A stretch of DNA of 64,000 bases, from the NCBI GenBank assembly GCA_016927995.1, contig JAFGLO010000015.1:3847-67846 (forward strand). The letters are read 5' to 3'. Positions 1 through 64,000 of the stretch are shown piece after piece. Both the position numbers and the translations under genes were made by a program. Below the pieces are notes generated by a model, which had not been told where the DNA came from, ran no database searches, and saw only the letters and a list, made by a program, of their open reading frames with translations. The DNA is from Candidatus Dojkabacteria bacterium (GTDB lineage Bacteria > Patescibacteriota > Dojkabacteria > JAFGLO01). Every line of letters begins with the position of its first letter. Positions within the stretch are counted from its first letter, which is position 1.

Positions 1-1
1 T

Positions 2-343
2 GATATTAAGGAACTTCGTGGTGATGAAGTTGTCGGTATCAAAATACTAAAAGAGGCGTTAATGTCTCCTATTAAGCAGATTGCTGAAAATGCAGGTAAG
101 AATGGAGATGTTGTTGTTGATAAATGTGGAAAAGGTATTGGATATGATGCAAGAAACGACCGATTTATCGATATGGTTAAAGAGGGTATTGTTGACGCTG
201 CTAAGGTTACAAAATATGCGCTTATTCATGGTGCTTCCGTTGCTGTTATGCTTCTTACAACCGAGGCATTAATCGTCGACGAACCCGAAGATGAAAAGGC
301 TTCTGCCGGTGCTCCCGATATGGGTGGTATGGGCATGATGTAA
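2..343 (+). CDS. groEL: Chaperonin GroEL, C-terminal portion (5' end lies outside the window)
   Basis: The frame is open from position 2. The translation reads ...DIKELRGDEVVGIKILKEAL...IVDAAKVTKYALIHGASVAVMLLTTEALIVDEPE...MGGMGMM*, i.e. the conserved GroEL C-terminal region ending in the typical GGM tail. Confidence 0.9.
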   Translation, partial: DIKELRGDEVVGIKILKEALMSPIKQIAENAGKNGDVVVDKCGKGIGYDARNDRFIDMVKEGIVDAAKVTKYALIHGASVAVMLLTTEALIVDEPEDEKASAGAPDMGGMGMM

Positions 344-412
344 CCGGCGTGTTCCTTTTGCCGGTTAAGGCACTGATGACACAGGGCAAATGTTGTAGCA
401 TAATGAAAGGGA

Positions 413-1453
413 ATGTTTTGCGATGTACTCAGATATGATATATTGGACCAGGAAATAAGTTCAGTATATCAACTAGCCATGCATACAATCCCGACAGGTT
501 CCGCAAAGTCAGCATCTGCAAAAGTCTTGCCTATTGCGCCGGAGCCTCCATTAGAAAAGCTTATTCAAATGTCCTTGCCGCCCGATATTAAGGCCGATGC
601 AATGGCCGCTCAATAAGGATTTGAAATTAAATCTACAGGCGCTGCAGCTGTAGAGCTCGAAGATGCTGGTACGCAGTTAGTAGAAGCTCTTACTGGTGCA
701 ACAGAAACTGCCGCAGAAAACGTTGAAACAGATGTACAAAAGTCACGTAAAGGTATTTGGGAGTTTTGGGGTACAGCCATAGGTGAGAACTGGCGAAGGG
801 TTTTAAACGTCGAAGATACAACCTCCTTTAAAGATCATGCTAAGGGTCTGGCATTTGACCTTGTTGTTTGGGCAACGTCACTTGGGGTAGATGTTGCAGA
901 CCTTTCTGTACTTGTTAATGCAGTGGACTTAGCGATTCCCGGTGCTGGGACAGCCATTTCTGCTGGTATAGACATGGCCTCAAGTGCAGTTGTAGGTAAA
1001 GCCACCGATGTAATTTATTCAAAAATGAAAGAAAAGGAGCTTAGAGATCAAGGCATTTCAGAAGCAGAAATATCAGAGCGTAAGAAAGGGGGTGAATTTA
1101 AATATGTTAGTGATACTGCCAGTGCAATTGCGCTTGCGCTGGGTTGGATCCCTGGGCTTAAAGAGGTAATAAGTAAAACATCTGTACAGGCGACACTTAA
1201 TCTTATGAAACATTCAGCATTTACAGGTAGTACGTACGAAAGTGGGCTTGCTAGAGTCGAAGCATTTCTTGATGGGAAAACAGAGGCAGAGTTTAGAGCA
1301 TTTGCGGAAGCACTTGGTATTAACCTTGGGAAAGATAAAGAGACAACAAAAACAAGTGATCGGACAATGGTTTCCGGTATTATTGTTAAAACCCTGGCAT
1401 CGCTTTTTGCGACACAGCAGACTGTATCGACAGCTGCAACTGCTTCTTTCTAA
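413..1453 (+). pseudogene. P-family paralog (copy 1) interrupted by an in-frame TAA at 614-616. ORFs 413..616 and 617..1453 are in the same frame. The only in-frame start codon after the stop is GTG at 923.
   Basis: Same reading frame on both sides of the TAA, with no ATG/GTG/TTG between 617 and 923. The region upstream of 923 (..KGIWEFWGTAIGENWRRVLNVEDTTSFKDHAKGLAFDLVVWATSLGVDVADL) aligns by eye with P2 (1921..2694: ..KGLWDHAKEVARWLLNVDQGKTLPGTAVGVLRDLAVLGIFVGVDLVDAPL), so the similarity spans the stop-codon region. Confidence 0.35.
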
Positions 1454-1481
1454 CCTAACTAAGATAATTTAAATATCGCTA

Positions 1482-1793
1482 ATGGACATACAAGAACTAA
1501 TAAATCAAAGTGTGGTTATCGAGAGACCTGCCAAAAAATCGCTAATTAATCTTGCTAAACTTCTGCCGGAAAATAGTCTGGAGCCGCTTAAGAAAATCTT
1601 AGAAACGGGTCAGGAAAAAATTAGATCTCACATCGAAACTTATCTTTTGGCTGTGCACGAAGCATTTGCCGAATACAAGAGGACTGTTTTGCAAATAAAA
1701 GGGCTTAAGGTTTTTGAAAAGTCAGAAGTTATTAAAAACGTTAATGTAATTGAAAATGCGATGATTGATAAAATTCTTGAGACGTTAGTTTAG
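1482..1793 (+). CDS. Small helical protein, 103 aa (S-family, copy 1). Hypothetical.
   Basis: Complete ORF. It is clearly paralogous to 2725..3036: both are 103 aa, with ..LLPENSLEPLKKILETGQEKIRSHIETYLLAVHEAFAEYKRTVLQIKGL.. versus ..VLPEDIIQPITDILEDAQAKIDSKVEQYFLSVQASFSKYKAKILSIDGL.. Confidence 0.6.
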   Translation: MDIQELINQSVVIERPAKKSLINLAKLLPENSLEPLKKILETGQEKIRSHIETYLLAVHEAFAEYKRTVLQIKGLKVFEKSEVIKNVNVIENAMIDKILETLV

Positions 1794-1920
1794 TGACGTC
1801 TTCGATAGTTGACTTTAAAGGTACTTTCTAATATTCTTGAGTATTGGACATTGCATGGTTCCTGTGTTTCATGCTATAATACGCAATGTAATTAACTGCT
1901 AAATTTATACAATAACGAAA

Positions 1921-2694
1921 ATGACTACTAATTGGTCTGCAGGACTAGAAGTGAGAACCCTTTCGCAACGACCCGATGCATCAGTAGCGGCTCAAACAAG
2001 TACTGGTAATGTTTTTGTTGATGCTAATCCTTCTGCACAAGGGACTGTTGATGCTAGGCCAACCGCTCCACAAACTCAACCTCCGGCTCAATCTGAGCGA
2101 ACCGCTCAAGGTCAACCTCCTGTAATGGAAGCACAACAACCAGAAAGTTCACCAGAAGCACAGGATCTAGTAGACCAAGCAACAGCTGAGCTCCGTAGTG
2201 AATTAAATGGGGCTTCAGCAGAGGCTGCAGCTGCAATAGAGAGCGAAACTCAAGCTGCTCACAAGGGTCTTTGGGATCATGCAAAAGAGGTTGCAAGATG
2301 GCTTCTCAATGTTGATCAGGGCAAAACTCTTCCTGGTACGGCAGTTGGAGTTTTAAGGGATCTTGCTGTTTTGGGGATCTTCGTGGGAGTAGATCTGGTG
2401 GATGCACCTCTAATTGGGCATGGAGTGGAGGCTTTGTTTGGTGGATTAAATTCTGCGTTGGGTGCGCGTGAAGCTAAGTTCAAGGATCTAATTGATGCAT
2501 ATTTGAAGGGTAACGCAAATGCAATCAACGGAATTAAACACGAGTTTCAGGAAGTTGTACTGGATGTAGTTAAACAAAAATTAGGCATGGATCCTAAAGT
2601 ACCTATTGGTGAATCCTTTGGAGTAATAATTGGTAGAACGGTAAGAGACTTGTTTGGGAGAGTCATGGGTTCTACTGCACAAGCAGCCGCATAA
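1921..2694 (+). CDS. P-family protein copy 2, 257 aa. Pro/Gln/Ala-rich N-terminus followed by a hydrophobic C-terminal half. Hypothetical.
   Basis: ORF preceded by an extended -10 element (TGcTATAAT, 1872-1880). It shares the KG(L/I)W..LNV..hydrophobic GVD(L/V)(V/A)D segment with copy 1. Confidence 0.6.
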   Translation: MTTNWSAGLEVRTLSQRPDASVAAQTSTGNVFVDANPSAQGTVDARPTAPQTQPPAQSERTAQGQPPVMEAQQPESSPEAQDLVDQATAELRSELNGASAEAAAAIESETQAAHKGLWDHAKEVARWLLNVDQGKTLPGTAVGVLRDLAVLGIFVGVDLVDAPLIGHGVEALFGGLNSALGAREAKFKDLIDAYLKGNANAINGIKHEFQEVVLDVVKQKLGMDPKVPIGESFGVIIGRTVRDLFGRVMGSTAQAAA

Positions 2695-2724
2695 TTTGTC
2701 TATACTTAAGTTTAAACTGCCAAA

Positions 2725-3036
2725 ATGAACATGCAAAACGTCATAACAAAAAGTACAGTTATAAGTCCTTCTGTCAAGGAAGCTCTTAATAACCTTTCAG
2801 TGGTATTGCCAGAGGATATCATTCAGCCAATTACTGATATTTTAGAGGATGCACAGGCAAAAATAGATTCAAAGGTTGAACAATATTTTTTGTCTGTACA
2901 AGCCTCTTTTAGTAAATATAAAGCTAAGATTCTTTCAATTGACGGACTTTCATTGAGATTAAAGGCACAGATAGTGTCCAACGTGAACACTATCGAAACC
3001 GCTATTATGGAAAATATAATTAAATCTTTAAGTTAA
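2725..3036 (+). CDS. Small helical protein, 103 aa (S-family, copy 2). Hypothetical.
   Basis: Paralog of 1482..1793. It lies 30 nt after P2 and 13 nt before the 1098-aa protein. Confidence 0.6.
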   Translation: MNMQNVITKSTVISPSVKEALNNLSVVLPEDIIQPITDILEDAQAKIDSKVEQYFLSVQASFSKYKAKILSIDGLSLRLKAQIVSNVNTIETAIMENIIKSLS

Positions 3037-3049
3037 TAATAAATAGAGC

Positions 3050-6000
3050 ATGGCAGTAAATCCAATTAGGGGTCCGGTACCACAATTTTTGGGTGGACCT
3101 CGTGGGGTAATGAATGAAGTCAATGCTGTTGTTCAACGACCTGCTGAGAATGTTTTTCGCTGGATTGACGAGAACCTTAGGCCCGTTAGAGTAATAGGTC
3201 GGCTTGCACAACGAATAGGCAATGCTTTCGATGCAGTTGATAATGTCGCACGTGGAGTTAGACCAGGTGTTGGTAATGTTGTTGATCAGCTCGACGCCCT
3301 TCGTGGAAATGTAGCCCAAGCCGCTGCAAACGTAGTCGATAAGGTGCCTTTGGTTGGGCATAGACTTAGCCAAAATATAGAGGAGCATCACGTTATTGCA
3401 GGCAAAGAAGTAGAAAACCTAGATAGAAGGTTTTATAAAAAGACAAGGGGAAAATCACTTGAGCAAATCGTTGATGCGCAGCTTCACTATAATGCAAAGC
3501 GTGCAGAGTATGAAGATATTGCAAATCAGCCTACGGTTCCTGGTGCACCAAATCTTGTAGAGCAATGGGCCGCCGGGCGTACAGCAGACATTGATTTGCA
3601 TGGGCGGGAAGAGCTTGCTCAAATAGATCCATCAGATACTGCCGCCATTGACAAAAAGCGAAAAGAAATTGCCGCAAGACTTATGGCAGACGAAGATATG
3701 CGAGGTGCAGTTTTGGCTGGAAATGTTATGGACAGAAATTCTTCAAAAGCGGTTCTTGATGCAAAATATGGTAGGGCTAACGCAGACCAAATGGTCAAAA
3801 TTATAGAAAAGAGTGCAAATGCAATGACTCCTACATATGGAGAAGTTCGCGGAGAAAAGAGATTAACCCAAGTTGATACACTGTCTACAGACGATCCGAG
3901 GCTTGGCGTAAGACTTGATATTGCTTCGGACATTGTAAAGAAAAACGCCCTAGATGCTGCCAGTAAAGAGTTTGGTAGAAGAATTGCCGATCCGATTTTG
4001 GAAGGTCAAAAGGTTGATAGGCAGATTGGATTTTTCCGGGATGGTAAGGCTAGGGATTTTGTAGCTGATCTTAGGGCCGGGCTTAGTAAACCTCCTACGG
4101 CTGACGAAATCAAAAGACTTGAAAAGGCTTTAAATAAAAGCCCATTTAACCAAAGAGTTGATATTGACGATAGACTTGCAACACCAGGATCAAGAGTTGG
4201 GCCTGCGGCCAGAGCGCTTGATGTTATCTGGCGAGAAATTTATACGTACGAAGGACTAAGAAATATTGATCTTAGTAAGCCCAAAGATAGAAATGACTTC
4301 AGAAAGACAGTTCTATGCAATATTTATGGTTTAGATACAGATTTAGATCCCAAGGTTAGGGATATGCAGAAGGTTACTGCAGAAGCCAAGAAAATTGCCG
4401 ATGCTAATAACCCCGCTGACAAAGCCAATGCCATAAGTGCGCTTATGGCTAACACGCATATTTCAGAAAATATGAAGTTTGCAATTCTTTTTGATGCTGC
4501 CGTAACAAAGGGTAAAAACATAAATGGAACGCAGAACATTGAACAAATAATTGCATTTATGGATGGGAAGACAATGCCAGAAGTTATGCAAGATCTTGCT
4601 AACGCACTAGGCGTTGCCGATTTAAATAGCACTGCGCCAGGAATTAATAACATGGTTGATTATGTGTTTAATATGCTTCCCGATGTGCAATTACTCGTGG
4701 AAACTCCAGATGGTGATCTTAACCAAGCAATGTGTGAAGCCTTTATGAAGATGCAGCTTCTCGTTGATATGGACAAATTTATGGTAATGAAGGCAGATGG
4801 TTCCGGATGGGAATTTGCGGTTGATGCTAACGGAATTGCTTATTGTCCTCCAAACCTGCAGCCAGCTGTTTTCAAGTACATGGAAATGCTAGGTAAGGAC
4901 AGAAATATGGGCAATGGATTCCTTAAGGCTGTTGGTGAATGGGCAATTGCAAACGCTGGAGGCGCTATGGGTGTCACAATCGATCAGTTACCTGATCGAT
5001 TCTTTAACACACAGGCACAAAACAAGCGTGAAACTCCAAAAACGTTGCGTGATCTTGAAAAGAATCCTCAACTTGCCGATGCCCTTCGTGAACTTGGGCT
5101 TACTCCTGCCGAACAAGCTCGAATCATTAAAGAGAACGAAACAAGCTTGCTTGGACGTTTAATTAGTGGTAGCAAAGAGGCATTTCAAAAATTGGTTCGC
5201 GGTGGTGCATTTGCACTTGCTACAGCCGCAGTAATGACAACCATTGGAGCTACATTAGGAGCTCCGGTCGCTACTGGGCTTGCCGTAGTTATGGGTATTT
5301 ACGCGGCGTTTAACGTATTACGAGGTGGTTCGGATACAATCGTTGGATTTGTAAGATCAGGTGCGGAACTACTTAACGCATGGATTCATGGCGAAGATAA
5401 AGATAGACTTGCCGAAAAGCAGCAAAGATTTAAAGTTGCACTAAAGCGACTTGGTGCATTTGCACTTGGAGCTGCCGGTGGTGCTGCAATGGTTGTTGGT
5501 TTTGGAAATTTTGCGGGCGTAATTGCGTCATTATTAATGATTCCTGCCGAAAAGGTATCAGAGGTTACCAGGCTTATGGAAAACAAATCTAGAGTCAAGA
5601 AATTAATGCAAGAGATTGCCGATGGTACTATTGCTGGCCTTTCCGAAGAAGAAAAAGCTGCCAGGAGAGCCGAATTCAGAAAATGGATTGAAAAGGAAGA
5701 TAGGGCTAAGAATTTCTGGACCGCACTCGTATCCGGTGTCGTAACTGGTGCTGCGGCCGCAGGCTTATGGGTTCCTAAGCAGTATCAAAATCTTGGAGGT
5801 AAGGCTATTCAAAGAATTCGCGCAAGTAGAATGACTGGTCCTACTGGTATTATTGGTGGACCTGGTCCAAGCGTTACTCCACCCGCTGGTCCCCAAACTC
5901 CACCTGCTGGCGGAACTGTTACGGGTGACATTATCGTTGAGCAGGGTGGTAATCATGGAACCAGACTTGTTCCATTTGAGGCAGATGCTAATGGATATAA

Positions 6001-6346
6001 GGTAACGTTGGGTCAAGGAGATAGTGCGGGCGTAGGATTTAAAGCACTTTTTGAGGCACGTAAGGGTGCTGATATCCCGGATTTATGGCCAGATCTGGCG
6101 GCCCAGGGCAATCCGTTTGCACAGTTTGTGGCAAAACACTTGTATAATCCTACAGGTGCTGTTATACAGAGGAATGTATTCATAGACTTCCTTCGTAACA
6201 GAGGGGTAGCCGACCCTGTGGCGTTTATTAATGGAATTGATCAAAAGACGCTGGATGTTTTGTTGCGTACTCCTGGTACTGGTAGGGTAGTTGCAGGAGA
6301 TGTACTAAAGTTGACCAATGAACAAGCACGCGTGCTTTTTGACTAA
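3050..6346 (+). CDS. Large protein, 1098 aa (P3). It has a long helical N-terminal region, about 4-5 predicted TM helices near aa 720-880, a Pro-rich linker (PTGIIGGPGPSVTPPAGPQTPPAGG) and a distinct ~150-aa C-terminal domain. Hypothetical; candidate effector/toxin-like protein.
   Basis: Long uninterrupted ORF. The hydrophobic stretches are visible in the translation (GGAFALATAAVMTTIGATLGAPVATGLAVVMGIYAAF.., LGAFALGAAGGAAMVVGFGNFAGVIASLLMI.., NFWTALVSGVVTGAAAAGLWV). The Pro-rich linker precedes the terminal domain. Confidence 0.7.
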   Translation: MAVNPIRGPVPQFLGGPRGVMNEVNAVVQRPAENVFRWIDENLRPVRVIGRLAQRIGNAFDAVDNVARGVRPGVGNVVDQLDALRGNVAQAAANVVDKVPLVGHRLSQNIEEHHVIAGKEVENLDRRFYKKTRGKSLEQIVDAQLHYNAKRAEYEDIANQPTVPGAPNLVEQWAAGRTADIDLHGREELAQIDPSDTAAIDKKRKEIAARLMADEDMRGAVLAGNVMDRNSSKAVLDAKYGRANADQMVKIIEKSANAMTPTYGEVRGEKRLTQVDTLSTDDPRLGVRLDIASDIVKKNALDAASKEFGRRIADPILEGQKVDRQIGFFRDGKARDFVADLRAGLSKPPTADEIKRLEKALNKSPFNQRVDIDDRLATPGSRVGPAARALDVIWREIYTYEGLRNIDLSKPKDRNDFRKTVLCNIYGLDTDLDPKVRDMQKVTAEAKKIADANNPADKANAISALMANTHISENMKFAILFDAAVTKGKNINGTQNIEQIIAFMDGKTMPEVMQDLANALGVADLNSTAPGINNMVDYVFNMLPDVQLLVETPDGDLNQAMCEAFMKMQLLVDMDKFMVMKADGSGWEFAVDANGIAYCPPNLQPAVFKYMEMLGKDRNMGNGFLKAVGEWAIANAGGAMGVTIDQLPDRFFNTQAQNKRETPKTLRDLEKNPQLADALRELGLTPAEQARIIKENETSLLGRLISGSKEAFQKLVRGGAFALATAAVMTTIGATLGAPVATGLAVVMGIYAAFNVLRGGSDTIVGFVRSGAELLNAWIHGEDKDRLAEKQQRFKVALKRLGAFALGAAGGAAMVVGFGNFAGVIASLLMIPAEKVSEVTRLMENKSRVKKLMQEIADGTIAGLSEEEKAARRAEFRKWIEKEDRAKNFWTALVSGVVTGAAAAGLWVPKQYQNLGGKAIQRIRASRMTGPTGIIGGPGPSVTPPAGPQTPPAGGTVTGDIIVEQGGNHGTRLVPFEADANGYKVTLGQGDSAGVGFKALFEARKGADIPDLWPDLAAQGNPFAQFVAKHLYNPTGAVIQRNVFIDFLRNRGVADPVAFINGIDQKTLDVLLRTPGTGRVVAGDVLKLTNEQARVLFD

Positions 6347-6375
6347 TACGAATCTAAATTAACTGCCCACTAAAA

Positions 6376-6810
6376 ATGGACTTAAACGACTATAGTAGTA
6401 AGTTGCAGGCTCTTACCGGCGTTGCAATGACCGACGAAGAAAAGGAATCAATTACGGCGCTTGCCAAAACTGTTGTTCCCATGCAAACAGATACCGACAG
6501 ATTAGAGATTTTATTAAAGGAAAAGGGTTTAAACGCTGAAGAGGTAGAAGCAATTATCGAGCAAGCAAAGGCACTTTTAGGCCTTTGGCTTTTGCGATAC
6601 ATTTTCGACAATACTACAGAGGACGAGCGCAAAAATATTGAAATTGCTGCCGAAAGTCTCTCTCCAACCCAAACCAACGAACTAATGGATGTTTTAATGG
6701 AAAAAAAGATAGGTAAGTCAATGGCTGATTTGTCCGACGAGTTGTGGGCGCAGGTAGTTGACGCCTTTGTTGAAGATATCGAGACAATCATAAATGACAG
6801 TAAGAGGTAG
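6376..6810 (+). CDS. Small acidic protein, 144 aa. Hypothetical; candidate immunity/chaperone partner of the upstream large protein.
   Basis: ORF 29 nt downstream of P3. It is strongly acidic (many D/E) and helical. Confidence 0.55.
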   Translation: MDLNDYSSKLQALTGVAMTDEEKESITALAKTVVPMQTDTDRLEILLKEKGLNAEEVEAIIEQAKALLGLWLLRYIFDNTTEDERKNIEIAAESLSPTQTNELMDVLMEKKIGKSMADLSDELWAQVVDAFVEDIETIINDSKR

Positions 6811-6881
6811 GTGATAAATAACACCGATAGGTGTCGTAGAGACATGTTTACAACTTGTCCCTATGTATTATTATCGTACAA

Positions 6882-6910
6882 TTGAAAAGGTATCTTGTAT
6901 CCTGTATAAT
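6882..6910 (+). promoter_or_regulatory. Sigma70-like promoter for the pilin gene: TTGAAA - 17 nt - TATAAT. The transcript would be near-leaderless (ATG at 6917).
   Basis: -35 TTGAAA at 6882-6887, a 17-nt spacer, and -10 TATAAT at 6905-6910 preceded by TG. Confidence 0.4.
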
Positions 6911-6916
6911 ACGCGC

Positions 6917-7231
6917 ATGAAAATTTGGCAACAAATAGTAACATATCTGACTGAAATTGATCCCAGCGGTTCAATTACCGCAACAGATACTAAGTCCGTG
7001 GTAACTTTGATCGTGAACATAAGTATCGGGGTTGGCGGGGGAATCGCGACTTTACTTATTATCATCGGCGGTATCCAAATGCTTGGCAGCGGCGGTGATC
7101 CGGGCAAGGTTAAAGAAGGCCAGGAAATGATTGTAAACGCATTAATGGGTTTGGCTCTTATTTTACTTGCTGTAATGGTTGTTCGAACTTTAGGATTTGA
7201 TGTACTTCGTATCCCGGGCTTTACCATGTAG
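6917..7231 (+). CDS. TrbC/VirB2-like type IV secretion pilin-like membrane protein
   Basis: Contains ..GGGIATLLIIIGGIQMLGSGGDPGKVKEGQEMIVNALMGLALILLAV.. The same hydrophobic-SxGDPxK(x)xEAQ-hydrophobic architecture is seen in the paralogs at 55910 and 56252. Assignment to the VirB2/TrbC family is by motif resemblance, not by database search. Confidence 0.5.
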   Translation: MKIWQQIVTYLTEIDPSGSITATDTKSVVTLIVNISIGVGGGIATLLIIIGGIQMLGSGGDPGKVKEGQEMIVNALMGLALILLAVMVVRTLGFDVLRIPGFTM

Positions 7232-7238
7232 TTAAGTG

Positions 7239-7267
7239 TTGACATTGCATAATTACTCTGATAAAAT
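7239..7267 (+). promoter_or_regulatory. Candidate sigma70 promoter upstream of rpoB (TTGACA - 17 nt - TAAAAT)
   Basis: -35 TTGACA at 7239-7244, a 17-nt spacer, and -10 TAAAAT at 7262-7267. This leaves a ~135-nt leader before rpoB. Confidence 0.4.
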
Positions 7268-7404
7268 ACCCCTTGCAGTCTATATCAAATTCGGGAGATA
7301 TCACTAAAAAATGGTAGATCTATTACTAGATAAGCTTTTTTGTATGTATAGTTTTTGTTCGCCTATTAATCGTTTCGCGTCATAAATTAACCTTGATCTA
7401 ACTC

Positions 7405-10400
7405 ATGTCGCCTAAGACACCTTTCGCATGGGGTAATTATAAGAGAAGAGGTAAAGTTGAACGAGTGAATCTTGGTTTCGTAAAAAGAATCTCTGATCCA
7501 CCTTCACTTTTAGTTGCTCAGTTTAACTCCTTTGAGTGGTTTAAGCAAGAAGGAATTGACCAACTTTTCTCTTTAGTTAATCCAATTACTGACCCAACCG
7601 GGTCAAAATGGGAAGTTAAATTCCTGGATTTTCGATTTGGTGAACCGAACCGAACCGAAGATGAAGCTCTTCTTCGGGAATTAAGCTATGATGCTCCGGT
7701 TTATTCAACAATTAGACTTACAAACAAGCGTACGGGCATTGTAAAAGAAAAAGAAATTTTTCTTCTAGATTTCCCCGTAATCACTCAAAATGGCGGATTC
7801 GTTCACAATGGTGTTTCTCGAGCTGTTATTCATCAATTGATAAGAGCCGAGGGCGTTTCTTTTATGGAGGCTAAAAACAGTACTCACGATAGGGCTTTGT
7901 ATATGGCGAAATTAAGACCGCAGAGAGGTTCTTGGATCGAGTTTGTTGTAAATAGACAAGGTGTTATTTTTATAAAACTTATGCAGGGCAACGTAAGAAT
8001 TCCTCTTACAATGCTTTTAAAGGCACTCGGTCGTGGTTCTAATAGTGAACTGCTCGAACTTTTTGCCGATGTTGATATAGGTGAAATAAAATACATTGAA
8101 TCTTGTCTAAAGTATGACCTTACTGTAGGGCAGGAAGATGCCGCATTAACCATTTATCGAATGCTTCGTTCAGACGAAACGGTTGGCGTGCAAACCGCAA
8201 TCCGTTACATCCGCGGGCTTTTCTTTGATTCCAGAAAGTTTTACTTGGGCCGAGTGGGTAGGTATCAAATGTGTAAAAAGTTTGGGAAAAAGCTTGTTGA
8301 AAAAGAAAAGTTTTACAAATTAACTGTTGACGATATTATCGATATTTCAAAACGTCTTATTGAAATTAATAACGGTAATGCTCCGATTGACGATATTGAC
8401 GCACTTACAAATAGAAGGATCCGAAGTGTAGGTGAGCTTTTTGTAAGTCAGCTCGAACAAGGCGTTTTGCGAATGGAGAAGAATATTCGTGACCGACTTA
8501 GTATGTATGGTGACGACGCAAAAATTAATCCTAAGCAGGTTGTTAATGCAAAGCCATTAAGATCAGTTGTTGATATGTTTTTAGGAACAAATAGTCTTTC
8601 AAGGTTTATGGATCAGGAAAATATATTAGCCGAACTCGAAAACAAGCGACGTGTTACTGCAAGTGGACAGGGTGGCGTAAGTAGCGATAGAGCCACGTTT
8701 TCAATTCGAGATATCCATTTTTCACAATATGGTCGAATGTGTCCCGTAAAAACTCCTGAAAAAATGAACATTGGTGTTGTTACTCACCTCGGATTGTACT
8801 CAAGAATAAATGACTATGGGTTTATTGAGGTCATGTACAGAGTAGTAAAATCATCACTTAGTGTTGGTAAAGACAGCATCTTAAATAGAATCCCAAGGGA
8901 AGACATAAAAGCCGGTTCTAAAATCCTTATAAAAGCAGGTGAACTAATTACAAACGAAATAGTAAAGTCTGTTGAAAAGGAATTAAAAGGTAAAGATCTT
9001 TTAGTCAGACCTTTTATTACGAATAAAATAATATGGGTCGACCCGTATCAGGAATTAGAATTGGTTTCTGCGCCTTCAACTGTTGAGCAGGACGAACACG
9101 GAAATATTCTTGCCGAAATAATCCCGGCTCGAAACAAAGGCACCTTTGGAAACGTATATGCTAACGAGCTTAATATTGTTGATGTTTCGCCGAGCCAGGT
9201 TGGAAGTGCAAGCTTGGCCCTTATTCCTTTTGCCGGAAATACCGACTCTGCCAGGCTTCTAATGGGTACCAACATGACAAACCAGGCCGTTCCTTTGGTT
9301 ACGCCTGAGGCACCTATTGTTGGTACAGGTTTCGAGAGGTTTGTTGCGAAGGAATCCGGGTGGGGAATTTATGCCGATTTTGACGGCGAAATTACTTACG
9401 TAGATGCAGAAACAATTGAACTTTCCGTGAAAGGACGCCAAAAGCAAAAATATAAGCTAACTCGATTTAAACAGTCTAATCAAAACACTTCATTTACACA
9501 GCTTTCCAAGGTTTCAGTCGGAGATAAAGTTAAAAAGGGTGATCTTTTGGCCGATGGACCATCTATGGCTAACGGTGAATTGTCAATAGGTCGAAATCTT
9601 TTGGTTGCTTACATGTTTATGGATGGGTTTAATTTCGAAGATGGATTTGTAATATCTGACAGGCTTGTTAAACATGACCTTTTAACATCGGTTCATGTTA
9701 GTACTCATAGTGTTGATGTTCGTGAGACCAAGTTGGGACCGGAGGTTATAACTCGAGATATTCCAGGTGTTTCCGAACGAGCTCTAAGACATTTGGATGA
9801 TAATGGAATTGTACGGGTTGGTGCAAATGTTACCGGTGGTGATGTTTTGGTAGGAATAATTGCACCTAAGGGTGAACATGAACTTTCGGCGGAAGAAAAA
9901 CTTTTACGTGCAATCTTTGGTGAACCTTCACGAGAAGTGGCCGATAACTCGCTTAGAGTTCCCTATGGAGAAGACGGGGTTGTTACTAAGGTGCATATTC
10001 TTTCTTCGGAAAAAGGAGACAGATTGAATGCAGGTGTAATTAAACAGGTTAAAGTTTGGATTGCAAGCACAAAGAAGGTTTCATTTGGAGATAAGCTTGC
10101 CGGACGATACGGTGACAAAGGGACTGTAACAAAGATTTTGCCGGCAGAAGATATGCCGTATATCGAGGGTGGACGAACAGTTGATGTTGTACTAAACCCA
10201 CTTGTTATAAAACGTATGAACCTGGGGCAAATTTTGGAAACATATTTTTCTAACGTAGCATATTCTGCAGGTGTTAATGTGGCAATGCCAAGTTTCGAAG
10301 ATTATGACAAGGAATGGTTTAACGGGAAAATAAAAGAATTAGGGCTTTCGGATACAAACAAGGTAAACATGTACGATGGTCGAACCGGTGAAAAGTTTGA

Positions 10401-10815
10401 TCAGCAGGTTGCAGTGGGCTGGCGTTACCTTATGAGACTAAAGCATATTGCAAGTGAAAAGATTCATGCAAGGTCAACGGGTCCATACACTATGGTTACG
10501 CAACAGCCACTTGCAGGTAGGTCTCATAGAGGTGGACAGCGTTTTGGTGAAATGGAAGTATGGGCGCTTGAGGCTTATGGTGCTGCACACACACTTCAGG
10601 AGATGCTTACAATAAAATCAGATGATGTAGATGGACGATCGGCTGCTTACAAAGCGATTCTTAGTGGTGAAAAGGTTGAAGTGGTAAAAGTCCCTGCATC
10701 GTTTTCCGTACTTGTTCGTGAACTTAACTCGTTGGGTCTAAATGTTGAACTTTTAAGAAACCCCAAAGAAGAGTGGCGTTCCGAAGACAAACCGGAACTG
10801 GATACAAATAAATAA
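7405..10815 (+). CDS. rpoB: DNA-directed RNA polymerase subunit beta
   Basis: 1136-aa ORF with canonical RpoB motifs (..GEMEVWALEAYGAAHTLQEMLTIKSDDVDGR..). Confidence 0.97.
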   Translation: MSPKTPFAWGNYKRRGKVERVNLGFVKRISDPPSLLVAQFNSFEWFKQEGIDQLFSLVNPITDPTGSKWEVKFLDFRFGEPNRTEDEALLRELSYDAPVYSTIRLTNKRTGIVKEKEIFLLDFPVITQNGGFVHNGVSRAVIHQLIRAEGVSFMEAKNSTHDRALYMAKLRPQRGSWIEFVVNRQGVIFIKLMQGNVRIPLTMLLKALGRGSNSELLELFADVDIGEIKYIESCLKYDLTVGQEDAALTIYRMLRSDETVGVQTAIRYIRGLFFDSRKFYLGRVGRYQMCKKFGKKLVEKEKFYKLTVDDIIDISKRLIEINNGNAPIDDIDALTNRRIRSVGELFVSQLEQGVLRMEKNIRDRLSMYGDDAKINPKQVVNAKPLRSVVDMFLGTNSLSRFMDQENILAELENKRRVTASGQGGVSSDRATFSIRDIHFSQYGRMCPVKTPEKMNIGVVTHLGLYSRINDYGFIEVMYRVVKSSLSVGKDSILNRIPREDIKAGSKILIKAGELITNEIVKSVEKELKGKDLLVRPFITNKIIWVDPYQELELVSAPSTVEQDEHGNILAEIIPARNKGTFGNVYANELNIVDVSPSQVGSASLALIPFAGNTDSARLLMGTNMTNQAVPLVTPEAPIVGTGFERFVAKESGWGIYADFDGEITYVDAETIELSVKGRQKQKYKLTRFKQSNQNTSFTQLSKVSVGDKVKKGDLLADGPSMANGELSIGRNLLVAYMFMDGFNFEDGFVISDRLVKHDLLTSVHVSTHSVDVRETKLGPEVITRDIPGVSERALRHLDDNGIVRVGANVTGGDVLVGIIAPKGEHELSAEEKLLRAIFGEPSREVADNSLRVPYGEDGVVTKVHILSSEKGDRLNAGVIKQVKVWIASTKKVSFGDKLAGRYGDKGTVTKILPAEDMPYIEGGRTVDVVLNPLVIKRMNLGQILETYFSNVAYSAGVNVAMPSFEDYDKEWFNGKIKELGLSDTNKVNMYDGRTGEKFDQQVAVGWRYLMRLKHIASEKIHARSTGPYTMVTQQPLAGRSHRGGQRFGEMEVWALEAYGAAHTLQEMLTIKSDDVDGRSAAYKAILSGEKVEVVKVPASFSVLVRELNSLGLNVELLRNPKEEWRSEDKPELDTNK

Positions 10816-10831
10816 TATTTTTTGAATATTT

Positions 10832-13800
10832 ATGTTAGATCTTAGACGGGAGATCAAGAACTTTGACGCGATAAAAATATTACTTGCGTCTCCGGAGGAT
10901 ATACTTAGATGGTCACATGGGGAGGTAACTAAACCCGAAACAATTAACTACCGAACGGGTCGTGCCGAAGTTGATGGACTTATGTGTGAAAAAATTTTCG
11001 GACCTGTGACAAGCTATCAGTGTTATTGTGGAAAATATAGGAAAGCCAGGTATAAAGGAATTGTTTGTGATAAGTGTGGTGTCGAAGTAACCAAGGCTGA
11101 TGTTCGAAGAGAGCGAATGGGTCATATAAAGCTCGTAATCCCGGTTGTACATGTATGGTATGCGCACAGTATTCCAAGCAAGTTATCTATAATCTTGGAT
11201 ATCTCCCAGAAAGACTTAAGATCCGTGATTTATTACACAAGGTTTATTATTACTACAATCGATGAAACAAGGCGAGCCGACGCATTAAAGTTGGTCGAGG
11301 AGTATAGTGAAAAGCGAGTCGGCGAATTAAAAGAAGAGGAAGGTTTAAGGATTAATGATCTTGAAGAGGAGAAGAAGTCCGAAATAAAAGCACTAAAAAA
11401 ACAAAAACTTGATAAAGAAAAATATACGATTCAGGAAGGCTTAATCGATGAGAACTATAAACGACTTGTAGGAGAAGTAAAACGCGATATCAAAGGAGAA
11501 TTAGATGATGTTGAGAATGAAATTCAGCGACTATCTGATCTTGTTAAGAATTTGCGTGTAAAATCAATAATCACCGATGACGAGCACTCTCTAATGAACG
11601 ATGCCGGTATTGATTTCTATTCAGCAATGATTGGCGCCGAGGCAGTTGAACACCTCTTAAAGCAGGTTGATCTTGCTGCCGAGGAGAAAATGCTAAAACA
11701 GAAAATTGTTGATGCCGCAGGAAGACAAAAGGCAAATGATATCCGAAGGCTAAAATACATAACCTCAATGATTAAAAACAAGGTAAAGCCTGAGTGGATG
11801 ATTGTTCACGTTATTCCTGTAATTCCACCTGACTTAAGGCCTATAATCGGATTAACCGGTGGTCGATATGCCGTTTCGGATCTAAATGATCTTTATAGAA
11901 GGGTTATTAACAGAAACAACCGACTAAAGCGCTTGATCGAAATAAATGCACCCGAAGTTATTTTGCGGAATGAAAAGCGGATGCTTCAGGAATCAATTGA
12001 TTCACTAATCGATAATGCACACACACCACACAAGCCGGTACTTAATTCAAAGAGAATTGCGTATAAATCACTTACGGATCAACTTCGTGGTAAAAAGGGT
12101 AGATTCAGAAGGAACTTACTAGGTAAGCGTGTTGACTATTCCGGACGTGCAGTTATTACCGGGGATCCAACGTTAAGTCTTTACGAATGTGGAATTCCGA
12201 AAGTAATGGCACTTGAACTTTTTAAGCCGTTTATTATTCACGAGCTTATTGATCAGGGTCATGCAATTAACGTTCACGAGGCGAAGCGTATTATAAATGA
12301 TGAGGAAGTAATCGTTTGGGATACTCTCGAGAAAATTCTAAAGGATCGCCCCGTTCTACTTAATAGACCACCAACACTTCATAAACAGAGTTTACAAGGG
12401 TTCTATGTTAAGCTTGTAGAGGGAAGTGCAATCAGGTTTCATCCGTTAGTTTGCGGAGGATACAATGCTGACTTCGATGGCGACCAAATGGGAGTTTTTG
12501 TTCCACTTACCGACGAGGCTGTAGAGGAAATAAAAACCAAAATGCTAACAAAGTACAACATTCTTAAACTTGCAAACGGTGAATCCGTAATTTCTTTGTC
12601 AAAAGATATGGTTTGGGGTGTTTATTATATAACTCAGGATCCGGTTGATAAGCCCAAGCGAGTTTTTGCGGATACTGATTCTGCAGTTGGTGCCTTTGAG
12701 GCTGGTTTTCTTGGAATTAGAGATCCTGTCGTTACCGAGACAAAAGCCGGAGTTATCGAAACAACCGTTGGTAGAGTTTTGTTTAACGAAGTTTTTCCCA
12801 ACGAAATCCCTTACATAAACGAGCTTATGAATAAGCGAAAAATTAATAATATAATTGCTGAGTTTGCCGAGACAATGGATCCCGACCTGTTGGTTAGTCT
12901 TCTTGACGGACTAAAGAACTTAAGCTTTAAATATGCCACCGTCTCGGGATTTACAATTGGAAAGTCCGATCTGACTTCATATCAGGGCAAGCTTGGCGAG
13001 ATTGATAATGCTACAAAATCCGAGTCAGAGATTCTTGAAAATTATGAAGAGGGACTTATTACTCAAGAAGAGAAAGAAAGATTGATTCAGGAACTTTGGC
13101 TTGATACAACAGAGAATCTTGCCAACAAATCATGGGAAGATCTTCAAAAGAATGTTGAAAACTCGGTTTATATGCAGATAGAGGCCAAACTATCGGGAAC
13201 GATTGACAACTTAAAGCAGGTAGTTGCTATAAAAGGACTTGTTCGAGATCCTTCCGGTAAGTGGGTGAACCTTCCAATTAAAAGTAATTATACCGATGGA
13301 CTTTCCGTTTTCGAATTCTTTGTTGCGGCACGTGGTGGACGCAAGGGTCTTGCCGATACGGCATTAAGAACTGCCGATAGTGGATATTTAACAAGAAAGC
13401 TTGTTGATGTATCGCACACATCAATTGTTCGCATGGATGATTGCGGATACTCCGGCGAGGGTGTTGAACTTCACAAGAACTCTGCGCGTGAAATTGATTA
13501 TTATTCAAACATTAAAGGAAGAACAGTAGCTGAAGATATTGTCGACCCCAAAACCAAAAAAGTTATTCTTAAAAAGAACGAAGTTATTGACAGAGATATC
13601 GCTAAATTTATTGATCAATGCGAAAAGATAGAGTCAATAAAGGTAAGATCACCACTTTTATGTGAATCTCCGGTTGGACTTTGTCAGAAGTGTTATGGAT
13701 CTGATATTGGTACAGGAAAATTGGTTGAAATCGGAAAAGCCGTTGGAGTTATTGCATCGCAGTCTGTAGGTGAAGCTTCAACGCAGATGACGCTTCGAAC

Positions 13801-14737
13801 TTTTCACTTTGGCGGTTCTAAAGTTAAAGATATTACCCAGGGTGTGCCTAAGCTTGTTGAACTTTTCGAGGTTAGAAATCCAAAGTTTGCTGCCAAATTG
13901 TCCTCGTTAACCGGAAAGGTTAGCCTTAGGAAAACCAAGGCTACAACTGTTGTTGAAATAAATGGCCGAAAGCAGCAAAAGATAAGATATATTATTGAAG
14001 GTGTAAAAGAAATAAACGTAAAAGATGGGGATAACGTCAAAAAGGGAGAAGATCTTTTCAAGATTGACGACAAAAAGAAAGTTATTGCCGTTATGGACGG
14101 AGAGGTTTTTCTGTCGGGTGACGTACTTACTCTGACAGGTGAGGTTTCTTCCGTGGAGCGGTTTAGATTTAGAGAAACGACACAGGTTATAGTAAAAGAT
14201 GGTGATAAAATAAAGGCCGGTGATCCCATAACCGAAGGTAACATTCCTCCTAAAGACCTTTTTGATGTAACTGACATTATTACAACTCAAAAGTTTATAA
14301 TAGAAGAATTGCAAAGAGTGTATAAAGATCAGGGTATTGAAATAAGTGATAAGCACCTCGAGGTACTTGTCAGGCAGATGAGTAAGAACGCATTAATAAT
14401 TCATCCGGGTGACAGTGACTATGTAATTGGTGAGGTAGGCGATAAATACTTAATGAAGCTTAAGAATGAAATACTTATGAAGTCCGAAAAACGTCCAATT
14501 GTTTTTGAACCATTGTTAATTGGCGTAACGGCATCATCACTTAGGGCCGAAGGAATTTTATCGGCACTTTCGTTCCAGGAGCAGGTAAGAGTATTAACGG
14601 ATGCTTCATTAAAGGGTACGGTTGATCACTTGGTTGGATTCAAAGAAAATGTAATAATTGGAAGGTTGATTCCAACAGGCGAAGATGCTCGGATAAAAGC
14701 ACCGGAGGATCTTCCTTACGTAAAAGGACTTGTTTGA
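10832..14737 (+). CDS. rpoC: DNA-directed RNA polymerase subunit beta'
   Basis: 1301-aa ORF with the NADFDGDQM catalytic motif and zinc-binding Cys residues near the N-terminus. It ends with TGA. Confidence 0.97.
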
Positions 14738-14789
14738 TAAAGTCCCTAAAATATGGTATAAATACGAGCTAAATTTTGTTCTACAGAAC

Positions 14790-15203
14790 GTGCCAACAAT
14801 TAACCAGTTAATAAGAAACGGTAGAAAAAAGGTTACCAGAAGAAAGAAATATAGAGATCTTGCTATTGACCACAATAAGATTAAAAATAAATATACAGAA
14901 AGGGCTAATCCCTTTAAACGAGCAGTTGTTTTACAGGTTAAGACGATGACACCTAAAAAACCTAACTCTGCAACACGAAAAATTGCAAGGGTTAGACTTG
15001 CTAACGGTCGAGAGGTTACTGCATATATTCCCGGTATAGAGCATTCCATCCAAGAGCACGCCGTTGTGCTTGTTAAGGCCGGTCGAAAGCAAGATTTACC
15101 TGGTGTAAGGTATCAAATTGTTCGTGGCGTATATGATGTCGAGGGTGTTGTTAACAGAAAACAGAGTAGGTCAATATATGGAGTTAAAAAATCAAAAGAT
15201 TAA
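14790..15203 (+). CDS. rpsL: 30S ribosomal protein S12 (GTG start giving [14 protein letters not shown]..; an in-frame ATG at 14730 overlapping the rpoC end is less likely)
   Basis: Contains ..[73 protein letters not shown].. There is a ~17-aa insertion after the N-terminal basic segment. Confidence 0.9.
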
Positions 15204-15223
15204 TTATTAGTTGTTTTAAATAA

Positions 15224-15691
15224 ATGAGAGGAAAACGTGCAAAGCACCGAAAACCAATTCCAGATGTAAAGTACCAGAGTGTGTCGGTTGAGAGACTTAT
15301 CAATCGGGTCATGCAGGGTGGTAAAAAAACTCAAGCCACAAAAGCTGTTTATTATGCAATGGAGCAGGCAGCTTCAAAGTTAAATGAATCGGCTCTTGTT
15401 GTTCTGGAAAGGTCATTAAACAATATAAAGCCCGTAGTTGAACTTAGATCACGTAGAGTTGGTGGTGCTAACTACAGCGTTCCGGTTCCCGTAACCGAAG
15501 CTCGACAAGAAACATTAGCAATTCGTTGGCTTGTTGAAACCGCCAGAACAGCCAAAGGCATAAAGTTTAGGGAATCACTACTTTCAGAGCTTGTTGCAGC
15601 GTATAACGGTTCGGGAGAAGCCGTCAAAAAGCGTGAAGGTGTCGAAAAAATGGCTGAAGCAAACAGAGCCTTTGCTCACTTTAAGTGGTAA
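15224..15691 (+). CDS. rpsG: 30S ribosomal protein S7
   Basis: 155 aa; MRGKRAKHRKPIPDVKYQSVSVERLINRVMQGGKK..ANRAFAHFKW matches S7. Confidence 0.95.
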   Translation: MRGKRAKHRKPIPDVKYQSVSVERLINRVMQGGKKTQATKAVYYAMEQAASKLNESALVVLERSLNNIKPVVELRSRRVGGANYSVPVPVTEARQETLAIRWLVETARTAKGIKFRESLLSELVAAYNGSGEAVKKREGVEKMAEANRAFAHFKW

Positions 15692-15834
15692 ATTCAATAT
15701 TCAGTTAGTAGTATGCAACTCGTAAATCCAGGTATACGATTTCTTTAGGTGATGTTTGGTGTAGCTACATGAACTTGATATTTTCCTTATTATTTCTTAT
15801 ACTTTAGAAGATCATTACTTTTACTGCCTAATGC

Positions 15835-16371
15835 ATGTATAGCGATAGCATAAACTTGTTAAGTCCATCAACTGTTCCCAAAAACAAGAAAGACGTCTTT
15901 CTAAATTGGATATTACTTTGGGGTAGAATTCTATCACTCATTACCGCTGCTTTCCTCATAGGAGTCTTTGTCTATCGACTGTATTTGGATACCAAACGTA
16001 ATAAACTTGAGGAAGATGTTGATTCATACATAATAACGTTAAATCACATGAAGGAAAAAGAGATCGAGGTTTTGACCCTTCAAAAAATATTGGCGGAGGT
16101 ATCTTATTTAAAGGCCGGGCAGGGATTAATAACTGACAGGCTATTTATAATTACAGAATATCTGTCCGACGTTGAGCTTGAAATAGTAGCAATGACTCAG
16201 GAGAGAGCAGATTTTGAATTTATTGTTGATAGCTACGAAGAATTATACGAAATAGAAAGTAAGATGCGTGAAGATAGTCGAATCCAAAGTCCCGGACCAA
16301 GCTTTAGTGTTGATGAAACAATCAAAACAGACTCGGAGATTCGAGTTGTTGGTGTAGTTAAGTTTGAATAA
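15835..16371 (+). CDS. PilN-like type IV pilus assembly membrane protein (hypothetical)
   Basis: N-terminal ..SINLL.. motif, then basic residues, then a single TM helix (FLIGVFVYRLYL), then a coiled-coil region. This is the PilN architecture (INLLP motif), assigned by pattern only. Confidence 0.35.
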   Translation: MYSDSINLLSPSTVPKNKKDVFLNWILLWGRILSLITAAFLIGVFVYRLYLDTKRNKLEEDVDSYIITLNHMKEKEIEVLTLQKILAEVSYLKAGQGLITDRLFIITEYLSDVELEIVAMTQERADFEFIVDSYEELYEIESKMREDSRIQSPGPSFSVDETIKTDSEIRVVGVVKFE

Positions 16372-16389
16372 TTAAAAGTCGTAAATACG

Positions 16390-17079
16390 ATGCCAGATAA
16401 CATACAAAATCCCGAAATAACTCAGCAGCCGGTAGCAATGGTAGCGCCTGCACAGGGAATGAAAATACAGGAAATAAGATCCGGAACCTATGCAACCCTT
16501 AGGCGGATATTTCTGTCTACACCGGAACGAAAATCGTATACAATGCTAGGATTAACACTTATTGCCGTTGTTATTGTTATTGTGTTTGTTATTAGACCTA
16601 TGCTGATTACCATAGCCGATCGAAGAACGGAGATATCTATTCTTACAACGGACAGTAAATTTCTTAATGAACGTATAAGTACCGTTTTATCAATTCAGGA
16701 AGATATGGCACGTTATAAGGATGAACTCTCAACATTTTTCGATTATTTTCCCGGTGATCAAAATATAAGTGAGATTCTTAGGGACTTATTTTTTTCTGCA
16801 GAAAACCTGGGGCTTACAGTAGTGGATATTAGTGCCGGTAGGGCTGATTATCTTGAAAATACGTCAACTGCACTTGTTCCGGGTTGGTTAACGGTTACGG
16901 TTTGGGGTACAAATTTTGACAGCATTCTTGGTTATATAAATGAGGTCGAGGACATGCCAAACTATCCGTCAGTTGAGCAGATTACGATAACCGTAGATGA
17001 TGGGATGTACAGACTTATATGCAGAGTTCCGATAAGTACCGTTAATTCCAATATTATATTATTTAAAGAAACCCAGTAG
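16390..17079 (+). CDS. PilO-like membrane protein (hypothetical)
   Basis: Single TM (LGLTLIAVVIVIVFVIRPMLI), followed by coiled-coil and periplasmic-type domains. It lies immediately downstream of the PilN-like gene. Confidence 0.3.
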   Translation: MPDNIQNPEITQQPVAMVAPAQGMKIQEIRSGTYATLRRIFLSTPERKSYTMLGLTLIAVVIVIVFVIRPMLITIADRRTEISILTTDSKFLNERISTVLSIQEDMARYKDELSTFFDYFPGDQNISEILRDLFFSAENLGLTVVDISAGRADYLENTSTALVPGWLTVTVWGTNFDSILGYINEVEDMPNYPSVEQITITVDDGMYRLICRVPISTVNSNIILFKETQ

Positions 17080-17265
17080 GTGAGAGCAAACGTAATAATT
17101 ATTCTTGCACTCCTAATTTCGGGATTAGTAGGAAGTCTTATTTTGGAAATTGCTTTCAAAGTTGAAAAATATGACTCGTCCAGAATAAACGATTTAAGAT
17201 CAGCTCAAATGGAGTCAAGTCTTGATCTCGAGCTTGTGTTTGATGTAGTTAGCCGATCTAGATAG
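17080..17265 (+). CDS. Small membrane protein, 61 aa (hypothetical)
   Basis: ORF abutting the PilO-like stop; N-terminal TM helix. Weak support. Confidence 0.2.
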   Translation: MRANVIIILALLISGLVGSLILEIAFKVEKYDSSRINDLRSAQMESSLDLELVFDVVSRSR

Positions 17266-17270
17266 TAATT

Positions 17271-18374
17271 CTAAATGGTTTTTGTAATGTATTTATCGAG
17301 CTGTTGTTTTTTACTCATTTCTTTTAACTTTTTAAGGGCTTTTGCTTCAATTTGTCTTATCCGCTCGCGAGTTACGTTAAACTGAAGCCCTACCTCTTCG
17401 AGTGTCCTCGAGATTCCATCCCTAAGACCAAAGCGAAGTCTTAATACCTCTGCTTCACGTTGTGGAAGTTGATCCAAAAGAGAGGCCAACTGAGCTCTTA
17501 GAAGCTCCTGTTCCGCAAAATCCTCGGGAGATATTGATTCTTCATCGGCTATCATTTCCTCTAGTACACTTTTATCGTCATCTTGGAGTGTAGTAGTAAG
17601 TGAAATAGGAAGTCGAGCAACTTTTATTACCTGTTCAACCTTTGAAGCCTCTATCTCCATTTTTTCGGACAGTTCATCGATTGAAGGCTTTCTCCCAAGT
17701 TCCGCAGAAAGTTCTGCGTTTACTCTTGCAAGTTTGTTTATTGTTTCAATCATATGAACGGGTACACGAATAGTTCTTGCCTGATCAGCTATTGCACGTG
17801 TAATAGCTTGTCTTATCCACCAAGTTGCATAGGTAGAAAGTTTGAAACCACGCTTGTAATCGAACTTTTCAATGGCTTTAATTAAGCCGACATTTCCCTC
17901 TTGAATAAGATCAAGTAGGTCCATCTGACCCTTTGAATATTTTTTAGCAATACTAACAACTAACCTTAGGTTGGCCTTTATTAGTAAATCTTTTGCCTCG
18001 GAATCACCTTCTGCATAACGTTTTGCCAAGATAACTTCTTCTTCGGCAGTAAGAAGAGGGATCTTTCCGATCTGATGAAGATACGCTCTAATTGCGTCTT
18101 TTGAGGCATCGGCTTGGATACTTTTTAGAATTTCGAGTTTCTTTTCAAAAGTGATATCTGTGGATTTTGTTGTGGTTTCGCCTGTGGATTCTTCTTGATC
18201 GATTATTGCAACGCCCTCATTTTCAAAGAGTGCCAGGATTTCTTCGAGGGTATTAATATCATCCTCGATGGTCAAAAACTCTGAAAGGATATCATCTTGA
18301 GTAAGAAAGCCTTGAGCTTTTCCCTTTTCCAAAAGCGCCTTAATACTAACGTTTTTCTGCAAATTGTCTTTCAT
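17271..18374 (-). CDS. rpoD: RNA polymerase sigma-70 factor
   Basis: 367 aa; contains ..[50 protein letters not shown].. and the region 4 HTH. Confidence 0.9.
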
Positions 18375-18449
18375 ACCGCTTGAAATTTGTTAAGTAAATG
18401 TCGTAATATATTATACGGGTTAGATATAACATGTGCAACGTTGTCTTAC

Positions 18450-18779
18450 ATGGATAAAAAGGCGTTACTAAACATTGCTGCAAAGTTCTGTGATAGGTGT
18501 GGCAGTCCATACAATCCCGAAGATCTTGATGTTGTAAAAGAGTTTGGGGGCACATTAATTTTGATGCTTAGGTGTCATAACTGTGGAGTCTCTCACATGG
18601 TAAACATTGCATTAAACAAAGGGGTTGGTACACGGTTTATGTTAAATACCGATCTTATGGTTGATGAAATGAAACGGGTTCCAATAGGTAGGGCAATCAC
18701 CTCAAATGAAATGCTGGACCTTCACGCCGATCTTGCAAAAAAGATTAAAACCATAAAAAATCTTAAAGAGCAATTCTAG
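18450..18779 (+). CDS. Zinc-ribbon (CxxC..CxxC) hypothetical protein
   Basis: Starts MDKKALLNIAAKFCDRCGSP..RCHNCGVSH. The ORF-track start at 18387 is a TTG; the ATG at 18450 is preferred. Confidence 0.4.
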   Translation: MDKKALLNIAAKFCDRCGSPYNPEDLDVVKEFGGTLILMLRCHNCGVSHMVNIALNKGVGTRFMLNTDLMVDEMKRVPIGRAITSNEMLDLHADLAKKIKTIKNLKEQF

Positions 18780-18789
18780 GGAAACAAAT

Positions 18790-21693
18790 CTAAAGTTCCA
18801 AGACAACATCAGTATTAAATTCCGCTGAGTTTTTCTTTGTGTCGCCATCTGAAACTATTGTTACCGAATATACTGTATTGTAAATGCCCGGCTGTTTAAC
18901 AAGATAGAGCTTGGGATATGAAGATTGCGCATTGGAAAAATTAACCTTTATCGATCCGGTTGATTGAATACCAACGTCTATGTCCACGTATACGGTTGTT
19001 TCTGTTGCAGAGTTTATCACGTTATATGAAGTCGAGCCCGAAACGTTGGTAACAATTGTGTTTGCGGGAAACTGAATTCTTATGGAGGCTTGATAGTTAC
19101 CTTGCGGGTATATATTCTCAACAGACAGGTTCCGCCACTCTATTTGAGTTTCACCCGTTAAAATTGAGGACCTGGTGTCGAGTTTAACTTCAATACTTCT
19201 TGTTAAGAATGCATTTGCCTTGTTACCGCCATAATTCCATTCCGATGGATAGATGTAAAACCCGTCAGAATAGTTGGATATGGAATTGTTCCACGATAAA
19301 GCTGATAGCTTTTCTGAAATCAATGGATTGTCGACAGAAATTATAATGTTTTTTTCGTTTAGTTGAGTCTTAAAAAAGTCCAATATGGTAACAATACTGA
19401 TTGAATTATTTGTTACAAGTGCGTTATAGGCTTCCGAGGCTATTTCTGACAGAATGTCCGGTTTGGTGTCGGCTCCCGGAGTAAAAGAATTATGGTAATC
19501 GACTACCTGCAAGAGAAGGTTGCTGGAAGTAATTGGCTCGTTGATAGTGTCAATTTCGATTGGCCCGGTGATAGAAAGTAGGTCGGCAAGCAAAAACATG
19601 TTTATTGTTATTACACCATCAATTTTTTGACGTACATTCATTGCTTTCAACATTGTTTCCAGTTCGGCAGACATTTCTTCGTGATCAAGGTTCCAGTTTA
19701 CTTGGCTTGTAAGCCAGGTGGAGTCTTGATAAAGAAAATCCTTGGGGGGTGTAATAAAAAGACCTTCATTTTTTATTATTCCATCGAGATTGTAGATATT
19801 GTCAAACTTTAACACCTTTATTTGACCATGTTCAAATTCCAAAAGTCCGTAACCGGAAATCCAACCGCCCTGTGCCCTTAATTCGTAGGGATTTTCTAGC
19901 AGAATAATATATGTGGTTCGGTTATCAACACCTACAAGATCAGGAATAGAGGAAAGTAGTGAAAAGCTGCTTTCAATGTATTTTTCGTTTGAATCAATTA
20001 AGACTTTAATTTTATCAACCTCTTGCCCTAAAATCTTTGGAAAGACATCAGTGTTAACGGTTTTTATTATATTAGTCCCTTTGTAAAATTCTTCCTGAGA
20101 CCAGACCAGGTATTGTGAATTGTTTTCGATCTCCTTGAGTTCGAGTGAATACTCTTTTGATGTGTTAATCCTCTCATATTCAATTAGTTGGGGAATTTCG
20201 AGTTGCGATAAGTAATTTATTATTGGCGTTGCGCCCTTGTCCCAATATGAAATTCCTGTGGTTATGTGATCAATGCTTAGAAATAGTTTATCGAGTTCGT
20301 TATATGCAGGAGTTATATATGAAATTGATTTGCTCCAGGAGAGTCGCTCCCAGGCGCGTTGAAGACCGGTATTACTGGACTCTATTATCTTGAGCGTTTC
20401 TGCGTTTTGGGTTGTATCACTTCCTAAAAGACTTATTGCATAAGATTTAATGTTTTTTTGATATCTGTAGCCATTATAAAATAGGCTTGTAATCGGGAAA
20501 ACTAGAAAATAGAAGAGTAAAGCTACAACTGCTGATAATATCGTAAATAGTGCAATTTTTGCGGGATTGTTGACAAACATATTCCAGGACTGCTTTGCCG
20601 ACGTAATAAGATTTCTAAGTGGGGATGTGGATCTTTTAAGGGTTTCAAGTAATTTTCCAATGGGCGTAAGCTCCTCGATTTCAGAAGATTGAACCGAAGT
20701 GGGAACAGGTTTGGGAATAGAATCAACCTCTTTGGGGGTTTCCTGGAACCTAGCTATAAGTGGAGGTGCCTTTGCTATTCGTTTTTTCTCGGAAACGGAG
20801 TATAGGTAGTTCACCGTTTTTTCTATTGATTCATCGATATTAAATCGGATGTCGAATATCGTTGTGTTTTCCAGACTAAGGTCGGGTTTAAAAGATTCTT
20901 TCTTTGTTTTTATAAGCTTTGTAAATTCAATGTCCTGAATTACCGGATTGTACTCAATTACTTTATACGCAAAAGAAAGAAGCGAGACTTTCTCCTTTAT
21001 TGACATAAGTACGTTCTTTGAGTCTCCTGAAAAGTTTGACTTAACAAGTCCGTATACGTAGTCGGATGTATAAATACAGGAGTATGACTCAAGTCCATCT
21101 CCGGAAATTGATACTTTTTCTTCAATAATGGAGTCTATTAGCAGGTCTCTGAACGGTGTGGATACCGTAATATTCATGCCGGGACCGATAAGTTCACCGG
21201 TATATATCAACTTAACAAATTTATTTTTCTCGGTGACTTCATTTATTTTTTTTGTAATATTTGTGTAAAGATCCTTTATTGTATATTGACCTTCTGCTTT
21301 GGATTCGGTGGGGTATGTGTTGAGTGGAAATGTTATTGCAACTTTGGTTTTAGTGCTTTTGGCATATTCAAGGGTTGCTTGGAGTGTGTTTAAAATCTCA
21401 AGATATTTCTCGCTTTTAAGTACGCTTTCTCCGTCAATATGTTGGTCCAATAGTACAAATATATAATCGATTTTATTTATTACCGACTCAAGTTTCGAAA
21501 TTGCATCGAGAACTATGAACTTAAAAGACAGGTTGTTTCGGATATCTCTGAAGAGTTTGTGTTTATCTTTGTTGTAGATATCGGCAACAATTACGGACCC
21601 ATTTTCGGAAAGCAGTGTAGTTATAATATCCAAGGAGACAGGATAAGCTCCATAAACGACAAGTGTTGTACGTTTGTTATTCAGTCCTTTCAT
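18790..21693 (-). CDS. Large membrane protein, 967 aa: N-terminal Rossmann-like (NAD(P)-binding, epimerase-like) domain, a single TM, and a large Asn/Ser/Thr-rich extracytoplasmic domain
   Basis: N-terminus TLVVYGAYPVSLDIITTLL..VAITFPLNTY..YTIKDLY resembles a short-chain/epimerase fold. The TM segment is AKIALFTILSAVVALLFYFLVFPI. The remainder has no recognisable motif. Confidence 0.55.
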   Translation of the reverse strand: MKGLNNKRTTLVVYGAYPVSLDIITTLLSENGSVIVADIYNKDKHKLFRDIRNNLSFKFIVLDAISKLESVINKIDYIFVLLDQHIDGESVLKSEKYLEILNTLQATLEYAKSTKTKVAITFPLNTYPTESKAEGQYTIKDLYTNITKKINEVTEKNKFVKLIYTGELIGPGMNITVSTPFRDLLIDSIIEEKVSISGDGLESYSCIYTSDYVYGLVKSNFSGDSKNVLMSIKEKVSLLSFAYKVIEYNPVIQDIEFTKLIKTKKESFKPDLSLENTTIFDIRFNIDESIEKTVNYLYSVSEKKRIAKAPPLIARFQETPKEVDSIPKPVPTSVQSSEIEELTPIGKLLETLKRSTSPLRNLITSAKQSWNMFVNNPAKIALFTILSAVVALLFYFLVFPITSLFYNGYRYQKNIKSYAISLLGSDTTQNAETLKIIESSNTGLQRAWERLSWSKSISYITPAYNELDKLFLSIDHITTGISYWDKGATPIINYLSQLEIPQLIEYERINTSKEYSLELKEIENNSQYLVWSQEEFYKGTNIIKTVNTDVFPKILGQEVDKIKVLIDSNEKYIESSFSLLSSIPDLVGVDNRTTYIILLENPYELRAQGGWISGYGLLEFEHGQIKVLKFDNIYNLDGIIKNEGLFITPPKDFLYQDSTWLTSQVNWNLDHEEMSAELETMLKAMNVRQKIDGVITINMFLLADLLSITGPIEIDTINEPITSSNLLLQVVDYHNSFTPGADTKPDILSEIASEAYNALVTNNSISIVTILDFFKTQLNEKNIIISVDNPLISEKLSALSWNNSISNYSDGFYIYPSEWNYGGNKANAFLTRSIEVKLDTRSSILTGETQIEWRNLSVENIYPQGNYQASIRIQFPANTIVTNVSGSTSYNVINSATETTVYVDIDVGIQSTGSIKVNFSNAQSSYPKLYLVKQPGIYNTVYSVTIVSDGDTKKNSAEFNTDVVLEL

Positions 21694-22378
21694 ATTTTAC
21701 TGGAATTTTCATTAATTGAACGGTTATTGTTATCTTACGTTTGTCTTTCATTACTATCTGTACACTGGTATCTTCGTAGCCATTGGATCTAAAAGTAAGT
21801 GTGTGTCCTCCTGCACTAAGCTCCCCTGTGAAGATTGGTGTCTCGCCAAGTGTAATTCCGTCTATTATTGTAAGTGTATTTGACGAATTGGAAAACACAA
21901 AAAGACTAAGATTGGAGTAGGGTTCCTCGAGATATTTTAAGACTTCAGTGACTTCTTCCGTTGGTCCCAGCTTTATATTTACTGTAAGCGCCGACTTGTT
22001 GGGCATATCAATGGTTTCGTTGTGTATTGCATAAAACTCGGAATATTCACCTGTCTTTTTAATTTGGATTTTGTGTGTTCCGCAGACGACTTTGTATGTT
22101 GCAAGTGGGGTTGTTCCAATTTCTTCGTCGTCAAGAAGAACAAGCCCGATTCCGTTTGAGATATTTACCGAAATACTACAGTTCTTTTGCTCACTAACAT
22201 AGGGGATAAGCCCAATAATTGATCTAAAGTCTATTTTGTATGCAATAAAGGTTATCAAGATTACGGCAATTACCAGAATTAGCGGAGCAATAAATTTTAT
22301 GGATGAATACTTTTTGTTGCCCGGTCCGCGATCGATCTCTTTTACTTTTCTTTTGTAAAGCTGTTTAAGGTTACTCAT
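21677..22378 (-). CDS. PEGA-domain membrane protein (start at internal ATG giving MSNLKQLYKRK.., preferred over the ORF-track start at 22498)
   Basis: N-terminal TM (FIAPLILVIAVILITFIAY) followed by two beta-sandwich PEGA-like repeats (..TYKVVCGTHKIQIKKTGEYSEFYAIHNE..VNIKL; ..GGHTLTFRSNGYEDTSVQIVM..ITVQL). Confidence 0.5.
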   Translation of the reverse strand: MSNLKQLYKRKVKEIDRGPGNKKYSSIKFIAPLILVIAVILITFIAYKIDFRSIIGLIPYVSEQKNCSISVNISNGIGLVLLDDEEIGTTPLATYKVVCGTHKIQIKKTGEYSEFYAIHNETIDMPNKSALTVNIKLGPTEEVTEVLKYLEEPYSNLSLFVFSNSSNTLTIIDGITLGETPIFTGELSAGGHTLTFRSNGYEDTSVQIVMKDKRKITITVQLMKIPVKYERTE

Positions 22379-22518
22379 GGCAGTAGTGGTATATAAGTAT
22401 TTTATTATACAGCAAAAGATTCTTCTTATGTAGATATGGGTATAGACTTTCCTTGCATAAGAATACGAACATAATGGCGATTTGATATAATATCTCATTA
22501 TACTTATATCTTATTGGC

Positions 22519-24297
22519 ATGGATATCTCTAAAATACGCAATTTTTGCATAATAGCACATATTGATCACGGAAAATCCACACTGGCAGACAGGTTTTTGG
22601 AATTTGCCAGCGGTAAAAAACTTAAAATGGGACAGGAGCGGGTTTTAGATACTTTGGATATTGAACAAGAACGTGGAATTACAATTAAAATGCAGAGTGC
22701 AAGGCTTAACTGGGATGGATACATTCTAAATCTTATTGATACTCCGGGGCATGTTGACTTTAGTTTTGAAGTAAGTCGTTCTGTTGTGGCAAGTGAAGGT
22801 GCATTACTTTTGGTCGATGCAAAGCAGGGAATTCAGGCTCAAACCATTACAAATGCTAAGCTTGCACAAAAATATGGACTTGAAATTATTCCTGTAATTA
22901 GCAAGATCGATATAGAGGGAGTTGATATAGAGCGTCGTAAAAAAGAGATGCAGGCAATGTTAGGATTTAAATTGGGTGATATTTTTCTTGCCTCGGGCAA
23001 AACCGGTCAAGGTGCAAAAGAGTTGCTCGATGCGATAACAACATTTGTACCATCGCCGGAAGCCAGATCCACAAAGGAGCTCCAGGCCCTTGTGTTTGAC
23101 TCGTTTTATGATGAACACAAAGGGATTATACTTTTGCTTCGTGTGTTTGGAGGTAGTATAACAAAGGGACAGAAACTATTTGTTTCCGGCAGACCGTTTG
23201 TCGCAGGTGAAGTTGGTTATATAACTCCGGCGTTTATTCCTCAGCAAGTGCTTGGTGCCGGAGAAGTAGGGTATGTTGAAACCGGTGTAAAAGACGTACA
23301 TTACATATCTGTCGGAGAAACGGTTACGGAATCGCCTGATACCAAGCCAATTTACAGTTACCAGAAGCCTGTGCCGCGTATTTTTGCTTCTGTTTTTCCA
23401 ATCGAAAGTTCAGAATATGTTCAACTTGAAAAGTCTATAGACAAGTTAACGCTTAGCGATCCATCACTAAGTATTGTTCCGCAGCGATCCGAATTTTTAG
23501 GAACTGGGTTTAGAATAGGTTTTTTGGGGCTTTTACATATGGATGTTTTCCAGGAACGGCTGGAACGTGAGTTTAATTCAGCACTTATTGTTACTAGTCC
23601 GAGCGTAAAATACAAAGCTTATACAAATACGGGAGAGGTATTTAATATTGAGACGCCATCGGATTTTCCTGACCCTGCTAACATTAAGTATTTTGAAGAG
23701 CCCTTTGTTGATATGGAGATTTTAACTCCGGTTGAATACATGAGTGCAATTATGGATCTTTGCCAAAACTGTCGAGCCGAATACATCGAAACCCAGATGG
23801 GCGAAAATTTGTATGAACTTGATTTTATTGAGCTAACGTATAAGATGCCATTAGCCGAAGTAGTATCGGGTTTCTTTGATAAGCTTAAGTCGGTCTCCCG
23901 TGGATTTGCCTCAATGGATTATTCAGGAGAATTTTATCGAAAGGTACAGCTTTCTAAAGTAAGTATACTGGTGAAGCAAAACGAAGTACACGCACTTTCG
24001 TTTATAAGTGTTTCGGACAGGGCTCGGACAAAAGCGGTATCATTACTCTCGATTCTTAAGGATACCATTCCGCGTCACCAGTTTGAGATACCTTTACAGG
24101 CTGCCATAGGTGGAACAATAATTGCGAGAGAAACAGTTCAAGCCTTCAGGAAAGATGTGCTCCACAAATTGCATGCATCTGATCCGGGTAGGCGGATGAA
24201 ACTTCTCGAAAATCAAAAGAAAGGTAAAGCCCGAATGAAGGAAGTCGGCAATGTAAATATTCCTCAGGAAGCATTTCTAGCCGTTCTAAAATCATGA
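22519..24297 (+). CDS. lepA: Elongation factor 4 (LepA)
   Basis: MDISKIRNFCIIAHIDHGKSTLADRFLE.. plus the full GTPase and C-terminal LepA domains; 592 aa. Confidence 0.95.
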   Translation: MDISKIRNFCIIAHIDHGKSTLADRFLEFASGKKLKMGQERVLDTLDIEQERGITIKMQSARLNWDGYILNLIDTPGHVDFSFEVSRSVVASEGALLLVDAKQGIQAQTITNAKLAQKYGLEIIPVISKIDIEGVDIERRKKEMQAMLGFKLGDIFLASGKTGQGAKELLDAITTFVPSPEARSTKELQALVFDSFYDEHKGIILLLRVFGGSITKGQKLFVSGRPFVAGEVGYITPAFIPQQVLGAGEVGYVETGVKDVHYISVGETVTESPDTKPIYSYQKPVPRIFASVFPIESSEYVQLEKSIDKLTLSDPSLSIVPQRSEFLGTGFRIGFLGLLHMDVFQERLEREFNSALIVTSPSVKYKAYTNTGEVFNIETPSDFPDPANIKYFEEPFVDMEILTPVEYMSAIMDLCQNCRAEYIETQMGENLYELDFIELTYKMPLAEVVSGFFDKLKSVSRGFASMDYSGEFYRKVQLSKVSILVKQNEVHALSFISVSDRARTKAVSLLSILKDTIPRHQFEIPLQAAIGGTIIARETVQAFRKDVLHKLHASDPGRRMKLLENQKKGKARMKEVGNVNIPQEAFLAVLKS

Positions 24298-25343
24298 AAT
24301 TAAAAAGGCTTAAGCTCATACAATTTGGCAAGTTTCAAAAGAAAATCTTAGAATTTAATGACATAACTATTATCGTTGGACCTAATGCTAGCGGCAAAAC
24401 GACAATACTTGATGGTGTATCATTTTTGTCAGATGTTACCGAGAAAAAACTTGATCTTTACAAGCGGATTGAAACCTTGGAAATAACATCGGTTTCAGGT
24501 GATGTTGTTTTTAATAAGGAGCCGGTTTCGTTTGCAATAAAAGCTGCGATTTCTGAAAGAGGTAACGGGCTTTCGAAGGTTTACTTTTTGAATAAAATTA
24601 AAACACCTAAAGTCCAAATAAACCCCTTTCCGGCAGCGGTTAAGTTTAATCCGGAGATTGTCTCTTTGTTTCATGTGGATCCTTCCGTAAGAAGACAGTT
24701 TGTGCTTGGGTATCTTAAAACCCTTGATCCGGATTTTGTACACGAATGGTCGAGATATAAAGCAATTGTTCGAAATAGAAATCTACTTATAAAACGGCTT
24801 TCGGAAGGTTTAGACGTTAAAACACAGATAGATTTTTGGTCAGAAAAAATTGTTCCGGCAGGGATAACGCTTATTGAAAAAATCGGTTACTGGACATCCG
24901 AAATTAAGAATAAACTTAAAGAATCGAAGATTAGTCTTGAGCTTGATTTGAGTATCTGCTCTATTGATGAATTTAAAAATCATATAGAAAACAACTTTAA
25001 TATGGACAAGGAGCGTGGCTATACCTTAGTTTCTCCGCACACGTTTGATTTCGACATAAAGTTTAACGGACTTTCCGTGCAAGAGTATGGTTCACGAGGT
25101 CAAACAAAGCTTGCCATAGTTCATGTTATAAAGGCATTATGTGAGCTTTACCACGAAATCTTTGATGACTATCCCATTTTGCTTCTCGATGACATTGAGT
25201 CGGAGCTTGATGACAAGAGTCTTGCAATTATAAACGAACTGCTTTCAGAGAAGGAACAGCAAAAAATAATTACAATGCTTGCAGGTAGGTCCAGTCAGCT
25301 TTTTGCCGATAAAGATATTTTAAAAATAAATATTAATGAATAA
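24294..25343 (+). CDS. recF: DNA replication and repair protein RecF
   Basis: N-terminal Walker A (IIVGPNASGKTTILDGVSFL), an SRGQ signature (GSRGQTKLAIVHVIKAL) and Walker B (ILLLDDIESELDDKSL) align with RecF. It overlaps lepA by 4 nt. Confidence 0.75.
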   Translation: MKLKRLKLIQFGKFQKKILEFNDITIIVGPNASGKTTILDGVSFLSDVTEKKLDLYKRIETLEITSVSGDVVFNKEPVSFAIKAAISERGNGLSKVYFLNKIKTPKVQINPFPAAVKFNPEIVSLFHVDPSVRRQFVLGYLKTLDPDFVHEWSRYKAIVRNRNLLIKRLSEGLDVKTQIDFWSEKIVPAGITLIEKIGYWTSEIKNKLKESKISLELDLSICSIDEFKNHIENNFNMDKERGYTLVSPHTFDFDIKFNGLSVQEYGSRGQTKLAIVHVIKALCELYHEIFDDYPILLLDDIESELDDKSLAIINELLSEKEQQKIITMLAGRSSQLFADKDILKININE

Positions 25344-26103
25344 GGTGATCTTTATTTACGGACCAAGCCTTACCGGTAAAACTACACTTGCCGTGAAAAT
25401 CGCAAAGTATCTCTTTGGGAAATATGATATAGATTCGACACTTGTTTCGGCCGACTCTCGAAAAGTGTATAAAAACATGAATGTTGTGCAGTCATACATT
25501 TTCCCGTCGGTCAAAGAAAAAATAGATGTACATTTGGTTGAATTTTGTGACCTTTCAGAGGAGTTTACGCTTGACATGTTTCTTGTGTCCGCCCGAGAGA
25601 TAATTAAAAGTGCGCATGCTTCAGGTAAATTGCCAATTGTTTTTGGTGGAAACGGTATATACATTAAGGCACTTATTGAGGGGTGGGTTACATCCGAAAC
25701 GTTAAGTGAACGAACAAAGCAAACTCCGGAGTTTGAATCGATACTATTTTCTCCCGTGTTTCAAAAGGAATCTTTACTAAAGCGAATGGATGGTTGGGCT
25801 AAGCACCTCGTAAAAAACGGATTGATAGAAGAGTACGAAAAGTTAATCAAAACCTGTGCTAGAAATGGATTTTGCGCCTTACGAACAACATTGGGATATA
25901 AGCAGGTAGATGAGGTTAAAAATCGATTTAGAACAATTGACAAGGTTAAATTTGTAAAATATCTAGCTAAAGAGCTTAGGCTTTTCGTGAAGAAGCAGAT
26001 TAAGTTTTATGCAAACTTGCCTGACTTCGCGGAAATCACCCTGGATAATTATAAGGACGTCATAGATCTTCTTTTCCAGTCGAAACGAACGAAAGTACCT
26101 TAA
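25336..26103 (+). CDS. miaA: tRNA dimethylallyltransferase (MiaA-like)
   Basis: IFIYGPSLTGKTTLAVKIAK..LVSADSRKVYKNMNV..GKLPIVFGGNGIYIKALIEGW..LGYKQ aligns with the MiaA P-loop and DMAPP-binding regions. Confidence 0.7.
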   Translation: MNKVIFIYGPSLTGKTTLAVKIAKYLFGKYDIDSTLVSADSRKVYKNMNVVQSYIFPSVKEKIDVHLVEFCDLSEEFTLDMFLVSAREIIKSAHASGKLPIVFGGNGIYIKALIEGWVTSETLSERTKQTPEFESILFSPVFQKESLLKRMDGWAKHLVKNGLIEEYEKLIKTCARNGFCALRTTLGYKQVDEVKNRFRTIDKVKFVKYLAKELRLFVKKQIKFYANLPDFAEITLDNYKDVIDLLFQSKRTKVP

Positions 26104-26896
26104 GACGGGTGTTTCGTGGGTATGTTTCAATAACGTGGTTATTATAAAAATATAGACTTTTGTGATGTTTTGCGAAGCTTTTTTGCTGAATATATTTCGC
26201 AATGGGTTCAAGGACCCATATTGCAGGAAGCAAAGGAAGTGTAAAAAGGTTTCTGAAAAGTTCCCCTAAAGAAGTTTTTCTGGAGCTGTTGCCTATTGTC
26301 AATTTGCCGTAAATAAAGTCTTCAAGCCAACTGTTCGAAGAAATCAGGTCTTGATAAGTATTCTTTCCGTAAAGTGGTGTAATTGACAAAAGCTGAAATG
26401 CTGAAAATATGTCTTTGTTTCTTAGTACTAGGTTGTTATCAGCCAAATAGGTATTTATACAAAGCAGGTTGTTTTCCTTTCCCTTGGGTGTTGTTGAGAC
26501 ACGTCTTACTCTTAAGAATCGATAGATTAGGTGATCCAATATCCGTGTCAGCCAGAGTGCTTTTGGATCTGTAATAATAATTACGTCGATGTCATCATCC
26601 GGAGCAGGTGTTTTTGCGGCAACCGACCCCGAAAGTGCAATCATTTTTACAAAAGGAAATAGCCAGAGTAAAAACAGGAGTCGTTTTGCAATTTTAACTT
26701 TTGTTTTTGTAAGTTCAGGTAAATTCGACGGCAGGGTAGTTTCATTTAAAACTATATACCCATTAATAAGTTTATGAGTTTTAGGAATGGCGGATTTGGG
26801 GGCATTAATTAGTTTTACAAACGAGTAGGATAATGGTTTTTTGAAGTACTCGGAGATTCTAAGGTAACGGGTAAGTAAGTTTTTGTGTATGCTCAT
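26060..26896 (-). CDS. Nucleotidyltransferase-fold protein (hypothetical)
   Basis: ..IALSGSVAAKTPAPDDDIDVIIITDP.. is a Pol-beta-type NTase signature (GS..D.D). The start was chosen at MSIHKNLL (26896) rather than the ORF-track 26980. Confidence 0.45.
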   Translation of the reverse strand: MSIHKNLLTRYLRISEYFKKPLSYSFVKLINAPKSAIPKTHKLINGYIVLNETTLPSNLPELTKTKVKIAKRLLFLLWLFPFVKMIALSGSVAAKTPAPDDDIDVIIITDPKALWLTRILDHLIYRFLRVRRVSTTPKGKENNLLCINTYLADNNLVLRNKDIFSAFQLLSITPLYGKNTYQDLISSNSWLEDFIYGKLTIGNSSRKTSLGELFRNLFTLPLLPAIWVLEPIAKYIQQKSFAKHHKSLYFYNNHVIETYPRNTRLKVLSFVSTGKEDL

Positions 26897-26950
26897 TTTC
26901 TTTGAAAGTCCTCTATGATATACTGAAATCATAACATAAATAAGGCGTAA

Positions 26951-27775
26951 GTGGCACAAAAACAACACGTTATCCCTCATAACATAGTGGATGTAGATTT
27001 TAAGCTGTTTGGGGTAATGAACCTTAAACAGTTTATATATGTTGCAATTGGCGGTGTTTTAACATATATAACATTTTTGATGGTAAAAGAAGGCTCGATT
27101 CCTGCAATAATTGGCTGGCCTGCCATGGTAGTATTTGTTGTGTTTGGGCTTTCATTTGGGTTACTTCCGGTTAGGGGTAGGTCACTTGATCAGTGGGTCT
27201 TAAGCTATATTGCAGCTGTTCGTAGTCCTACTAAACGTGCCTGGATGAAAAAAGGTATAACACCTGCCGCAATTCCTTCGACAATTCCTATTGAGCAGTT
27301 AAAACCTATGCAGGTAAAACTTGGTACCCAGTCGACTGTTGGTCAAATAATCGGCGGACTGCACATCCCAACTCCTGAGGTTGACGTAAAACAGGTAAGC
27401 TTGCTTAAAGAGCCTGATTCAACCCAGTCCGTATCAATTAAAGAAGGTAGGCAGACATTGCTTTCACCAATGCATGGAACTTCCGGCACAGAAGCACAAC
27501 CCGCACAGCCGATTGTGGAACCTGGTGCAGCTCAACGTTCCGCACCAACAATAATGCAGCCCCAAGAAGAATATCAGCAAGCAAGATATGAAATGATGAG
27601 TTCGTTGCCAGCCGAACAGATACAACCTCAAAAAGTGCAGCCCCAGCAAATTCAACCGACTCAGATACAGCAACCCGGACAGATACCACTTGAGCAGATA
27701 CCCACGGATCAATCACAGCAACCTAAGCAAGGAGAATTAACTCAACAACCATATTCAACGGTAAATCCAACTTAA
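26951..27775 (+). CDS. PrgI/VirB3-like two-TM membrane protein with a Q/P-rich C-terminal tail (T4SS-associated, hypothetical)
   Basis: GTG start. It has two adjacent TM helices (FIYVAIGGVLTYITFLMV; IIGWPAMVVFVVFGLSFGLL) and then a low-complexity QPQ-rich tail. It sits upstream of the VirB4 genes, as PrgI-like genes do in Gram-positive T4SS loci. Confidence 0.4.
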   Translation: MAQKQHVIPHNIVDVDFKLFGVMNLKQFIYVAIGGVLTYITFLMVKEGSIPAIIGWPAMVVFVVFGLSFGLLPVRGRSLDQWVLSYIAAVRSPTKRAWMKKGITPAAIPSTIPIEQLKPMQVKLGTQSTVGQIIGGLHIPTPEVDVKQVSLLKEPDSTQSVSIKEGRQTLLSPMHGTSGTEAQPAQPIVEPGAAQRSAPTIMQPQEEYQQARYEMMSSLPAEQIQPQKVQPQQIQPTQIQQPGQIPLEQIPTDQSQQPKQGELTQQPYSTVNPT

Positions 27776-27790
27776 TTATTTTAAACTGCC

Positions 27791-28267
27791 ATGACGGAAG
27801 TGGAACTGCAGCAACTAACTGCGCAGAACCAAAACTTAATAGACGAAAATGCAAGGCTTAGAAAAACCATAGATGAGCTTAATCTTAAAGTCCAGGAATT
27901 AAGTTCTAAGCTTGGTGTTGGGAAAGAACAACCTGTCCAGTCCGACAGAATCACTATAAATCCACAAACAGTAAAGGATTATAGGATTGATATTATGGGA
28001 GTTGTTCCTCGTGAAAATACTGTAAATTTTGTTGTTAAGGACAGGGAAGGGCTTTTAGTTCCAGACGTTGTATGTATAATAAAAGACTCTTCGGGGCGAC
28101 CAACAAGGGCCGCCAAAAGTAACCAATTGGGGCAAGTTTTATTTACAAGCCCAATGCCAACCGGAAATTATACACTTGAGCTTACCAAGTCGGGATATGC
28201 ATTTCCCTTGTGTGAACTCGAATTAAATGGTAGAGTGCTTGGTTCATTTGAGATTAGGGCTATATAA
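27791..28267 (+). CDS. Coiled-coil / beta-sandwich (CarboxypepD_reg-like) hypothetical protein
   Basis: N-terminal heptad-like region (ELQQLTAQNQNLIDENARLRKTIDELNLKVQEL), followed by ..TGNYTLELTKSGYAFPL.. Confidence 0.45.
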   Translation: MTEVELQQLTAQNQNLIDENARLRKTIDELNLKVQELSSKLGVGKEQPVQSDRITINPQTVKDYRIDIMGVVPRENTVNFVVKDREGLLVPDVVCIIKDSSGRPTRAAKSNQLGQVLFTSPMPTGNYTLELTKSGYAFPLCELELNGRVLGSFEIRAI

Positions 28268-28891
28268 ATGGCACAATCTGTAAATCCAAATAAACAACCG
28301 ATTTTCGATTCAACGCAGGATCATCTTGATATCGTTGAAGTGATAGACGATATGTTACTGCTTCGAGGAAATAAAGTTGCGGTTGTGATTCAAACAACGG
28401 CAGTAAACTTTGATCTTTTGTCAGACGAAGAGCAAGATTCCAGAATTATGGCTTTTGCAAGCCTCTTAAACTCGGTAACATATCCGTTGCAAATTGTTGT
28501 GAGGACAAAGAAGGTTGATATATCAAACTATCTTACTTACCTTAGAAACTACTTGACCCAACCAATGTCGGAAGGTCGAAGAACCCAAATGCAAATATAT
28601 TTAAACTTTATCCAAAACCTAATAGTAAAAAACGAAATCTTAGACAAGCAGTTTTATGTTGTTGTATCATATTCAACCGTGCAGCTTGGAAACGTTAATC
28701 CATTAAAGCTTCTAAAACGAGATAAACAACCCGCACCGACAATTGCAAACGATCTTTTAATAGAGCAGGCCAAAGCGAATTTATATCCTAAGCGAGATCA
28801 TATAATTCGCCAACTTATTAATATGGGAGTTAAGGGATATCAACTAACGGGTGATCAACTAAAGGACGTTTTTTATAATATCTATAATTAA
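28268..28891 (+). CDS. VirB4/TrsE/TcpF-type conjugative ATPase, N-terminal fragment (split gene)
   Basis: ..DIVEVIDDMLLLRGNKVAVVIQTTAVNFDLLSDEEQDSRIMAFASLLNSVTYPLQIVVRTKKV.. matches the N-terminal region of Gram-positive VirB4-like ATPases (I..I.D....G..Y......IN(F/Y)..LSDEE.......S.LLNS). It ends 2 nt before the next ORF, in a different frame. Confidence 0.55.
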   Translation: MAQSVNPNKQPIFDSTQDHLDIVEVIDDMLLLRGNKVAVVIQTTAVNFDLLSDEEQDSRIMAFASLLNSVTYPLQIVVRTKKVDISNYLTYLRNYLTQPMSEGRRTQMQIYLNFIQNLIVKNEILDKQFYVVVSYSTVQLGNVNPLKLLKRDKQPAPTIANDLLIEQAKANLYPKRDHIIRQLINMGVKGYQLTGDQLKDVFYNIYN

Positions 28892-28893
28892 AA

Positions 28894-30993
28894 ATGAGCA
28901 ATCCTATTATTGAAGGAATAAGAAAGGTCTTATTCGGGAAAAAGGCACAAAATACCCAAGGGCAACAACCTGTTCAATACACGCAATCGCAAGGCGTGCA
29001 GATGCAGCCGGTACCGCCAATGCAACCTTCCACCCAAGCAGTTATACAACCACAACCGGGTCAGGTTATACAACCACAACCGGATCAGGTAATACAACCA
29101 CAGCCGGGTCAGGTAATACAACCGCCAGAAGGAACTCCTGTAATTACACAAGTGACTCAGGATATGCAACTTGCTCAGGCTCAGGCTAATGAACAGATAG
29201 GCATTAGGGATATATTGGCACCAAGCTACATAGAGGTCGATTTTAATTATATTCAGGTTGGAAGAAAATACTTTAGAACCCTTTTTATATCGAAATATCC
29301 GCGCGTAGTTAGAATCAACTGGCTTTCTCCATTAATAAATTTCGATAGCTCCCTTATTATTAGTACACACTATTATCCACTTGATATTAAAGATGTACTT
29401 GCTAGACTCAAAAAGAAAATGGGTGAGCTGGAGGCAACTTTAATGGTTCAGGTTGAGAAGGGAAAGGTTATCGATCCTACGGCAAAGGTTGCATTAAAAG
29501 ATGCACAAAGCTTACAAGATGCAATTGCATCGGGTGCGGAAAAGCTATTTCAGTTTGGGCTTTACGTAACAGTTGAGGCAAATTCTACGGAAGAACTAAA
29601 TAAAGTCACGAAAGATGTTGTCTCCACAATATCTGCACTTGATATGCAAGCCGACCCGACAACACTTCAAATGGAGCAGGGGTTGCAGTCGTCCATTCCA
29701 TCCGGTGTAGACAAACTTTTTTACAACCGAAATCTTGATACAACATCAATTGCAACAACGTTTCCGTTTATTACGTCTGAACTTACAATGGATCATGGAA
29801 TTTTATATGGAGTTAACCTGCATAACAAAAGTCTCGTTGTCTTTGATAGGTTTGATTTAGAGAATGCTAATTCCACGGTTTTTGCAAGATCGGGTGCAGG
29901 TAAAAGTTATTTCGTAAAACTGGAGATTTTTAGAAGTCTAATGCTTGGAACCGAAGTTATTATTATTGATCCGGAAAAGGAGTATGAAAGCTTGGCAAAA
30001 TCACTCGATGGATTATATATTACTTTTTCCCAGGATGAAGGTTATAAAGTAAATCCGTTTGAACTTCCCGGCGCGTTAATCGAAGAGGGTGTTGATCAGC
30101 TTCGTGAAAAAATTCTCTCTCTTCAGCGATTTTTTAATATTATGTTTGGCGGAACCAGTAATTTGGAAAAGGCTATCCTTGATAGAGCAATGATGCTTAC
30201 TTACAATGAAAAAGGAATAACAGTCGAACCCTCAACTCAGAGTAATCCTGCACCGCTTTTGGAGGATCTCTATAAAGTACTTAAAGGGTTTACTGAAGAA
30301 GATGCACAAAGCCTGGCAAAGCGAATGGAGCGATTTATAATTGGTAGCGCAGCAGGAATATTTAATGAGCGGACAAATCTATCATTAGACAATCCATTTA
30401 CCGTGTTTTCAATTCGTGATCTATCGGAAGAATTAAGACCGTTAGCAATGTATCAAATGCTTGATTTTATCTGGACTAATATACGAAAAATCCGCAAAAA
30501 AAGAATTTTGGTTGTAGAGGAGGCCTGGTATATGATGCAACGTCCCGATTCGGCCGAATTTATGTATTCTATTGCAAAACGTGCTCGAAAGTACTATCTT
30601 GGGCTCACTACAATAAGTCAAGATGTCGACGACTTTTTATCTACTGATTATGGAAAAGCCGTAGTAAACAACAGTGCCATGCAGATTCTCTTGAAGCAAA
30701 GTTCCTCTGCAATTGACCGAATCCAGTTTGTGTTTAAGCTTACCGAGGGAGAGCGATCATTTCTTTTAAGATGCGGAATAGGTGAAGGACTATTCTTTGC
30801 AGGGAATAATCATGTGGCAATTAAAAGCGTTTCAAGTCTTGCCGAGCACAGACTTATGACAACCAATCCACAGGAAATGGATTTTTATAAACAGGTTGGA
30901 CTAATGGATGATACAGATTCCGAAAAACTCTCAAAGGTGTTTACACCGACCTTAGTTGAATCCTTATACGGAAATAAAAATGGGAATATTTGA
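28894..30993 (+). CDS. VirB4/TrbE-family type IV secretion ATPase (main body), with an N-terminal Q/P-rich repeat insert
   Basis: ..VDFNYIQVGRKYFRTLFISKYPRVVRINWLSPLINFDSSLIISTHYYPLD.., Walker A FARSGAGKSYFVK and Walker B RILVVEEAWYMM are all present. Confidence 0.8.
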   Translation: MSNPIIEGIRKVLFGKKAQNTQGQQPVQYTQSQGVQMQPVPPMQPSTQAVIQPQPGQVIQPQPDQVIQPQPGQVIQPPEGTPVITQVTQDMQLAQAQANEQIGIRDILAPSYIEVDFNYIQVGRKYFRTLFISKYPRVVRINWLSPLINFDSSLIISTHYYPLDIKDVLARLKKKMGELEATLMVQVEKGKVIDPTAKVALKDAQSLQDAIASGAEKLFQFGLYVTVEANSTEELNKVTKDVVSTISALDMQADPTTLQMEQGLQSSIPSGVDKLFYNRNLDTTSIATTFPFITSELTMDHGILYGVNLHNKSLVVFDRFDLENANSTVFARSGAGKSYFVKLEIFRSLMLGTEVIIIDPEKEYESLAKSLDGLYITFSQDEGYKVNPFELPGALIEEGVDQLREKILSLQRFFNIMFGGTSNLEKAILDRAMMLTYNEKGITVEPSTQSNPAPLLEDLYKVLKGFTEEDAQSLAKRMERFIIGSAAGIFNERTNLSLDNPFTVFSIRDLSEELRPLAMYQMLDFIWTNIRKIRKKRILVVEEAWYMMQRPDSAEFMYSIAKRARKYYLGLTTISQDVDDFLSTDYGKAVVNNSAMQILLKQSSSAIDRIQFVFKLTEGERSFLLRCGIGEGLFFAGNNHVAIKSVSSLAEHRLMTTNPQEMDFYKQVGLMDDTDSEKLSKVFTPTLVESLYGNKNGNI
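29041..29124 (+). repeat. 24-bp tandem repeat, about 3.4 copies, encoding VIQPQPGQ units
   Basis: gttatacaaccacaaccgggtcag, gttatacaaccacaaccggatcag, gtaatacaaccacagccgggtcag, then a partial copy. Confidence 0.9.
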
Positions 30994-31303
30994 TTCGATC
31001 AAGCGATTATTAGGAATAGGGAAAACTCCTGTACAAGATGGTCTCTCACAAACTATTCCGGAATTTAAATATTCACGTCGATCAGGCGAAGTCGTTGGTT
31101 CGGGTAGCCCTACGGTTCCCCAAAATGGTTGTGCGAATCAATCACCGAGGCTTCCTATAGATGATCCTGCATTAGCACTACTAAAAGCCAACGAGCTTGT
31201 TAAAGGCGGAAAAGAGTTGATATCTTCGCGCGAGGTTAACGTTAAAACAAGCGACTCCGGCGCCACAGCCAAGCTCCCGCAAAACCCGTTTAAGGGGGTA
31301 TAA
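30980..31303 (+). CDS. Hypothetical small protein
   Basis: ORF overlapping the VirB4 stop. Low-complexity sequence with weak support. Confidence 0.25.
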   Translation: MGIFDSIKRLLGIGKTPVQDGLSQTIPEFKYSRRSGEVVGSGSPTVPQNGCANQSPRLPIDDPALALLKANELVKGGKELISSREVNVKTSDSGATAKLPQNPFKGV

Positions 31304-31304
31304 G

Positions 31305-31326
31305 TACCGACCTCATACCGACCTCA
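31305..31326. repeat. 11-bp perfect tandem duplication: TACCGACCTCA x2
   Basis: Read directly from the sequence. Confidence 0.9.
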
Positions 31327-31398
31327 TGGATTGGTTTTGACAGTTGTCCCTTGATATTTAACAAAGTTATCTATCACTGTTTACTGCTTATCATGTCA

Positions 31399-33384
31399 CT
31401 ACTCAACAATTTCTCCATCTTTTGCGTCCTTGGCGGCTTTGTCTTTTTTGTCTTCCGGCTTGTCGCTATTATTTTTGTCGGACTTTTCGGCTGTTTTGCC
31501 GGTTTTACCACCTTTATCTTTTTCACTACCTGACTGTTTCGCTTTCTCACTGGTTTTCGCCGCTTCCTGACCCATTTGTGAGTAAATCCGTTGACTCATA
31601 TCCTGAATTTTACTTGTTAACTCTTCGGTCTTTTTCTCTACTTCCTTTTCGTCAAAGTCTTCTTTTGCAATAAGATCTTTTAGTTCTTTTGACAACTTTT
31701 CGAGTTCTTCTTTTTCTTTATCTGTGACCTTATCGCCCAAATCTTTTATAGTCTTTTCAACGGTAAAGGTTAGGGTATCGGCATTGTTTTTAATCTCTGC
31801 ACGCTTTTTCTTTGTTTCATCTTCGCTTGCATGCTCTTTTGCTTCGGCAACCATTTTTTCTATGTCATCGTCGGAAAGACCTGTCGAAGATTTTATTACA
31901 ATGTTGTTCTCCTTTCCGGTAGCCTGATCTTTTGCAGTAACACTAAGAATACCGTTTGCATCGATTTTAAAGCTGACTTCGATTCTAGGCACACCACGTG
32001 GAGCGGGAGGAATACCTTCAAGTCTGAAAATACCAAGCTCTTTGTTGTCAGCTGCCATTGGACGTTCACCTTGTAAAACTCTTATATCTACAGCGGTTTG
32101 ATTATCGGCGTAAGTTGTAAATCGATCTTCTTTCTTTTCTGTTGGAATTGTTGTGTTTCTTGGTATAAGTACAGTCATTACACCACCTGCAGTTTCGATA
32201 CCAAGTGAAAGTGGCGTAACATCAAGTAGGGTTACGTCGGAGACATCACCTGCCAAAACACCTGCCTGGACAGCAGCTCCCATTCCCACAACCTCGTCGG
32301 GATTTACACCCTTTTGCGGCTCTTTCTCGAAAAATTCTTTTACCGTTTTTTGTACAAGGGGCATTCTTGTCATTCCACCGACTAGTAACACTTCACCAAC
32401 GTCGGATGCTTTTAGCTTTGCATCAGCAAGAGCCTTTTTACAAGGCTCAATTGATGAATCGACAAGTTCCTTAACCAATTTTTCAAGTTCTGCACGAGTG
32501 AAGTCACGTTTTAGGTGTTTAGGACCTTTTGCATCGGCAGTAATAAATGGAATATTTATAGTTGTTTTCTCACTTTGCGAAAGCTCGATTTTTGCTTTTT
32601 CGGAAGCTTCTTTAAGTCGCTGAAGTGCAGTTTTGTCTTCTGAAAGATCAATTCCTTGCTCGTCTTTAAACTCTTTGGCAAGCATATCCATTATTTTTGC
32701 ATCAAAGTCGTCACCTCCAAGATGTGTGTCACCGTTGGTTGATAAAACTTCGTAGACCCCGTCTCCTATTTCCAGAATAGAAATATCAAAGGTTCCACCC
32801 CCTAGGTCATAAACGGCAATCTTTTGATCGGCCTTTTGTGAAAGACCATAGGCTAGGGTAGAAGCCGTTGGTTCGTTAAGAATACGTTTAACCTCTAGCC
32901 CTGCGATTTTACCTGCATCTTTAGTAGCCTGACGTTGAGAATCATCGAAATAAGCGGGCACAGTTATTACAGCCTCTGTTATTTTGTCTCCGAGGTATTC
33001 TTCTGCGTCAGCTTTCATTTTTTGTAGTACCATTGCGGAGATCTCTTGAGGCGTATACCACTTACCCGACATTTTAACTTCGACTCCGCCGTTTTTTGCT
33101 TTTCGGGTTTCGTATGGCATTCGCTTAATATCGGTTTGGGTCTCTTTATCATCGAACTTTCGGCCAATAAGTCGCTTAACGGAATAAATTGTGTTTTCGG
33201 CGTTTATAATTGATTGAGCTTTTGCCGCCTGCCCAACAAGACGCTCACCGTTTTCATCAATTGCGACGATTGACGGGGTAAGCCTACTGCCACTGCTGTT
33301 TGGAATAACGACGGGTTTTCCACCTTCCATGATGGCCATTACGGAGTTTGTAGTTCCAAGGTCAATTCCTAATATTTTACTCAT
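31399..33384 (-). CDS. dnaK: Chaperone DnaK (Hsp70)
   Basis: [22 protein letters not shown].. together with all the Hsp70 signatures; 661 aa with a K/D/E-rich tail. Confidence 0.97.
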
Positions 33385-33406
33385 TTTTTTAGTAACAATA
33401 AATTAT

Positions 33407-33880
33407 TTATTGAGAGGCAACAATGACTCGTGTGGGTCGAACTATATTTCCCTCGAGCATATAGCCCTTTGATACTACGGCCGCAACCGTATTCTTTTTA
33501 AATTTCTTTGTTTTTAAGGTCGATAATGCCTCGTGCAAGGAGGGATCAAAAGTATCTCCTTCTTTTACTGAAATCTCGGTTAAGCCAAGTTTCTCAATAA
33601 AGCCGGGAAGCATTTCAAATATTGATAATACACCGTTAACCCACTCATCCGTTTTTTTTCTATTTTCTTGTTTCGCAAGTTCCAGGCTGTCCATTATCAA
33701 AAGAAGTTCTGTCGAAATCTCTTTTATACGGTTAAAGATTAATTGTTCCGTGTCTTTGGCTGCCCGCTTTTTTAGATTGTCATAGTCTGCAAGTGCTTTT
33801 GCAAGTTGGCTTTTTAAAATTTCTACCTCTGTAGGCTTATTTGCCGGTGTCTGTTTTTTTACTTCTTTGTTTGTTTTCAT
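33407..33880 (-). CDS. grpE: Nucleotide exchange factor GrpE
   Basis: Coiled-coil N-terminus. ..FDPSLHEALS.. and ..RPTRVIVASQ match the GrpE C-terminal domain. The gene sits between hrcA and dnaK. Confidence 0.85.
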   Translation of the reverse strand: MKTNKEVKKQTPANKPTEVEILKSQLAKALADYDNLKKRAAKDTEQLIFNRIKEISTELLLIMDSLELAKQENRKKTDEWVNGVLSIFEMLPGFIEKLGLTEISVKEGDTFDPSLHEALSTLKTKKFKKNTVAAVVSKGYMLEGNIVRPTRVIVASQ

Positions 33881-34599
33881 TAAACTTTATTATCTAATAA
33901 ATCACCTATGAATCTAACGGCGGGAATTACCTTTGAATAATTAAAGCGTTTTGACGAAATAACGCCAATATATCCGGGAGTTCCATTTTTCCCCGTAAAT
34001 TTTTTGGCAACTATTGCTATGTTCTCTAGGTCTAAATATTTTAGGTCTTTGCCAATTATTGTAAATACTACATTAGTTGTATTTTTAACCAAATTGTCGA
34101 AATGTGTCTTGTTTTCTAAAAAGTGCAGTAAACTTGTCAGCGTGTCTGAATCTAGAAGTTCCTCGTATTTTGAGACTCTGTATAGTCCCTTTGTAATTGT
34201 TATATTTTTGAAGAAACAAAAAACGGGTTCGTCAATGTAAACAGATAACAATGTCGATATGTTGGTAAGTCTTTCGTATGCACCCGTGGATTCTGTAATG
34301 GCAGTTTCAACGCTCTGGGCAAATTCTTGTGGTATTTCTACTTCAGTTAGTATGTTTCTAAGGAAATACTTAATTCCAAGGTCCGATGGGACTCTGCCCG
34401 ACGATATATGGCTTTTTTTGAGAAGTCCATGTTTCTCAAGCTGAGCCATTTCATTACGGACGGTTGCGGGACAGGCATTAATTTTATACCTTCTAACTAC
34501 GATAGAAGAAGGTACTGCAGACAAATCTCTTCCCAAAAACTCTGATATTACCGCATGTAATATTGCCAGTTGTCGTTTTGAAATTTCGTCTACAGGCAT
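33880..34599 (-). CDS. hrcA: Heat-inducible transcription repressor HrcA (short form, 239 aa)
   Basis: The N-terminal winged helix (LSKRQLAILHAVISEFL..RRYKINACPATVRNEMAQLEKHGLL) matches HrcA. The adjacent CIRCE element and grpE-dnaK fit the classic operon. Confidence 0.75.
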   Translation of the reverse strand: MPVDEISKRQLAILHAVISEFLGRDLSAVPSSIVVRRYKINACPATVRNEMAQLEKHGLLKKSHISSGRVPSDLGIKYFLRNILTEVEIPQEFAQSVETAITESTGAYERLTNISTLLSVYIDEPVFCFFKNITITKGLYRVSKYEELLDSDTLTSLLHFLENKTHFDNLVKNTTNVVFTIIGKDLKYLDLENIAIVAKKFTGKNGTPGYIGVISSKRFNYSKVIPAVRFIGDLLDNKV

Positions 34600-34626
34600 T
34601 TAGCAATCAGTTATGTTAAGTGCTAA
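34600..34626. promoter_or_regulatory. CIRCE operator (TTAGCAATC-N9-AAGTGCTAA) immediately upstream of the hrcA start
   Basis: Each half-site has one mismatch to the consensus TTAGCACTC-N9-GAGTGCTAA. Confidence 0.75.
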
Positions 34627-34715
34627 ATGATTTTACGGAGATAGAAGGCGATTGTCAAGCGTTGCCAATGAAATTTCTCCGGCACTTGCTATATATACAG
34701 AAGAAAATAAGCCGT

Positions 34716-34904
34716 AAAGGCAAGCCATGCCCCATGGGAACTTTATCACCTCCCGAAAGTAGAACCATGCATGATTGATATCAAACATATCCTTGTACTG
34801 CCCTAGCAGTCTGTACTCACGATGATTTGGTTAGATCTGGATTTGCTGCCTTGTGTCGCAAGCAAAAAATCGATAAAGTTCCCATGGGGCATGGCTTGCC
34901 TTTG
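34716..34904. repeat. 29-bp perfect inverted repeat (AAAGGCAAGCCATGCCCCATGGGAACTTT / reverse complement) enclosing 131 nt
   Basis: Left arm 34716-34744, right arm 34876-34904, with exact complementarity. It lies between the 3' end of the MraY/WecA-like gene and the hrcA promoter region. Confidence 0.9.
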
Positions 34905-34913
34905 CACAGTGAT

Positions 34914-36065
34914 CTAGTACGAGTACTTGTCTTCCGGGGTTTCGTCTTTTTCCTCTTTGGCTTTTTTAATCTTTGGAAGAATTGTTATAAAGAAAATGAA
35001 ACCAAGAATTAATACGGGAACCAATAATATCACCGCAAGTTTTAGAAGTCCGCTTACAAGTGCGCCCAAAAGACCTATTGTTAACGTAATAGTGTATTCG
35101 ATAAGTGCAATTTTAGGCTCGGATATGTTTATTGCCAGTAACTTGTGGTGAAGATGACGCTTATCTCCGCTTGTCATTAGATCACTAATTTTTTGCGGCT
35201 TGGTCTCGATAACTCTTTGAATTACCACAAAAACCAGATCGGTAAGCGGAAGTGCAAGGGCAACAAAAGTGGTTGCAAGTTTTGCACCGCTTTTTATTGC
35301 TAGGGCAGCGATTAAGAATCCGTAAACGGATTTACCCGATGAGCCCGAGTGAATTTTGCCCGGATAAAAGTTGTAAATTGCATAGCCGATTAGACATCCG
35401 GCCAGAGTAATGCTTAAAAATGCACTTGATTCGTTAAAAAACCGTGCGCTAATTAAAAACACGATTATTAAGGCAAGTGCGGAGTTTCCTTCTAAAAGCG
35501 CGTCGGTTCCACCATTTACCTTCAGGGCATTTATGACAACAACAATCCACGTAAGTAAAATGAGATCGCCTGGAATACTAAGGCTTAGCGGAATACCAAG
35601 AAAAGTGTCTTTCCACGTAAATACTGACAGATTGACAACAATGTTTGTTCCGGGAATGTTTATTGTTGAAAGATTTTCGGGTGACAATGCAAATATTAAG
35701 GCAGCAAGTATTTGAACAGCAAGCTGTATCTTAAAGCTTAGATTTAGCTTATCGTCGAACACACCCATTATTACTAGTATTAAGGTTGGAATAAATAGCC
35801 ACCAAAGATTTTCAATAACGTGCCCATTTATAAGTATAAGTATCAGAAAAGGGATAATTACGGCAAGCCCACCCAAAAGCGGGACAGGTGGTTTTTCAAG
35901 ACGTCGATCCCTATCGGGAGATGGTTTTCGCATACTGGGTGGCAAGTCCATGATTTTTAACCGCTTTGCGATTAGACCAATTATTGGAGTTAAGAGTAGC
36001 GAAAATATTAGACCTTGTCCAAGATACGGTAAGTATTGAAAATATTGCTCTTTAAAAAGCTCCAT
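34914..36065 (-). CDS. Glycosyltransferase family 4 (MraY/WecA-like polyprenyl-phosphate sugar-1-phosphate transferase)
   Basis: About 10 TM segments. The GVFDDKLNLS (DDxxD-like) motif is present, and the overall architecture is that of the MraY/WecA/TagO family. Confidence 0.6.
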   Translation of the reverse strand: MELFKEQYFQYLPYLGQGLIFSLLLTPIIGLIAKRLKIMDLPPSMRKPSPDRDRRLEKPPVPLLGGLAVIIPFLILILINGHVIENLWWLFIPTLILVIMGVFDDKLNLSFKIQLAVQILAALIFALSPENLSTINIPGTNIVVNLSVFTWKDTFLGIPLSLSIPGDLILLTWIVVVINALKVNGGTDALLEGNSALALIIVFLISARFFNESSAFLSITLAGCLIGYAIYNFYPGKIHSGSSGKSVYGFLIAALAIKSGAKLATTFVALALPLTDLVFVVIQRVIETKPQKISDLMTSGDKRHLHHKLLAINISEPKIALIEYTITLTIGLLGALVSGLLKLAVILLVPVLILGFIFFITILPKIKKAKEEKDETPEDKYSY

Positions 36066-36066
36066 A

Positions 36067-36513
36067 TTATGAAACTAGGTTAACCAAATTTACAAATCCT
36101 AAAGAGAAGAGGCTAAGGGATATGGCCGTTGATATTACAACGAATCTTGTTAAGTGCTTGCTATATTTGAATAAATGAGTACAAATTAAAATCACGGAAA
36201 AACTTCCTATTGCAAATCCCCAAGGAACAAACTTAACCGCGTTTATAGATTCAAGCAAATTATTACTTTCCTTTGTTAAAAGCCAGAATGGAATCTTCTC
36301 AATCTGACCGGGGTTATATGCTGTCGATATCGCAAAGGTATAAAGTGTTGTAATAAGAAACAGGGGTGCTGCCAAAATAAACGAATAATCCGTTAAAAAT
36401 TTATTGGCTCTTAAGTCCGAGCATAACTTATAGATAATATGACCGATTGAAAAATCCCTTTTGAAGGGAAGTTTTTTTTGCGGTTTTTTTGAGAAGATCG
36501 ACTTTAGATCCAT
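36067..36513 (-). CDS. Hypothetical membrane protein (148 aa)
   Basis: Four hydrophobic segments. It abuts the next gene. Confidence 0.4.
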   Translation of the reverse strand: MDLKSIFSKKPQKKLPFKRDFSIGHIIYKLCSDLRANKFLTDYSFILAAPLFLITTLYTFAISTAYNPGQIEKIPFWLLTKESNNLLESINAVKFVPWGFAIGSFSVILICTHLFKYSKHLTRFVVISTAISLSLFSLGFVNLVNLVS

Positions 36514-36519
36514 TGTTTG

Positions 36520-39015
36520 TTAAACAGGAATTGATATTGGTGGTTCATCATTTTTGGGCTCGTTGCCGTTAGGCGTTTGATTACTACTAAGTGGTTGACT
36601 ACTACCGGTGCTACTTGTTGTGGTTGTTGTCAAGGTAGATGAAGTAACAGGTGGAGGAGTAATCATACCATCGGGTGGTAGGCCGGATACCGGAGTAGTA
36701 TTACTTTGCTTAGGTGTTTGTGAGCTTAATGTGGTTGGTGTTCCCGTTGTCGGTTGCGTTGTTGTAGCTGTACTTGTAGTGGTTATTGTTGCGGGTTCAC
36801 TGCTTTGGTAAAAGCCTGAAGGTGACGAAATCGTGGCAACGTTATTAGGTTCTTGATATATGTATGTAGATGTCTTAGTTGGTGGGCTGGAAGATTGGCT
36901 AGTTAGGGAACTTGTAGATTGAGTTGTTGGTGGATTTATGGGTTGATAAGTTGTTGTGGATATGTACTTAGTGGTTTTATCTCTTCCAAAAAGAAATGGT
37001 AAGAAGAGTAAGCCTAGAAGTAGGAATGCAATACCAATCGCAATTATTATAAGAAGATTTTTGGGAAACTCGATCCCAAATAGTGTTATTGTGTCACTAC
37101 TTGTCTCTTTCTCACTTTCGGTTGTTGTTGCAAGTTTTATGCTAAAGTTCCAATTTTTCTCTGCCTTTTCTGTTTTATCATTTTCAAAAGAAACTTTCAC
37201 CGAGTGCTGTCCCTCTGTAAGGTTCTTGGCAACATATGTAAATGAGGCCTTTTGGTCAGTACGTTGGTTCAATATTATTAGATCGGATATATCTTTATCA
37301 TCCAAAAGCACAACAAGAGAATCTCTGTCAATTATATTGTTGTTTCCTGCATTTAAGTCAGCCTGGAGTGTTACTTCAGTTTTGACAATAGTTGATCCGT
37401 TTAGTGGAATAATATTTGTGATTTCGGGAGGGAAATACGTATTTTCCGGGTTTGTCACAGTGTTTCCTTCTACGGGAGGGGTATTATCTTCCGGTGGTTG
37501 GCTGGGGTTTATTGCGCCTGTGCCTCCACCCTGTGAAACGTTGGTAACACTAATTTGTGGAGTAACCAAATAGCCAATTCCTGCAGGGACCTGGTCATCC
37601 GTAGCCTGAACAATAACATAGTAGGTTCCTGTAGGAAGGTTAGGGGTCCAGTTATATTCTACAAAGTTGTGGTTAAGATCGACTATTTTTACCCAAGTTG
37701 ATGAGTTGGCCGGATTGGTTGTGTAATATAATGAATATCTAATTATCTGGTTTCGATCATTTGTTCCCGTCCAGTTTATTCTTAGTGTTTGTGTACTTGT
37801 CATTACTACGGGGGACGTTGGGGAGGCTATAACAACAACTGGCGTATCGTTACCTTCGGTTCGTTGAACAATAACGGGCCATACTCGTGTTACATAGTGA
37901 ATAGGATAACCGTCATTACAGGTAATTGTAATCATGTAAGAGCCTTCTTCGTTTGTTGAGCCTGTAAGCGAAATTGCAATTTGAGATCCGTTTGAGCTTG
38001 GAGTTTCGGTGATAGTTACCCATTTTCTACCGCTTGATCCCTCGGGTGCTATTGCAGTACAGCTTATTACATCACCATCGGGGTCGGCAACATTCAATGT
38101 AAATTGATAGGTCTGACCTTGATTTATAATGTTCGCATTGTTTGCGGTAGGATTGTTTTGGAATACAGGCGCACTGTTTCCTGCCGGAGTTAAAACAATT
38201 GTTCCACCGGATGCATGTACCGGTCGGACGATAAAATTAATAATGTTGTCGATTAGACTTTCTTCTCCATTCGCCGTTACTACTGTAAGATCAACGCTGT
38301 AAACATTTTGAATTGTTGGAGTAAAGGTGAAGGGCGGTTCACTGTTTTCGTCGATTAGTACAAGCGTTTGCGGATTAGTAAATTCCCAGGTTAATGTGTC
38401 AATAAGCTCGTTTTCTGCAAATATTTCTGCAGTAACCTTAGTTACTCCGGTTGTGGATTCAATTGTTGCGCTAAAGGTTACGGGATATCCTAGAATAATA
38501 TTGCCCGACGAAGGTGTAACGGAAAAATTCTTAACGACAAACCCCTCGCGAGTTGATACGGAAATCATTGTTTCATATACGACATAGTCAATACCATCGG
38601 TGACATATATTTTAATAGGATTTTCGGCTGCTGCATCTAATGGAACATCCCATGATATATCGCCGGTTTCACGGTTAAGTTGTAAACCGGCAGGGTATAC
38701 TGGTTGAACGTTCTCACATTCTTCATGAGTTCGGACAACACCTTTTGAATCTGTTACCTCCGCAGGACAGTTTAATAGGTAGATTAATACGTCTTGGTCT
38801 TTGTCGGTTGCAATAATTTTACTTGCATATAATTCTCCGGCGTATGCGTTTGTTTCAGGCTTTTCTGACACGGCCGGAAAGTTGTTTACGACTTGGTCTC
38901 CGGCATAGTTTCGATATTTAATTAAGTCCCTAACTTCAAATGCAATTATAGGTAACATAATAAATGCAAGAAGAACAATAGCGGCATTTATTCGTTTTTT
39001 TGTAGGTTTATCCAT
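36520..39015 (-). CDS. Large surface protein with an N-terminal signal/anchor, multiple Ig-like beta-sandwich regions, a TM helix and a Ser/Thr/Pro-rich C-terminal tail
   Basis: The N-terminus has MDKPTKKRINAAIVLLAFIMLPIIAF. The TM is LLIIIAIGIAFLLLGLLFLPFLF. It is followed by a TTTT/SSS/PP-rich tail. The protein has many N-x-T/S sites. Confidence 0.6.
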   Translation of the reverse strand: MDKPTKKRINAAIVLLAFIMLPIIAFEVRDLIKYRNYAGDQVVNNFPAVSEKPETNAYAGELYASKIIATDKDQDVLIYLLNCPAEVTDSKGVVRTHEECENVQPVYPAGLQLNRETGDISWDVPLDAAAENPIKIYVTDGIDYVVYETMISVSTREGFVVKNFSVTPSSGNIILGYPVTFSATIESTTGVTKVTAEIFAENELIDTLTWEFTNPQTLVLIDENSEPPFTFTPTIQNVYSVDLTVVTANGEESLIDNIINFIVRPVHASGGTIVLTPAGNSAPVFQNNPTANNANIINQGQTYQFTLNVADPDGDVISCTAIAPEGSSGRKWVTITETPSSNGSQIAISLTGSTNEEGSYMITITCNDGYPIHYVTRVWPVIVQRTEGNDTPVVVIASPTSPVVMTSTQTLRINWTGTNDRNQIIRYSLYYTTNPANSSTWVKIVDLNHNFVEYNWTPNLPTGTYYVIVQATDDQVPAGIGYLVTPQISVTNVSQGGGTGAINPSQPPEDNTPPVEGNTVTNPENTYFPPEITNIIPLNGSTIVKTEVTLQADLNAGNNNIIDRDSLVVLLDDKDISDLIILNQRTDQKASFTYVAKNLTEGQHSVKVSFENDKTEKAEKNWNFSIKLATTTESEKETSSDTITLFGIEFPKNLLIIIAIGIAFLLLGLLFLPFLFGRDKTTKYISTTTYQPINPPTTQSTSSLTSQSSSPPTKTSTYIYQEPNNVATISSPSGFYQSSEPATITTTSTATTTQPTTGTPTTLSSQTPKQSNTTPVSGLPPDGMITPPPVTSSTLTTTTTSSTGSSQPLSSNQTPNGNEPKNDEPPISIPV

Positions 39016-39042
39016 ATGCGTTAGAATAAAGAGTAATTTTAT

Positions 39043-40356
39043 TTATTTTTTATAGCTTTCAAGAATTTCGTTTAATGTTTTCTCTTGATTATTGAGAATT
39101 CCAGTATTTATTGAACCTGAGCTTATCATGCCATCGATAATTGGATAAAATACTTCTTGAAAACTGGTTTTATCTATTGGCATCTGGGTAAGGTATGGGG
39201 CAATTTCTATTATTGTGTCGACATAAGGTGCCGTGCTTATCTCGGAAGCCATTGAAGGTCTTCCATACGGTTCACCAAACGCACGAATTTTCGAGGCGTT
39301 AGAATACATACTCCTAAGCTGTTCAGCCTCCGAAAGATATTTAATAAAATCCCAAGCAATCTCAGGATGATCACATTGTGCTGAAACTGCTTCGCCCCAA
39401 TATGAACCAAGATCGATAGGGACTTGATTTGCCGGGAGTTGTGGCACCGGGGCTATATCGAAATTAATTTCAGGGTTTGCATTGATAATGTCGAATACAC
39501 GCCAACTTGGGGCAAACATCATTGCAAGCTTACCTGAATGGAACATAACAAGATCATTGCTTAATGCGTCGTTCCAGACATTGTGAGTTTTAACGAAGCC
39601 TGTGTAAAATGATAGTGATTCTTTTACTTTCTGATTACTAAGTGAGGCTTTGCCATCTTGTGCAATTATGTTGGCACTGTTTTGCAAAAGCAGAAGCGCT
39701 ATTATTTCGTCGGCATGATTAATATTATTTGCGGTACCAATTGCCGCACCGGCTTGTGTAATCGTGGTTCCACTTCTTTTGGTAAGTTTAATTGACATTT
39801 CTAGAAATTCATCCCAGTCTGTTGGGGGAGAGGTAAACCCCGCCTGCGCTAGCAAGTCCTTGTTGTAGTAAAGTACCAGCCCGTCAACCTCAAGAGGAAT
39901 TGCATAAATTGCATTATCCGATCCGGTGAAACTCTTGACTGCAGTGTTATAAAAATTCTGAGAATACTCTGAAGTACTCATTATTTTTGATGGAAGTGGG
40001 GTAAGGTGTTTTTGTAACACCGGTAGCCATGTATTATGGATTCGAACAATATCTGGACCTGCCTCTTCGGAAAGCCTGTATGGAAGACTTGCTTCATATT
40101 GACTAAATGATTTTTGTACGTAGATAATTTTTACGTTTTGGTGTTTGGCTTCGTAGGCCGCAATAACATCTTCCATAACGCTATTAGGTTCCCATAGTCC
40201 CCAATAGACAATTTCTATTTTTTCTGTAGTTGGATCACCTGAAGGGTTCTTGAAAAACAAAAAATAAACGACAACTCCTATAATGGCAAGAATCAAAACG
40301 ACAAGGAGGATTAGAAGTACTTTACGACCTTTACTCACTTTGTAAGAAGAAACCAT
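39043..40356 (-). CDS. ABC transporter extracellular solute-binding protein (family 1, sugar-type)
   Basis: N-terminal anchor, then ..KIEIVYWGLWEPNSVMEDVIAAYEAKHQNVKI.. and the overall SBP_bac_1-like pattern. Confidence 0.55.
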   Translation of the reverse strand: MVSSYKVSKGRKVLLILLVVLILAIIGVVVYFLFFKNPSGDPTTEKIEIVYWGLWEPNSVMEDVIAAYEAKHQNVKIIYVQKSFSQYEASLPYRLSEEAGPDIVRIHNTWLPVLQKHLTPLPSKIMSTSEYSQNFYNTAVKSFTGSDNAIYAIPLEVDGLVLYYNKDLLAQAGFTSPPTDWDEFLEMSIKLTKRSGTTITQAGAAIGTANNINHADEIIALLLLQNSANIIAQDGKASLSNQKVKESLSFYTGFVKTHNVWNDALSNDLVMFHSGKLAMMFAPSWRVFDIINANPEINFDIAPVPQLPANQVPIDLGSYWGEAVSAQCDHPEIAWDFIKYLSEAEQLRSMYSNASKIRAFGEPYGRPSMASEISTAPYVDTIIEIAPYLTQMPIDKTSFQEVFYPIIDGMISSGSINTGILNNQEKTLNEILESYKK

Positions 40357-40374
40357 TTTATATAGCCAATTGTA

Positions 40375-41136
40375 TCACAGTTCCAGGCGTTCTGCGATAA
40401 TTATAAGTCTGTGGGTTCCAACTCCAAGTGGCCAACAAGTCATAAGTGTTACAATTTCTTTGCCTTCAATTCCTGACAACATGGTTAGATCTTCAGGGGA
40501 TGTGATTTTTACCATTATAGTCTTATACTCTAGGGTTTTACCGTCACGGACTACCTGAACGGTATCTCCGATATCAATATCTTTTAGTCTTGTAAAAATA
40601 GTTTCGGGAAGGTTCGGATATTTGTTAAATACATTATCTGTTGTGCTGTGCCCATATATAAATGAGTTACCACCGTCACCGGGGAGTGGAGTATACTTAA
40701 AATGAGCAACCCCTTGTTTAAGGGCTGTTTCATACCGGTTTTTGTCGGAACTATCAACGTTTGAGGTTATTTTAATATTTGAGATTCCAACTGCGTCTAT
40801 GGTTATTGTAAGTGGGGAGGTGTACGTTGTATTCACAACTATCTTTGAATTTTGTTCGGACTGCTCAGCGAGTGGTGAATTAACTACAATATTTTCAAAA
40901 TAGCTTGCGCCCGGATCGTAGTATTCAATTTCGGTGATACTTGGCTCTACCGGTTTATAAAAAATATCTTTAAGGTAAGGTGCGACGTATTGAAGCCCAA
41001 TTGGTAAGAACATTACAGCAAAAATCCCAAGGGATATTAAAAATGAGAAGGTGCCTAAAACCTTTGAGAAATTGATCTTGTGTTCGTTTGTTTTTGAGGC
41101 TTCTTTATATTTTACCTTTACTTTTACCATAGTCAT
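40375..41136 (-). CDS. Sortase family transpeptidase
   Basis: N-terminal TM anchor. Catalytic His is in ..SFIYGHSTTD.., Cys in ..VTLMTCWP.. (TLxTC), and a conserved Arg in ..HRLIIIAER. Confidence 0.7.
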   Translation of the reverse strand: MTMVKVKVKYKEASKTNEHKINFSKVLGTFSFLISLGIFAVMFLPIGLQYVAPYLKDIFYKPVEPSITEIEYYDPGASYFENIVVNSPLAEQSEQNSKIVVNTTYTSPLTITIDAVGISNIKITSNVDSSDKNRYETALKQGVAHFKYTPLPGDGGNSFIYGHSTTDNVFNKYPNLPETIFTRLKDIDIGDTVQVVRDGKTLEYKTIMVKITSPEDLTMLSGIEGKEIVTLMTCWPLGVGTHRLIIIAERLEL

Positions 41137-41225
41137 TTATATTTTAGTGGTGTTTGATTGTCAACAACTTAATAAGTATAATCGGTGCGTGTTACAAAGG
41201 TTATAACTTTGGGTTTTTTAAAAAA

Positions 41226-42326
41226 ATGAAGCGTGATTATTATGAAATTCTTAATGTAGACAAGGAAGCAACCGAGGCGGATATCAAGAAAGCATACAGG
41301 AAACTTGTAAAAAAGTGGCATCCGGATGTTAATAAGGCTGCCGATGCCGAGGAAAAATTTAAAGAGGTTCAGGAAGCCTATGAGGTATTGTCTGACAGTA
41401 GGAAGCGTGAACAGTACGACTCTTTTGGGCATTCTGGCGTGGGTGATGGTATGAACTTCAACGAAGGTTATTACGATATGGGTAGTATGAGTGGGATGGG
41501 AGGAATGGAAGATATTTTAAACCAGTTTTTTGGTGGAAGTGGATTTTCGTTTGGGTCAATGTTTGGCGGTGACGGGTTCGGAACCGGAAGTGCAAGTGCT
41601 AGAGCCGAGCGCAGTAGGTTTAGTCCCGACGATATTCACGTTAACGCAACGCTTTCGTTAGAGGAAGCCAACGAAGGATTAACTCGCGAGATTGAATTTG
41701 AATTTAAAGGTGTTTGTAACAGCTGTAAAGGAACGGGTGCAAAGAATGAGGAGTTTACCTCCTGTAAAGAGTGTAATGGTAAGGGTGTTGTAAGGTCGGT
41801 TCAACAATCGTTCTTTGGACAAATGGTAGTGCAGCGGGCCTGTGCAGTTTGTGGGGGCAGTGGTAGCATTCCCAAGGCTGTTTGTTCGGAGTGTAACGGC
41901 AAAGGTTGGATTCCGCAGAAGGAAAAATTAAAGATTAAAATTCCCGTTGGTGCGTATGACGGGCTTGTGCTTAGGTTTAGAGGGGATAATAGAGGCGATC
42001 TTTATGTACACGTGAAAGTTAAGTCACACAATGTTTTTACAAGGGATGGTAACGATGTTTTTATTGACATAGATGTTCCTTTGGTTACAGCGGTACTTGG
42101 CGGCGAGATTTTAATTCCTACCCTTTATGGTGATGTTCGACTTAAGATTCCCGCAGGTACGCAGCCTAACGATATTATAAAGGTAAAACAGTATGGTACT
42201 TACATTGTAGGTAACAGTTCACAAAAAGGTGATTTGTATGTAAACTGTAGTATAACTATTCCGAAAAAACTTTCCCCAGAGGAAAAGGAGATTTGGGAAA
42301 AACTTAGTACAGTTAAAGGTAAATGA
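41226..42326 (+). CDS. dnaJ: Chaperone DnaJ
   Basis: J-domain ([27 protein letters not shown]), a G/F-rich region, four CxxCxGxG zinc-finger repeats and a C-terminal domain. Confidence 0.9.
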
Positions 42327-42730
42327 CTCTAAACAGTCGAGTTAGAACAATTATCTTCTATATTTTCATGGTTTGTGGGGTTACTGCATTGGGACTTATT
42401 ATTTATGTCAAAGCTTTGCATAAAGAGTCAAATGTTAAAGGAAAAACTGTTTCGAAAACAAATCCGGTGGAGGCTAACGTTACAATGGTTGGGGGAAATT
42501 GTTTTTTGGCATATTGGGAAACAGAAGAAGAGTCAATTGGATACGTAAAATATGGATCTTCCCCCGATACTATTAATCTTGTCGGGAAAAACAAAGAGGG
42601 GTTTATTTACTCAACCCGTCACGAAATTAAAGTTTGTGACCTTACCGAGCCTGAATATTACGTTATTATCGTCTCCGACGGGGTCCCTTATGGGCTTAAT
42701 GGGGTACCAATTAAGGTTCAACGAGAGTAG
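42323..42730 (+). CDS. Hypothetical membrane-anchored protein (135 aa)
   Basis: The ORF overlaps the dnaJ stop. N-terminal TM ([20 protein letters not shown]). Confidence 0.4.
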
Positions 42731-43013
42731 GGACAGGTCTAGACCGACACCCCTTTTGCAAACGACTAGCTGGTGGTGCTTTCCGAGAAGTAGTGTGCGG
42801 GTGTGTGCATAGTCGAATTAAAATTGCAGGTAGCCCTTGAATGTAAGGGTTGGAGTCAGATTGTTACAATAAATAGCCTTAGAATGTCTCCACAACTTAT
42901 TATACTTGCGGATTATTGGGGATAATACGTTAAATCCTAGACCATCACAAGGGCATACGTAAACGATGATGCACACAGTGATACAACGGGCCATGTCGGT
43001 CTAGACCTGTCCC
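42730..43013. repeat. 20-bp perfect inverted repeat (GGGACAGGTCTAGACCGACA / TGTCGGTCTAGACCTGTCCC) enclosing ~244 nt of non-coding sequence between convergent genes
   Basis: Left arm 42730-42749 and right arm 42994-43013 are exact reverse complements. Each arm contains the palindrome GGTCTAGACC. Confidence 0.9.
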
Positions 43014-43031
43014 TACGTCAGGAAATAATTT

Positions 43032-45275
43032 TTATTTGTTTTTTACCTTTCTAACGACGCTTTCCTCAAAATGCTTCTTAGGCTTTGTATACTTTAGGAC
43101 AAGCAAACTTTCCGAACTATCGCCAACACCCGTAAACTTCAGCTTTGGAAGCTTAACAAACCATTCACCCTTGTAAAGCACTATTGCAATACCTAGTAGT
43201 GTCAAAGGAATTATTATTGCTATTGGCATGTCAAGAATTCCTGTGTCCGGACTGCAGGTTTGTTCGACAGGGAATGCATATTCGTCGTATCCTGGGTTGC
43301 CGTCTTCTATCTCTATGGTTATTTCGTTTACATTTTGACCGGTTACGGCCGCAGTTGTTGCTAATGCCGTAAATGTAATCGTTACATCGGCTCCTGATAC
43401 CGGCGTTATTGTCCAGTTTCCGGTCCATACCAGTGTTGTTACTCCGTTTTGAGTTGTAATGGTTGGTTCGACAGCTGTTGCCGTTCCTGAACCTATTCGT
43501 ATTCTTGCCGAATTTGCTTGATATGTGAACCCTGGTGGTAATATGTCGGTTATTCTTGTTATTACTTCTGTTGTTTGAACGTTTCCAGTTACTGTAAATG
43601 CTGCGACATTATTGGGTGGGACTCGTTCTACACAAATAGGGCCTGTTTTTTCAACAGCCATTTCGCCTGGGGCACGTAAGGTTGCATTTACTTGACATGC
43701 TGTTGAGGTTACGGGATCAGCTATTCCCGCAAATCTAATATCAACTCTTACGGAACAAAGATCGCCGTCATCGGCCCCTGCGGGCGGGGTAAAGACAAAT
43801 CCTCTGTTATCGGTTGTTGCCGTTGAATTATAGGTATGAATTTCACTTGCCGAAATTGTTCCGTCACAGTTTTGGTCGACTCTCCAGATGTATTGTTGTA
43901 CTGCGGCTGTTCCGCCTGCAGTTACGGTAAAGTTTCGAAGAGTTCCGGTTGAGTTTGTTAACACTATTGTGTCATTTGGAAGGACGGATACACAAACTCC
44001 ATCAGTAAGTACTTGAGTTCGACTTGCGGAAAGTGTGCTGTTACATATATCGGCGCCATAGAACGAACCACTTATTTCCGTTCTTCCGTAAACCGTACAA
44101 GTGTCACTTTGGACACCACTTGCAAGAGTCATTGTAACATTTACTGCAGGATTTCCATCAAAGTAACGCCTTACTCCCTGTGCAGTTGTTTGTCCACCTA
44201 CTGATAGAGTAGTAGATGAATTTCCACAGTTAACCGTATACTCTACTCTTGTTATGTTGCCATTTCCTCCGGTTAGGGTATAACTTCGGGCTGCAGTTCC
44301 TGCAGGCAGACCGGATACAGAGGTTGGTGTAATACCGGCACAGTATGGAGTTTCAGTTATGGTCCCGCCACGTTTACACCATTTGTATACCCAGCTTGGA
44401 TTGTTACAGGTTCCGCAAAGAGTTTTACATCCATTACCAAAAACAGAACAACCTGTTTTACTAGTTGAATCACCTGTTATCCCACAGTCGTCATAGCCTA
44501 CAGGACAGGTTGGTAGGGTGCAACCGTCAGCATAAGGACCTGTATTTGATAATGAAGAACAACCACCAGGCCAAGTGCTTTGAGTTTGCCAATTTACACA
44601 TATACACCCGCTAGCGCCGTTACACTGGGAGATCGATGAAGAACAACAGTAGGTTGCTTCCGGATAAGTACATCTTATGGTATCTGGTTGGTCACATCCC
44701 CAGCCGTTACTTGCATTTCCACCTCCAAGACATGCAGTTCCTTGTCCCGTAGATGTACATGCACTACAAGAACCACCACAGTCTACTCCCGTTTCGTCTC
44801 CATCTAGAACGCCGTTCGAACAGTGGTCAGCAGCTCCACATACATTACAATGTGCGCCACCGCAGTCTACACCCGTTTCATCTTGATCTTGAATGCCATT
44901 ACTACAATGTGCCGCCGGTGGAGTTGCCGTACATCTCGGGTCATTGGCGCTTACCACTGTTGCACTGTCTTCTGTGGACCAGCATGTACCAGCTGTTCCT
45001 CCGCTACAACCTCTTTGCCATCTAACCCAATCTGATCCTTTACAGCCCTCTTCGTTATCGTCGATACAGTTGTTTCCGTCACCAACACCGCCCCAATTTA
45101 CACACTCTGTCCAACAGTCACACGACCAATCAGCTCTGCCAGTATCACTACCAACATTAAGTTTCCACAAAAGGTAGCCACCGGCGCCGGCAGTAATAAC
45201 CGTTAACACTGTGAAAATAATTAGAATGGTTTTGGTTTTCTTTTTCTTCGTGCTTTCGATGACTTGAGTGCTCAT
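43032..45275 (-). CDS. Cys-rich surface protein with an N-terminal TM anchor, repeated HCSNGxxDxDETGVDCGGxxCxxC modules, beta-sandwich repeats and a C-terminal hydrophobic segment
   Basis: 747 aa. The N-terminus is ..ILIIFTVLTVITAGAGGYLLW. The repeated modules are ..HCSNGIQDQDETGVDCGGAHCNVCGAADHCSNGVLDGDETGVDCGGSCSAC.. The C-terminal TM is MPIAIIIPLTLLGIAIVLY. Confidence 0.65.
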   Translation of the reverse strand: MSTQVIESTKKKKTKTILIIFTVLTVITAGAGGYLLWKLNVGSDTGRADWSCDCWTECVNWGGVGDGNNCIDDNEEGCKGSDWVRWQRGCSGGTAGTCWSTEDSATVVSANDPRCTATPPAAHCSNGIQDQDETGVDCGGAHCNVCGAADHCSNGVLDGDETGVDCGGSCSACTSTGQGTACLGGGNASNGWGCDQPDTIRCTYPEATYCCSSSISQCNGASGCICVNWQTQSTWPGGCSSLSNTGPYADGCTLPTCPVGYDDCGITGDSTSKTGCSVFGNGCKTLCGTCNNPSWVYKWCKRGGTITETPYCAGITPTSVSGLPAGTAARSYTLTGGNGNITRVEYTVNCGNSSTTLSVGGQTTAQGVRRYFDGNPAVNVTMTLASGVQSDTCTVYGRTEISGSFYGADICNSTLSASRTQVLTDGVCVSVLPNDTIVLTNSTGTLRNFTVTAGGTAAVQQYIWRVDQNCDGTISASEIHTYNSTATTDNRGFVFTPPAGADDGDLCSVRVDIRFAGIADPVTSTACQVNATLRAPGEMAVEKTGPICVERVPPNNVAAFTVTGNVQTTEVITRITDILPPGFTYQANSARIRIGSGTATAVEPTITTQNGVTTLVWTGNWTITPVSGADVTITFTALATTAAVTGQNVNEITIEIEDGNPGYDEYAFPVEQTCSPDTGILDMPIAIIIPLTLLGIAIVLYKGEWFVKLPKLKFTGVGDSSESLLVLKYTKPKKHFEESVVRKVKNK

Positions 45276-45309
45276 AATACAATATAAAGGCAGAACTTAA
45301 TGGTAAACT

Positions 45310-46233
45310 CTACAATATTTTTATTAATATGGCAAGCGCTGTTTCGGGATCAATTAATGATCTTTTAACTTGGAAGTCGATATTTAGCAATTTTTCGAAG
45401 ATTTTTGTAATTCTGCTAATAGGAATTTGCGATCTTTGAAGGTTCGAAATAACAAATGGATGAATTTTTGTTTCAGCTGCAATTTCTTTTCCGGATTTTC
45501 CGGCAGTCTGCATAATTTTTACTGTATATAAAAGTCTGTATTCTCTTGCAATCATATTAAAAATAAACATAGGGTCAACCTTTGTATCAATAAGATTTTT
45601 AAAGGAGCGCATGGCTCTTGATCGGTTTGAGTCTTCAATGTCGCGAATAAGATTCCAAATTTCATATGAGTGGTGCTTGCTTGCAAAAGTCTCGATATCT
45701 TCCTGACTTAAGCTTTTACCGCTTGGTAAAAGACTAAGCTTCTCAATTTCACGTTGAATAAGAGCAGGGTCGGCACCCTGACTTTCAATAAGTTTTTCGG
45801 TTGCATACAAGTCCAGTTTAACACCTTCCTTTTGTGCAATGGCATTAACCCAGCCGTTAAGGTCACGTTTGCTTGGTTCTTCAACCCTTGTAAATTTGCC
45901 ATTTTCGGAAAGCTCTTTGTAGACTTTTGTATTTTTGGGAATACACTGATTACTCCAAATAAATATATCTTTGGGGCTTTTTAAAATGCTTTCGATAAGT
46001 GTTACGAGATCATCCTTTTTTACACCCAGAATCCTTTTAATAACAAGAAGCTCCTTTTTAGAAAAAAGTGAGCTCTCAAAAAGAGAGTCGATTAAATTAT
46101 TAATGTCGTCAATTTCACTGCAATCAAAGACTCTGCATAGAACGCCGGGGTTTTTCTCCTTATAACTCGAAATCATCTCATCCAATTTCGCAATACTTAA
46201 ACCCTCGTTTGTTCCATCAATAGTTATGATCAT
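45310..46233 (-). CDS. holA: DNA polymerase III delta subunit (HolA-like)
   Basis: Length and pattern (..SLFSKKELLVIKRILGVKKDD..; C-terminal ..YEIWNLIRDIEDSNRSRAMRSFKNLI..MIAREYRLLYTVK) resemble HolA domains I-III. The call is by pattern only. Confidence 0.55.
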   Translation of the reverse strand: MIITIDGTNEGLSIAKLDEMISSYKEKNPGVLCRVFDCSEIDDINNLIDSLFESSLFSKKELLVIKRILGVKKDDLVTLIESILKSPKDIFIWSNQCIPKNTKVYKELSENGKFTRVEEPSKRDLNGWVNAIAQKEGVKLDLYATEKLIESQGADPALIQREIEKLSLLPSGKSLSQEDIETFASKHHSYEIWNLIRDIEDSNRSRAMRSFKNLIDTKVDPMFIFNMIAREYRLLYTVKIMQTAGKSGKEIAAETKIHPFVISNLQRSQIPISRITKIFEKLLNIDFQVKRSLIDPETALAILIKIL

Positions 46234-47765
46234 TCTTCTATTGCAATAGAATTTGTTCCAAGGAAGATGGATATATTCTCAACATAAAGTGGAGCTAGTT
46301 CAAATTCATTGGTTTCATTGACAGAATAGCCCTCTTCGGTTAAGTAATTTGTAATCGATGAAATTGTTGCAGGTGCTAATGCATTTTCGTTTTCAACAAT
46401 TGTAATGCCTGTTGTAGTGGCACCATAATATCCGATAAAGACAAATTTATTGTATTTGTACTCAGTAAGTAGATCGCTATAAATCTGATAAGCTTCACTG
46501 TAACCGACGCCTGAATTGTAAACATAGATTAAGGCCTTTTCATTTATTAGCTCGGGATCTTCAATGAATGCCCGTACAAAATCTTGCACATTTGTATAGT
46601 CATAATAAAGTGGGGTAGGACTTATTATGTATGCTTGATCAGACATAATTGGAATAGAACCTTCACGTAGAATAGTATAATTCCCAATTGATGGGTCAAG
46701 CACGATTCCTGTTGTTTGGGGAATTCCATCAGTTAAGGCGATTTGGACTGCAGATTCCACAGTAGGGAGGGTTACATTGTAAAGCTTAATGTTTTTTCCG
46801 ACTGCTTTTACTATTTCCCAAAGAGTACTTGCATTAAGAAGAGACTTGTCACTTTCAAGTTTATAGCGAACTGCATCAATTATTTTCTGTTGGCGTCTGC
46901 CTCTGGCAAAGTCGGAACCTTCAGGCCAGGCTCCATGGCGTGACCTAGCAAATTTTACTGCTGTTTCTCCGTCCATATGAGTAAGTCCTGCGGTAAAACT
47001 AATTGTTTCGTATCCGCCGTTATAGGTTGGAAATTCGTAGTCAGTAAAGCTGTTTTCCACGTCCACATCAACTCCGCCTATAGCGTTAATCAGGTCGGCT
47101 GCACCTTGCAAATTAACAACAGCGCCATAATGAATATGAATTCCTATGTAATTCTCAACTGCAGCTGCAAGATATGAAAGCCCGACACTGCCATCAATAT
47201 CAGTTACCGGTTTTCCGGTTTTCTCACTTTCTATGTTCATTGCCGTAATATACATTGTGTTTATGCGTGCGTAATATTCTTTTCTGTCGGGAAACTGTAC
47301 AACGGTATCACGTGGAATAGAGATAAGATATGCTTCCTGAGTAGATCTGTCATAAGAGGCGATCATGATTGTGTCGGTATTTGAATACTCGCCGTTGGGT
47401 CGGGTATCTATTCCCACAATCAAGACGTTGGTTCGTCCAAACTCATCGGTTTCAAGTACCGGATTGTTTGATAAGACCTCGAGTATACCTTCCCAACTTA
47501 ACTCGAGTCCGCTTCCTTTAAGTATGTCGTACCAGTCCCTAAAAAACACAAATCCTTTAATACCAAAGTATATAAGAGGGATTGAAAGAACAATAAGCGT
47601 AGGAATAAACCACTTCTTTTTAAAAAGGCGTGAAAAAAACTGCTTAAATTTCCCCGGCTCTCTTTTGGAATTGTTTTTGATTATTGGAGTTTTTACTGGT
47701 TTCAGGGATGACGTTACGGAACTTATCGGTTTGGTCTCAACTTGCTTTAAATTGATCTTTTTCAC
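46230..47765 (-). CDS. LytR-CpsA-Psr (LCP) family cell-envelope polymer transferase
   Basis: TM anchor, then ..NVLIVGIDTRPNG..TDTIMIASYDRSTQEAYLISIPRDT..ARINTMY..GIHIHYGAVVNLQGAADLINAIGGVDVDV..HMDGETAVKFARSRH..ARGRRQQKII.. = the LCP core. Confidence 0.75.
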   Translation of the reverse strand: MKKINLKQVETKPISSVTSSLKPVKTPIIKNNSKREPGKFKQFFSRLFKKKWFIPTLIVLSIPLIYFGIKGFVFFRDWYDILKGSGLELSWEGILEVLSNNPVLETDEFGRTNVLIVGIDTRPNGEYSNTDTIMIASYDRSTQEAYLISIPRDTVVQFPDRKEYYARINTMYITAMNIESEKTGKPVTDIDGSVGLSYLAAAVENYIGIHIHYGAVVNLQGAADLINAIGGVDVDVENSFTDYEFPTYNGGYETISFTAGLTHMDGETAVKFARSRHGAWPEGSDFARGRRQQKIIDAVRYKLESDKSLLNASTLWEIVKAVGKNIKLYNVTLPTVESAVQIALTDGIPQTTGIVLDPSIGNYTILREGSIPIMSDQAYIISPTPLYYDYTNVQDFVRAFIEDPELINEKALIYVYNSGVGYSEAYQIYSDLLTEYKYNKFVFIGYYGATTTGITIVENENALAPATISSITNYLTEEGYSVNETNEFELAPLYVENISIFLGTNSIAIEE

Positions 47766-48123
47766 TATTGATTTTTGTAAATAATGGTTAGTATTCTAGC
47801 AAGATTACTCGTAAGAGGCTAGTGGTATATGCAAAACACTTGGGTTTACGTCGTTTTAGGGGCTTTGGTAAGTGAGACTGAGGTTTTCTGTGTTAGGATT
47901 TCAATTTGTCTAAGAATTGACTTTATTTCATCTTCCGATGGTGATTTTGAGCTTATTGCCCTAAGTAAAAGTTCCCATAAAGCCTTTACTTCCGAAATAT
48001 CTGTAAGTAAGTTCCTCCTAAGTGGTAGCGTCATTGATTGTAATATCAAATTACTTTCTTGTTCTATTATAAGGCTAAATGGATAATAATTTCCAATTGT
48101 TGTTGCTAGCGTGGTGACAACAG

Positions 48124-48569
48124 TAAAAGGGGATGTTGAACCTCTTCTCTCATAGTTATCTTCCAGAGAGGATTATTTCACTATTTCACTACTTAATCGT
48201 CCTCCGTTGATCTGTGTGTTCATCGGAAGCCCTTTGCTTATTTTGCCTTTTTGCTAAAGCGATTTCCTCTTCTCACACTAGCTCTTCGGAGATTACTTCA
48301 CTATTTCACTACTTAAGCTTCCGTCGATTCCTATGTTCGAAGTGAACCCTTTATCTGTTTTATTTTGTTGTTAAAGCTTGCCACTTCTCTCATAGGTATC
48401 TTCCGGAGAGGATTACTTCACTATTTCACTGTTTCACTGCTTAAGCTTCCGTCGATTTCTACGTTCGAAGTGAACCCTTTATCTGTTTTATTTTGTTGTT
48501 AAAGCTTGCCACTTCTCTCATAGTTATCTTCCGGAGGATTACTTTACTGTTTTACTACTTCACTGTTTC
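48124..48569. repeat. Tandem array of ~117-128-bp units (~3.6 copies), each beginning cttctctcatag.tatcttccggagaggattacttcactatttcact(gtttcact)..
   Basis: Units lie at 48124-48246, 48247-48363, 48364-48491 and 48492-~48569. Units 2 and 3 are nearly identical in their second halves; unit 1 has a diverged second half. Each unit contains phased TTCACT direct repeats with ~8-bp periodicity. Confidence 0.9.
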
Positions 48570-48651
48570 ACTGCTTATTCCGAACCAGATAAACCTAAGT
48601 CTCGGGATCCTCGAAATTGATAAATCAATTTCGGGACTGTATACTGTTTGT

Positions 48652-49038
48652 ATGATTCATCTGGGAATAGATTTTGGAGAAAAACGAATAGGGCTTGCCG
48701 TAAGCGACGCTAAGGAGATTGTTAGTGCTCCGCTTTCCATAATAAAGCGAGTCTCAGACGAAGCGGCAATTTCCCAAATCCTTGAGCTTGCTGTTCTTAA
48801 AAAGGTTGAAAAAATTGTTGTCGGAATGCCTCAGGCGTTTGCCTCTGTACATGAAACGCAGGTAAAAAGAGTAAGTTCCTTTATAGAAAAGCTTAACAAT
48901 AGTACAGATATTCCAATTGAGACCTTTACCGAAGCATATACGTCAAAAATTGCCCATACGCAGAGGAAAGGTAAACGGCCAATAGATGATCTTGCTGCGG
49001 CTCATATTCTGCAGCGGTATTTGGATAGTAGGCTATAA
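48652..49038 (+). CDS. ruvX: Holliday-junction-resolvase-like protein YqgF/RuvX (pre-16S rRNA nuclease)
   Basis: MIHLGIDFGEKRIGLAVSD.. is the RuvX N-terminus. The ORF-track start at 48493 lies within the repeat array; the ATG at 48652 is preferred. Confidence 0.8.
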   Translation: MIHLGIDFGEKRIGLAVSDAKEIVSAPLSIIKRVSDEAAISQILELAVLKKVEKIVVGMPQAFASVHETQVKRVSSFIEKLNNSTDIPIETFTEAYTSKIAHTQRKGKRPIDDLAAAHILQRYLDSRL

Positions 49039-49044
49039 TCGGTA

Positions 49045-49150
49045 AAGTAGTGAAATAGTAATATAGTGAAATCTGGAAGGTTGCTGTGCGAGAGGTGATT
49101 CGCTTTAGCACAAAAGCAAAACAAGCAAAGGGCTCACATCGAACACGGGA
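49045..49150. repeat. Inverted partial copy of the tandem-array unit (reverse complement of approximately 48196-48297) immediately downstream of ruvX
   Basis: aagtagtgaaatagtaatatagtgaaatc..gattcgctttagcacaaaagcaaaacaagcaaagggctcacatcgaacac is the reverse complement of ..gtgttcatcggaagccctttgcttattttgcctttttgctaaagcgatttc..gattacttcactatttcactactt, with several mismatches. Confidence 0.75.
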
Positions 49151-49260
49151 ACCGACAGAGGGTCAGTTAGCAAGTAGGGACATGTCCGACAGCCGTAGGG
49201 ACATGTCCTGGACTTGTCCTTAAAGTAGTAAAACAGTACTAACTATTATATAATGAGCAC

Positions 49261-51450
49261 ATGGCAAAACGTGGACGACCGCCCAAAAATAGGGAATTAA
49301 CAATTAAAAGCGATGAAACCAGAGTCTTCTTTGCACTTATGCTTTTGGGATTGGGACTTTTACTTCTAAGTAGTTCATTTTTATCGGGTGAATTTTTTAA
49401 TCAGATTTCTAAGGCAATTGGTGATAGTACCTATGTGCTGGGAATCTTTTTTATGGCGTTGTCTCTTAGATTGTTCGGTTATAATAATTGGTTTTCGGGT
49501 ACTCAAACGCTAATCGGTTTTTTCTCGGTGTGGGCAGTGTCACTTCCGTTTCTTCACTTTCTTCTTCCTATTGATAAGGGTGCTGAACTTGCCGACGAGG
49601 GTCGAGGTGGCGGTATTTTGGGTTACGCTATTCACAAAACCTTATATAATTGGTTCGATCTCGAGGGTGAGTTTATTATTCTTGTAATTATTGGACTTAT
49701 TGCAATAAGTGTTACCACCGGAATTTCTATAAGAGTACTTCAGAAGTTGGTAGAAAAAATTTTTACCGTAGGTGGAAAATCAGTTTCCAAGGTTACCGAA
49801 ACAGTTGGTAATAGTATAACTCAAATCAAAGAATCCACGCCCGCTTTTGGTGATGATTATGTTCAAGAAGTTGGAAAATTAGGAGAGCTTTACGATAAAC
49901 AGGAAACAAGAGCTGAAATCGGCTCGAAGGTGGATACAAAAACTGAACAAACCGGCACACAGCCGAAACCTAAATCTTCGGATGATAGCAGGTTTTTGTA
50001 CCCAGATTGGGAGTATCCGCCAATTTCTTTACTTGACCCTGTTCCCCCGAAGTCAGATCCAAGTGAAAGAAATGAAGCCCAAGCCGAAGTTATCGAAAAG
50101 ACTTTACGTAGCTTTGGAATATCATCAGAAGTAGTCGACATAAATTATGGGCCCACGGTTGTTCAATATGCTTTAAAAATCTCTGTAGGAATTAAAGTTA
50201 ATAAAATTAGCAATTTAAGCAAGGACTTGGCACTTGCACTGGCTGCGCCTTCGGGACAGGTAAGAATAGAGACACCAATACCCGGAACATCTTTTATAGG
50301 AATTGAGGTTCCGCACGAAAAACCTGATATTGTATCACTTCGTGAATTAATGAGTCTTCCTGACATGAAGGAAGATAGATTTGCGCTGCCGCTCCCATTT
50401 GGAAAAAATGTTAGCGGGTTAAGTATTGTTCGTGATCTTACTAAAATGCCGCATATGTTAATTGCAGGTGCAACCGGTTCCGGAAAATCAATCTCAATAA
50501 ATGGTTTTATAATGGGACTAATAATGACCTTAAGTCCCGATCAGTTAAGGCTCATTTTGGTTGATCCCAAAACCGTTGAATTTGCTCCGTATGCAGATAT
50601 TCCTCACCTTATGGTGCCTGTTGTAACCGACGTTAATAAGGTTGTAAGTGCCTTGACTTGGGCGGTTGAGGAAATGCAATGTAGATATGCACAGTTACGT
50701 GAGGCAGGAACCAGGAATATTGCCCAGTATAATGAGAAAAAAGGTTACACGTCCATGCCGTATATAGTAGTAATTATCGATGAAATGGCCGATCTTATGT
50801 TATCAACGGGAATCGATATTGAACACAAGATTGTACGACTTGCACAGATGGCACGTGCCGTAGGTATTCACTTGTTGCTTGCCACGCAAAGACCTTCAGT
50901 AAATGTAATAACGGGGCTTATTAAAGCCAATGTTCCTGCCCGCATAGGTATGACGGTTGCTACGAGTATTGATTCCCGGGTAATATTGGATACAGTTGGT
51001 GCGGAAACTCTTCTTGGTAACGGTGATATGTTGTTTAAAGCCCCTGATGTTGCAAACGCAGTTAGAATTCAGGGAGTATACACCAAAAATCAGGAGATAG
51101 AACGTGTAGTCGAATTTCTGAAAAAACAGGGTGAACCCGTATATAACGAGGCAATTCTTGAAGCAAATACCGCCGGTTTAACAGATATTGATTCCGATGG
51201 AGGTTCCCCCGAAACCTGGGTAAATGATTCCGTGTTTCTTGATGCAATAAAGGTTGTGGCTTCTGCTCAGCAAGGATCTGCCTCATATATCCAACGTAAG
51301 CTACGTATTGGATATAACCGTGCTGCTCGATACATCGACCAGATGGAAGAAGTCGGTGTAGTCGGTCCACGTGACGGAAGTAAGCCCCGTGAGGTTTTGA
51401 TTACTAATGCAGATGAATTCATTGAGAGGCTTAAACATGGACCAGGTTGA
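49261..51450 (+). CDS. ftsK: DNA translocase FtsK/SpoIIIE
   Basis: N-terminal TM segments, Walker A LIAGATGSGKS, Walker B VVIIDEMADL, and the gamma domain ..GSASYIQRKLRIGYNRAARYIDQMEEVGVVGP. A near-leaderless TATAAT lies at 49249-49254. Confidence 0.9.
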   Translation: MAKRGRPPKNRELTIKSDETRVFFALMLLGLGLLLLSSSFLSGEFFNQISKAIGDSTYVLGIFFMALSLRLFGYNNWFSGTQTLIGFFSVWAVSLPFLHFLLPIDKGAELADEGRGGGILGYAIHKTLYNWFDLEGEFIILVIIGLIAISVTTGISIRVLQKLVEKIFTVGGKSVSKVTETVGNSITQIKESTPAFGDDYVQEVGKLGELYDKQETRAEIGSKVDTKTEQTGTQPKPKSSDDSRFLYPDWEYPPISLLDPVPPKSDPSERNEAQAEVIEKTLRSFGISSEVVDINYGPTVVQYALKISVGIKVNKISNLSKDLALALAAPSGQVRIETPIPGTSFIGIEVPHEKPDIVSLRELMSLPDMKEDRFALPLPFGKNVSGLSIVRDLTKMPHMLIAGATGSGKSISINGFIMGLIMTLSPDQLRLILVDPKTVEFAPYADIPHLMVPVVTDVNKVVSALTWAVEEMQCRYAQLREAGTRNIAQYNEKKGYTSMPYIVVIIDEMADLMLSTGIDIEHKIVRLAQMARAVGIHLLLATQRPSVNVITGLIKANVPARIGMTVATSIDSRVILDTVGAETLLGNGDMLFKAPDVANAVRIQGVYTKNQEIERVVEFLKKQGEPVYNEAILEANTAGLTDIDSDGGSPETWVNDSVFLDAIKVVASAQQGSASYIQRKLRIGYNRAARYIDQMEEVGVVGPRDGSKPREVLITNADEFIERLKHGPG

Positions 51451-52411
51451 TTTCGGATTGATAACCCCGGGAAAACTTCTTAGGGATGCACGAATAGCCA
51501 AGGGTATTTCTGTAGATGAGGTTGCAAATGCAATCAAAGTTAGAAAGGACTATGTAATTGCCCTGGAAGCCAATAAATTTGATACTTTTGACTCTCCCGT
51601 TTATGCAAAGGGATTTCTAAAATTATACTCCAGCTATCTTTCTGTACCGACCGAGAAAGTTATTGCACTATATCGACGATTTACAGACGAAGACGTTGCA
51701 ACGGAAATAAAACCTAAGCCCGATGGGATTCCACTGCCCAAAATAGTTATTACACCATCAACAATTGCCGTTTTGGCAGTTGTTTTGGTAATTGGATTTA
51801 TCATTACCTACTTGGTAATCCAGTTTGCCACGTTTCAAAAGCCTCCCAAACTTGAACTTGTATGGCCTGCCAGTGAGCGAACCGAGGTAAATTCAGAAGT
51901 TGTAACGATAACCGGCTATACGGTGTTATCGGCAAATGTTTACGTAAATGATGAAAGTGTTACTGTCTCAAATGATGGCTATTTTTCGGCTACTGTAAAA
52001 CTTAACCGGGGTGATAATCAAATCGTCATAAAGGCCACAAACGATGATAATATTGGCAAGAGTAATACACTTTCTGTGTACATAAGATACATACCCGTTG
52101 AATCACAAGATGTGAACGAAACTGATGTGACCGAAGAAATCATTCCCGATTCATTTCAAGCCAAATTGCAAATTGATGGAGGTGACGCATGGATTGTATT
52201 TTCGGTTGACGGAGAAAATAAATATACTCAAACACTTCAGTCGGGTTTCGACGAAAGCTTTACGGTATTCCAGAATCTTTCAATTACTTCGGGTCGTGGA
52301 CAGTTTACCAAGCTGTATATAAATGGTGAACTAACTCCACTTACCCAGAATAACCAAGGTATTGTAGGGTTGGGGTGTAGGCTTGTGAGTGGCGAAGTCG
52401 TTTGCAATTAG
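51437..52411 (+). CDS. RodZ-like cytoskeleton protein (HTH_XRE N-terminus, single TM, C-terminal domain)
   Basis: ..LLRDARIAKGISVDEVANAIKVRKDYVIALEANKFDTFDSPVYAKGFLKLYSSYL.. matches the RodZ N-terminal HTH. The TM is AVLAVVLVIGFIITYLVI. Confidence 0.5.
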   Translation: MDQVDFGLITPGKLLRDARIAKGISVDEVANAIKVRKDYVIALEANKFDTFDSPVYAKGFLKLYSSYLSVPTEKVIALYRRFTDEDVATEIKPKPDGIPLPKIVITPSTIAVLAVVLVIGFIITYLVIQFATFQKPPKLELVWPASERTEVNSEVVTITGYTVLSANVYVNDESVTVSNDGYFSATVKLNRGDNQIVIKATNDDNIGKSNTLSVYIRYIPVESQDVNETDVTEEIIPDSFQAKLQIDGGDAWIVFSVDGENKYTQTLQSGFDESFTVFQNLSITSGRGQFTKLYINGELTPLTQNNQGIVGLGCRLVSGEVVCN

Positions 52412-52423
52412 CCATTTTAGCCA

Positions 52424-53095
52424 TTAGTGCCTTGGATTTAATGCAGAAGCAAAACACATTCCGACTATATTTTTCCCGTGTATCGGCTTTGCTGCTTCCA
52501 TCATTGTTGCACCCGTTGTGATTACGTCATCAAAGAGAATAATATTTTGCGGGAGTTTTCTGTCGAAGGAAATCAAATCGAATGCAGCTTTTACGTTTTT
52601 TTCTCGTTGTGACGATTTTTGTCTTGCCTGGGGATTTGTATGTCTAATCCGCTTTAGAATTTTAATTAGTGGGATTTTAAGGCGAATGGATATAGCCTTT
52701 GCCAACAGTTCCGACTGATTATATCCACGCCAGTTTTGGCGTTTCTTTGCCAAGGGGACGGCTGTTATACAAGAATTTTTGGGGAGCCTGAAGTATGATA
52801 ACCTTTGAATAATTAGCTCGACTATAAAGTTTGTGAGTCTATAGCCGCCTTTGTATTTGAACGCACTTAGGATTTTGGCAGTACACCGGTTGTATCTATA
52901 GGGCGTAATAATTTGTGAGATATTTGTTTGAGTTTGACACTGCTTATGGGTGAACCCGCTAAAGCTTCCTCTTTTACAAACAATACAAAGTTGCGAGAAA
53001 TCCGATAGCATGGAAGTACATGCCTTACAAAGATAGGGTCCGGGAATTCCACAGTTTAAGCAAAATGTAGGAAATAAATATGAAAGCAAGTCCAT
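52424..53095 (-). CDS. comFC: ComF family competence protein (phosphoribosyltransferase domain)
   Basis: N-terminal Cys pairs (CLNCG..CKAC..CIVC), then a PRTase motif ..IILFDDVITTGATM.. Confidence 0.65.
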   Translation of the reverse strand: MDLLSYLFPTFCLNCGIPGPYLCKACTSMLSDFSQLCIVCKRGSFSGFTHKQCQTQTNISQIITPYRYNRCTAKILSAFKYKGGYRLTNFIVELIIQRLSYFRLPKNSCITAVPLAKKRQNWRGYNQSELLAKAISIRLKIPLIKILKRIRHTNPQARQKSSQREKNVKAAFDLISFDRKLPQNIILFDDVITTGATMMEAAKPIHGKNIVGMCFASALNPRH

Positions 53096-53201
53096 AAAAT
53101 ATTTTAATAAAACTCTCAAACAACTGCTAGAACTAAATCTGGCAAAATGCAAGAATGCTGACAGATTATTTTAGGAAAGTGATCCGAAAGTGCCTGTTTA
53201 C

Positions 53202-53522
53202 CTAAAGATGCTGATCCACGATTTTTTTAATCTCTGCTTTGGGTCTTGCTCCTACAATTGTCTCCACAACCTTACCGTCTTTAAAAAGAATAAGTGCAGG
53301 AATGCTCATAATGTTGAACTTTGCAGCCGAAGTTCTATTCTCATCAACATTAAGCTTGCCAATGGTTACCTTTTCTGCATAATCTGTTGAAAGCCCTTCG
53401 ATAATGGGGGTCATCATTAGGCAGGGTCCGCACCAAGTTGCCCAAAAATCTACAAGTACTAGCCCCTGTGATTTTTCGACGTCGGTTTCGAAATTAGCAT
53501 CGTTAAATTGGACTACTGTCAT
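53202..53522 (-). CDS. trxA: Thioredoxin
   Basis: ..VLVDFWATWCGPCLMM.. is the WCGPC active site; 106 aa. Confidence 0.93.
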   Translation of the reverse strand: MTVVQFNDANFETDVEKSQGLVLVDFWATWCGPCLMMTPIIEGLSTDYAEKVTIGKLNVDENRTSAAKFNIMSIPALILFKDGKVVETIVGARPKAEIKKIVDQHL

Positions 53523-53670
53523 TTTTCTATAGACTAAATTAGCTATCAGAATATTAATACCCTTTTAAGGTAAGGTCAATTGGTGGCGAGTTAACGTGAC
53601 TTGGATATAGGTGATGTTTTATATAATCAAATAATGTATAATTTACCAAGATTATTTAAGGATTTTTCGA

Positions 53671-54507
53671 ATGATGCTTCTTGATGGAAAAGCTCTTTCA
53701 AAAAAAATAACTCAGGATCTAAAAATCAAGACTGAAAATATTGATCCAAAGCCCAAAATGGCCGTTATTCTTGTAGGTGATGATTATGCCAGTAAGCTTT
53801 ATGTAAAAATGAAAAAGAGACGAGCCGAAAAGATTGGAATGATCTGTGACGTTATAAGGTATGACGATATAACAACGGCCGAGTTAATATCCAAAATAAA
53901 TCTTTTAAATAAAGACGATACAGTTGATGGAATTATGCTTCAATTACCACTTCCCGAAGGGTTTGATAAAGAAAAAATTTTAAACAGCATAGACTATACA
54001 AAGGATATCGATGGATTAACTGCCACATCACTCGGGCTTGTTGCTCAAGGCAAACCGTATTTTGTTCCTGCAACATCGCTTGCAGTAATCAGGCTTCTTG
54101 ATGAGTATAAAGTTGATATTGTCGGAAAGGATGTTGTAATAATAGGTGCAAGTAGCTTAATAGGTATTCCGCTTGGACTTTTGCTTAGATATAGAGGTGG
54201 TACGGTAACACTTTGTCATTCACGTACACAAGGACTAGACGAAGTGGCTCGTACTGCCGACATATTAATCTCTGCCACGGGTAAACCACATTTGGTGAAC
54301 AGTGAATTCGTAAAGAAGGGCGCAGTAGTAATTGATGTCGGTATTGAACAGGACCCTGAGACTGGAGCAATTGTGGGAGATGTCGATACCGGTTCAATAA
54401 AAGACATTGCCAGTGCCGTTTCGCCTGTTCCTGGAGGAGTTGGTCCGCTTACTATAGCAATGCTTCTTAGTAATTTAATGGACGCAGTAACTCAAGATCC
54501 ATTATAA
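53671..54507 (+). CDS. folD: Bifunctional methylenetetrahydrofolate dehydrogenase/cyclohydrolase
   Basis: ..LDGKALSKKI..AVILVGDDYASKLYVKMKKRRAEKIGM..GIMLQLPLP..VVIIGASSLIGIPLGLLL..SPVPGGVGPLTIAML.. Confidence 0.9.
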   Translation: MMLLDGKALSKKITQDLKIKTENIDPKPKMAVILVGDDYASKLYVKMKKRRAEKIGMICDVIRYDDITTAELISKINLLNKDDTVDGIMLQLPLPEGFDKEKILNSIDYTKDIDGLTATSLGLVAQGKPYFVPATSLAVIRLLDEYKVDIVGKDVVIIGASSLIGIPLGLLLRYRGGTVTLCHSRTQGLDEVARTADILISATGKPHLVNSEFVKKGAVVIDVGIEQDPETGAIVGDVDTGSIKDIASAVSPVPGGVGPLTIAMLLSNLMDAVTQDPL

Positions 54508-54551
54508 CTCAACTTATAAAACAAAATAGAATCAATTAATGTATTAATAAA

Positions 54552-55838
54552 ATGAATGAGCCAATTGGTAAAGTCGATCCGGTAGTTGCCAAGCTTATTG
54601 AGTCCGAATCCAAGCGTCAAGAGGAAGGGCTTGAACTTATTCCTTCCGAAAATTATGTTTCGAGAGCAGTACTTTCCGCACTTGGATCAGTGTTTACTAA
54701 TAAATACTCCGAAGGATATCCTAAGCGTAGGTATTATGGCGGACAAAAATATACCGACCTTCTTGAAACAGAAGTAATAAACCGAGCCAAGACTTTATTT
54801 CACTGTGATCATGCAAACGTTCAACCTTTGTCCGGTGCTCCCGCAAACACTGCGGCTTATTTTGCGTGGTGTAATCCTGGTGACACAATAATGGCAATGG
54901 ATCTTACACATGGTGGACATTTAACGCACGGACATCCCGTTACCCACTTATCAAGATTGTTCAAATTCGTTAGATATAAAATAAAAGATATTGAAACCGG
55001 CGAAATTGATTATGATCACCTAAGGGATACAGCGCTTATGGAGCGGCCCAAAATTATTCTTGCCGGGTACACCTCGTACCCACGAAACTATAATTATAAA
55101 ATAATGGCCGATATCGCAAACGAGGTTGGGGCTGTTGCAATGGCTGATATTGCTCACATTGCCGGGCTTATTGCAGCGGGTGTAATTGACAATCCATTCG
55201 ATTTTGGGTTTCACATGGTTACGACTACAACGCATAAAACTTTACGTGGACCTCGTGCCGGCTTGATTCTTACTAGGGGAAAGGTTGGTAATCCACTTGC
55301 CAAAGTTAAACGGACAATTGAAAATTTGCCAACACTTGTTGACAGATCAGTTTTTCCGGGGCTTCAGGGTGGGCCGCATATGAATGCTATTGCGGCAATC
55401 GGTGTTGCACTGAAAGAAGCGTCAACAAAAGACTTCAAGGTGTACGCAGAACAGGTGATTAAAAATGCAAAGGTCCTGTCAACCGAACTTATGTCACTTG
55501 GATGTAAACTTGTTACAAACGGAACCGATAATCACTTAATGGTAATTGATTGCGTGAAATCTTTTGAAGTAGATGGCAAAATCGTCGAGGATGTACTTTC
55601 CAAAGTTGGTTTAAACCTTAACAAAAACGTTGTTCCGGATGATCCTTTACCTCCATATAAGCCAAGCGGAGTCAGACTTGGCACTCCGGCAATGACAACT
55701 CGCGGACTTAAAGAATTCGAAATGAAAGAAGTTGCAGAATTAATTGTAGAGTCAATAAATTCACGCAAGAACGAGACAAAGCTTAAGGCAATAAAAGAGG
55801 AGGTGACTGCACTTTGTAAAAGGTTTCCTGTATACTAG
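54552..55838 (+). CDS. glyA: Serine hydroxymethyltransferase
   Basis: ..LIPSENYVSRAVLSALGSVFTNKYSEGYPKRRYYGG.. together with the PLP-binding HMVTTTTHKTLRGPR. Confidence 0.95.
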   Translation: MNEPIGKVDPVVAKLIESESKRQEEGLELIPSENYVSRAVLSALGSVFTNKYSEGYPKRRYYGGQKYTDLLETEVINRAKTLFHCDHANVQPLSGAPANTAAYFAWCNPGDTIMAMDLTHGGHLTHGHPVTHLSRLFKFVRYKIKDIETGEIDYDHLRDTALMERPKIILAGYTSYPRNYNYKIMADIANEVGAVAMADIAHIAGLIAAGVIDNPFDFGFHMVTTTTHKTLRGPRAGLILTRGKVGNPLAKVKRTIENLPTLVDRSVFPGLQGGPHMNAIAAIGVALKEASTKDFKVYAEQVIKNAKVLSTELMSLGCKLVTNGTDNHLMVIDCVKSFEVDGKIVEDVLSKVGLNLNKNVVPDDPLPPYKPSGVRLGTPAMTTRGLKEFEMKEVAELIVESINSRKNETKLKAIKEEVTALCKRFPVY

Positions 55839-55866
55839 AAAAGACTATTGTGTTACGGAATTCATG

Positions 55867-55875
55867 TGCTATAAT
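55867..55875 (+). promoter_or_regulatory. Extended -10 element (TGcTATAAT) upstream of the pilin gene at 55910
   Basis: tgctataat at 55867-55875, about 35 nt before the ATG. Confidence 0.35.
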
Positions 55876-55909
55876 AACAATAGCTGTAACTGAATTTAAA
55901 TAAATAAAA

Positions 55910-56242
55910 ATGCTTGATATCGATAAAATAATAATGCAAGCTGCGCCTGGTACATCTTCCGCATCGGGGGTATCAACTCCCTCGGGTGTTCCACAAACAC
56001 TTGCCGAGCTTGTTCAACGTGCATTGACTCCCATTTTTGCAGTTGCGGGGGTTGTACTTTTGGGGCTTTTTATTTACGGTGGATATACCTGGCTTATGAG
56101 TGCAGGTGATCCAGGTAAACTTAAAGAAGCTCAGGGAATTATTGTTAACGCTATTATCGGTATTGCAATTGTAATGAGTGCGGCACTTTTAACTAGAGTT
56201 GTGGGGCATCTTTTGGGTTATGAAGGTATGGGTATATTTTAA
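55910..56242 (+). CDS. TrbC/VirB2-like type IV secretion pilin-like membrane protein (paralog 2)
   Basis: ..FAVAGVVLLGLFIYGGYTWLMSAGDPGKLKEAQGIIVNAIIGIAIVMSAALL.. has the same architecture as 6917..7231. Confidence 0.5.
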   Translation: MLDIDKIIMQAAPGTSSASGVSTPSGVPQTLAELVQRALTPIFAVAGVVLLGLFIYGGYTWLMSAGDPGKLKEAQGIIVNAIIGIAIVMSAALLTRVVGHLLGYEGMGIF

Positions 56243-56251
56243 GTTTATTTA

Positions 56252-56587
56252 ATGCTTCTTGTAATGGATAATTTATCAAAGGTTATCAGTACAATAGGGA
56301 AAATTACTGTTGACCAAGGAATTACGGATCCCAACGAATTTGTTAGAAAAGCAATAACAATCGCTGTTTCCGTAGCAGGTATAGTAGCTTTGGTTTACGT
56401 GGTTTTAGGTGGGTATAAATTTTTGATTTCTTCGGGTGATTCAAATAAATACCAGGAGGCTATTCAAACAATAATGTATGCTGTAGTTGGGCTTGTTGTT
56501 GTTGCAATGAGTGGGCTTGTTATAAATTATGTCGGAAAAGTTTTAGGCTTAAAGAATCTCTTTGATTTAAGCTCTCTTCTAAACTAA
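56252..56587 (+). CDS. TrbC/VirB2-like type IV secretion pilin-like membrane protein (paralog 3)
   Basis: ..VAGIVALVYVVLGGYKFLISSGDSNKYQEAIQTIMYAVVGLVVVAMSGLV.. Confidence 0.5.
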   Translation: MLLVMDNLSKVISTIGKITVDQGITDPNEFVRKAITIAVSVAGIVALVYVVLGGYKFLISSGDSNKYQEAIQTIMYAVVGLVVVAMSGLVINYVGKVLGLKNLFDLSSLLN

Positions 56588-56650
56588 CTCTAGAAAACAT
56601 AGAGTATTCATGATACAATACAGACTGATTTTAAATTCTTGTTATGTTTA

Positions 56651-56926
56651 ATGGCAAACTTATACGCAGCAAAAAGAGCAATTCGCACAATTAAAAGACG
56701 ATCCCGTCGGAATCAGGTTTGGAGAAATAAAATAACGTCAGTTGTTAAGGGATTTAAGAAATCCGGCAAAGTAAACGGGGAAGATTTAAAAACTGCATAC
56801 AAGACCCTTGATAAGGCTGCAAAAAATAACGTTATCCATAAGAATAAAGCAGCAAGGTTAAAATCAAGACTTGCAAAGGCTTCTGCCGATGTTAAGTCAA
56901 AGCCTAGTAAATCCAATAAAGCATAA
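56651..56926 (+). CDS. rpsT: 30S ribosomal protein S20
   Basis: MANLYAAKRAIRTIKRRSRRNQ....NNVIHKNKAARLKSRLAKA matches S20 (ANIKSAKKRA...GLIHKNKAARHKS..). Confidence 0.8.
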   Translation: MANLYAAKRAIRTIKRRSRRNQVWRNKITSVVKGFKKSGKVNGEDLKTAYKTLDKAAKNNVIHKNKAARLKSRLAKASADVKSKPSKSNKA

Positions 56927-56946
56927 GTTTTAATTAAGTATACATT

Positions 56947-57414
56947 TTGGATCCTACGGTTACTCCCACAGTTGTTCCTGTTTCAGAAATCGGACAGGTA
57001 TCCTCAGTTCGTCCCGTTGAATTCGTTGATCTCGACCAACAGTTCAAACCAGAAGGTCCTGTAGTGTTTGACCAAGAAGCTCCACAGGCCAAAGCTATTA
57101 AAGCAGAACTTGATCAGCTTAAACAACCATCTCCGGATATAGTGGAACCAATTAAGGACAATCGCCAAACGGATCAAGGAGTTCAGGCAATGGCCCAGAC
57201 GGATCCAAACACACCGGCAGGAGCTCAACCGGTTGTTAGTCCGGCCCAACAAATCTTTGAAGCTGCAATAAAAAATGCTCCTGGGTATCAGTTGTCAGAT
57301 AATGTCATAAGCGCTGCCGATAGGTTCGCACAAGGTCCGGCTCAAGAGGCTGCAACAGCGGCGGGTCTTAAGGCAGGGTCAATTTGGCTTCGCACCCTCA
57401 AGCTTGCCGCCTAA
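56947..57414 (+). CDS. Hypothetical Pro/Gln/Ala-rich protein (TTG start)
   Basis: The ORF is present, but the sequence is low-complexity and the start is uncertain. Confidence 0.3.
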   Translation: MDPTVTPTVVPVSEIGQVSSVRPVEFVDLDQQFKPEGPVVFDQEAPQAKAIKAELDQLKQPSPDIVEPIKDNRQTDQGVQAMAQTDPNTPAGAQPVVSPAQQIFEAAIKNAPGYQLSDNVISAADRFAQGPAQEAATAAGLKAGSIWLRTLKLAA

Positions 57415-57475
57415 GTCCCATTTGCCAGTCATTTCCCTTTAGTATAAAATCAATCATTAGTTTAATACTCTGCCC

Positions 57476-59935
57476 GTGGAGTTTTTATATACAATCGCAC
57501 AGTACGTAAAACCTGTTCCATACAATGATTCTACAAATGATTCCGTTACTACTGCAGCTTCAGCTCTTGATTGGAGCGCTATAATAATTTTTCTTGCCTT
57601 GTTTGTTTTTATCTGTGTACTTGTCGTTGTTGCAATATTAATCTTTGCAAAGAATCAAAGGGAGGAAGATAGAGAGGACAAGTCCCTCGATAGTGTACTT
57701 TATCGAGTAAGAATTGCTCAAAGCAACGAAATTGAAATAGGGGTTGCCGAGCAGTTTTTCTCGAACCTCTACAGTATTGGTAAAAAACAAAAGTTTTGGG
57801 AGCGGCTTTTAAAGGTAAATCCATCAATAAGTCTTGAAATAGTATCGCTTCCGATTGGAATAGATTTTTATATCTATACACCCAGAAAATTTGCAAAACA
57901 CGTGGAAAACCAAATTTTGGCAACATACCAAGTTGCTGAAGTAGAGGAAATATTCGATCACAATATATTTAAAGAGGGTAAACGTGTAGCTGCCGTAGAA
58001 CTTGTTTTGTCCGATGAGCCACATCAACCAATCAAAGTACATGAGGACTTTAAAGGAGACCCGCTTTCCGGTATTTTAAGTGGACTAACCAAAATTCAAG
58101 AAGGAGACGGAGCTTGTCTTCAGATAACAATATCTCCGGCAGATTCTTCTTGGCAGAAGTCGGGGACCAAATTCATCCAAAAGATTAATTCCAATAATGC
58201 CGATCCGGAAAAATCAAGAATAGAAGAGAGTCAGGAAAAGCTCCAGGCAATCGAAAAGAAATGTACTAAAAATGGTTTTTATACTGCAATCCGAATAGTT
58301 GCAACTGCTGATACCGACGATCTGGCAGAAGCCAGAGTAAATGGTATTGCATCTGCGTTCGATCAGTTTTCAAATCCGGGCATTAACTCCTTTAAAAAGA
58401 GAACACCCAAGGGAGCTGAACTAAAGCAATTTATGACCGACTTTATCTATAGAAAAAGTCCAATAGGAAAGAAGAACATACTTAATGTAGCTGAACTTGC
58501 TACAATTTTTCACCTTCCGAACAAGGAAATACAGACACCTTTGTTAAACTGGTTAGGATTTAGAAAGGCTCCACCCGACCCACGAATTCCTGCAGAAGGT
58601 TTGTGGCTGGGTACTTCAGTATATCGTGGCGAGCGTAGACCAGTTGCAATACGTCCGGAAGACCGTAGGCGACACATGTATATAATTGGTAAAACCGGAG
58701 TAGGAAAGTCATGGTTTTTGCAAAACCTTGTTATGCAAGATATCTATGCCGGACATGGAGTTGCGTTTCTCGATCCTCACGGTGATACGGTTGAATGGTT
58801 ACTTAAGAGAATTCCGGCTGATCGGGCCGAAGATGTTATTTATTTTAATGCAGCCGATCATGAACGTCCGGTAGGGTTTAACATAATGGAGTATTACAAC
58901 GAGAGTGATAAGCACTTGGTTGTTAACTCTTTCCTCGGACTTATGTATAAAATGTTTGACCCAAATAACCAGGGTATTGTAGGCCCAATCTTCGAGAGAG
59001 CCGTTCGAAATGTAATGCTTACCGCAATGTCCGAACCGGGTTCAACGTTGGTTGAGGTTGTGCGTATTCTTACCGATGAAGAATGGGTTAAATCATATTG
59101 GCTTCCAAAGGTAAAAGATGATCTGGTAAGACGTTATTGGACCGATCAAATGTCCCAAACCGATAAATTCCATAAATCCGAAGCGCTTGGCTATCTTGTT
59201 TCAAAGTTTGACCGTTTCGTTACAAATGAGCTTATGCGTCATATAATCGGACAATCAAAGTCGGGATTTGATTTTAGGGATGTTATGGATAATAAAAAGA
59301 TTCTCTTGGTAAATCTATCGAAAGGTTTAATAGGTGAAGAAAATGCCGAATTTCTGGGACTTTTAATGATTCCTAGGCTTTTGCGTGCCGCCATGAGTAG
59401 AGCCGATATAGACGAAGAGCAGCGCCAAGATTTTTATCTTTATGTTGATGAATTCCAAAACTTTGCAACGGATAGCTTCGAACAAATATTATCCGAGGCC
59501 CGTAAATATCGACTTAACCTTATTGTTGCAAACCAGTATATTCAGCAGATCGACGAAAAAATCCGCGACGCAATATTTGGAAACATTGGTAGTATTGTAA
59601 GCTTTAAAGTTGGTACTGACGATGCCGAGTATTTGCAAAAGGTATTTGAACCCGTGTTTAACTCACAAGATCTTATTGGTATTGAGGCAATTAACGCCTA
59701 TGCAAGGATTCTTGTTAATAATGAATGGCCACCTGCATTTTCAATGTCTACTTGGTATGATTCCGGAAAATGGGTTTCAAATCCCAAGGTTCGTGATTTG
59801 GCTGTTCAGCTTTCGCGAGTTCGATATGGTGCCGATGTTAATGCAGTTCGTGAAGATATTTCAAGGAGAGCTCATCTTGCCGTTGAAAATGCTCCTCCGG
59901 CAACGGGTGGAATTCCTGGTCTACCAACGTTCTAA
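57476..59935 (+). CDS. VirD4/TraG/TraD-like type IV coupling protein ATPase (membrane-anchored)
   Basis: GTG start. N-terminal TM (AIIIFLALFVFICVLVVVAILIF), Walker A IIGKTGVGKSWFL and Walker B FYLYVDEFQNFATDS, plus ..LIVANQYIQQI.. The FtsK/HerA/T4CP-type P-loop architecture is recognisable. Confidence 0.6.
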   Translation: MEFLYTIAQYVKPVPYNDSTNDSVTTAASALDWSAIIIFLALFVFICVLVVVAILIFAKNQREEDREDKSLDSVLYRVRIAQSNEIEIGVAEQFFSNLYSIGKKQKFWERLLKVNPSISLEIVSLPIGIDFYIYTPRKFAKHVENQILATYQVAEVEEIFDHNIFKEGKRVAAVELVLSDEPHQPIKVHEDFKGDPLSGILSGLTKIQEGDGACLQITISPADSSWQKSGTKFIQKINSNNADPEKSRIEESQEKLQAIEKKCTKNGFYTAIRIVATADTDDLAEARVNGIASAFDQFSNPGINSFKKRTPKGAELKQFMTDFIYRKSPIGKKNILNVAELATIFHLPNKEIQTPLLNWLGFRKAPPDPRIPAEGLWLGTSVYRGERRPVAIRPEDRRRHMYIIGKTGVGKSWFLQNLVMQDIYAGHGVAFLDPHGDTVEWLLKRIPADRAEDVIYFNAADHERPVGFNIMEYYNESDKHLVVNSFLGLMYKMFDPNNQGIVGPIFERAVRNVMLTAMSEPGSTLVEVVRILTDEEWVKSYWLPKVKDDLVRRYWTDQMSQTDKFHKSEALGYLVSKFDRFVTNELMRHIIGQSKSGFDFRDVMDNKKILLVNLSKGLIGEENAEFLGLLMIPRLLRAAMSRADIDEEQRQDFYLYVDEFQNFATDSFEQILSEARKYRLNLIVANQYIQQIDEKIRDAIFGNIGSIVSFKVGTDDAEYLQKVFEPVFNSQDLIGIEAINAYARILVNNEWPPAFSMSTWYDSGKWVSNPKVRDLAVQLSRVRYGADVNAVREDISRRAHLAVENAPPATGGIPGLPTF

Positions 59936-59971
59936 TATGTTACTATCTAAAATCAGTTTGCGTATACATTC

Positions 59972-60502
59972 ATGAGCTCCGAATATAAGCTTAACCCTGC
60001 AGAGGAGAAAATGTATACTAAAGTTTATAAGAGTTACCGAGAGGAGATATTTCGCTTTGTTTATAGCCGGATTCATTCCAGGGAGATAGCAACCGATATT
60101 GCAAGCAAAGTTTTTGTTAAGCTTTTCACAAAATTTAGGACAATTCGTCATGAAACCGTTCGAGCTTGGCTTTATCAGGTCGCCCGTAACGAAATGATCG
60201 ACTACTTTAGAGCTCGAAAGCAAACAGTCTCTTTGGAGGAGGAATTTTTTGAGGATGTATCAAGTGGTGATGATGCCGCAGGTAAAGTGGAAAAAGAAAT
60301 TCAAAGCGACAAACTTAAAAAGATAATGGGCAAACTTTTGCCCAAATCCCGAGAAATCGTAACGCTTAGGGTATATGAAGAGTTAAGCTTTAAAGAGATT
60401 TCCGATGTCATGAATATTACTGAAGGATCTGCCAAAATGATGTATTATAGAGCAATAGATAAATTATCCGAACTTCTAAATGGAGGAAAAGCAGACATAT
60501 AA
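59972..60502 (+). CDS. ECF-type RNA polymerase sigma factor (sigma-70 family, regions 2 and 4)
   Basis: Region 2 (..EEIFRFVYSRIHSREIATDIASKVFVKLF..) and region 4 HTH (..SREIVTLRVYEELSFKEISDVMNITEGSAKMMYYRAIDKL). Confidence 0.8.
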   Translation: MSSEYKLNPAEEKMYTKVYKSYREEIFRFVYSRIHSREIATDIASKVFVKLFTKFRTIRHETVRAWLYQVARNEMIDYFRARKQTVSLEEEFFEDVSSGDDAAGKVEKEIQSDKLKKIMGKLLPKSREIVTLRVYEELSFKEISDVMNITEGSAKMMYYRAIDKLSELLNGGKADI

Positions 60503-61748
60503 ACTAACATTTGGCGAAATCTTCAAAATAGTAAAGATTTGGTTGTTTTTGACAATTATTACTACTGTTTTGATCTCCTTGATGCTTGTTATATTTAAGT
60601 TAGGGGTAACTGTCTCAAAAGAAAATATTGCCTGCGTGGGCGATATTGTAAAAGGTAATTCCCCTGCCGACTATACAAGTTATTACGAGCTTAACGGGTT
60701 TGTTTATCCATTAACCTCAGTAGTAAATAAGGGTGAGCATAAATTTATTGCCGGTTGTGGAGAAGCTAATGGGCTCTTACGCTCAGGTGCATTTTTAGTT
60801 TTAGTAAATGTTCCGGCATGGCTTTTCGTTTCCGTAATTGTTACTTTCCCTGTTGCAGTAACACTTTATCTGATCGAATTAGTAACTCGTGGCACATTCG
60901 TTGAGAAAATCATTGGCTTCCTTGGAAAAGTTAAGCGATTTGCTGGATCAGTCGTTAGAAATGTCTTAAATATAAAGCTTCCGGTGTGGATCTCTTTGGT
61001 TGCAGTTATTGTTATTGCCGGTGGCTTATTTATTGCATACAGTAGCAAAGTTCAATCCAGGTTTAAAGATATATTCGGAAGTTTCCTTGGTACTAGTGAG
61101 GAAGTAGATACACTTAAAGAACAGATATCCGATTTAGAAACTGAGGTAGGAGAGAAGGGAAAATCCGTTGATGATCTAGAGGAAACAATAGAAGAACTTG
61201 AAACTCAGCTTGATAAACTTAAAGCGGGTGAGAGTACAAAAGCAAAAATTTGTGTTACAGGACTTGATAACAGAGCAAAGTGTACTGGTGCAGAGAATAT
61301 ACTTCATCCTTATTCCAGTTCAGGCTTTGATTACAATGACTGGCAAACCATTAATGCTAGCGATATAAACGCAACTTTTAAGTTTCCCAACGGGGAGTAT
61401 TCTACTGATTCGCCTTCCAGCACGGAAACATATTACCAGTTAATGGTCGGAACCGATAGACAGTATCTAATTTCTAGGTTTAGTGATGTAACGGATTTTG
61501 ATGGATTTATAAACGAATTTGTAAACGTGAATGATCCTAATTCCCAAACAGAGTATTCATATATGGTTCGAGATGGTCAGTTTATAATAACGGTTATAAA
61601 CGAAGATTCTGAGGGCACATTATGTATTTCGTTTTTCTTTTCAGGATCTAATGCATATATGTTAGCGTATGGATATTATGGTGATGCAGAACCAGATTAT
61701 ACAGAGTTTTTAATGTTGCTTGATAGTTTTGAAATTGTTACTAATTAA
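60480..61748 (+). CDS. Membrane protein with a coiled-coil segment. Candidate anti-sigma factor or other partner of the ECF sigma.
   Basis: It overlaps the sigma gene's 3' end. N-terminal TM (IWLFLTIITTVLISLMLVIF), further TM segments, a coiled coil (LKEQISDLETEVGEKGKSVDDLEETIEELETQLDKLK) and a C-terminal domain. Confidence 0.35.
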   Translation: MEEKQTYKLTFGEIFKIVKIWLFLTIITTVLISLMLVIFKLGVTVSKENIACVGDIVKGNSPADYTSYYELNGFVYPLTSVVNKGEHKFIAGCGEANGLLRSGAFLVLVNVPAWLFVSVIVTFPVAVTLYLIELVTRGTFVEKIIGFLGKVKRFAGSVVRNVLNIKLPVWISLVAVIVIAGGLFIAYSSKVQSRFKDIFGSFLGTSEEVDTLKEQISDLETEVGEKGKSVDDLEETIEELETQLDKLKAGESTKAKICVTGLDNRAKCTGAENILHPYSSSGFDYNDWQTINASDINATFKFPNGEYSTDSPSSTETYYQLMVGTDRQYLISRFSDVTDFDGFINEFVNVNDPNSQTEYSYMVRDGQFIITVINEDSEGTLCISFFFSGSNAYMLAYGYYGDAEPDYTEFLMLLDSFEIVTN

Positions 61749-61781
61749 TCTAAAAAACGTAATCTATTATAGAAATAACTA

Positions 61782-64000
61782 ATGGCAAAGGTAATGAAAA
61801 AACTTAAAACAATGGTAAAACAGATAAAGGAGGGAGTAAGTAAGTTTGTTATTGTAATGACTTCAAAGGCTAAGGATTTTCTGTCGAAATTTAGGAAGTC
61901 AAAGCCGGTCGATGGCACAAAGTTAAATAACAAAGAAACTTCCGTTGATGCCAAAACGGCAAAAAAAGAGCGCGAGGTTGTTAACTTCCTTAAAAAACAT
62001 AAAACAGTAAAGCCAACAAAAGAAATGCTTTCGTCTTTAGATCAGGCAGTATTTGAATCTACCAAAATAGAAGGAATTAAGCCGCGAAAAACTTTTGAAC
62101 TCGACTTTAAGGGGCTTTTTGCTAACACATATTTTAAATATTCAGTTGCAGTGTTTTCAAGTTTATTCATTTTTCTTTTGGGGCTTTCAATTTTGGGATT
62201 ACCTGTATGGTTGTTTCTTCGAAGATTCTGGGTAAATGTCACAACTAATCCTGTTTATGCACCAATTGAGGTTGTTGCAACGGCTTCAACAAACTATGGT
62301 GTTTCGAGAGGAGCAACGTTTATAATAAAAACTGATGAAGGGGTTGATTCAAGGCTTTTGGCTGAAAGTATAAGTATCTCACCGGAAATTGAATTTGAAA
62401 TTACAACAGAAGGTGAAAGTCTTTTAATTGTCCCGGTAGAAGAACTTTCGGCAGACACAATTTATGTAATTACAGTTCCCAAAGATACCAAGATTTCTTC
62501 GAGTACCAGGCTTGCCGTGGATTTGTCATTTGTATTTGTCACTGAACCGGATTTTAAGGTTACTGGTACAACCCCTCGAAATGGGGTTTCCGGTCCTGCA
62601 GATACTGCCCTTGAAATCGAATTTTCGTATAACAATGTGGTGCTTGATTCGTTTACGCAACGGTTTTATGTAACACCTGCACGTGCCGGTGAGTTTTTAC
62701 AAGTCGATCACAAAATTGTTTTTGTACCTACGGAGCCTTTGGTACCAGGAGTATCATATACATTTGGAGTTACCGATGGAGTTGAAACAGCTGATGGTCG
62801 AGTTTTGGCTAGTGGTGTCGAGAGTACATTTATTGCCACACATCCTAAAGATTATGACATTGAAGTCGGCTATTTTATGCCAACTTTGTGTGCAACGGAT
62901 GGTGAGGGACTTGTTAATACGGTCGACAACTTATCCTCGTGTGATTTTTATGATAATGGATTAACCAAACGAGATGTTACAGCAAAGATCTTTGCAGTAA
63001 CAAAGGAACAGTTGGTTCGTGGGGTTGTGGAATTCTCGAATATGAGGCCGGATTTTGTAGACGGATTAACTCCGGTTTGGAGCACTACCGTTGGTGGTGG
63101 GGATTATGGCAAATATAGCATTAGACCAGGTATTACGGCAGCCGGAATTTACATGCTCGAGCTTTCAATGAGCTTTCCAACGGGGGAAACCTCATATAAT
63201 TACGAATATATTATCGTTAGTGATCTCTCGGCAGTATGGCAACAGTATAACAACTCAAACAATGTTTGGATAACTAATGCCGGAGCAAATGCGGTTATTC
63301 CCAATGCTACCGTTGAAGCTTATGGCGATGATAGTATACAACTTGCTACGGTGCAGACCGACTCAAATGGACTGGCAGCCTTCGATAGTGAGGGTGTAGA
63401 ACTGATAGTCGCTTCAATAGACGGTAAATATGTAACAGTTGCGCCTTCCAGGTATTACTACGGCAATTTCTCTTGGAGAACGGATCTTGTAACAAGTGTT
63501 GTTTTGGATAGGCCGTATTATTCCTATGGTGATAAGGTGCAGTTCAAAGGTATTGTAAGAGATAAAAACACATTACTTACCGTTCCCTTGAATATTAATT
63601 CGATACGTGTCGAAGTTGTTACCCAAATGTACGAGTTTGGTATAAGTAACGAAAAAGTAATTACACAATACAACGTTCCTTTTAATCCAGTAATGGGTAC
63701 CTTCTCCGGGGAATTTTATTTACCTTCAAGTATCTCCGGATCTGTATACTTAAACCTAAAGGTTGGTGACAATATAATTGAATCAAAAAATATCAGTATA
63801 GCGGAGCTCGAGAATGTATCAGAGGTTACATACGAACTCTCAACGAGGACAGAGATTTTTTCACACAAGTCTAGTGTGGATGTTTTTATTGATGGTTATT
63901 ATGCCAATGGGTCGCCAGTACTCTCCGAGATGGTTGATTTAAATGTCTCGGTTAGTAGAGCAATGTTTTACGGAATTCCGGAGGGAACTCTTACTAAGGC
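61782..64000 (+). CDS. Large secreted/membrane-anchored protein with repeated MG-like beta-sandwich domains; possible bacterial alpha-2-macroglobulin family. 3' end lies outside the window.
   Basis: The frame is open from the ATG at 61782 to the window end. N-terminal TM (VAVFSSLFIFLLGLSILGLPVWLFL). ..LDRPYYSYGDKVQFKGIVRDKNTL.. resembles A2M MG-domain motifs. Confidence 0.4.
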   Translation, partial: MAKVMKKLKTMVKQIKEGVSKFVIVMTSKAKDFLSKFRKSKPVDGTKLNNKETSVDAKTAKKEREVVNFLKKHKTVKPTKEMLSSLDQAVFESTKIEGIKPRKTFELDFKGLFANTYFKYSVAVFSSLFIFLLGLSILGLPVWLFLRRFWVNVTTNPVYAPIEVVATASTNYGVSRGATFIIKTDEGVDSRLLAESISISPEIEFEITTEGESLLIVPVEELSADTIYVITVPKDTKISSSTRLAVDLSFVFVTEPDFKVTGTTPRNGVSGPADTALEIEFSYNNVVLDSFTQRFYVTPARAGEFLQVDHKIVFVPTEPLVPGVSYTFGVTDGVETADGRVLASGVESTFIATHPKDYDIEVGYFMPTLCATDGEGLVNTVDNLSSCDFYDNGLTKRDVTAKIFAVTKEQLVRGVVEFSNMRPDFVDGLTPVWSTTVGGGDYGKYSIRPGITAAGIYMLELSMSFPTGETSYNYEYIIVSDLSAVWQQYNNSNNVWITNAGANAVIPNATVEAYGDDSIQLATVQTDSNGLAAFDSEGVELIVASIDGKYVTVAPSRYYYGNFSWRTDLVTSVVLDRPYYSYGDKVQFKGIVRDKNTLLTVPLNINSIRVEVVTQMYEFGISNEKVITQYNVPFNPVMGTFSGEFYLPSSISGSVYLNLKVGDNIIESKNISIAELENVSEVTYELSTRTEIFSHKSSVDVFIDGYYANGSPVLSEMVDLNVSVSRAMFYGIPEGTLTK

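Follow-up and report, generated by a model that had tools for sequence, protein, structure and literature searches.

A Dojkabacterial module of repeated two-gene units pairing moderately hydrophobic proteins with small helical partners

The cassette at positions 413-6810 of the 64-kb stretch of DNA analysed here (the window) represents a module of repeated two-gene units that is restricted to Dojkabacteria. Each unit encodes a protein with moderately hydrophobic, Gly/Ala-rich hairpin segments and, starting no more than ~30 nt further on, a small, mostly acidic helical partner. The core unit is formed by P3 and the acidic protein Ac, upstream of which lie P-S units in varying number (none to at least two). 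Judged by sequence comparison, the module is conserved across about five lineages, and P3, Ac, S and P constitute four protein families that are new by the same measure and follow a clear pairing rule. One possible reading, which we favour tentatively, is that P and P3 are substrates, with S and Ac as their chaperones, in pairs tied to the Patescibacterial T4SS-like system; a resident membrane complex comes close to it in likelihood. The module is limited to a few uncultured Dojkabacteria, which are CPR bacteria of ultra-small size, and the functional case is circumstantial.

Gene order and protein families of the cassette

In this Candidatus Dojkabacteria MAG the cassette sits between groEL and a T4SS-type pilin/rpoB, and all of its features lie on the + strand. 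The initial annotation's observation of the cassette is partly confirmed, and its functional interpretation partly supported. The proposed gene order (P1-S1-P2-S2-P3-acidic ORF-pilin) is largely as claimed, and the coordinates and lengths of P2 (1921-2694), S2 (2725-3036), P3 (3050-6346) and the acidic ORF (6376-6810) hold. P1, however, cannot be read as the single ORF described at 413-1453, as a TAA at 614-616 is in frame and the next in-frame ATG, GTG or TTG is the GTG at 923; as annotated it consists of a 67-aa ORF (413-616) and a 176-aa ORF (GTG 923-1453). Because an alignment of P2 to the DNA crosses this stop (tblastn, window 530-1030, E 1e-7), P1 is regarded as an interrupted P-family gene whose homologous reading frame spans 413-1453. 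A second (Logan) assembly built from these reads contains the identical stop, and the interruption suggests that not all units are needed. A promoter-like site upstream of P1 (ATGACA-17-CATAAT, 376-404, 10/12 match) stops 8 nt short of the ATG at 413, and the P1 transcript may therefore be leaderless.

S1 (1482-1793), recognised from the S-family alignment and by BLASTP to S2, encodes the 103-aa partner of P1 and has a pI of 6.7. It is separated from P2 by a 127-nt spacer (1794-1920), characterised by motif matches and the DNA repeats D8 and D11. The promoter that had been placed between S1 and P2 finds some support in two promoter-like elements, TTGACT-17-TATTCT at 1809-1837 and GACATTGCAT...TATAAT at 1847-1882, the second of which resembles the rpoB promoter-like site, with 80% identity to it over a 20-nt stretch of the spacer. 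However, promoter-like sites were not enriched over shuffled sequence.

The equal-length paralogy of S1 and S2 is clear: S2, the partner of P2 (pI 5.3; BLASTP and S-family alignment), likewise has 103 aa, and the two are 40% identical without gaps (BLASTP E 2e-28). By sequence, the paralogy of P1 and P2 is weaker than this (28% identity across 125 aa; E 2e-6 by BLASTP and 6e-10 by phmmer against a database of 40 sequences), and includes the shared KG(I/L)W...LNV...GVD..D segment noted at the outset. In P2, a 257-aa protein with a Pro/Gln/Ala-rich N-terminus, this segment reads KGLW...LNV...GVDLVD, and the hydrophobic peak of the protein lies at aa 148-166 (Kyte-Doolittle 19-residue mean 1.98). 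The description of the shared segment as hydrophobic does not stand, since it contains Asp residues and is wholly non-hydrophobic in the homologs L2_433 and L8_427, which the P1+P2 alignment matches with an hhalign probability of 82%. S1/S2 match the S proteins of other loci with a corresponding probability of 83%, and S1 finds L7_116 in a phmmer comparison (3e-7). No paralogy of P3 with P1 and P2 could be detected (BLASTP E of at least 0.03, hhalign probability 2%), and hhalign showed no relationship of the P family, the S family or Ac to the P3 family, or of Ac to S.

P3 is a 1098-aa protein, predicted to be helical across approximately aa 30-926, whose first hydrophobic segment begins at aa 718. 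The sole region kept in its remote homologs is aa 524-904 (4619-5761), which holds a RELGLTPE..A..I motif together with two hairpins, each starting with GAFAL and flanked by K/R-rich loops. Both hairpins are Gly/Ala-rich; hairpin 1 (aa 718-758, 5201-5323) contains DNA repeat D1, and hairpin 2 (aa 800-834, 5447-5551) is probably an internal repeat of the first. A fifth hydrophobic segment (aa 889-909, 5714-5776) is weak (Kyte-Doolittle 19-residue mean 1.48) and is followed by a flank of charge +5, which makes its transmembrane status doubtful. The four to five central transmembrane helices attributed to P3 are thus represented by two hairpins and a weak fifth segment, but these occupy the C-terminal third of the protein and not its centre. 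Both the Gly/Pro-rich linker (approximately aa 925-955, 5822-5914) and the distinct C-terminal domain (aa 956-1098, 5915-6343) reported previously are present, the latter predicted as beta strands and then helices. The homolog P0011 carries a Pro-rich linker of similar kind. Between lineages, the C-terminal domain shows no alignment except for a short VAK..(L/Y)NP(G/T)G motif. The structure model of P3 was unusable (pLDDT 39.6).

An Ac homolog lies directly 3' of the P3 relative in each context. Ac itself (6376-6810) is a 144-aa protein of pI 4.26, with 31 D+E against 15 K+R, and is predicted to be all-alpha, its structure model being of moderate quality (pLDDT 64.6). Its homologs are colinear over their full length in all five lineages, at 27-39% identity. 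Across the module the partner proteins range from 103 to 177 aa with pI values of 4.3-5.6, S1 being the exception.

As first claimed, the cassette proteins carry no motif of a known family. Scans of all six against Pfam, NCBIfam, PHROGs and PADLOC gave nothing above threshold, and the PDB yielded no significant match to profiles built from the P3, Ac, S and P alignments or to the C-terminus of P3. For P3 aa 956-1098 in particular there was no Pfam or NCBIfam match, and the best PDB phmmer E was 0.11. Matches to Terminase_6 (E 0.0015) and DUF294_C (E 0.0027) fell under their own cut-offs and were rejected.

The gene after Ac (6863-7231, likely start ATG 6917, 104 aa) does encode a T4SS-type pilin, matching Pfam T4SS_pilin PF18895 above the gathering score (E 4e-9). 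A promoter-like site, TTGAAA-17-TATAAT, is found at 6882-6910, and the pilin is probably a transcription unit separate from the cassette.

Distribution and genomic context of the module

An exhaustive phmmer search of 1.84 billion proteins recovered only four relatives of P3, all of them remote, and at 50% identity the family forms five clusters among these proteins. When 5.8 billion proteins were searched through a word index, neither P3 nor the S1+S2 profile returned anything beyond itself. A pattern scan based on the Ac alignment found one locus in 185,579 species genomes, and a degenerate-DNA scan of metagenome contigs gave 21 matches, a single one of which was genuine and corresponded to an activated-sludge contig already found. 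The Ac alignment identified no locus in IMG/VR, and P3 was unmatched in phage and plasmid collections (tblastn). With five clusters and one genome in 185,579, the module is so rare that it cannot be a general T4SS component.

P and S homologs recur upstream of P3-Ac in other loci, where S was seen only in the company of P and not with P3 alone; L006, the one P3-Ac locus without P that could be read on both sides, lacks S as well. The L002 locus, 99.8-100% identical to L009, additionally pairs a hydrophobic protein of 183 aa with an acidic one of 113 aa encoded after it. In L008 P3 is split, in L007 a tyrosine recombinase adjoins the module, and the chromosomal position of the module differs among related genomes. 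Ac, S and the P3 core nevertheless show full-length colinear conservation at 25-57% identity across lineages, which implies purifying selection. Phase variation through frequent gene fragmentation was considered and rejected, as the fragmented L010 copy comes from an assembly of 1.7x coverage.

In two of the three informative contexts a T4SS gene directly adjoins the module, namely the pilin in one and a coupling-protein ortholog in the other. The flanks are groEL and pilin/rpoB in the former, and the coupling-protein gene and dnaA in the latter. The window also encodes pilins and PrgI/VirB3-like, VirB4 and coupling-protein components, with virB4 lying 22 kb from the module; in L006 the closest T4SS gene is that for VirB4, at a distance of 8.5 kb.

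Possible functions of the paired proteins

Patescibacteria widely possess a T4SS-like system, which was essential for epibiotic growth in the sole species tested. In CPR bacteria the genes of this system are scattered over the genome and it has no known substrates; the function of this essential system has been called 'completely unknown' (PMC11665869). The proposal that the cassette is a secreted-effector or membrane-insertion module tied to T4SS-like genes is viable and has been modestly strengthened, albeit circumstantially, by the conservation of the module, the two of three contexts that abut a T4SS gene, and the moderate hydrophobicity of its proteins. The hydrophobic peaks of the cassette families centre on a median of 1.87 and do not exceed 2.09, compared with a median of 2.28 for 45 transmembrane peaks from the window's other proteins (Mann-Whitney P = 2e-5, homologs not being independent of each other). 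None of the unit proteins has a hydrophobic segment near its N-terminus. Membrane-protein substrates of T3SS and T4SS have sub-threshold hydrophobicity, and their chaperones bind their transmembrane segments (PMC6110835). The moderate hydrophobicity and partner pattern of the cassette agree with this published rule, as the proteins combine an adjacent small acidic partner (S1, at pI 6.7, excepted) with moderate hydrophobicity and no Sec signal. Alternatively, the low values may mean no more than that these are resident membrane helices rich in Gly and Ala.

For the substrate-plus-chaperone pairs we infer each step, from binding and export to the T4SS as the route and the identity of the target membrane. 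S and Ac would be dedicated cytosolic chaperones or adaptors. Bound to P and P3 at hydrophobic or conserved stretches, they would prevent insertion of these proteins into the producer's own membrane and pass them to the Patescibacterial T4SS-like apparatus. P and P3 could then insert at a symbiont-host interface membrane as pore, translocon or anchoring proteins, with the fast-evolving C-terminal domain of P3 potentially forming a partner-specific end. Against this reading stand the rarity of the module, the interruption of P1 and the promoter that the adjoining pilin gene appears to have for itself.

Pairs of the SseF-SscB type (Krampen et al. 2018, PMC6110835) resemble the cassette in that the genes for a hydrophobic protein and its small acidic partner are neighbours, the segments are of moderate hydrophobicity without a Sec-type N-terminal signal, and secretion-system genes occur in the genome and close by. 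The cassette differs in that the partner gene comes after, and not before, its putative client, and in that the host is a monoderm-like CPR bacterium with a T4SS for which no substrate is known. Furthermore, S and Ac match no known chaperone (CesT-like, TPR class II, IcmS/W or VirE1) in sequence or fold, and searches of Pfam, NCBIfam, PHROGs, PADLOC and the PDB related none of the cassette proteins to a family of chaperones, effectors or translocators. We consider it rather unlikely that P1, P2 and P3 are the first candidate substrates of the CPR T4SS-like machine, hairpin proteins that would reach the interface with the host cell and insert into membranes there, with S and Ac as two new secretion-chaperone families. 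If true, this would offer a handle on the cargo of the Patescibacterial T4SS-like system (PMC11665869), and the three proteins with their partners would form a concrete set of candidates for its substrates. Even without a link to the T4SS, P3, Ac, S and P are defined as new families and the toxin/immunity reading is disfavoured.

It is possible, if on balance doubtful, that P3 instead resides as an integral protein in the membrane of the Dojkabacteria cell itself, with Ac, S and P as cytoplasmic or peripheral assembly or regulatory subunits and nothing secreted. The large helical N-domain of P3 would then lie in the cytoplasm and its two hairpins in the membrane, while the C-terminal domain, carried on a Pro-rich stalk, might be external. 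Such a complex could be a lineage-specific stand-in for a missing T4SS membrane subunit of VirB6-like type, or a surface anchor or adhesin. The K/R-rich loops flanking the hairpins suit the cytoplasm, and the Pro-rich linker and fast-evolving domain suit a wall-spanning, host-facing tip, although the weak fifth segment and its +5 flank would place the C-terminus in the cytoplasm by the positive-inside rule. Like VirB6/TrbL proteins ('extended VirB6'), P3 is large, combines several hydrophobic helices with a big hydrophilic extension and is encoded near T4SS genes, which the module adjoins. VirB6 homologs are reportedly scarce in Microgenomates-type CPR, the lineage of P3 seldom yields a canonical VirB6 (PMC12102498), and the window contains no VirB6 Pfam match. 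However, where VirB6/TrbL/PrgH proteins would be expected to have at least five strong transmembrane segments and a position next to virB4, P3 has two hairpins and one weak segment after a 715-aa soluble N-domain, and the module lies 22 kb from virB4 in the window. No match to the VirB6/TrbL profile was obtained (PF04610, for P3 at E <= 1 and its homologs at E <= 0.1; NCBIfam), nor any PrgH-type match. Found in only a handful of genomes, the family is also much too rare for a core subunit, it is less hydrophobic than the genuine membrane proteins encoded in the window, and a resident complex leaves unexplained why a small and mostly acidic partner of its own accompanies every hydrophobic protein.

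LXG toxin operons of type VIIb secretion systems carry genes for Lap targeting partners upstream and an immunity gene downstream. The cassette follows a similar order: small helical proteins come first, then a large linker-bearing protein that diverges at its C-terminus, and finally a small acidic gene. That P3 is a polymorphic toxin, with its C-terminus as the toxin, the acidic ORF as the immunity protein and S1/S2 as WXG100/Lap-like partners, would fit the ~140 C-terminal residues after the Gly/Pro-rich linker, which cannot be aligned between lineages, as well as the small acidic gene directly 3' and the small helical-looking genes upstream. We nonetheless regard it as improbable. Ac is conserved over its full length beside every P3 homolog and tracks the hairpin region while the supposed toxin domain diverges, which is the reverse of co-variation. 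No domain swapping was apparent between the closest pair of lineages, which share 40% identity in the C-terminal domain and 47% in the rest, and the N-terminal ~500 aa of P3 are equally divergent, with no sign of a conserved trafficking domain. There was no match to a toxin or immunity family, to an LXG domain (PF04740) at the N-terminus of P3 or its four homologs, or to WXG100 (PF06013, E <= 0.1) among seven S-family members, and S1 and S2 contain no Trp and hence no WXG motif. No EssC-type ATPase was seen in the window, where the only related protein is an FtsK with the canonical set of 4TM, alpha, motor and gamma domains. S tracks P and not P3, as seen in L006, where both P and S are missing. 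Very improbable, in our assessment, is a mobile-element or prophage remnant (for example a tape-measure-like protein with chaperones) or a set of decaying lineage-specific ORFs. The differing chromosomal positions, the recombinase in L007, the interrupted P1, the split P3 in L008 and the superficial likeness to tape-measure proteins of P3, which is long and helical and has its hydrophobic segments in the interior, would all suit such an origin. Set against them are the lack of a PHROG match or of phage, plasmid or IMG/VR relatives, flanks that carry no phage genes in the examined loci, the purifying selection implied by how well Ac, S and the core of P3 are conserved, and the low-coverage source of the other fragmented copy (L010). 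As a tape-measure candidate, P3 has neither a PHROG or Pfam match nor phage structural neighbours.

Bilobed hydrophobic hairpins are a feature of chlamydial Inc proteins and T3SS translocators. P3 shares no homology with these proteins, would belong with another secretion system, is far larger and has two hairpins, but it resembles them in presenting bilobed hairpins of ~35-41 residues within a hydrophilic helical protein.

Gene order and protein architecture

The cassette lies in a metagenome-assembled genome of Candidatus Dojkabacteria (WS6, CPR/Patescibacteria), where the annotation lists its genes as hypothetical proteins (JW962_03490 to JW962_03515). Genes here run in the order groEL 3′ end (62-343), P1, S1, P2, S2, P3, Ac, a T4SS_pilin gene, rpoB and rpoC, and over 10,560 nt the sequence is identical in a second assembly built from the same reads. 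The initial annotation of this region was largely right. S1 and S2 (1482-1793 and 2725-3036) are equal-length paralogs of 103 aa with 40% ungapped identity (E 2e-28), P2, P3 (3050-6346, 1098 aa) and the 144-aa acidic ORF, here Ac (6376-6810, pI 4.26), match their earlier description, and the proposed pilin gene 3′ of Ac exceeds the PF18895 T4SS_pilin threshold. The KG(I/L)W...LNV...GVD..D region described as common to the hydrophobic proteins P1 and P2 was likewise recovered (28% identity over 125 aa, E 2e-6). Three points needed correction, namely the P1 reading frame, the paralogy of P3 and the position of its helices.

P1 had been taken for one continuous ORF; its frame contains an in-frame TAA at 614-616, which is also present in the second assembly, and the next in-frame start is a GTG at 923. 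As the P2 tblastn alignment spans this stop (window 530-1030, E 1e-7), P1 is an interrupted member of the P family. Since the frame is homologous to P2 on either side of the TAA, the stop would reflect a pseudogene, a polymorphism between strains or a site of read-through.

P3 had been grouped with P1 and P2 as a paralog, a relationship that proved undetectable, and its hydrophobic helices are located in the C-terminal third of the protein instead of centrally. These helices make up two hairpins rich in Gly and Ala (aa 718-758 and aa 800-834), each opened by GAFAL, and are followed by a weak fifth hydrophobic segment (aa 889-909). A 26-nt direct repeat with 85% identity (window 5203-5228 and 5452-5477) encodes the GAFAL start of both hairpins, which suggests that these are the products of an internal duplication. 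The loops flanking the hairpins are rich in K/R, and a +5 flank devoid of acidic residues comes after the weak fifth segment. Applied to these flank charges, the positive-inside rule suggests that both ends of P3, the C-terminal domain included, would be cytoplasmic in the producer, an arrangement that would be less fitting for a surface adhesin than for an exported substrate or a protein anchored by its hairpins.

No Shine-Dalgarno sequence was found upstream of any gene in window 1-10900, rpoB and rpoC included. TATAAT-like −10 boxes precede the ATGs at 413 (P1) and 6917 (pilin) by 6-8 nt (window 388-413 and 6895-6917), and because of this short distance the P1 and pilin mRNAs may be leaderless. 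Elements in the S1-P2 spacer resemble a promoter-like site of rpoB (20 nt, 80% identity; 1847-1866 versus 7241-7260), and the motif TAATACG..AATTAACTGC occurs upstream of both P2 and Ac (window 1877-1899 and 6344-6366). The genes are likely transcribed as three units, P1-S1, P2-S2-P3-Ac and the pilin gene alone, an assignment that is tentative because promoter-like matches were not enriched over shuffled sequence.

Relatives and distribution of the module

None of the six cassette proteins had a significant match in Pfam, NCBIfam, PHROGs or PADLOC, profile searches of PDB sequences with an alignment of each family found no match, and word-indexed protein searches returned the query proteins only. 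Exhaustive phmmer against 1.84 billion representatives recovered four remote relatives of P3 (E 1e-17 to 4.5e-5), all aligning solely over aa 524-904, the region of the RELGLTPE motif and the hairpins. The four protein families (P3, Ac, S and P) are previously undescribed and of high sequence novelty.

The genomic contexts of the homologs, combined with an all-against-all comparison, provided a picture of the module as a whole. An Ac homolog lies directly 3′ of every P3 homolog and is colinear with the window Ac across its full length at 27-39% identity. S-like proteins, 106-116 aa long, are again encoded upstream of P3 homologs (S1 versus L7_116, phmmer 3e-7; window S family versus L2_106/L8_106, hhalign 83%), as are P-like proteins (P1 and P2 versus L2_433/L8_427, hhalign 82%), and a GVD..D-type motif could be read directly in other upstream proteins. 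The number of P-S units varies between loci, and the L002 locus carries an extra pair in which a hydrophobic protein of 183 aa precedes an acidic one of 113 aa. At L006, a locus in a related genome from the same sample, P3-Ac is present and both P and S are absent, so that S was observed only alongside P, whereas Ac goes with P3. Because Ac, S and P homologs recur at P3 loci, the module is real and conserved, and it is built from units in which a small helical, mostly acidic partner comes after a hairpin protein.

This genuine and conserved module is very narrowly distributed, with five clusters at 50% identity in the exhaustive phmmer search, a single match in 185,579 species genomes and a single true one in the metagenome-contig collection; every named source is Dojkabacteria. 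The window and L006 both derive from sample SRR13394437, and their P3 versions are only 25% identical and occupy different chromosomal positions. These two Dojkabacteria genomes from one sample share a similar VirB4-dnaK-grpE-hrcA gene order.

At L008 (8919-12022) the gene for the P3 homolog is broken into two ORFs, of 912 aa and 97 aa, at the linker that precedes the C-terminal domain. Fragmentation is also seen in further cluster members, and at least one fragmented contig (L010) has only 1.7x coverage, making assembly error likely there. Several copies of 23S_rRNA_IVP (four-helix-bundle) genes occur at L002 (7797-8165), L011 (7797-8165, 20764-21108 and 21905-22261) and L010 (6809-7057 and 16219-16551), one of them inserted within the cassette on the opposite strand, where it separates an S gene from the P gene that follows. 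At L007 (5293-5727, − strand), a tyrosine recombinase gene (Phage_integrase family, E 1e-17) is convergent to the Ac-like gene; it may hint at mobility or merely be an Xer-type gene.

T4SS gene adjacency and possible functions

The T4SS-like set of the window is dispersed, comprising three PF18895 pilins, a PrgI/VirB3-like gene beside VirB4 and a VirD4-like coupling protein; CPR T4SS genes are described as scattered in the literature. The window cassette adjoins a pilin gene. In the lineage of five loci that includes L002 (with L008, L010, L011 and L012), the cassette is adjacent to and divergent from a coupling-protein gene that is a full-length ortholog of the window's (40% identity), and at L006 VirB4 lies 8.5 kb from P3-Ac. 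By a rough estimate, chance alone would place a T4SS gene directly beside about 1-2% of the loci in a genome of this kind; adjacency in two of the three informative contexts, a tiny sample, is therefore suggestive.

The cassette proteins and the homologs examined contain no N-terminal hydrophobic segment. Their hydrophobic peaks (19-residue Kyte-Doolittle mean; median 1.87, maximum 2.09) fall clearly below the 45 transmembrane peaks of other window proteins (median 2.28; Mann-Whitney P 2e-5, with homologs that are not independent). The partner proteins are small and mostly acidic, and Ac is predicted to be all-alpha with seven helices (pLDDT 64.6). Membrane-protein substrates of T3SS/T4SS have a hydrophobicity just under the inner-membrane targeting threshold, and chaperones bind their transmembrane segments (Krampen et al., PMC6110835). 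The cassette matches this pattern in its moderate hydrophobicity and its small, mostly acidic partners. Because of this signature and the T4SS gene adjacency, we tentatively favour the possibility that the proteins are substrate-plus-chaperone pairs linked to the T4SS-like system, whose role and substrates in CPR are unknown in the literature (PMC11665869). A resident envelope complex is ranked close behind it, as an only slightly less likely explanation. The initial suggestion of a T4SS-linked membrane-insertion module remains the best, if unproven, hypothesis, with circumstantial evidence on mechanism from organisms that are uncultured.

That annotation had also likened P3 and Ac to a toxin/immunity pair and S1 and S2 to WXG100 proteins, and neither analogy was supported. 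The C-terminal ~140 residues of P3, where a toxin domain was envisaged, are unalignable between lineages save for a short VAK..(L/Y)NP(G/T)G motif. Immunity proteins are expected to co-vary with their toxin, whereas Ac is better conserved than any other protein of the module (29-39% identity versus 21-26% for P3 overall) and tracks the conserved hairpin core of P3, not the divergent C-terminus. Moreover, the closest two lineages keep the C-terminal domain (40%) about as well as the rest (47%), which points to divergence without domain swapping. Since, in addition, no toxin, LXG, WXG100 or immunity family was detected and S1 and S2 lack tryptophan, we consider a toxin/immunity pair improbable. 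A mobile-element remnant is rated marginally lower; relatives of P3 are absent from phage, plasmid and IMG/VR collections.

Further T4SS-like and possible envelope genes in the window

Two further T4SS_pilin genes lie in tandem at window 55910-56242 and 56252-56587, one of them matching the cassette-adjacent pilin at 48% identity across 48 aa, and are followed by genes for a basic protein of 95 aa, a Pro/Gln-rich protein of 155 aa and the VirD4-like coupling protein (57476-59935). Window 26951-30993 encodes a 274-aa PrgI (VirB3-like) protein and, after it, VirB4 together with two ORFs that have no assignment; no polytopic protein of VirB6 type was seen near them, and VirB6 is seldom detected in Microgenomates-type lineages (PMC12102498). 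Two large ORFs of 831 and 747 aa (36520-39015 and 43032-45275, − strand) lack any Pfam match and carry one N-terminal and one C-terminal hydrophobic segment each, and may encode further lineage-specific envelope proteins.

Follow-up and report, generated by a model that had tools for sequence, protein, structure and literature searches.

The DNA analyzed here, a 64-kb stretch that we refer to as the window, is very probably a piece of Candidatus Dojkabacteria (WS6; Patescibacteria/CPR) chromosome that carries the phylum's own type IV secretion system (T4SS), vertically inherited, derived from monoderm MPF-FATA conjugation machinery with loss of the relaxase, and most likely serving contact-dependent exchange with a host. 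The genes are identified by homology, their order is conserved in relatives, and their chromosomal context is free of mobile-element markers. The Dojkabacteria T4SS matches the already published Patescibacteria system, and the sequence-only reading of a chromosomally domesticated machine is right, not new.

The core cluster and its chromosomal neighborhood

The core cluster (26951-31303, + strand) includes a 699-aa VirB4 ATPase (28894-30993), which was recognized from Pfam (P-loop_TraG, E 2.6e-27; CagE_TrbE_VirB, E 4e-8), NCBIfam, and PDB matches. VirB4 exceeds the cutoff of the conju_CD1110 equivalog (368.7 bits against 325, with model positions 181-736 of 752 aligned), matches Thermoanaerobacter VirB4 (PDB 4AG5, E 3e-47), and has intact Walker A (ARSGAGKS) and Walker B (VVEEAW) motifs. 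These matches indicate that it is of the monoderm MPF-FATA type, in line with the earlier description of the system as Gram-positive-type. A tandem repeat with a 24-nt unit (29044-29123) encodes the IQPQPGQV octapeptides that recur in its N-terminal extension.

Upstream of VirB4 lies a gene for a 207-aa TrsD/TraC-like protein (28268-28891, + strand), which is homologous to the N-terminal subdomain of a canonical VirB4. In NCBIfam it matches TrsD (E 9e-8), VirB4_plasma at positions 125-236 (E 8e-7), and VirB4_CagE at positions 13-124, and the precomputed Pfam assignment of its family is PF26593 (TraC-like). A Foldseek search of the PDB with its AF2 model (pLDDT 75.8) returned R388 TrwK/VirB4 for all of the top 14 matches (best E 4e-3, probability 1.0). 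It shares 100% identity with a protein encoded on a 158.8-kb contig of Candidatus Dojkabacteria (WS6, Patescibacteria), and every named one among its 251 homologues comes from Dojkabacteria/WS6. The two genes had been taken for a split VirB4. Two VirB4-related ORFs are indeed present, but the split was rejected; they form a TrsD and VirB4 pair of the kind known from pGO1-type systems and Patescibacteria.

The PrgI/VirB3-like membrane protein (26951-27775, + strand) scores above the PF12666 cutoff (30.6 bits against 27) and has the two TM segments attributed to it earlier, predicted as a hairpin at aa 27-71 and followed by a disordered Q/P-rich tail. Orthologues occupy the same position in all five loci that were compared (L001, L002, L021, L022, and L023), each from another Dojkabacteria lineage. 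The product of the next gene (27791-28267, + strand) is cytoplasmic, is 158 aa long, and combines a coiled coil at the N-terminus with a beta-sandwich resembling CarboxypepD_reg (weak Pfam match, E 5.6e-4); neither a TM segment nor a signal peptide was predicted for it. L001 and L022, like the window, encode it as an ORF of its own, and it aligns to the C-terminus of the 293-335-aa PrgI in L002, L021, and L023; the 158-aa ORF represents the C-terminal domain of a long-form PrgI in detached form.

Directly 3' of VirB4, with an ATG at 30980, a gene encodes a small basic disordered protein (30980-31303, + strand; 107 aa, pI 9.5) that had no family match in Pfam or NCBIfam. An ORF of 79-102 aa directly follows VirB4 in L002, L021, L022, and L023, and a tblastn match at 12039-12263 (E 2e-6) is the sole support for one in L001. 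Conservation is confined to the termini (MGIFD... and ...NPFKGV); the 96-aa L002 protein has GIFN... and ...NPFRGA in common with the window protein. Divergent from PrgI is a gene of the NTP_transf_2 nucleotidyltransferase fold (26060-26980, - strand; Pfam E 1.7e-4), and homologues with 26-35% identity are likewise placed divergently from PrgI in L002, L021, L022, and L023. It is a conserved neighbor of the core cluster and may belong to the system.

The full order lepA-recF-NTP_transf-PrgI-(160 aa)-TrsD-VirB4-small ORF recurs in three of the five other Dojkabacteria lineages (L021, L022, and L023). It is partial in L002 (NTP_transf through the small ORF, without lepA-recF) and in L001 (PrgI-160 aa-TrsD-VirB4 only), and dnaK-grpE-hrcA follows downstream of the core cluster in the window's subclade. 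VirB4 identity (58-77%) tracks DnaK identity (72-75%), and VirB4 is 71% identical in the nearest GTDB species representative, also a Ca. Dojkabacteria. As the sequence-only reading had noted, the T4SS genes are interspersed among core genes; the genes around them are groEL, rpoBC, lepA, recF, dnaK-grpE-hrcA, ftsK, folD, glyA, and rpsT. The claim of that reading that no relaxase, integrase, or recombinase is visible was borne out when the ~55 main ORFs of the 64-kb window were scanned with Pfam. No integrase or att context turned up, ARAGORN detected no tRNA, and GC is even (0.36-0.44). Because the order recurs among housekeeping genes and the window has no relaxase, integrase, or tRNA, the core cluster appears to be vertically inherited and chromosomal rather than an ICE, in agreement with what has been published for the phylum (PMC12102498, PMC10633639, PMC12857230). 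Among the genes of the 64 kb none was recognized as VirB6-, VirB8-, or VirB1-like, so the machine's channel is unaccounted for in the window.

Pilins, coupling ATPase, and orphan genes

Three VirB2-like pilins are encoded on the + strand at 6917-7231, 55910-56242, and 56252-56587. All exceed the cutoff of PF18895, the T4SS pilin family (36.8, 44, and 43.9 bits against 26.6), and their pairwise identity of 30-48% agrees with the paralogy proposed for them; a six-frame HMM scan of the 64-kb window found no further pilin. In NCBIfam they match nothing but the pilin-like family Mbov_0395 (E 9e-6 to 3e-3, below curated cutoffs). Pilin 1, which is called as a 104-aa T4SS_pilin gene in an independent assembly (L024), is a predicted two-helix hydrophobic TM hairpin. 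Pilins 2 and 3 form a tandem pair with 34% identity (E 1e-14), and pilin 3 begins 9 nt after the pilin 2 stop. The AF2 model of pilin 2 is likewise a two-helix hairpin (H31-63 and H68-101, pLDDT ~80 in the helices), but a fold search with it gave no significant match, with the Aeropyrum conjugation pilin 8dfu third in the ranking; a pilus is suggested by pilin homology only.

The proposal that each pilin has its own strong, partly near-leaderless promoter holds for pilin 1, where a near-consensus TTGAAA-17-TATAAT ends at 6910, 6 nt before the ATG at 6917, a spacing compatible with a leaderless transcript. Pilin 1 alone has such a near-consensus promoter. An extended -10 (TGcTATAAT, 55867-55875) lies upstream of pilin 2, and no + strand promoter match was found upstream of pilin 3, which is probably co-transcribed with pilin 2.

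The VirD4/TraG-type coupling ATPase (T4CP; 57476-59935, + strand) was correctly recognized from the sequence. It consists of one N-terminal TM segment, an N-domain of ~300 aa that matches no characterized family, and a P-loop domain with Walker A (GKTGVGKS) and Walker B (YVDEF) motifs. Three Pfam gathering scores are passed (T4SS-DNA_transf, 25.5 against 20.1; TraG-D_C, 26.8 against 22; DUF87, 29.9 against 23.2), and in NCBIfam SXT_TraD (4e-15) and CD1115 (2e-11) match below their cutoffs; there is also a match to DotL (4e-4). Full-length homologues with 51-81% identity occur in 12 metagenome loci, and T4CP-like genes of L016-L018 and L020, which carry PF26449 (DUF8128), are 38-40% identical. 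Directly upstream, a gene on the + strand (56947-57414) encodes a 155-aa acidic, mostly disordered protein that had no Pfam match. In five of six aligned relatives the gene before the T4CP encodes a low-complexity N-terminus and a C-terminal VYGY...SAKTWL..L.GRL, at which the window protein has PGYQLSDNV...GSIWLRTLKL; this motif places it, in diverged form, in a family of partner proteins whose genes are conserved upstream of the T4CP.

Upstream of pilin 1, an orphan gene island (480-6810, + strand) contains two pairs, each of a Gly-rich protein and a 103-aa partner, and a 1098-aa protein (3050-6346) with an acidic 144-aa partner (6376-6810). The 103-aa partners share 40% identity with each other, and Pfam searches with the island genes gave no matches. 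The 1098-aa protein has only four remote relatives among 1.84 billion representatives, and the sole one with a named source is from Dojkabacteria. The pair of ~1000 and ~145 aa is fast-evolving, adjoins pilin 1, and lies near T4SS genes in other Dojkabacteria too: it is kept in L016-L020, every time <10 kb from a T4CP-like gene or VirB4. The island is possibly linked to the T4SS, and the pair may be a T4SS substrate or a VirB6-like part.

Relation to known systems

In a survey of 3,035 Patescibacteria genomes, 2,417 have VirB4, and these proteins form one monophyletic clade within MPF-FATA (Quinonero-Coronel 2025 Microb Genom, PMC12102498). In that survey TrsD is the most abundant VirB4 partner, PrgI and arrays of PF18895 pilins occur commonly, the T4CP usually lies at a distance from virB4, and Dojkabacteria assemblies are flagged VirB4-positive. 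Southlakia epibionticum, which has no relaxase, cannot grow epibiotically without the T4SS and its pilin array (Wang 2023 Cell, PMC10633639). The window shares with such systems (e.g., strain ML1, SEML1_0006-0019; PMC10633639, PMC12102498) an MPF-FATA-type VirB4 with TrsD and PrgI before it, several divergent PF18895 pilins, a T4CP encoded apart from virB4, the lack of a relaxase (here within 64 kb), and a location among chromosomal core genes of a reduced, host-dependent genome. It differs from the Southlakia-type system in that the PrgI C-terminal domain is its own ORF, the core cluster adjoins lepA-recF and dnaK rather than dnaA-dnaN, and no VirB6 or peptidoglycan hydrolase was recognized. 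The pilins lie 20-25 kb from virB4, as compared with 4 kb for the five-pilin array of Dojkabacteria CP129478 and a position inside the cluster in Southlakia.

Among monoderm MPF-FATA conjugative systems, pGO1 Trs likewise has a TrsD and VirB4 pair, pCF10 Prg has PrgI, and CTn2 (CD1110/CD1115) has a related T4CP. Unlike these, the window has no relaxase, oriT context, or PrgB-type surface adhesin, its genes lie off any mobile element, and it encodes VirB2-like pilins, which Gram-positive systems lack (PMC12102498, PMC12857230). The rvh T4SS of Rickettsiales, which functions in host interaction and not conjugation (cited in PMC12102498), is similarly dispersed over chromosomal islands of a reduced, host-dependent genome with multiple divergent VirB2 paralogues, but it is a diderm MPF-T system with VirB7, VirB9, VirB10, and several VirB6 paralogues and is phylogenetically unrelated to the MPF-FATA-derived system of the window. 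Mycoplasma, also a wall-poor, monoderm, reduced-genome lineage, has a pilin-like protein beside VirB4; the window pilins match Mbov_0395, and TrsD and VirB4 match the Mbov_0397 VirB4 model, all below curated cutoffs. Unlike the window genes, the Mycoplasma transfer genes belong to a mobile ICE that has a DDE recombinase.

Alternative explanations and proposed function

VirB4, T4CP, PrgI, and TrsD are homologues of conjugation proteins and T4CPs are normally tied to DNA substrates, so the T4SS genes might be what is left of a plasmid or integrated conjugative element, or its dispersed modules, and might serve DNA conjugation now or have done so recently. We consider this highly improbable given the marker-free 64 kb of uniform GC, a housekeeping neighborhood kept in three to four of five other lineages with divergence that matches DnaK, and relaxases in just 103 of the 3,035 genomes (PMC12102498).

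The function of the Patescibacteria T4SS is stated to be still unknown (PMC12857230, PMC11665869), and uptake is a candidate role in reviews (PMC11665869). An importer of host DNA, RNA, or other macromolecules, like H. pylori ComB or archaeal Ced, could feed a genome unable to make nucleotides, and a 2026 preprint ties host-RNA feeding, host-interface tubular structures, and the monophyletic VirB4 clade together (10.64898/2026.06.21.733656). VirB4 and T4CP do match the DNA-import ATPases CedB and CedD in NCBIfam, but far under cutoff (38.9 bits against 700) and more weakly than conjugative VirB4 families; no ComB- or Ced-specific component was seen in the window, and the sequence carries no indication of transport direction. 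Import is accordingly a possible but rather unlikely use. We are similarly doubtful that the T4CP stands outside the VirB4/pilin machine, as a stand-alone ATPase of the FtsK/HerA type that was exapted for a different role. The 26 kb between it and virB4, the turnover of its neighbors among 12 relatives (the upstream partner excepted), and its unmatched N-domain favor such a role, and its NCBIfam matches are all below cutoffs. The Southlakia T4CP is not essential and may be exapted (PMC12102498), so the T4CP of the window may not work with the VirB4 machine. Against this stand the T4SS-DNA_transf and TraG-D_C scores, the pilin pair 0.9 kb upstream in the window, a pilin gene ~7 kb upstream of the T4CP in L004 and L007, and, in L016, L018, and L020, a T4CP-like gene next to the orphan island.

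For the vertically inherited Patescibacteria T4SS, established T4SS biology suggests how the parts would work together. PrgI/VirB3 would anchor the VirB4 hexamer at the cytoplasmic membrane, with the beta-sandwich C-terminal domain of PrgI acting as a separate protein in the window's subclade and the TrsD/TraC-like protein providing the N-terminal subdomain missing from the 699-aa VirB4. ATP hydrolysis by VirB4 would power the extraction of the VirB2-like pilins and their polymerization into a pilus or conduit reaching the host bacterium, and the three divergent pilins could allow pilus surfaces of alternative or mixed composition. The T4CP, which is encoded separately, and its conserved disordered partner would recruit the transported substrate. 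Since there is no relaxase in the window and almost none in the published phylum-wide survey, the machine would most likely serve not conjugation but a contact-dependent exchange in which the cell and its host trade protein or other macromolecules during epibiotic growth.

The VirB4 core cluster and its TrsD-like partner

The core cluster (26951-31303) consists of five closely spaced genes that are read in one direction. The first gene (26951-27775) encodes a PrgI/VirB3-like protein near virB4, which scores 30.6 bits against Pfam PF12666, above the gathering score of 27, and is composed of a two-TM hairpin followed by a Q/P-rich tail. The next gene (27791-28267) encodes a 158-aa protein that contains a coiled coil and weakly matches a CarboxypepD_reg-like beta-sandwich; PDB searches with it returned no match. 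Judged from alignments with comparison loci of other Dojkabacteria, the 158-aa ORF is the detached C-terminal domain of PrgI. L002 (CP129478), L021 (WS6 GWF2_39_15), and L023 encode a PrgI of 293 to 335 aa with a C-terminus that aligns to the 158-aa protein; as an ORF of its own, the domain occurs solely in the window, L001, and L022.

The 699-aa VirB4 (28894-30993) was identified with Pfam P-loop_TraG (E 2.6e-27) and CagE_TrbE_VirB (E 4e-8), scores 368.7 bits against the NCBIfam model conju_CD1110 (cutoff 325), and matches the Thermoanaerobacter VirB4 structure, PDB 4AG5, with an E value of 3e-47. The Walker A (ARSGAGKS) and Walker B (VVEEAW) motifs are intact, and by these model scores the protein is closest to VirB4 of the monoderm conjugation class MPF-FATA. 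The Walker B motif of the window (30517-30534, VVEEAW) is shared by L001 and L022, and L002, L021, and L023 have VDEAW, a D-to-E change that is fixed in one subclade. An N-terminal extension of VirB4 carries IQPQPGQV repeats, encoded by 3.3 copies of a 24-nt tandem repeat (29044-29123), and Q/P-rich disordered stretches are also present in the PrgI tail and in the 155-aa partner of the coupling ATPase.

VirB4 is followed by a small basic ORF, best read from the ATG at 30980 to 31303. A 79- to 102-aa ORF lies directly after VirB4 in four relatives, and L001 has a tblastn match at the same position. In the one relative compared, L002, the termini are conserved (MGIFD.../...NPFKGV in the window, LGIFN.../...NPFRGA in L002). 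The view of the 115-aa ORF as spurious was discarded, since each of the five relatives has a small ORF or matching sequence behind VirB4; on comparative grounds, the small ORF is a real gene.

Directly upstream of virB4 is the gene for a 207-aa TrsD/TraC-like protein (28268-28891), which is 100% identical to JW962_03610, a hypothetical protein of Candidatus Dojkabacteria bacterium, and whose named homologues are all from Dojkabacteria/WS6. The protein had no match in the Pfam set scanned, PDB sequence and profile searches found nothing, and no signal emerged when hhalign compared the family profile with the window VirB4 (probability 0.05%). The TrsD-VirB4 homology was established solely via NCBIfam models and a fold search. 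The 207-aa protein matches NCBIfam TrsD with an E value of 9e-8, below the curated cutoff, and aligns with the N-terminal parts of VirB4 models (Mbov_0397, 125-236 of 894; VirB4_CagE, 13-124 of 792); the alignment of the 699-aa VirB4 begins only at 181 of 752 in CD1110 and at 237 of 792 in VirB4_CagE. An AlphaFold2 model (31 homologues as input, pLDDT 75.8) was searched against the PDB with Foldseek, and the 14 best matches were all R388 TrwK/VirB4 chains (best E 4e-3, probability 1.0, TM 0.40-0.46). Precomputed annotation assigns the family to the newer Pfam entry PF26593, 'TraC-like'. Taken together, the NCBIfam matches, the fold search, and PF26593 indicate that the 'split VirB4' of the sequence-only reading is a TrsD + VirB4 pair. 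A TrsD/TraC-like gene adjoining virB4 is characteristic of the Patescibacteria T4SS, in which TrsD is the most abundant VirB4 partner (PMC12102498), and pGO1-type Gram-positive systems likewise carry the pair.

Pilins, coupling ATPase, and channel components

Three pilin genes (pilin 1, 6917-7231; pilin 2, 55910-56242; pilin 3, 56252-56587) encode paralogs with 30-48% mutual identity, each with a hydrophobic two-helix hairpin. All three exceed the gathering threshold of PF18895 (T4SS_pilin), which bears out their earlier placement in a T4SS pilin family and provides the several divergent VirB2-like pilins characteristic of a Patescibacteria T4SS. A six-frame pilin-HMM scan of the window found no fourth pilin. 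A Foldseek search of the PDB with a pilin AlphaFold2 model returned generic helical hairpins, none of them significant (an archaeal conjugation pilin was third, E 3.4), so family membership is assigned by PF18895. The only NCBIfam matches of the pilins, below cutoff, are to Mbov_0395, a pilin-like family of Mycoplasma ICEs.

The sequence-only reading had given each pilin its own strong promoter, which does not hold for every pilin. Only pilin 1 has a near-consensus promoter (TTGAAA-17-TATAAT); it ends at 6910 and the ATG (6917) follows 6 nt later, a spacing compatible with a leaderless mRNA, and the 104-aa gene is called identically in an independent assembly. Pilin 2 has an extended -10 element (TGcTATAAT). 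Pilin 3 starts 9 nt beyond the stop of pilin 2 and has no upstream promoter match; it is therefore probably co-transcribed with pilin 2.

The 819-aa protein at 57476-59935, which had been read as a VirD4/TraG-like coupling ATPase (T4CP), passes the thresholds of Pfam T4SS-DNA_transf, TraG-D_C, and DUF87. It has one N-terminal TM segment (aa 36-54) and the Walker motifs GKTGVGKS and YVDEF, and this combination of membrane anchor and P-loop identifies it, at the level of sequence, as a VirD4/TraG-type T4CP. Matches to specific T4CP models (SXT_TraD, 4e-15; CD1115, 2e-11; DotL, 4e-4) are all under the curated cutoffs. Full-length homologues were found in 12 metagenome loci (51-81% identity). The T4CP neighborhoods differ among these loci and none contains a relaxase; the exception to their diversity is one low-complexity protein upstream of the T4CP, whose family has a C-terminal VYGY...SAKTWL motif. 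The 155-aa ORF at 56947-57414 is a diverged member of this family. In Dojkabacteria-like contigs, the T4CP is preceded by a block of a SpoIID-like gene, a ~205-aa protein, DUF5657, a ~750-aa (754-aa) single-TM protein, and SmpB, which is complete in L004 and L007, shortened or varied among L005 and L009-L012, and absent from the window. In L002 (1-4737), a SpoIID-like gene follows the five-pilin array. SpoIID may provide a peptidoglycan-opening (VirB1-like) function.

No window ORF matched TrbL/VirB6 or PrgH, and the window has no recognisable homologue of VirB6, VirB8, or VirB1. A VirB6-like polytopic channel subunit is present and essential in Southlakia epibionticum. At least four hydrophobic segments were found in only two proteins of the window, the 1098-aa orphan upstream of pilin 1 and a 422-aa protein encoded after an ECF sigma factor gene; the VirB6 gene may be located beyond the window, or its sequence may have diverged past recognition. 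The sigma factor gene overlaps that of the 422-aa protein, in which ~5 TM segments and a coiled coil are accompanied by a C-terminal domain and which may be an anti-sigma factor, and the region (59972-64000) ends in a gene for a 1772-aa alpha-2-macroglobulin-like protein that crosses the window end and is complete in L025.

Established T4SS biology provides a working picture of the machine. PrgI/VirB3 would hold VirB4 at the membrane, and TrsD would supply the N-terminal subdomain missing from VirB4. VirB4 would then drive the extraction of pilins and their assembly into a pilus or conduit touching the host bacterium, whose surface would be varied by the divergent pilins, and the T4CP and its partner would choose the cargo. 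With no relaxase found in the window, conjugation by this machine is unlikely. Components of known DNA-import systems, archaeal Ced and Helicobacter pylori ComB, were not found: the NCBIfam scores were 38.9 bits for CedB (cutoff 700) and 30.3 for CedD (cutoff 600), and there were no matches to CedA- or ComB-specific components. As for effector export or import of host material, the sequence does not tell the direction.

A vertically inherited chromosomal address

Pfam analysis of the ~55 main ORFs shows that the window is housekeeping chromosome, with groEL, rpoB/C, rpsL/G, rpoD, lepA, recF, dnaK-grpE-hrcA, dnaJ, holA, ruvX, ftsK, rodZ, trx, folD, glyA, and rpsT, and the T4SS genes lie among these core genes, as had been stated. 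The window also carries DUF4012, PEGA, sortase, and large surface proteins, features associated with CPR genomes. Among the surface proteins at 36520-45275, beside a sortase (40375-41136, minus strand) and a solute-binding protein, are an 831-aa protein with a weak PKD match and a 747-aa protein with a weak match to the Gram-positive-pilin domain Cna-B; both have N- and C-terminal hydrophobic segments and no LPXTG motif.

A conjugative ICE or plasmid would bring a MOB relaxase together with an integrase, a recombinase, or a replication module. The ~55 main ORFs include no relaxase, integrase, or recombinase, in agreement with the sequence-only reading, and no replication module linked to the T4SS genes. 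ARAGORN found no tRNA in the window, and thus no tRNA target; there was no Rfam match at the gathering threshold and no GC island. Five other Dojkabacteria lineages (L001, L002, L021, L022, and L023) share the PrgI-(±160 aa)-TrsD-VirB4 core. Upstream of it, L021, L022, and L023 have lepA-recF and a minus-strand NTP_transf_2-like gene, L002 has the latter without lepA-recF, and L001 has neither; downstream, dnaK-grpE-hrcA-GT4 follows in the window's subclade. In the window, the NTP_transf_2 nucleotidyltransferase-fold gene (26060-26980, minus strand) is divergent from PrgI, and its position is the same in L002, L021, L022, and L023. Searching with VirB4 recovered a single GTDB species representative, a Ca. 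Dojkabacteria MAG (71% identity), and VirB4 homologues of 58-77% identity come from Dojkabacteria or from metagenome contigs sharing synteny. This range parallels the DnaK identity of 72-75%. Shared synteny and parallel identities argue for vertical inheritance, so that the core cluster, by this comparative evidence, is at a largely stable chromosomal address and is not an ICE.

The system thus described, chromosomal and relaxase-free within the window, agrees with what has been published for Patescibacteria. In Southlakia epibionticum, an unusual Gram-positive-like T4SS was found that lacks any recognisable relaxase and whose predicted pilins form an essential array (Wang et al. 2023, PMC10633639); protein export or another role was suggested for it (PMC10633639). 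A survey of 3,035 Patescibacteria genomes recorded VirB4 in 2,417 and recovered it as monophyletic within MPF-FATA (Quinonero-Coronel et al. 2025, PMC12102498); 2,272 TrsD homologues mostly adjoin virB4, and PrgI/VirB3 is widespread. The same survey reports 1,948 genomes with PF18895/VirB2 pilins and 441 arrays of 2 to 11 divergent copies, T4CPs near virB4 in 148 of 5,713 cases, relaxases in only 103 of 3,035 genomes, and VirB4-positive Dojkabacteria assemblies in its table (PMC12102498). In CP129478, virB4 and a group of five pilin genes are 4 kb apart, whereas the window pilins are dispersed; the dispersal is therefore a rearrangement within the class and not a principle. The interpretation as a chromosomal, non-ICE machine is correct in light of the recurrent synteny and missing mobile markers, no integrase- and att-bearing element was found in the window, and the pilins belong to PF18895 and not to an unrelated family. 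The Southlakia, survey, and review data show that this conclusion was already published.

A candidate cargo or channel pair beside pilin 1

Between groEL and pilin 1 lies an island of genes (480-6810), none of which has a family match. In two gene pairs of the island, a Gly-rich protein precedes one of 103 aa, the two 103-aa proteins being 40% identical. The island ends with a 1098-aa protein (3050-6346), which has 4-5 Gly/Ala-rich hydrophobic helices and no Sec signal, and its acidic 144-aa partner (6376-6810, pI 4.3). The first island gene (480-1453) has an in-frame TAA at 615-617, after which ~100 codons are open without ATG, GTG, or TTG until 923. An independent Logan assembly (L024) has the same interruption, called as 67 aa + 176 aa, and the gene may be a pseudogene, be read through, or use an unusual start.

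Word-indexed searches with the 1098-aa and 144-aa proteins recovered only themselves, and a PDB search with the large-protein family found nothing. Exhaustive HMMER comparison with 1.84 billion cluster representatives gave four remote relatives of the 1098-aa protein, which share with it a central module of 4-5 Gly/Ala-rich hydrophobic helices; the sole relative with a named source is from Dojkabacteria. A pilin-like hairpin inside the 1098-aa protein (BLAST E 0.02) was rejected by hhalign (probability 0.9%) and the six-frame pilin-HMM scan. At 74% VirB4 and 73% DnaK identity, the 1098-aa protein is 25% and its partner 39% identical; by these values, the ~1000-aa protein is very fast-evolving and the ~145-aa partner better conserved. 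Conservation of the large + small pair is limited to a few metagenome/MAG contigs, of which the only named one is from Dojkabacteria, and in each the pair is near T4SS genes, within 10 kb and in three arrangements: beside pilin 1, near a divergent T4CP-like gene (L016, L018, and L020), and near VirB4 (L019). A DUF4012 (967 aa) and PEGA-domain pair, at 18790-22498 (minus strand) in the window, is also present in L019 and L022, and in L019 it adjoins the ~1000-aa + 145-aa pair.

It is rather doubtful that the island belongs to the T4SS, and the 1098-aa + 144-aa pair is its strongest candidate. The recurrence of the pair within 10 kb of T4SS genes in three arrangements suggests a translocated substrate or effector with a chaperone or immunity protein; alternatively, it suggests that the 1098-aa protein is the missing, highly divergent 'extended VirB6'-like channel subunit.

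Of all T4SSs, that of Patescibacteria alone has been shown to be essential to its carrier, and it is the only monoderm system with VirB2-like pilins (PMC10633639, PMC12857230, PMC11665869). Epibiotic growth that requires the T4SS, with a pilus at the host interface, is known only for Saccharibacteria (PMC10633639), and tubular structures were observed in one other cultivated lineage (10.64898/2026.06.21.733656). The function is stated to be unknown, with effector delivery or host-macromolecule uptake as proposed roles (2025 FEMS review, PMC12857230; 2024 PNAS perspective, PMC11665869). The window adds no new principle and is a typical Dojkabacteria instance of a system catalogued in ~2,400 genomes. 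Its useful lineage details are the fixed lepA-recF/dnaK address of the core cluster, the detached PrgI C-terminal domain, the conserved small ORF after VirB4, the conserved disordered partner upstream of the T4CP, and the candidate cargo/channel pair, which could guide experiments if a Dojkabacteria member or close relative were cultivated. The island is the only element here that might lead somewhere new; either reading of it, if true, would be the first concrete handle on the role of the essential Patescibacteria T4SS.

What the first reader, a model, noticed from the sequence alone, without database searches (positions are those of the whole stretch)
28268..30993. VirB4-type T4SS ATPase split into two ORFs at a domain junction, with a Q/P-rich tandem-repeat linker inserted
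The 207-aa ORF matches the N-terminal segment of Gram-positive VirB4/TrsE/TcpF-type ATPases (..INF.LLSDEEQ..S.LLNS..). The 699-aa ORF continues with the next conserved segment (..YFRTLF..YPR..WL..) and the P-loop. The two ORFs are 2 nt apart in different frames. The second begins with about 90 aa of low complexity encoded partly by a 24-bp tandem repeat (29041-29124, VIQPQPGQ units). This is either a genuine two-gene VirB4, or a frameshift in a repeat-prone linker that is pseudogenising or phase-varying the ATPase.
Basis: partly seen in the sequence, partly recalled or inferred. Interest (0 to 1): 0.6.

Follow-up and report, generated by a model that had tools for sequence, protein, structure and literature searches.

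The report
Two-gene VirB4 ATPase (TrsD-like plus body)
The secretion-system motor VirB4 of this Dojkabacteria genome is made from two intact adjacent genes, an arrangement already described for this group of ultra-small bacteria, so it is not a broken or switchable gene.

Summary
ORF1 (28268-28891, 207 aa) and ORF2 (28894-30993, 699 aa) lie 2 nt apart in different frames. A 24-bp x3.3 tandem repeat (29044-29123) sits in a Q/P-rich N-terminal stretch of ORF2.

ORF1 is a TrsD-like protein, the detached N-terminal module of VirB4. ORF2 is the rest of VirB4 with an intact Walker A. Its Walker B carries a D-to-E change that relatives share.

The split is genuine. All 79 Dojkabacteria loci that could be scored keep two ORFs, with varied stop/start geometries. 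Staphylococcal plasmid pSK41 has the same trsC-trsD-trsE order. In Ca. Amesbacteria, single-chain and two-chain forms occur among close relatives and are collinear at this junction.

Frameshift error, pseudogenisation and phase variation are not supported. The repeat unit is 8 codons, so copy changes only alter linker length.

TrsD next to VirB4 was published in 2025 as the commonest type IV secretion component of Patescibacteria. The kind is therefore known.

Two points appear undescribed in the one Patescibacteria T4SS paper I text-searched. The low-complexity stretch is a class-wide, fast-evolving extension carrying a conserved amphipathic/basic motif. In other lineages the tail sits on the TrsD side instead.

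NCBI's 609-aa call for ORF2 probably starts too late.

The parts
26951..27775 (+). PrgI/VirB3-like membrane protein with a Q/P-rich C-terminal tail; first gene of the cluster
   Evidence: Pfam PF12666 PrgI, E = 4.9e-7, above the curated cut-off. A homologue lies upstream of the TrsD-like gene in 81 fetched loci.
27791..28267 (+). 158-aa protein with a coiled coil and a CarboxypepD_reg-like beta-sandwich. In other Dojkabacteria this is the C-terminal part of the PrgI-like protein.
   Evidence: Weak Pfam PF13620 hit. It is in the same frame as the PrgI-like ORF, separated by two TAA codons. It is fused in L006, L007, L017 and L021, and split in L003 as here. L002 and L085 carry annotated PrgI+CarboxypepD_reg fusions.
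28268..28891 (+). TrsD-like protein, the detached N-terminal module of VirB4 (207 aa)
   Evidence: NCBIfam TrsD/TraD E = 9.1e-8 (below cut-off) and VirB4_plasma positions 125-236. The identical protein P0001 carries PF26593 TraC-like. hhalign against pSK41 TrsD gives 96.8% probability and against fused P0284 residues 4-203 gives 100%. The AF2 model has pLDDT 87.8, and its top 14 PDB matches are all TrwK/VirB4.
28889..28896 (+). Junction: ORF1 stop TAA, then AA, then ORF2 ATG. This is close stop/start spacing of the kind expected for translational coupling.
   Evidence: The ORF2 frame is closed by a TAA two codons upstream of the ATG, which leaves no room for a programmed frameshift. In 79 related loci the first ATG nearly always lies within a few nt of the ORF1 stop.
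28894..30993 (+). VirB4 body (699 aa): N-terminal motif, disordered linker, the remainder of the VirB4 N-terminal domain, and the P-loop ATPase domain
   Evidence: NF045971 (VirB4-like, CD1110 family) scores 368.7 bits against a cut-off of 325, covering model positions 181-736 of 752. Pfam hits are P-loop_TraG, AAA_10, DUF87 and CagE_TrbE_VirB. BLASTP against pSK41 TrsE gives 5e-42.
28900..28944 (+). Conserved amphipathic/basic N-terminal motif of ORF2 (residues 3-17, NPIIEGIRKVLFGKK)
   Evidence: An amphipathic pattern is present in 70 of 77 unique N-terminal extensions, against 22.8 (maximum 32) in shuffles. With an adjacent basic cluster it is present in 56 of 77, against 12.2 (maximum 21). 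The highest hydrophobic moment of the extension falls at residues 3-13 (0.73).
28945..29193 (+). Q/P-rich low-complexity linker of ORF2 (about residues 18-100)
   Evidence: 26% Q and 15% P. There is no stop in frame, while four of the other five frames carry 1-6 stops each. The homologous region stays open in frame in all 79 loci but is not conserved in sequence or length (31-175 aa).
29044..29123 (+). 24-bp tandem repeat, 3.3 copies, in frame, encoding (V/A)IQPQPGQ units
   Evidence: TRF score 139. It is the only strong repeat among the 80 homologous linkers; the others score 69 or less.
29884..29907 (+). Walker A (ARSGAGKS, residues 331-338)
30505..30528 (+). Walker B (ILVVEEAW, residues 538-545). 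The usual Asp is replaced by Glu.
   Evidence: The family majority is LIVDEAW. LVVEEA is shared by 6 of 92 relatives.
57476..59935 (+). VirD4-like coupling-protein homologue 27 kb downstream; a possible partner ATPase of the same system
   Evidence: Pfam DUF87, TraG-D_C and T4SS-DNA_transf hits. Not examined further.

Best explanation
ORF1 and ORF2 are two functional, co-transcribed genes that together supply what other type IV secretion systems encode as one VirB4 polypeptide.

ORF1 is a TrsD-like protein. It corresponds to the first ~200 residues of single-chain VirB4.

ORF2 is the rest: the remainder of the N-terminal domain plus the Walker A/B ATPase domain.

The genes follow a PrgI/VirB3-like membrane protein and are separated by only 2 nt. 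Inferred: translation is coupled. ORF1 acts as the membrane-proximal adaptor that links the VirB3-like protein to the ATPase hexamer, as the VirB4 N-terminal domain does in the R388 system.

The first ~100 residues of ORF2 are translated. They form a short conserved amphipathic/basic helix followed by a fast-evolving disordered tether. Inferred: the helix binds the membrane or a partner subunit. The 24-bp repeat is recent in-frame slippage that only changes tether length.

The cluster belongs to the chromosomal Patescibacteria-type T4SS. That system is essential for epibiotic growth in Ca. Southlakia, but its substrate is unknown.
For: Identity of ORF1:
- Sequence models.
- Profile comparison with pSK41 TrsD: probability 96.8%, E = 3e-10, 180 aligned columns.
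- Structure: AF2 pLDDT 87.8; Foldseek top 14 PDB hits are all TrwK/VirB4, best E = 7.6e-4, probability 0.89-1.0.

Identity of ORF2:
- It passes the curated cut-off of the CD1110 VirB4 family, starting at model position 181.
- Walker A is intact and the Walker B region is present, with the usual Asp replaced by Glu.

The split is conserved:
- 251 ORF1 homologues are all 191-271 aa stand-alone proteins.
- 79 of 79 Dojkabacteria loci are split, with diverse overlaps and gaps.
- Loci L001 and L002 show the order PrgI, TrsD-like, VirB4.
- pSK41 has trsC, trsD (227 aa), trsE (672 aa).

The two pieces are equivalent to one chain:
- Fused Amesbacteria proteins (P0284 and about 45 of the top 120 hits) contain the ORF1 module at residues 4-203, directly followed by the ORF2 core.
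- Relatives whose body is 85-88% identical are split, with an ATGA overlap.
- These split relatives are collinear with the fused form at the junction.

The N-terminal extension is translated:
- The frame is open in all loci.
- The start codon abuts the ORF1 stop.
- The motif is conserved.

Literature:
- TrsD is the most abundant T4SS component of Patescibacteria. There are 2,272 homologues, 1,664 of them next to virB4. It has remote homology to the VirB4 N-terminus, and its homologue is essential in Ca. Southlakia (PMC12102498).
- The Southlakia T4SS is essential (PMC10633639).
Against: - There is no experimental or expression evidence for this locus, and no test of physical interaction between ORF1, ORF2 and the PrgI-like protein.
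- ORF1 scores far below NCBIfam's TrsD cut-off (32 bits against 200). Its match to TrwK is a distant fold match (TM-score 0.33-0.49).
- The model of the fused relative was poor (pTM 0.41), so the three-dimensional packing of the two modules is not shown.
- TrsD-like genes are not always next to virB4. In L084 one is followed by pilin genes, and the literature reports the same for Gracilibacteria. TrsD may therefore do more than complete VirB4.
- No Shine-Dalgarno-like sequence was seen upstream of any gene in the cluster.
- NCBI annotates ORF2 from Met91.
- The Walker B Asp is Glu here.
- The amphipathicity of the 14-residue motif is not above shuffles.
Confidence: 0.85

Rival explanations
1. 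A sequencing or assembly frameshift, or a recent pseudogenising frameshift, has broken a single VirB4 gene.
For: The two ORFs are in different frames only 2 nt apart. Single-chain forms exist in Ca. Amesbacteria. The source is a metagenome-assembled genome.
Against: 79 of 79 related loci are split, with many different junction geometries. ORF1 homologues keep the same length down to 42% identity. Both ORFs keep conserved motifs and complete domains. The ORF2 frame is closed by a TAA two codons upstream of its ATG. A single indel could therefore restore one ORF only within that roughly one-codon interval.
Confidence: 0.02
2. Phase variation: copy-number change of the tandem repeat switches the ATPase on and off.
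For: A 92%-identical 24-bp x3.3 repeat lies in the 5' part of ORF2.
Against: The unit is 24 bp (8 codons), so gain or loss of copies preserves the frame. The repeat is 150 nt downstream of the start codon and is not in the junction or a promoter. No comparable repeat occurs in the 79 homologous linkers. No strain-level copy-number data could be examined.
Confidence: 0.03
3. ORF2 really starts at Met91 (the 609-aa NCBI call). The Q/P-rich stretch would then be an untranslated spacer of about 270 nt between two genes.
For: NCBI annotates 609 aa (P0121). Several relatives are annotated as starting right at the conserved core (P0129, P0138, P0139). No clear ribosome-binding site lies upstream of ATG 28894.
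Against: The 90 codons contain no stop, although four of the other five frames carry 1-6 stops each. The homologous stretch is open in frame back to the ORF1 stop in all 79 loci, including the genome behind P0139 (L021). An ATG sits within a few nt of the ORF1 stop in nearly all loci. The extension carries a motif conserved far beyond shuffled expectation. A shorter isoform made from Met91 in addition cannot be excluded.
Confidence: 0.08
4. The TrsD-like protein is an independent T4SS subunit with its own role, for example pilus or pilin handling. It would share ancestry with the VirB4 N-terminus but would not work as part of the ATPase.
For: In L084 the TrsD-like gene is followed by eight short genes, six of which hit T4SS_pilin, not by virB4. 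[quoted passage not shown] Many homologues carry long tails with their own conserved C-terminal motifs.
Against: Fused and split forms interconvert among close relatives and are collinear. This is hard to reconcile with unrelated functions. In this class the gene is always immediately upstream of, and usually overlapping, the VirB4 body.
Confidence: 0.1

Closest known systems
TrsD + TrsE of staphylococcal conjugative plasmids pSK41/pGO1 (and TraD + TraE of pIP501), the MPF-FATA pGO1 subclass
   Same: The gene order is the same: VirB3-like, then a ~200-aa TrsD, then a VirB4 body of ~670 aa. The ORF1 family aligns with TrsD over 180 columns. ORF2 residues 111-672 align with TrsE residues 42-654. 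TrsE also begins with a hydrophobic/polybasic N-terminus (MIMAFLKKKK).
   Different: Those genes lie on conjugative plasmids with a relaxase and coupling protein; this cluster is chromosomal among housekeeping genes. Sequence identity is very low (19% for ORF1, 25% for ORF2). ORF1 does not reach NCBIfam's TrsD cut-off. TrsE has about 40 residues before the core, against about 100 here.
Patescibacteria-clade T4SS (Quinonero-Coronel et al. 2025, PMC12102498; essential cluster SEML1_0006-0019 of Ca. Southlakia epibionticum, Wang et al. 2023, PMC10633639)
   Same: It is a chromosomal PrgI/VirB3 - TrsD - VirB4 cluster in a CPR bacterium. TrsD is reported as the most abundant component and is usually adjacent to virB4.
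   Different: A text search of the 2025 paper found no mention of disordered regions, low complexity or Dojkabacteria. It therefore does not appear to discuss the extensions, their motifs, the alternative placement of the tail or fused forms, and the class may carry another name in its taxonomy. No pilin cluster was seen next to virB4 in this window, though small ORFs were not searched. I did not test phylogenetic placement.
Single-chain VirB4 (TrwK of R388, PDB 7O41-7O43 and 8RTB/8RTD; CD1110-family VirB4 of Gram-positive ICEs; fused forms in Ca. Amesbacteria such as P0284)
   Same: ORF1 plus the ORF2 core are collinear with the single chain. The ORF1 model matches TrwK.
   Different: Here there are two polypeptides, plus a ~100-residue low-complexity extension that the fused Amesbacteria form lacks.

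Membership tests
VirB4 ATPase (ORF2) | Match to a curated VirB4 family model above its cut-off | tested here: met
   NF045971 (VirB4-like, CD1110 family) scores 368.7 bits against a cut-off of 325, E = 5.7e-110. The match covers only model positions 181-736 of 752. TIGR00929 scores 124 bits, below its cut-off of 643.
VirB4 ATPase (ORF2) | Walker A and Walker B nucleotide-binding motifs | tested here: met
   Walker A is ARSGAGKS at residues 331-338. Walker B is ILVVEEAW at residues 538-545, with Glu in place of the usual Asp. That variant is shared by 6 of 92 relatives.
VirB4 ATPase (ORF1+ORF2 together) | Complete N-terminal domain on the same polypeptide as the ATPase domain | tested here: not met
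   The first ~180-230 model positions are encoded by the separate ORF1.
VirB4 ATPase | Encoded next to a VirB3-like membrane protein | tested here: met
   The PrgI-family ORF at 26951-27775 lies upstream. The same holds in 81 related loci.
VirB4 ATPase | Hexameric ATPase activity and a requirement for secretion | not testable with these tools
   This needs biochemistry or genetics.
TrsD/TraD family (ORF1) | Score above the NCBIfam NF041427 cut-off | tested here: not met
   32.2 bits against a cut-off of 200 (E = 9.1e-8). The relationship is remote homology only.
TrsD/TraD family (ORF1) | Full-length homology to a prototype TrsD | tested here: met
   hhalign of the 48-sequence ORF1 family against pSK41 TrsD gives probability 96.8%, E = 3e-10, over 180 columns.
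TrsD/TraD family (ORF1) | A stand-alone protein of about 200 aa encoded between the VirB3-like gene and the VirB4 gene | tested here: met
Pfam PF26593 TraC-like (ORF1) | Match to the Pfam model | tested here: inconclusive
   The precomputed annotation of the identical protein P0001 lists PF26593.2. My own Pfam scans did not return that model. Six of 48 family members hit PF11130 TraC_F_IV.
Patescibacteria-clade T4SS | VirB4 falls in the monophyletic Patescibacteria clade nested in MPF-FATA | not tested
   No phylogeny was built. All close homologues are from Dojkabacteria or other Patescibacteria.
Patescibacteria-clade T4SS | Chromosomal location with no relaxase in the cluster | tested here: inconclusive
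   Flanking genes are housekeeping (lepA, recF-like, miaA-like, dnaK, grpE, hrcA). Synteny with lepA is kept in L001. The whole window was not searched for a relaxase. A VirD4-like gene lies at 57476-59935.
Phase-variable (contingency) gene | A repeat whose copy-number change shifts the reading frame or alters the promoter | tested here: not met
   The unit is 24 bp (8 codons), internal to ORF2 and in frame.
Frameshifted pseudogene | Orthologues in related genomes are contiguous and the break is private to this genome | tested here: not met
   79 of 79 related loci are split.
Programmed ribosomal frameshift | An overlap region open in both frames containing a slippery site | tested here: not met
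   The ORF2 frame has a TAA at 28885-28887 and the ORF1 stop is at 28889-28891. The usable overlap is therefore one codon, and no slippery heptamer is present.

The most novel reading that the evidence does not exclude
The low-complexity segment may be a functional tether, not filler. On this reading, split VirB4 systems compensate for the lost covalent link with a disordered arm ending in a short docking peptide. In Dojkabacteria the arm is on the ATPase: the amphipathic/basic 'NP-hh-x-x-hL...KK' helix, which is also hinted at in pSK41 TrsE. In other Patescibacteria the arm is on the TrsD-like protein, whose long tails end in conserved C-terminal motifs such as PFVVEELPDDYG or LPPLPEI. These peptides would recruit the ATPase to the membrane, to TrsD or to the VirB3-like protein. 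Repeat slippage, as in the 24-bp array here, would tune the arm's length.
Probability: 0.25. Interest if true: 0.45.

Novelty: new member of a known kind. Interest (0 to 1): 0.25.

Why it matters
For annotation, the 207-aa 'hypothetical protein' should be named TrsD-like (VirB4 N-terminal module). The ATPase should start at 28894, not at Met91. Neither gene should be flagged as a pseudogene.

For biology, the Patescibacteria T4SS is essential for the epibiotic lifestyle in the one organism tested, and its TrsD-like component has no assigned function. Fused and split forms interconvert among close relatives and are collinear. This supports treating TrsD as the N-terminal module of VirB4. The conserved motif in the disordered extension gives a concrete, testable candidate for how the two chains, or the membrane, are brought together.

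The locus itself is an ordinary member of an already published arrangement.

Tried and rejected
- A profile search of the ORF1 family against PDB sequences found nothing relevant. Only the fold comparison showed the VirB4 link.
- The local Pfam copy did not return PF26593.
- The first genome scan with the broad 48-sequence alignment failed because it had no conserved stretch. A 14-sequence Dojkabacteria alignment worked.
- I modelled the natural fusion P0284, using an unpaired alignment, to see how the two modules pack. The result was too weak for that purpose (pLDDT 70, pTM 0.41). Foldseek still aligned it with TrwK over 800-880 columns, but at rmsd ~28 Å.
- Hydrophobic-moment analysis of the motif was equivocal. 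The 11-residue peak is 0.73, but the 14-mer is not above shuffles.
- The 115-aa ORF downstream (30956-31303) has a detectable homologue only in L003, so I do not count it as part of the system.
- Programmed frameshifting was considered and rejected from the frame geometry.
Full report
**What is in the sequence**

ORF1 runs from 28268 to 28891 (207 aa). ORF2 runs from 28894 to 30993 (699 aa). The ORF1 stop TAA is followed by 'AA' and then the ORF2 ATG, and the two ORFs are in different frames.

Tandem Repeats Finder reports a 24-bp unit, 3.3 copies, 92% matches, at 29044-29123. The first 100 residues of ORF2 are 26% Gln and 15% Pro.

The window comes from a Candidatus Dojkabacteria (WS6, Patescibacteria/CPR) metagenome-assembled genome. 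ORF1 is identical to a protein deposited under locus tag JW962_03610.

**Identity of the two ORFs**

ORF2 passes the curated cut-off of NCBIfam's 'VirB4-like conjugal transfer ATPase, CD1110 family' (368.7 bits against 325). It matches only model positions 181-736 of 752. It also hits Pfam P-loop_TraG, AAA_10, DUF87 and CagE_TrbE_VirB. It has Walker A ARSGAGKS and Walker B ILVVEEAW.

ORF1 has no significant Pfam hit in my local scan, but it has several other links to VirB4:
- It hits NCBIfam TrsD/TraD (E = 9.1e-8, below the family cut-off).
- It hits the N-terminal parts of two VirB4 models: NF045975 positions 125-236 (ORF2 covers 280-878) and TIGR00929 positions 13-124 (ORF2 covers 237-724).
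- The database annotation of the identical protein lists PF26593 'TraC-like'.
- A 48-sequence profile of the ORF1 family aligns with pSK41 TrsD over 180 columns (hhalign probability 96.8%, E = 3e-10).
- An AlphaFold2 model of ORF1 is confident (pLDDT 87.8). Its 14 best matches among solved structures are all TrwK/VirB4 chains of the R388 system (best E = 7.6e-4, probability 0.89-1.0, TM-score 0.33-0.49 on the query). The next hits are unrelated and insignificant.

The 'TcpF-type' label is not supported (E = 0.0014 for that model).

**Is the split real?**

All 251 ORF1 homologues found in the first search are stand-alone proteins of 191-271 aa, down to 42% identity.

I fetched 80 loci from species-representative genomes and two more. 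In 79 of them the downstream ATPase could be scored. All 79 are split and none is fused.

The junction geometry differs between genomes. There are overlaps of 1 nt (ATGA, the commonest), 4, 8, 11 or 14 nt, and gaps of 1-19 nt. This is not one inherited frameshift, and it cannot be an assembly error in this genome.

In the window the ORF2 frame is closed by a TAA two codons before its ATG. There is therefore no overlap in which a programmed frameshift could act.

The prototype Gram-positive conjugative plasmid pSK41 has the same order: trsC (VirB3-like), trsD (227 aa), trsE (672-aa VirB4). ORF2 residues 111-672 align with TrsE residues 42-654.

**Equivalence of two chains and one chain**

A wider search (1549 representatives at E <= 1e-3) turned up one fused protein, P0284 (787 aa), among the top 148. 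Its residues 4-203 match the ORF1 family (hhalign probability 100%). They are followed directly by the ORF2 core sequence.

P0284 occurs on at least three contigs from independent samples. It belongs to a set of Ca. Amesbacteria proteins, and about 45 of the top 120 hits cover at least 94% of it.

In the same list, proteins whose body is 85-88% identical to P0284 are only 584-612 aa. In two of them that I looked up (P0413 and P0419), a separate 198- or 217-aa TraC-like gene lies upstream and overlaps the body gene by ATGA.

The junctions are collinear:
- Fused: '...NSYHRSQIETKATSVPTIAPQ...'
- Split: '...DFYNRGHLGTRVKAL*' followed by 'MKDLNTAKSVPDVLAPQ...'

Fusion and fission at exactly this point have therefore happened recently and more than once. 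This is the strongest argument that the TrsD-like protein works as the N-terminal module of VirB4.

**The low-complexity stretch**

It is not an insertion at a break. Every Dojkabacteria ATPase gene has an extension of 31-175 residues before the conserved '...QD(I/L)(I/V)AP' start of the core.

The extension is not conserved in sequence. It is mostly K/E-rich, and is Q/P-rich in this lineage and a few others. Three facts show that it is translated:
- The frame is open all the way back to the ORF1 stop in all 79 loci.
- In the window it has no stop in 90 codons, while four of the other five frames have 1-6 stops.
- It contains a conserved short element: a basic cluster, often 'NP', then an amphipathic helix pattern and another basic cluster, for example KKKNPILKLLDKI..GKK. 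In the window this is NPIIEGIRKVLFGKK at residues 3-17.

The amphipathic pattern is present in 70 of 77 unique extensions, against 22.8 (maximum 32) in composition-preserving shuffles. With the basic cluster it is present in 56 of 77, against 12.2 (maximum 21).

NCBI's 609-aa call for ORF2 (start at Met91) is therefore probably too short. An additional internal start cannot be excluded.

The 24-bp array is the only strong tandem repeat among all the homologous linkers (score 139 against 69 or less elsewhere). It is a young, lineage-specific expansion. Because the unit is eight codons, slippage changes only the length of the linker. Phase variation by frameshift is excluded.

**Where the tail sits in other lineages**

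In other Patescibacteria the disordered segment is attached to the other gene. Most representatives of the ORF1 family outside Dojkabacteria are 230-715 aa. They consist of the ~200-aa domain followed by a P/Q/T/S/A-rich tail.

Two looked-up loci show a 398-aa or 291-aa TrsD-like protein followed by a 628-aa or 609-aa VirB4 body. Subsets of these tails end in conserved C-terminal peptides (PFVVEELPDDYG, or LPPLPEI).

In one locus the tailed TrsD-like gene is followed by eight short genes, six of which hit T4SS_pilin, rather than by virB4.

**How it most likely works**

Shown:
- There are two intact, conserved genes that are collinear with single-chain VirB4.
- They lie immediately after a PrgI/VirB3-like gene.
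- The ATPase motifs are retained.

Inferred:
- The 2-nt spacing gives coupled translation.
- ORF1 sits at the membrane with the VirB3-like protein and docks the ATPase. This follows my recollection of the R388 structures (7O41, 8RTB), in which VirB3 wraps the VirB4 N-terminal domain. I did not check this against the papers.
- The N-terminal helix of ORF2 binds the membrane or a partner, with the Q/P-rich segment acting as a flexible tether.

The amphipathicity numbers are only suggestive.

What the system transports is unknown. In Ca. Southlakia the homologous cluster is essential for epibiotic growth and lacks recognisable coupling and relaxase proteins (PMC10633639). A VirD4-like gene is present in this window at 57476-59935.

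**Comparison with what is known, and novelty**

Quinonero-Coronel et al. 2025 (PMC12102498) report the following:
- VirB4 is present in 2,417 of 3,035 Patescibacteria genomes.
[quoted passage not shown] - Its homologue is essential in Ca. Southlakia.

The two-gene arrangement is therefore already described, and this locus is a further member of it.

A text search of that paper finds no mention of disordered regions, low complexity or Dojkabacteria. That paper therefore does not appear to describe the class-wide extension with its motif, the alternative placement of the tail, or the interconversion with fused forms in Amesbacteria. I did not search the wider literature for them. These are modest additions to the published picture, not a new kind of system.

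**Verdict**

The novelty category is 'new member of a known kind', and interest is low to moderate (0.25).

Noticed in passing
window 26951-28267: The PrgI-like ORF (26951-27775) and the 158-aa coiled-coil/beta-sandwich ORF (27791-28267) are in the same frame, separated only by 'TAA TTA TTT TAA'. In L006, L007, L017 and L021 one ORF spans both parts. L002 and L085 have annotated PrgI+CarboxypepD_reg fusions. The nearest relative, L003, is split like the window. This is a second gene fission at the end of a Q/P-rich linker in the same operon.
   Followed up: partly
window 28894-29163: NCBI annotates the ATPase as 609 aa starting at Met91 (P0121). Several relatives are likewise annotated from the conserved core, although their frames are open for 100-170 codons upstream. 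This looks like systematic under-calling of low-complexity N-termini.
   Followed up: yes
window 30505-30528: The Walker B motif reads ILVVEEAW, whereas the family majority is LIVDEAW. The Asp-to-Glu change is shared by 6 of 92 relatives, so it is a lineage trait and not damage. Its effect on ATPase activity is unknown.
   Followed up: partly
window 57476-59935: An 819-aa ORF has DUF87, TraG-D_C and T4SS-DNA_transf hits. It is a VirD4-like coupling-protein homologue 27 kb from virB4.
   Followed up: no
window 30956-31303: A 115-aa ORF with a TTG start overlaps the end of ORF2 by 38 nt. Its N-terminus (GIFDSIKRLLGIGK) resembles the amphipathic/basic motif of ORF2. L001 has a 102-aa gene in the same position, but detectable similarity was found only in L003.
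   Followed up: partly
P0299, P0307, P0313, P0323, P0329 and others; loci L085, L088: TrsD-like proteins of other Patescibacteria carry 100-500-aa P/Q/T/S-rich tails. A 'YTTPLV' motif follows the domain, and the tails end in lineage-specific conserved peptides (PFVVEELPDDYG, or LPPLPEI/LPPIAEIK).
   Followed up: partly
L084 6192-10456: In one Patescibacteria contig the tailed TrsD-like gene is followed by eight short genes, six of which hit T4SS_pilin, instead of virB4. The upstream order there is Peptidase_M23 protein, a 337-aa ORF, then PrgI.
   Followed up: no
P0426, P0427, P0430, P0436, P0437, P0478, P0480, P0489, P0505: Some Microgenomates VirB4 bodies are 1158-1215 aa and carry intein and LAGLIDADG homing-endonuclease domains (PF14890, PF14528).
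   Followed up: no
window 3050-6346, 36520-39015 (-), 43032-45275 (-): Three large ORFs (1098, 831 and 747 aa) have no Pfam match at E <= 1e-5. They are possible lineage-specific envelope proteins. I did not check them for VirB6-like or hydrolase functions.
   Followed up: no
window 31305-31327: A perfect 11-bp direct repeat (TACCGACCTCA, 2.1 copies) lies just downstream of the 115-aa ORF (end 31303) and about 70 nt from the 3' end of the convergent dnaK gene (31399).
   Followed up: no
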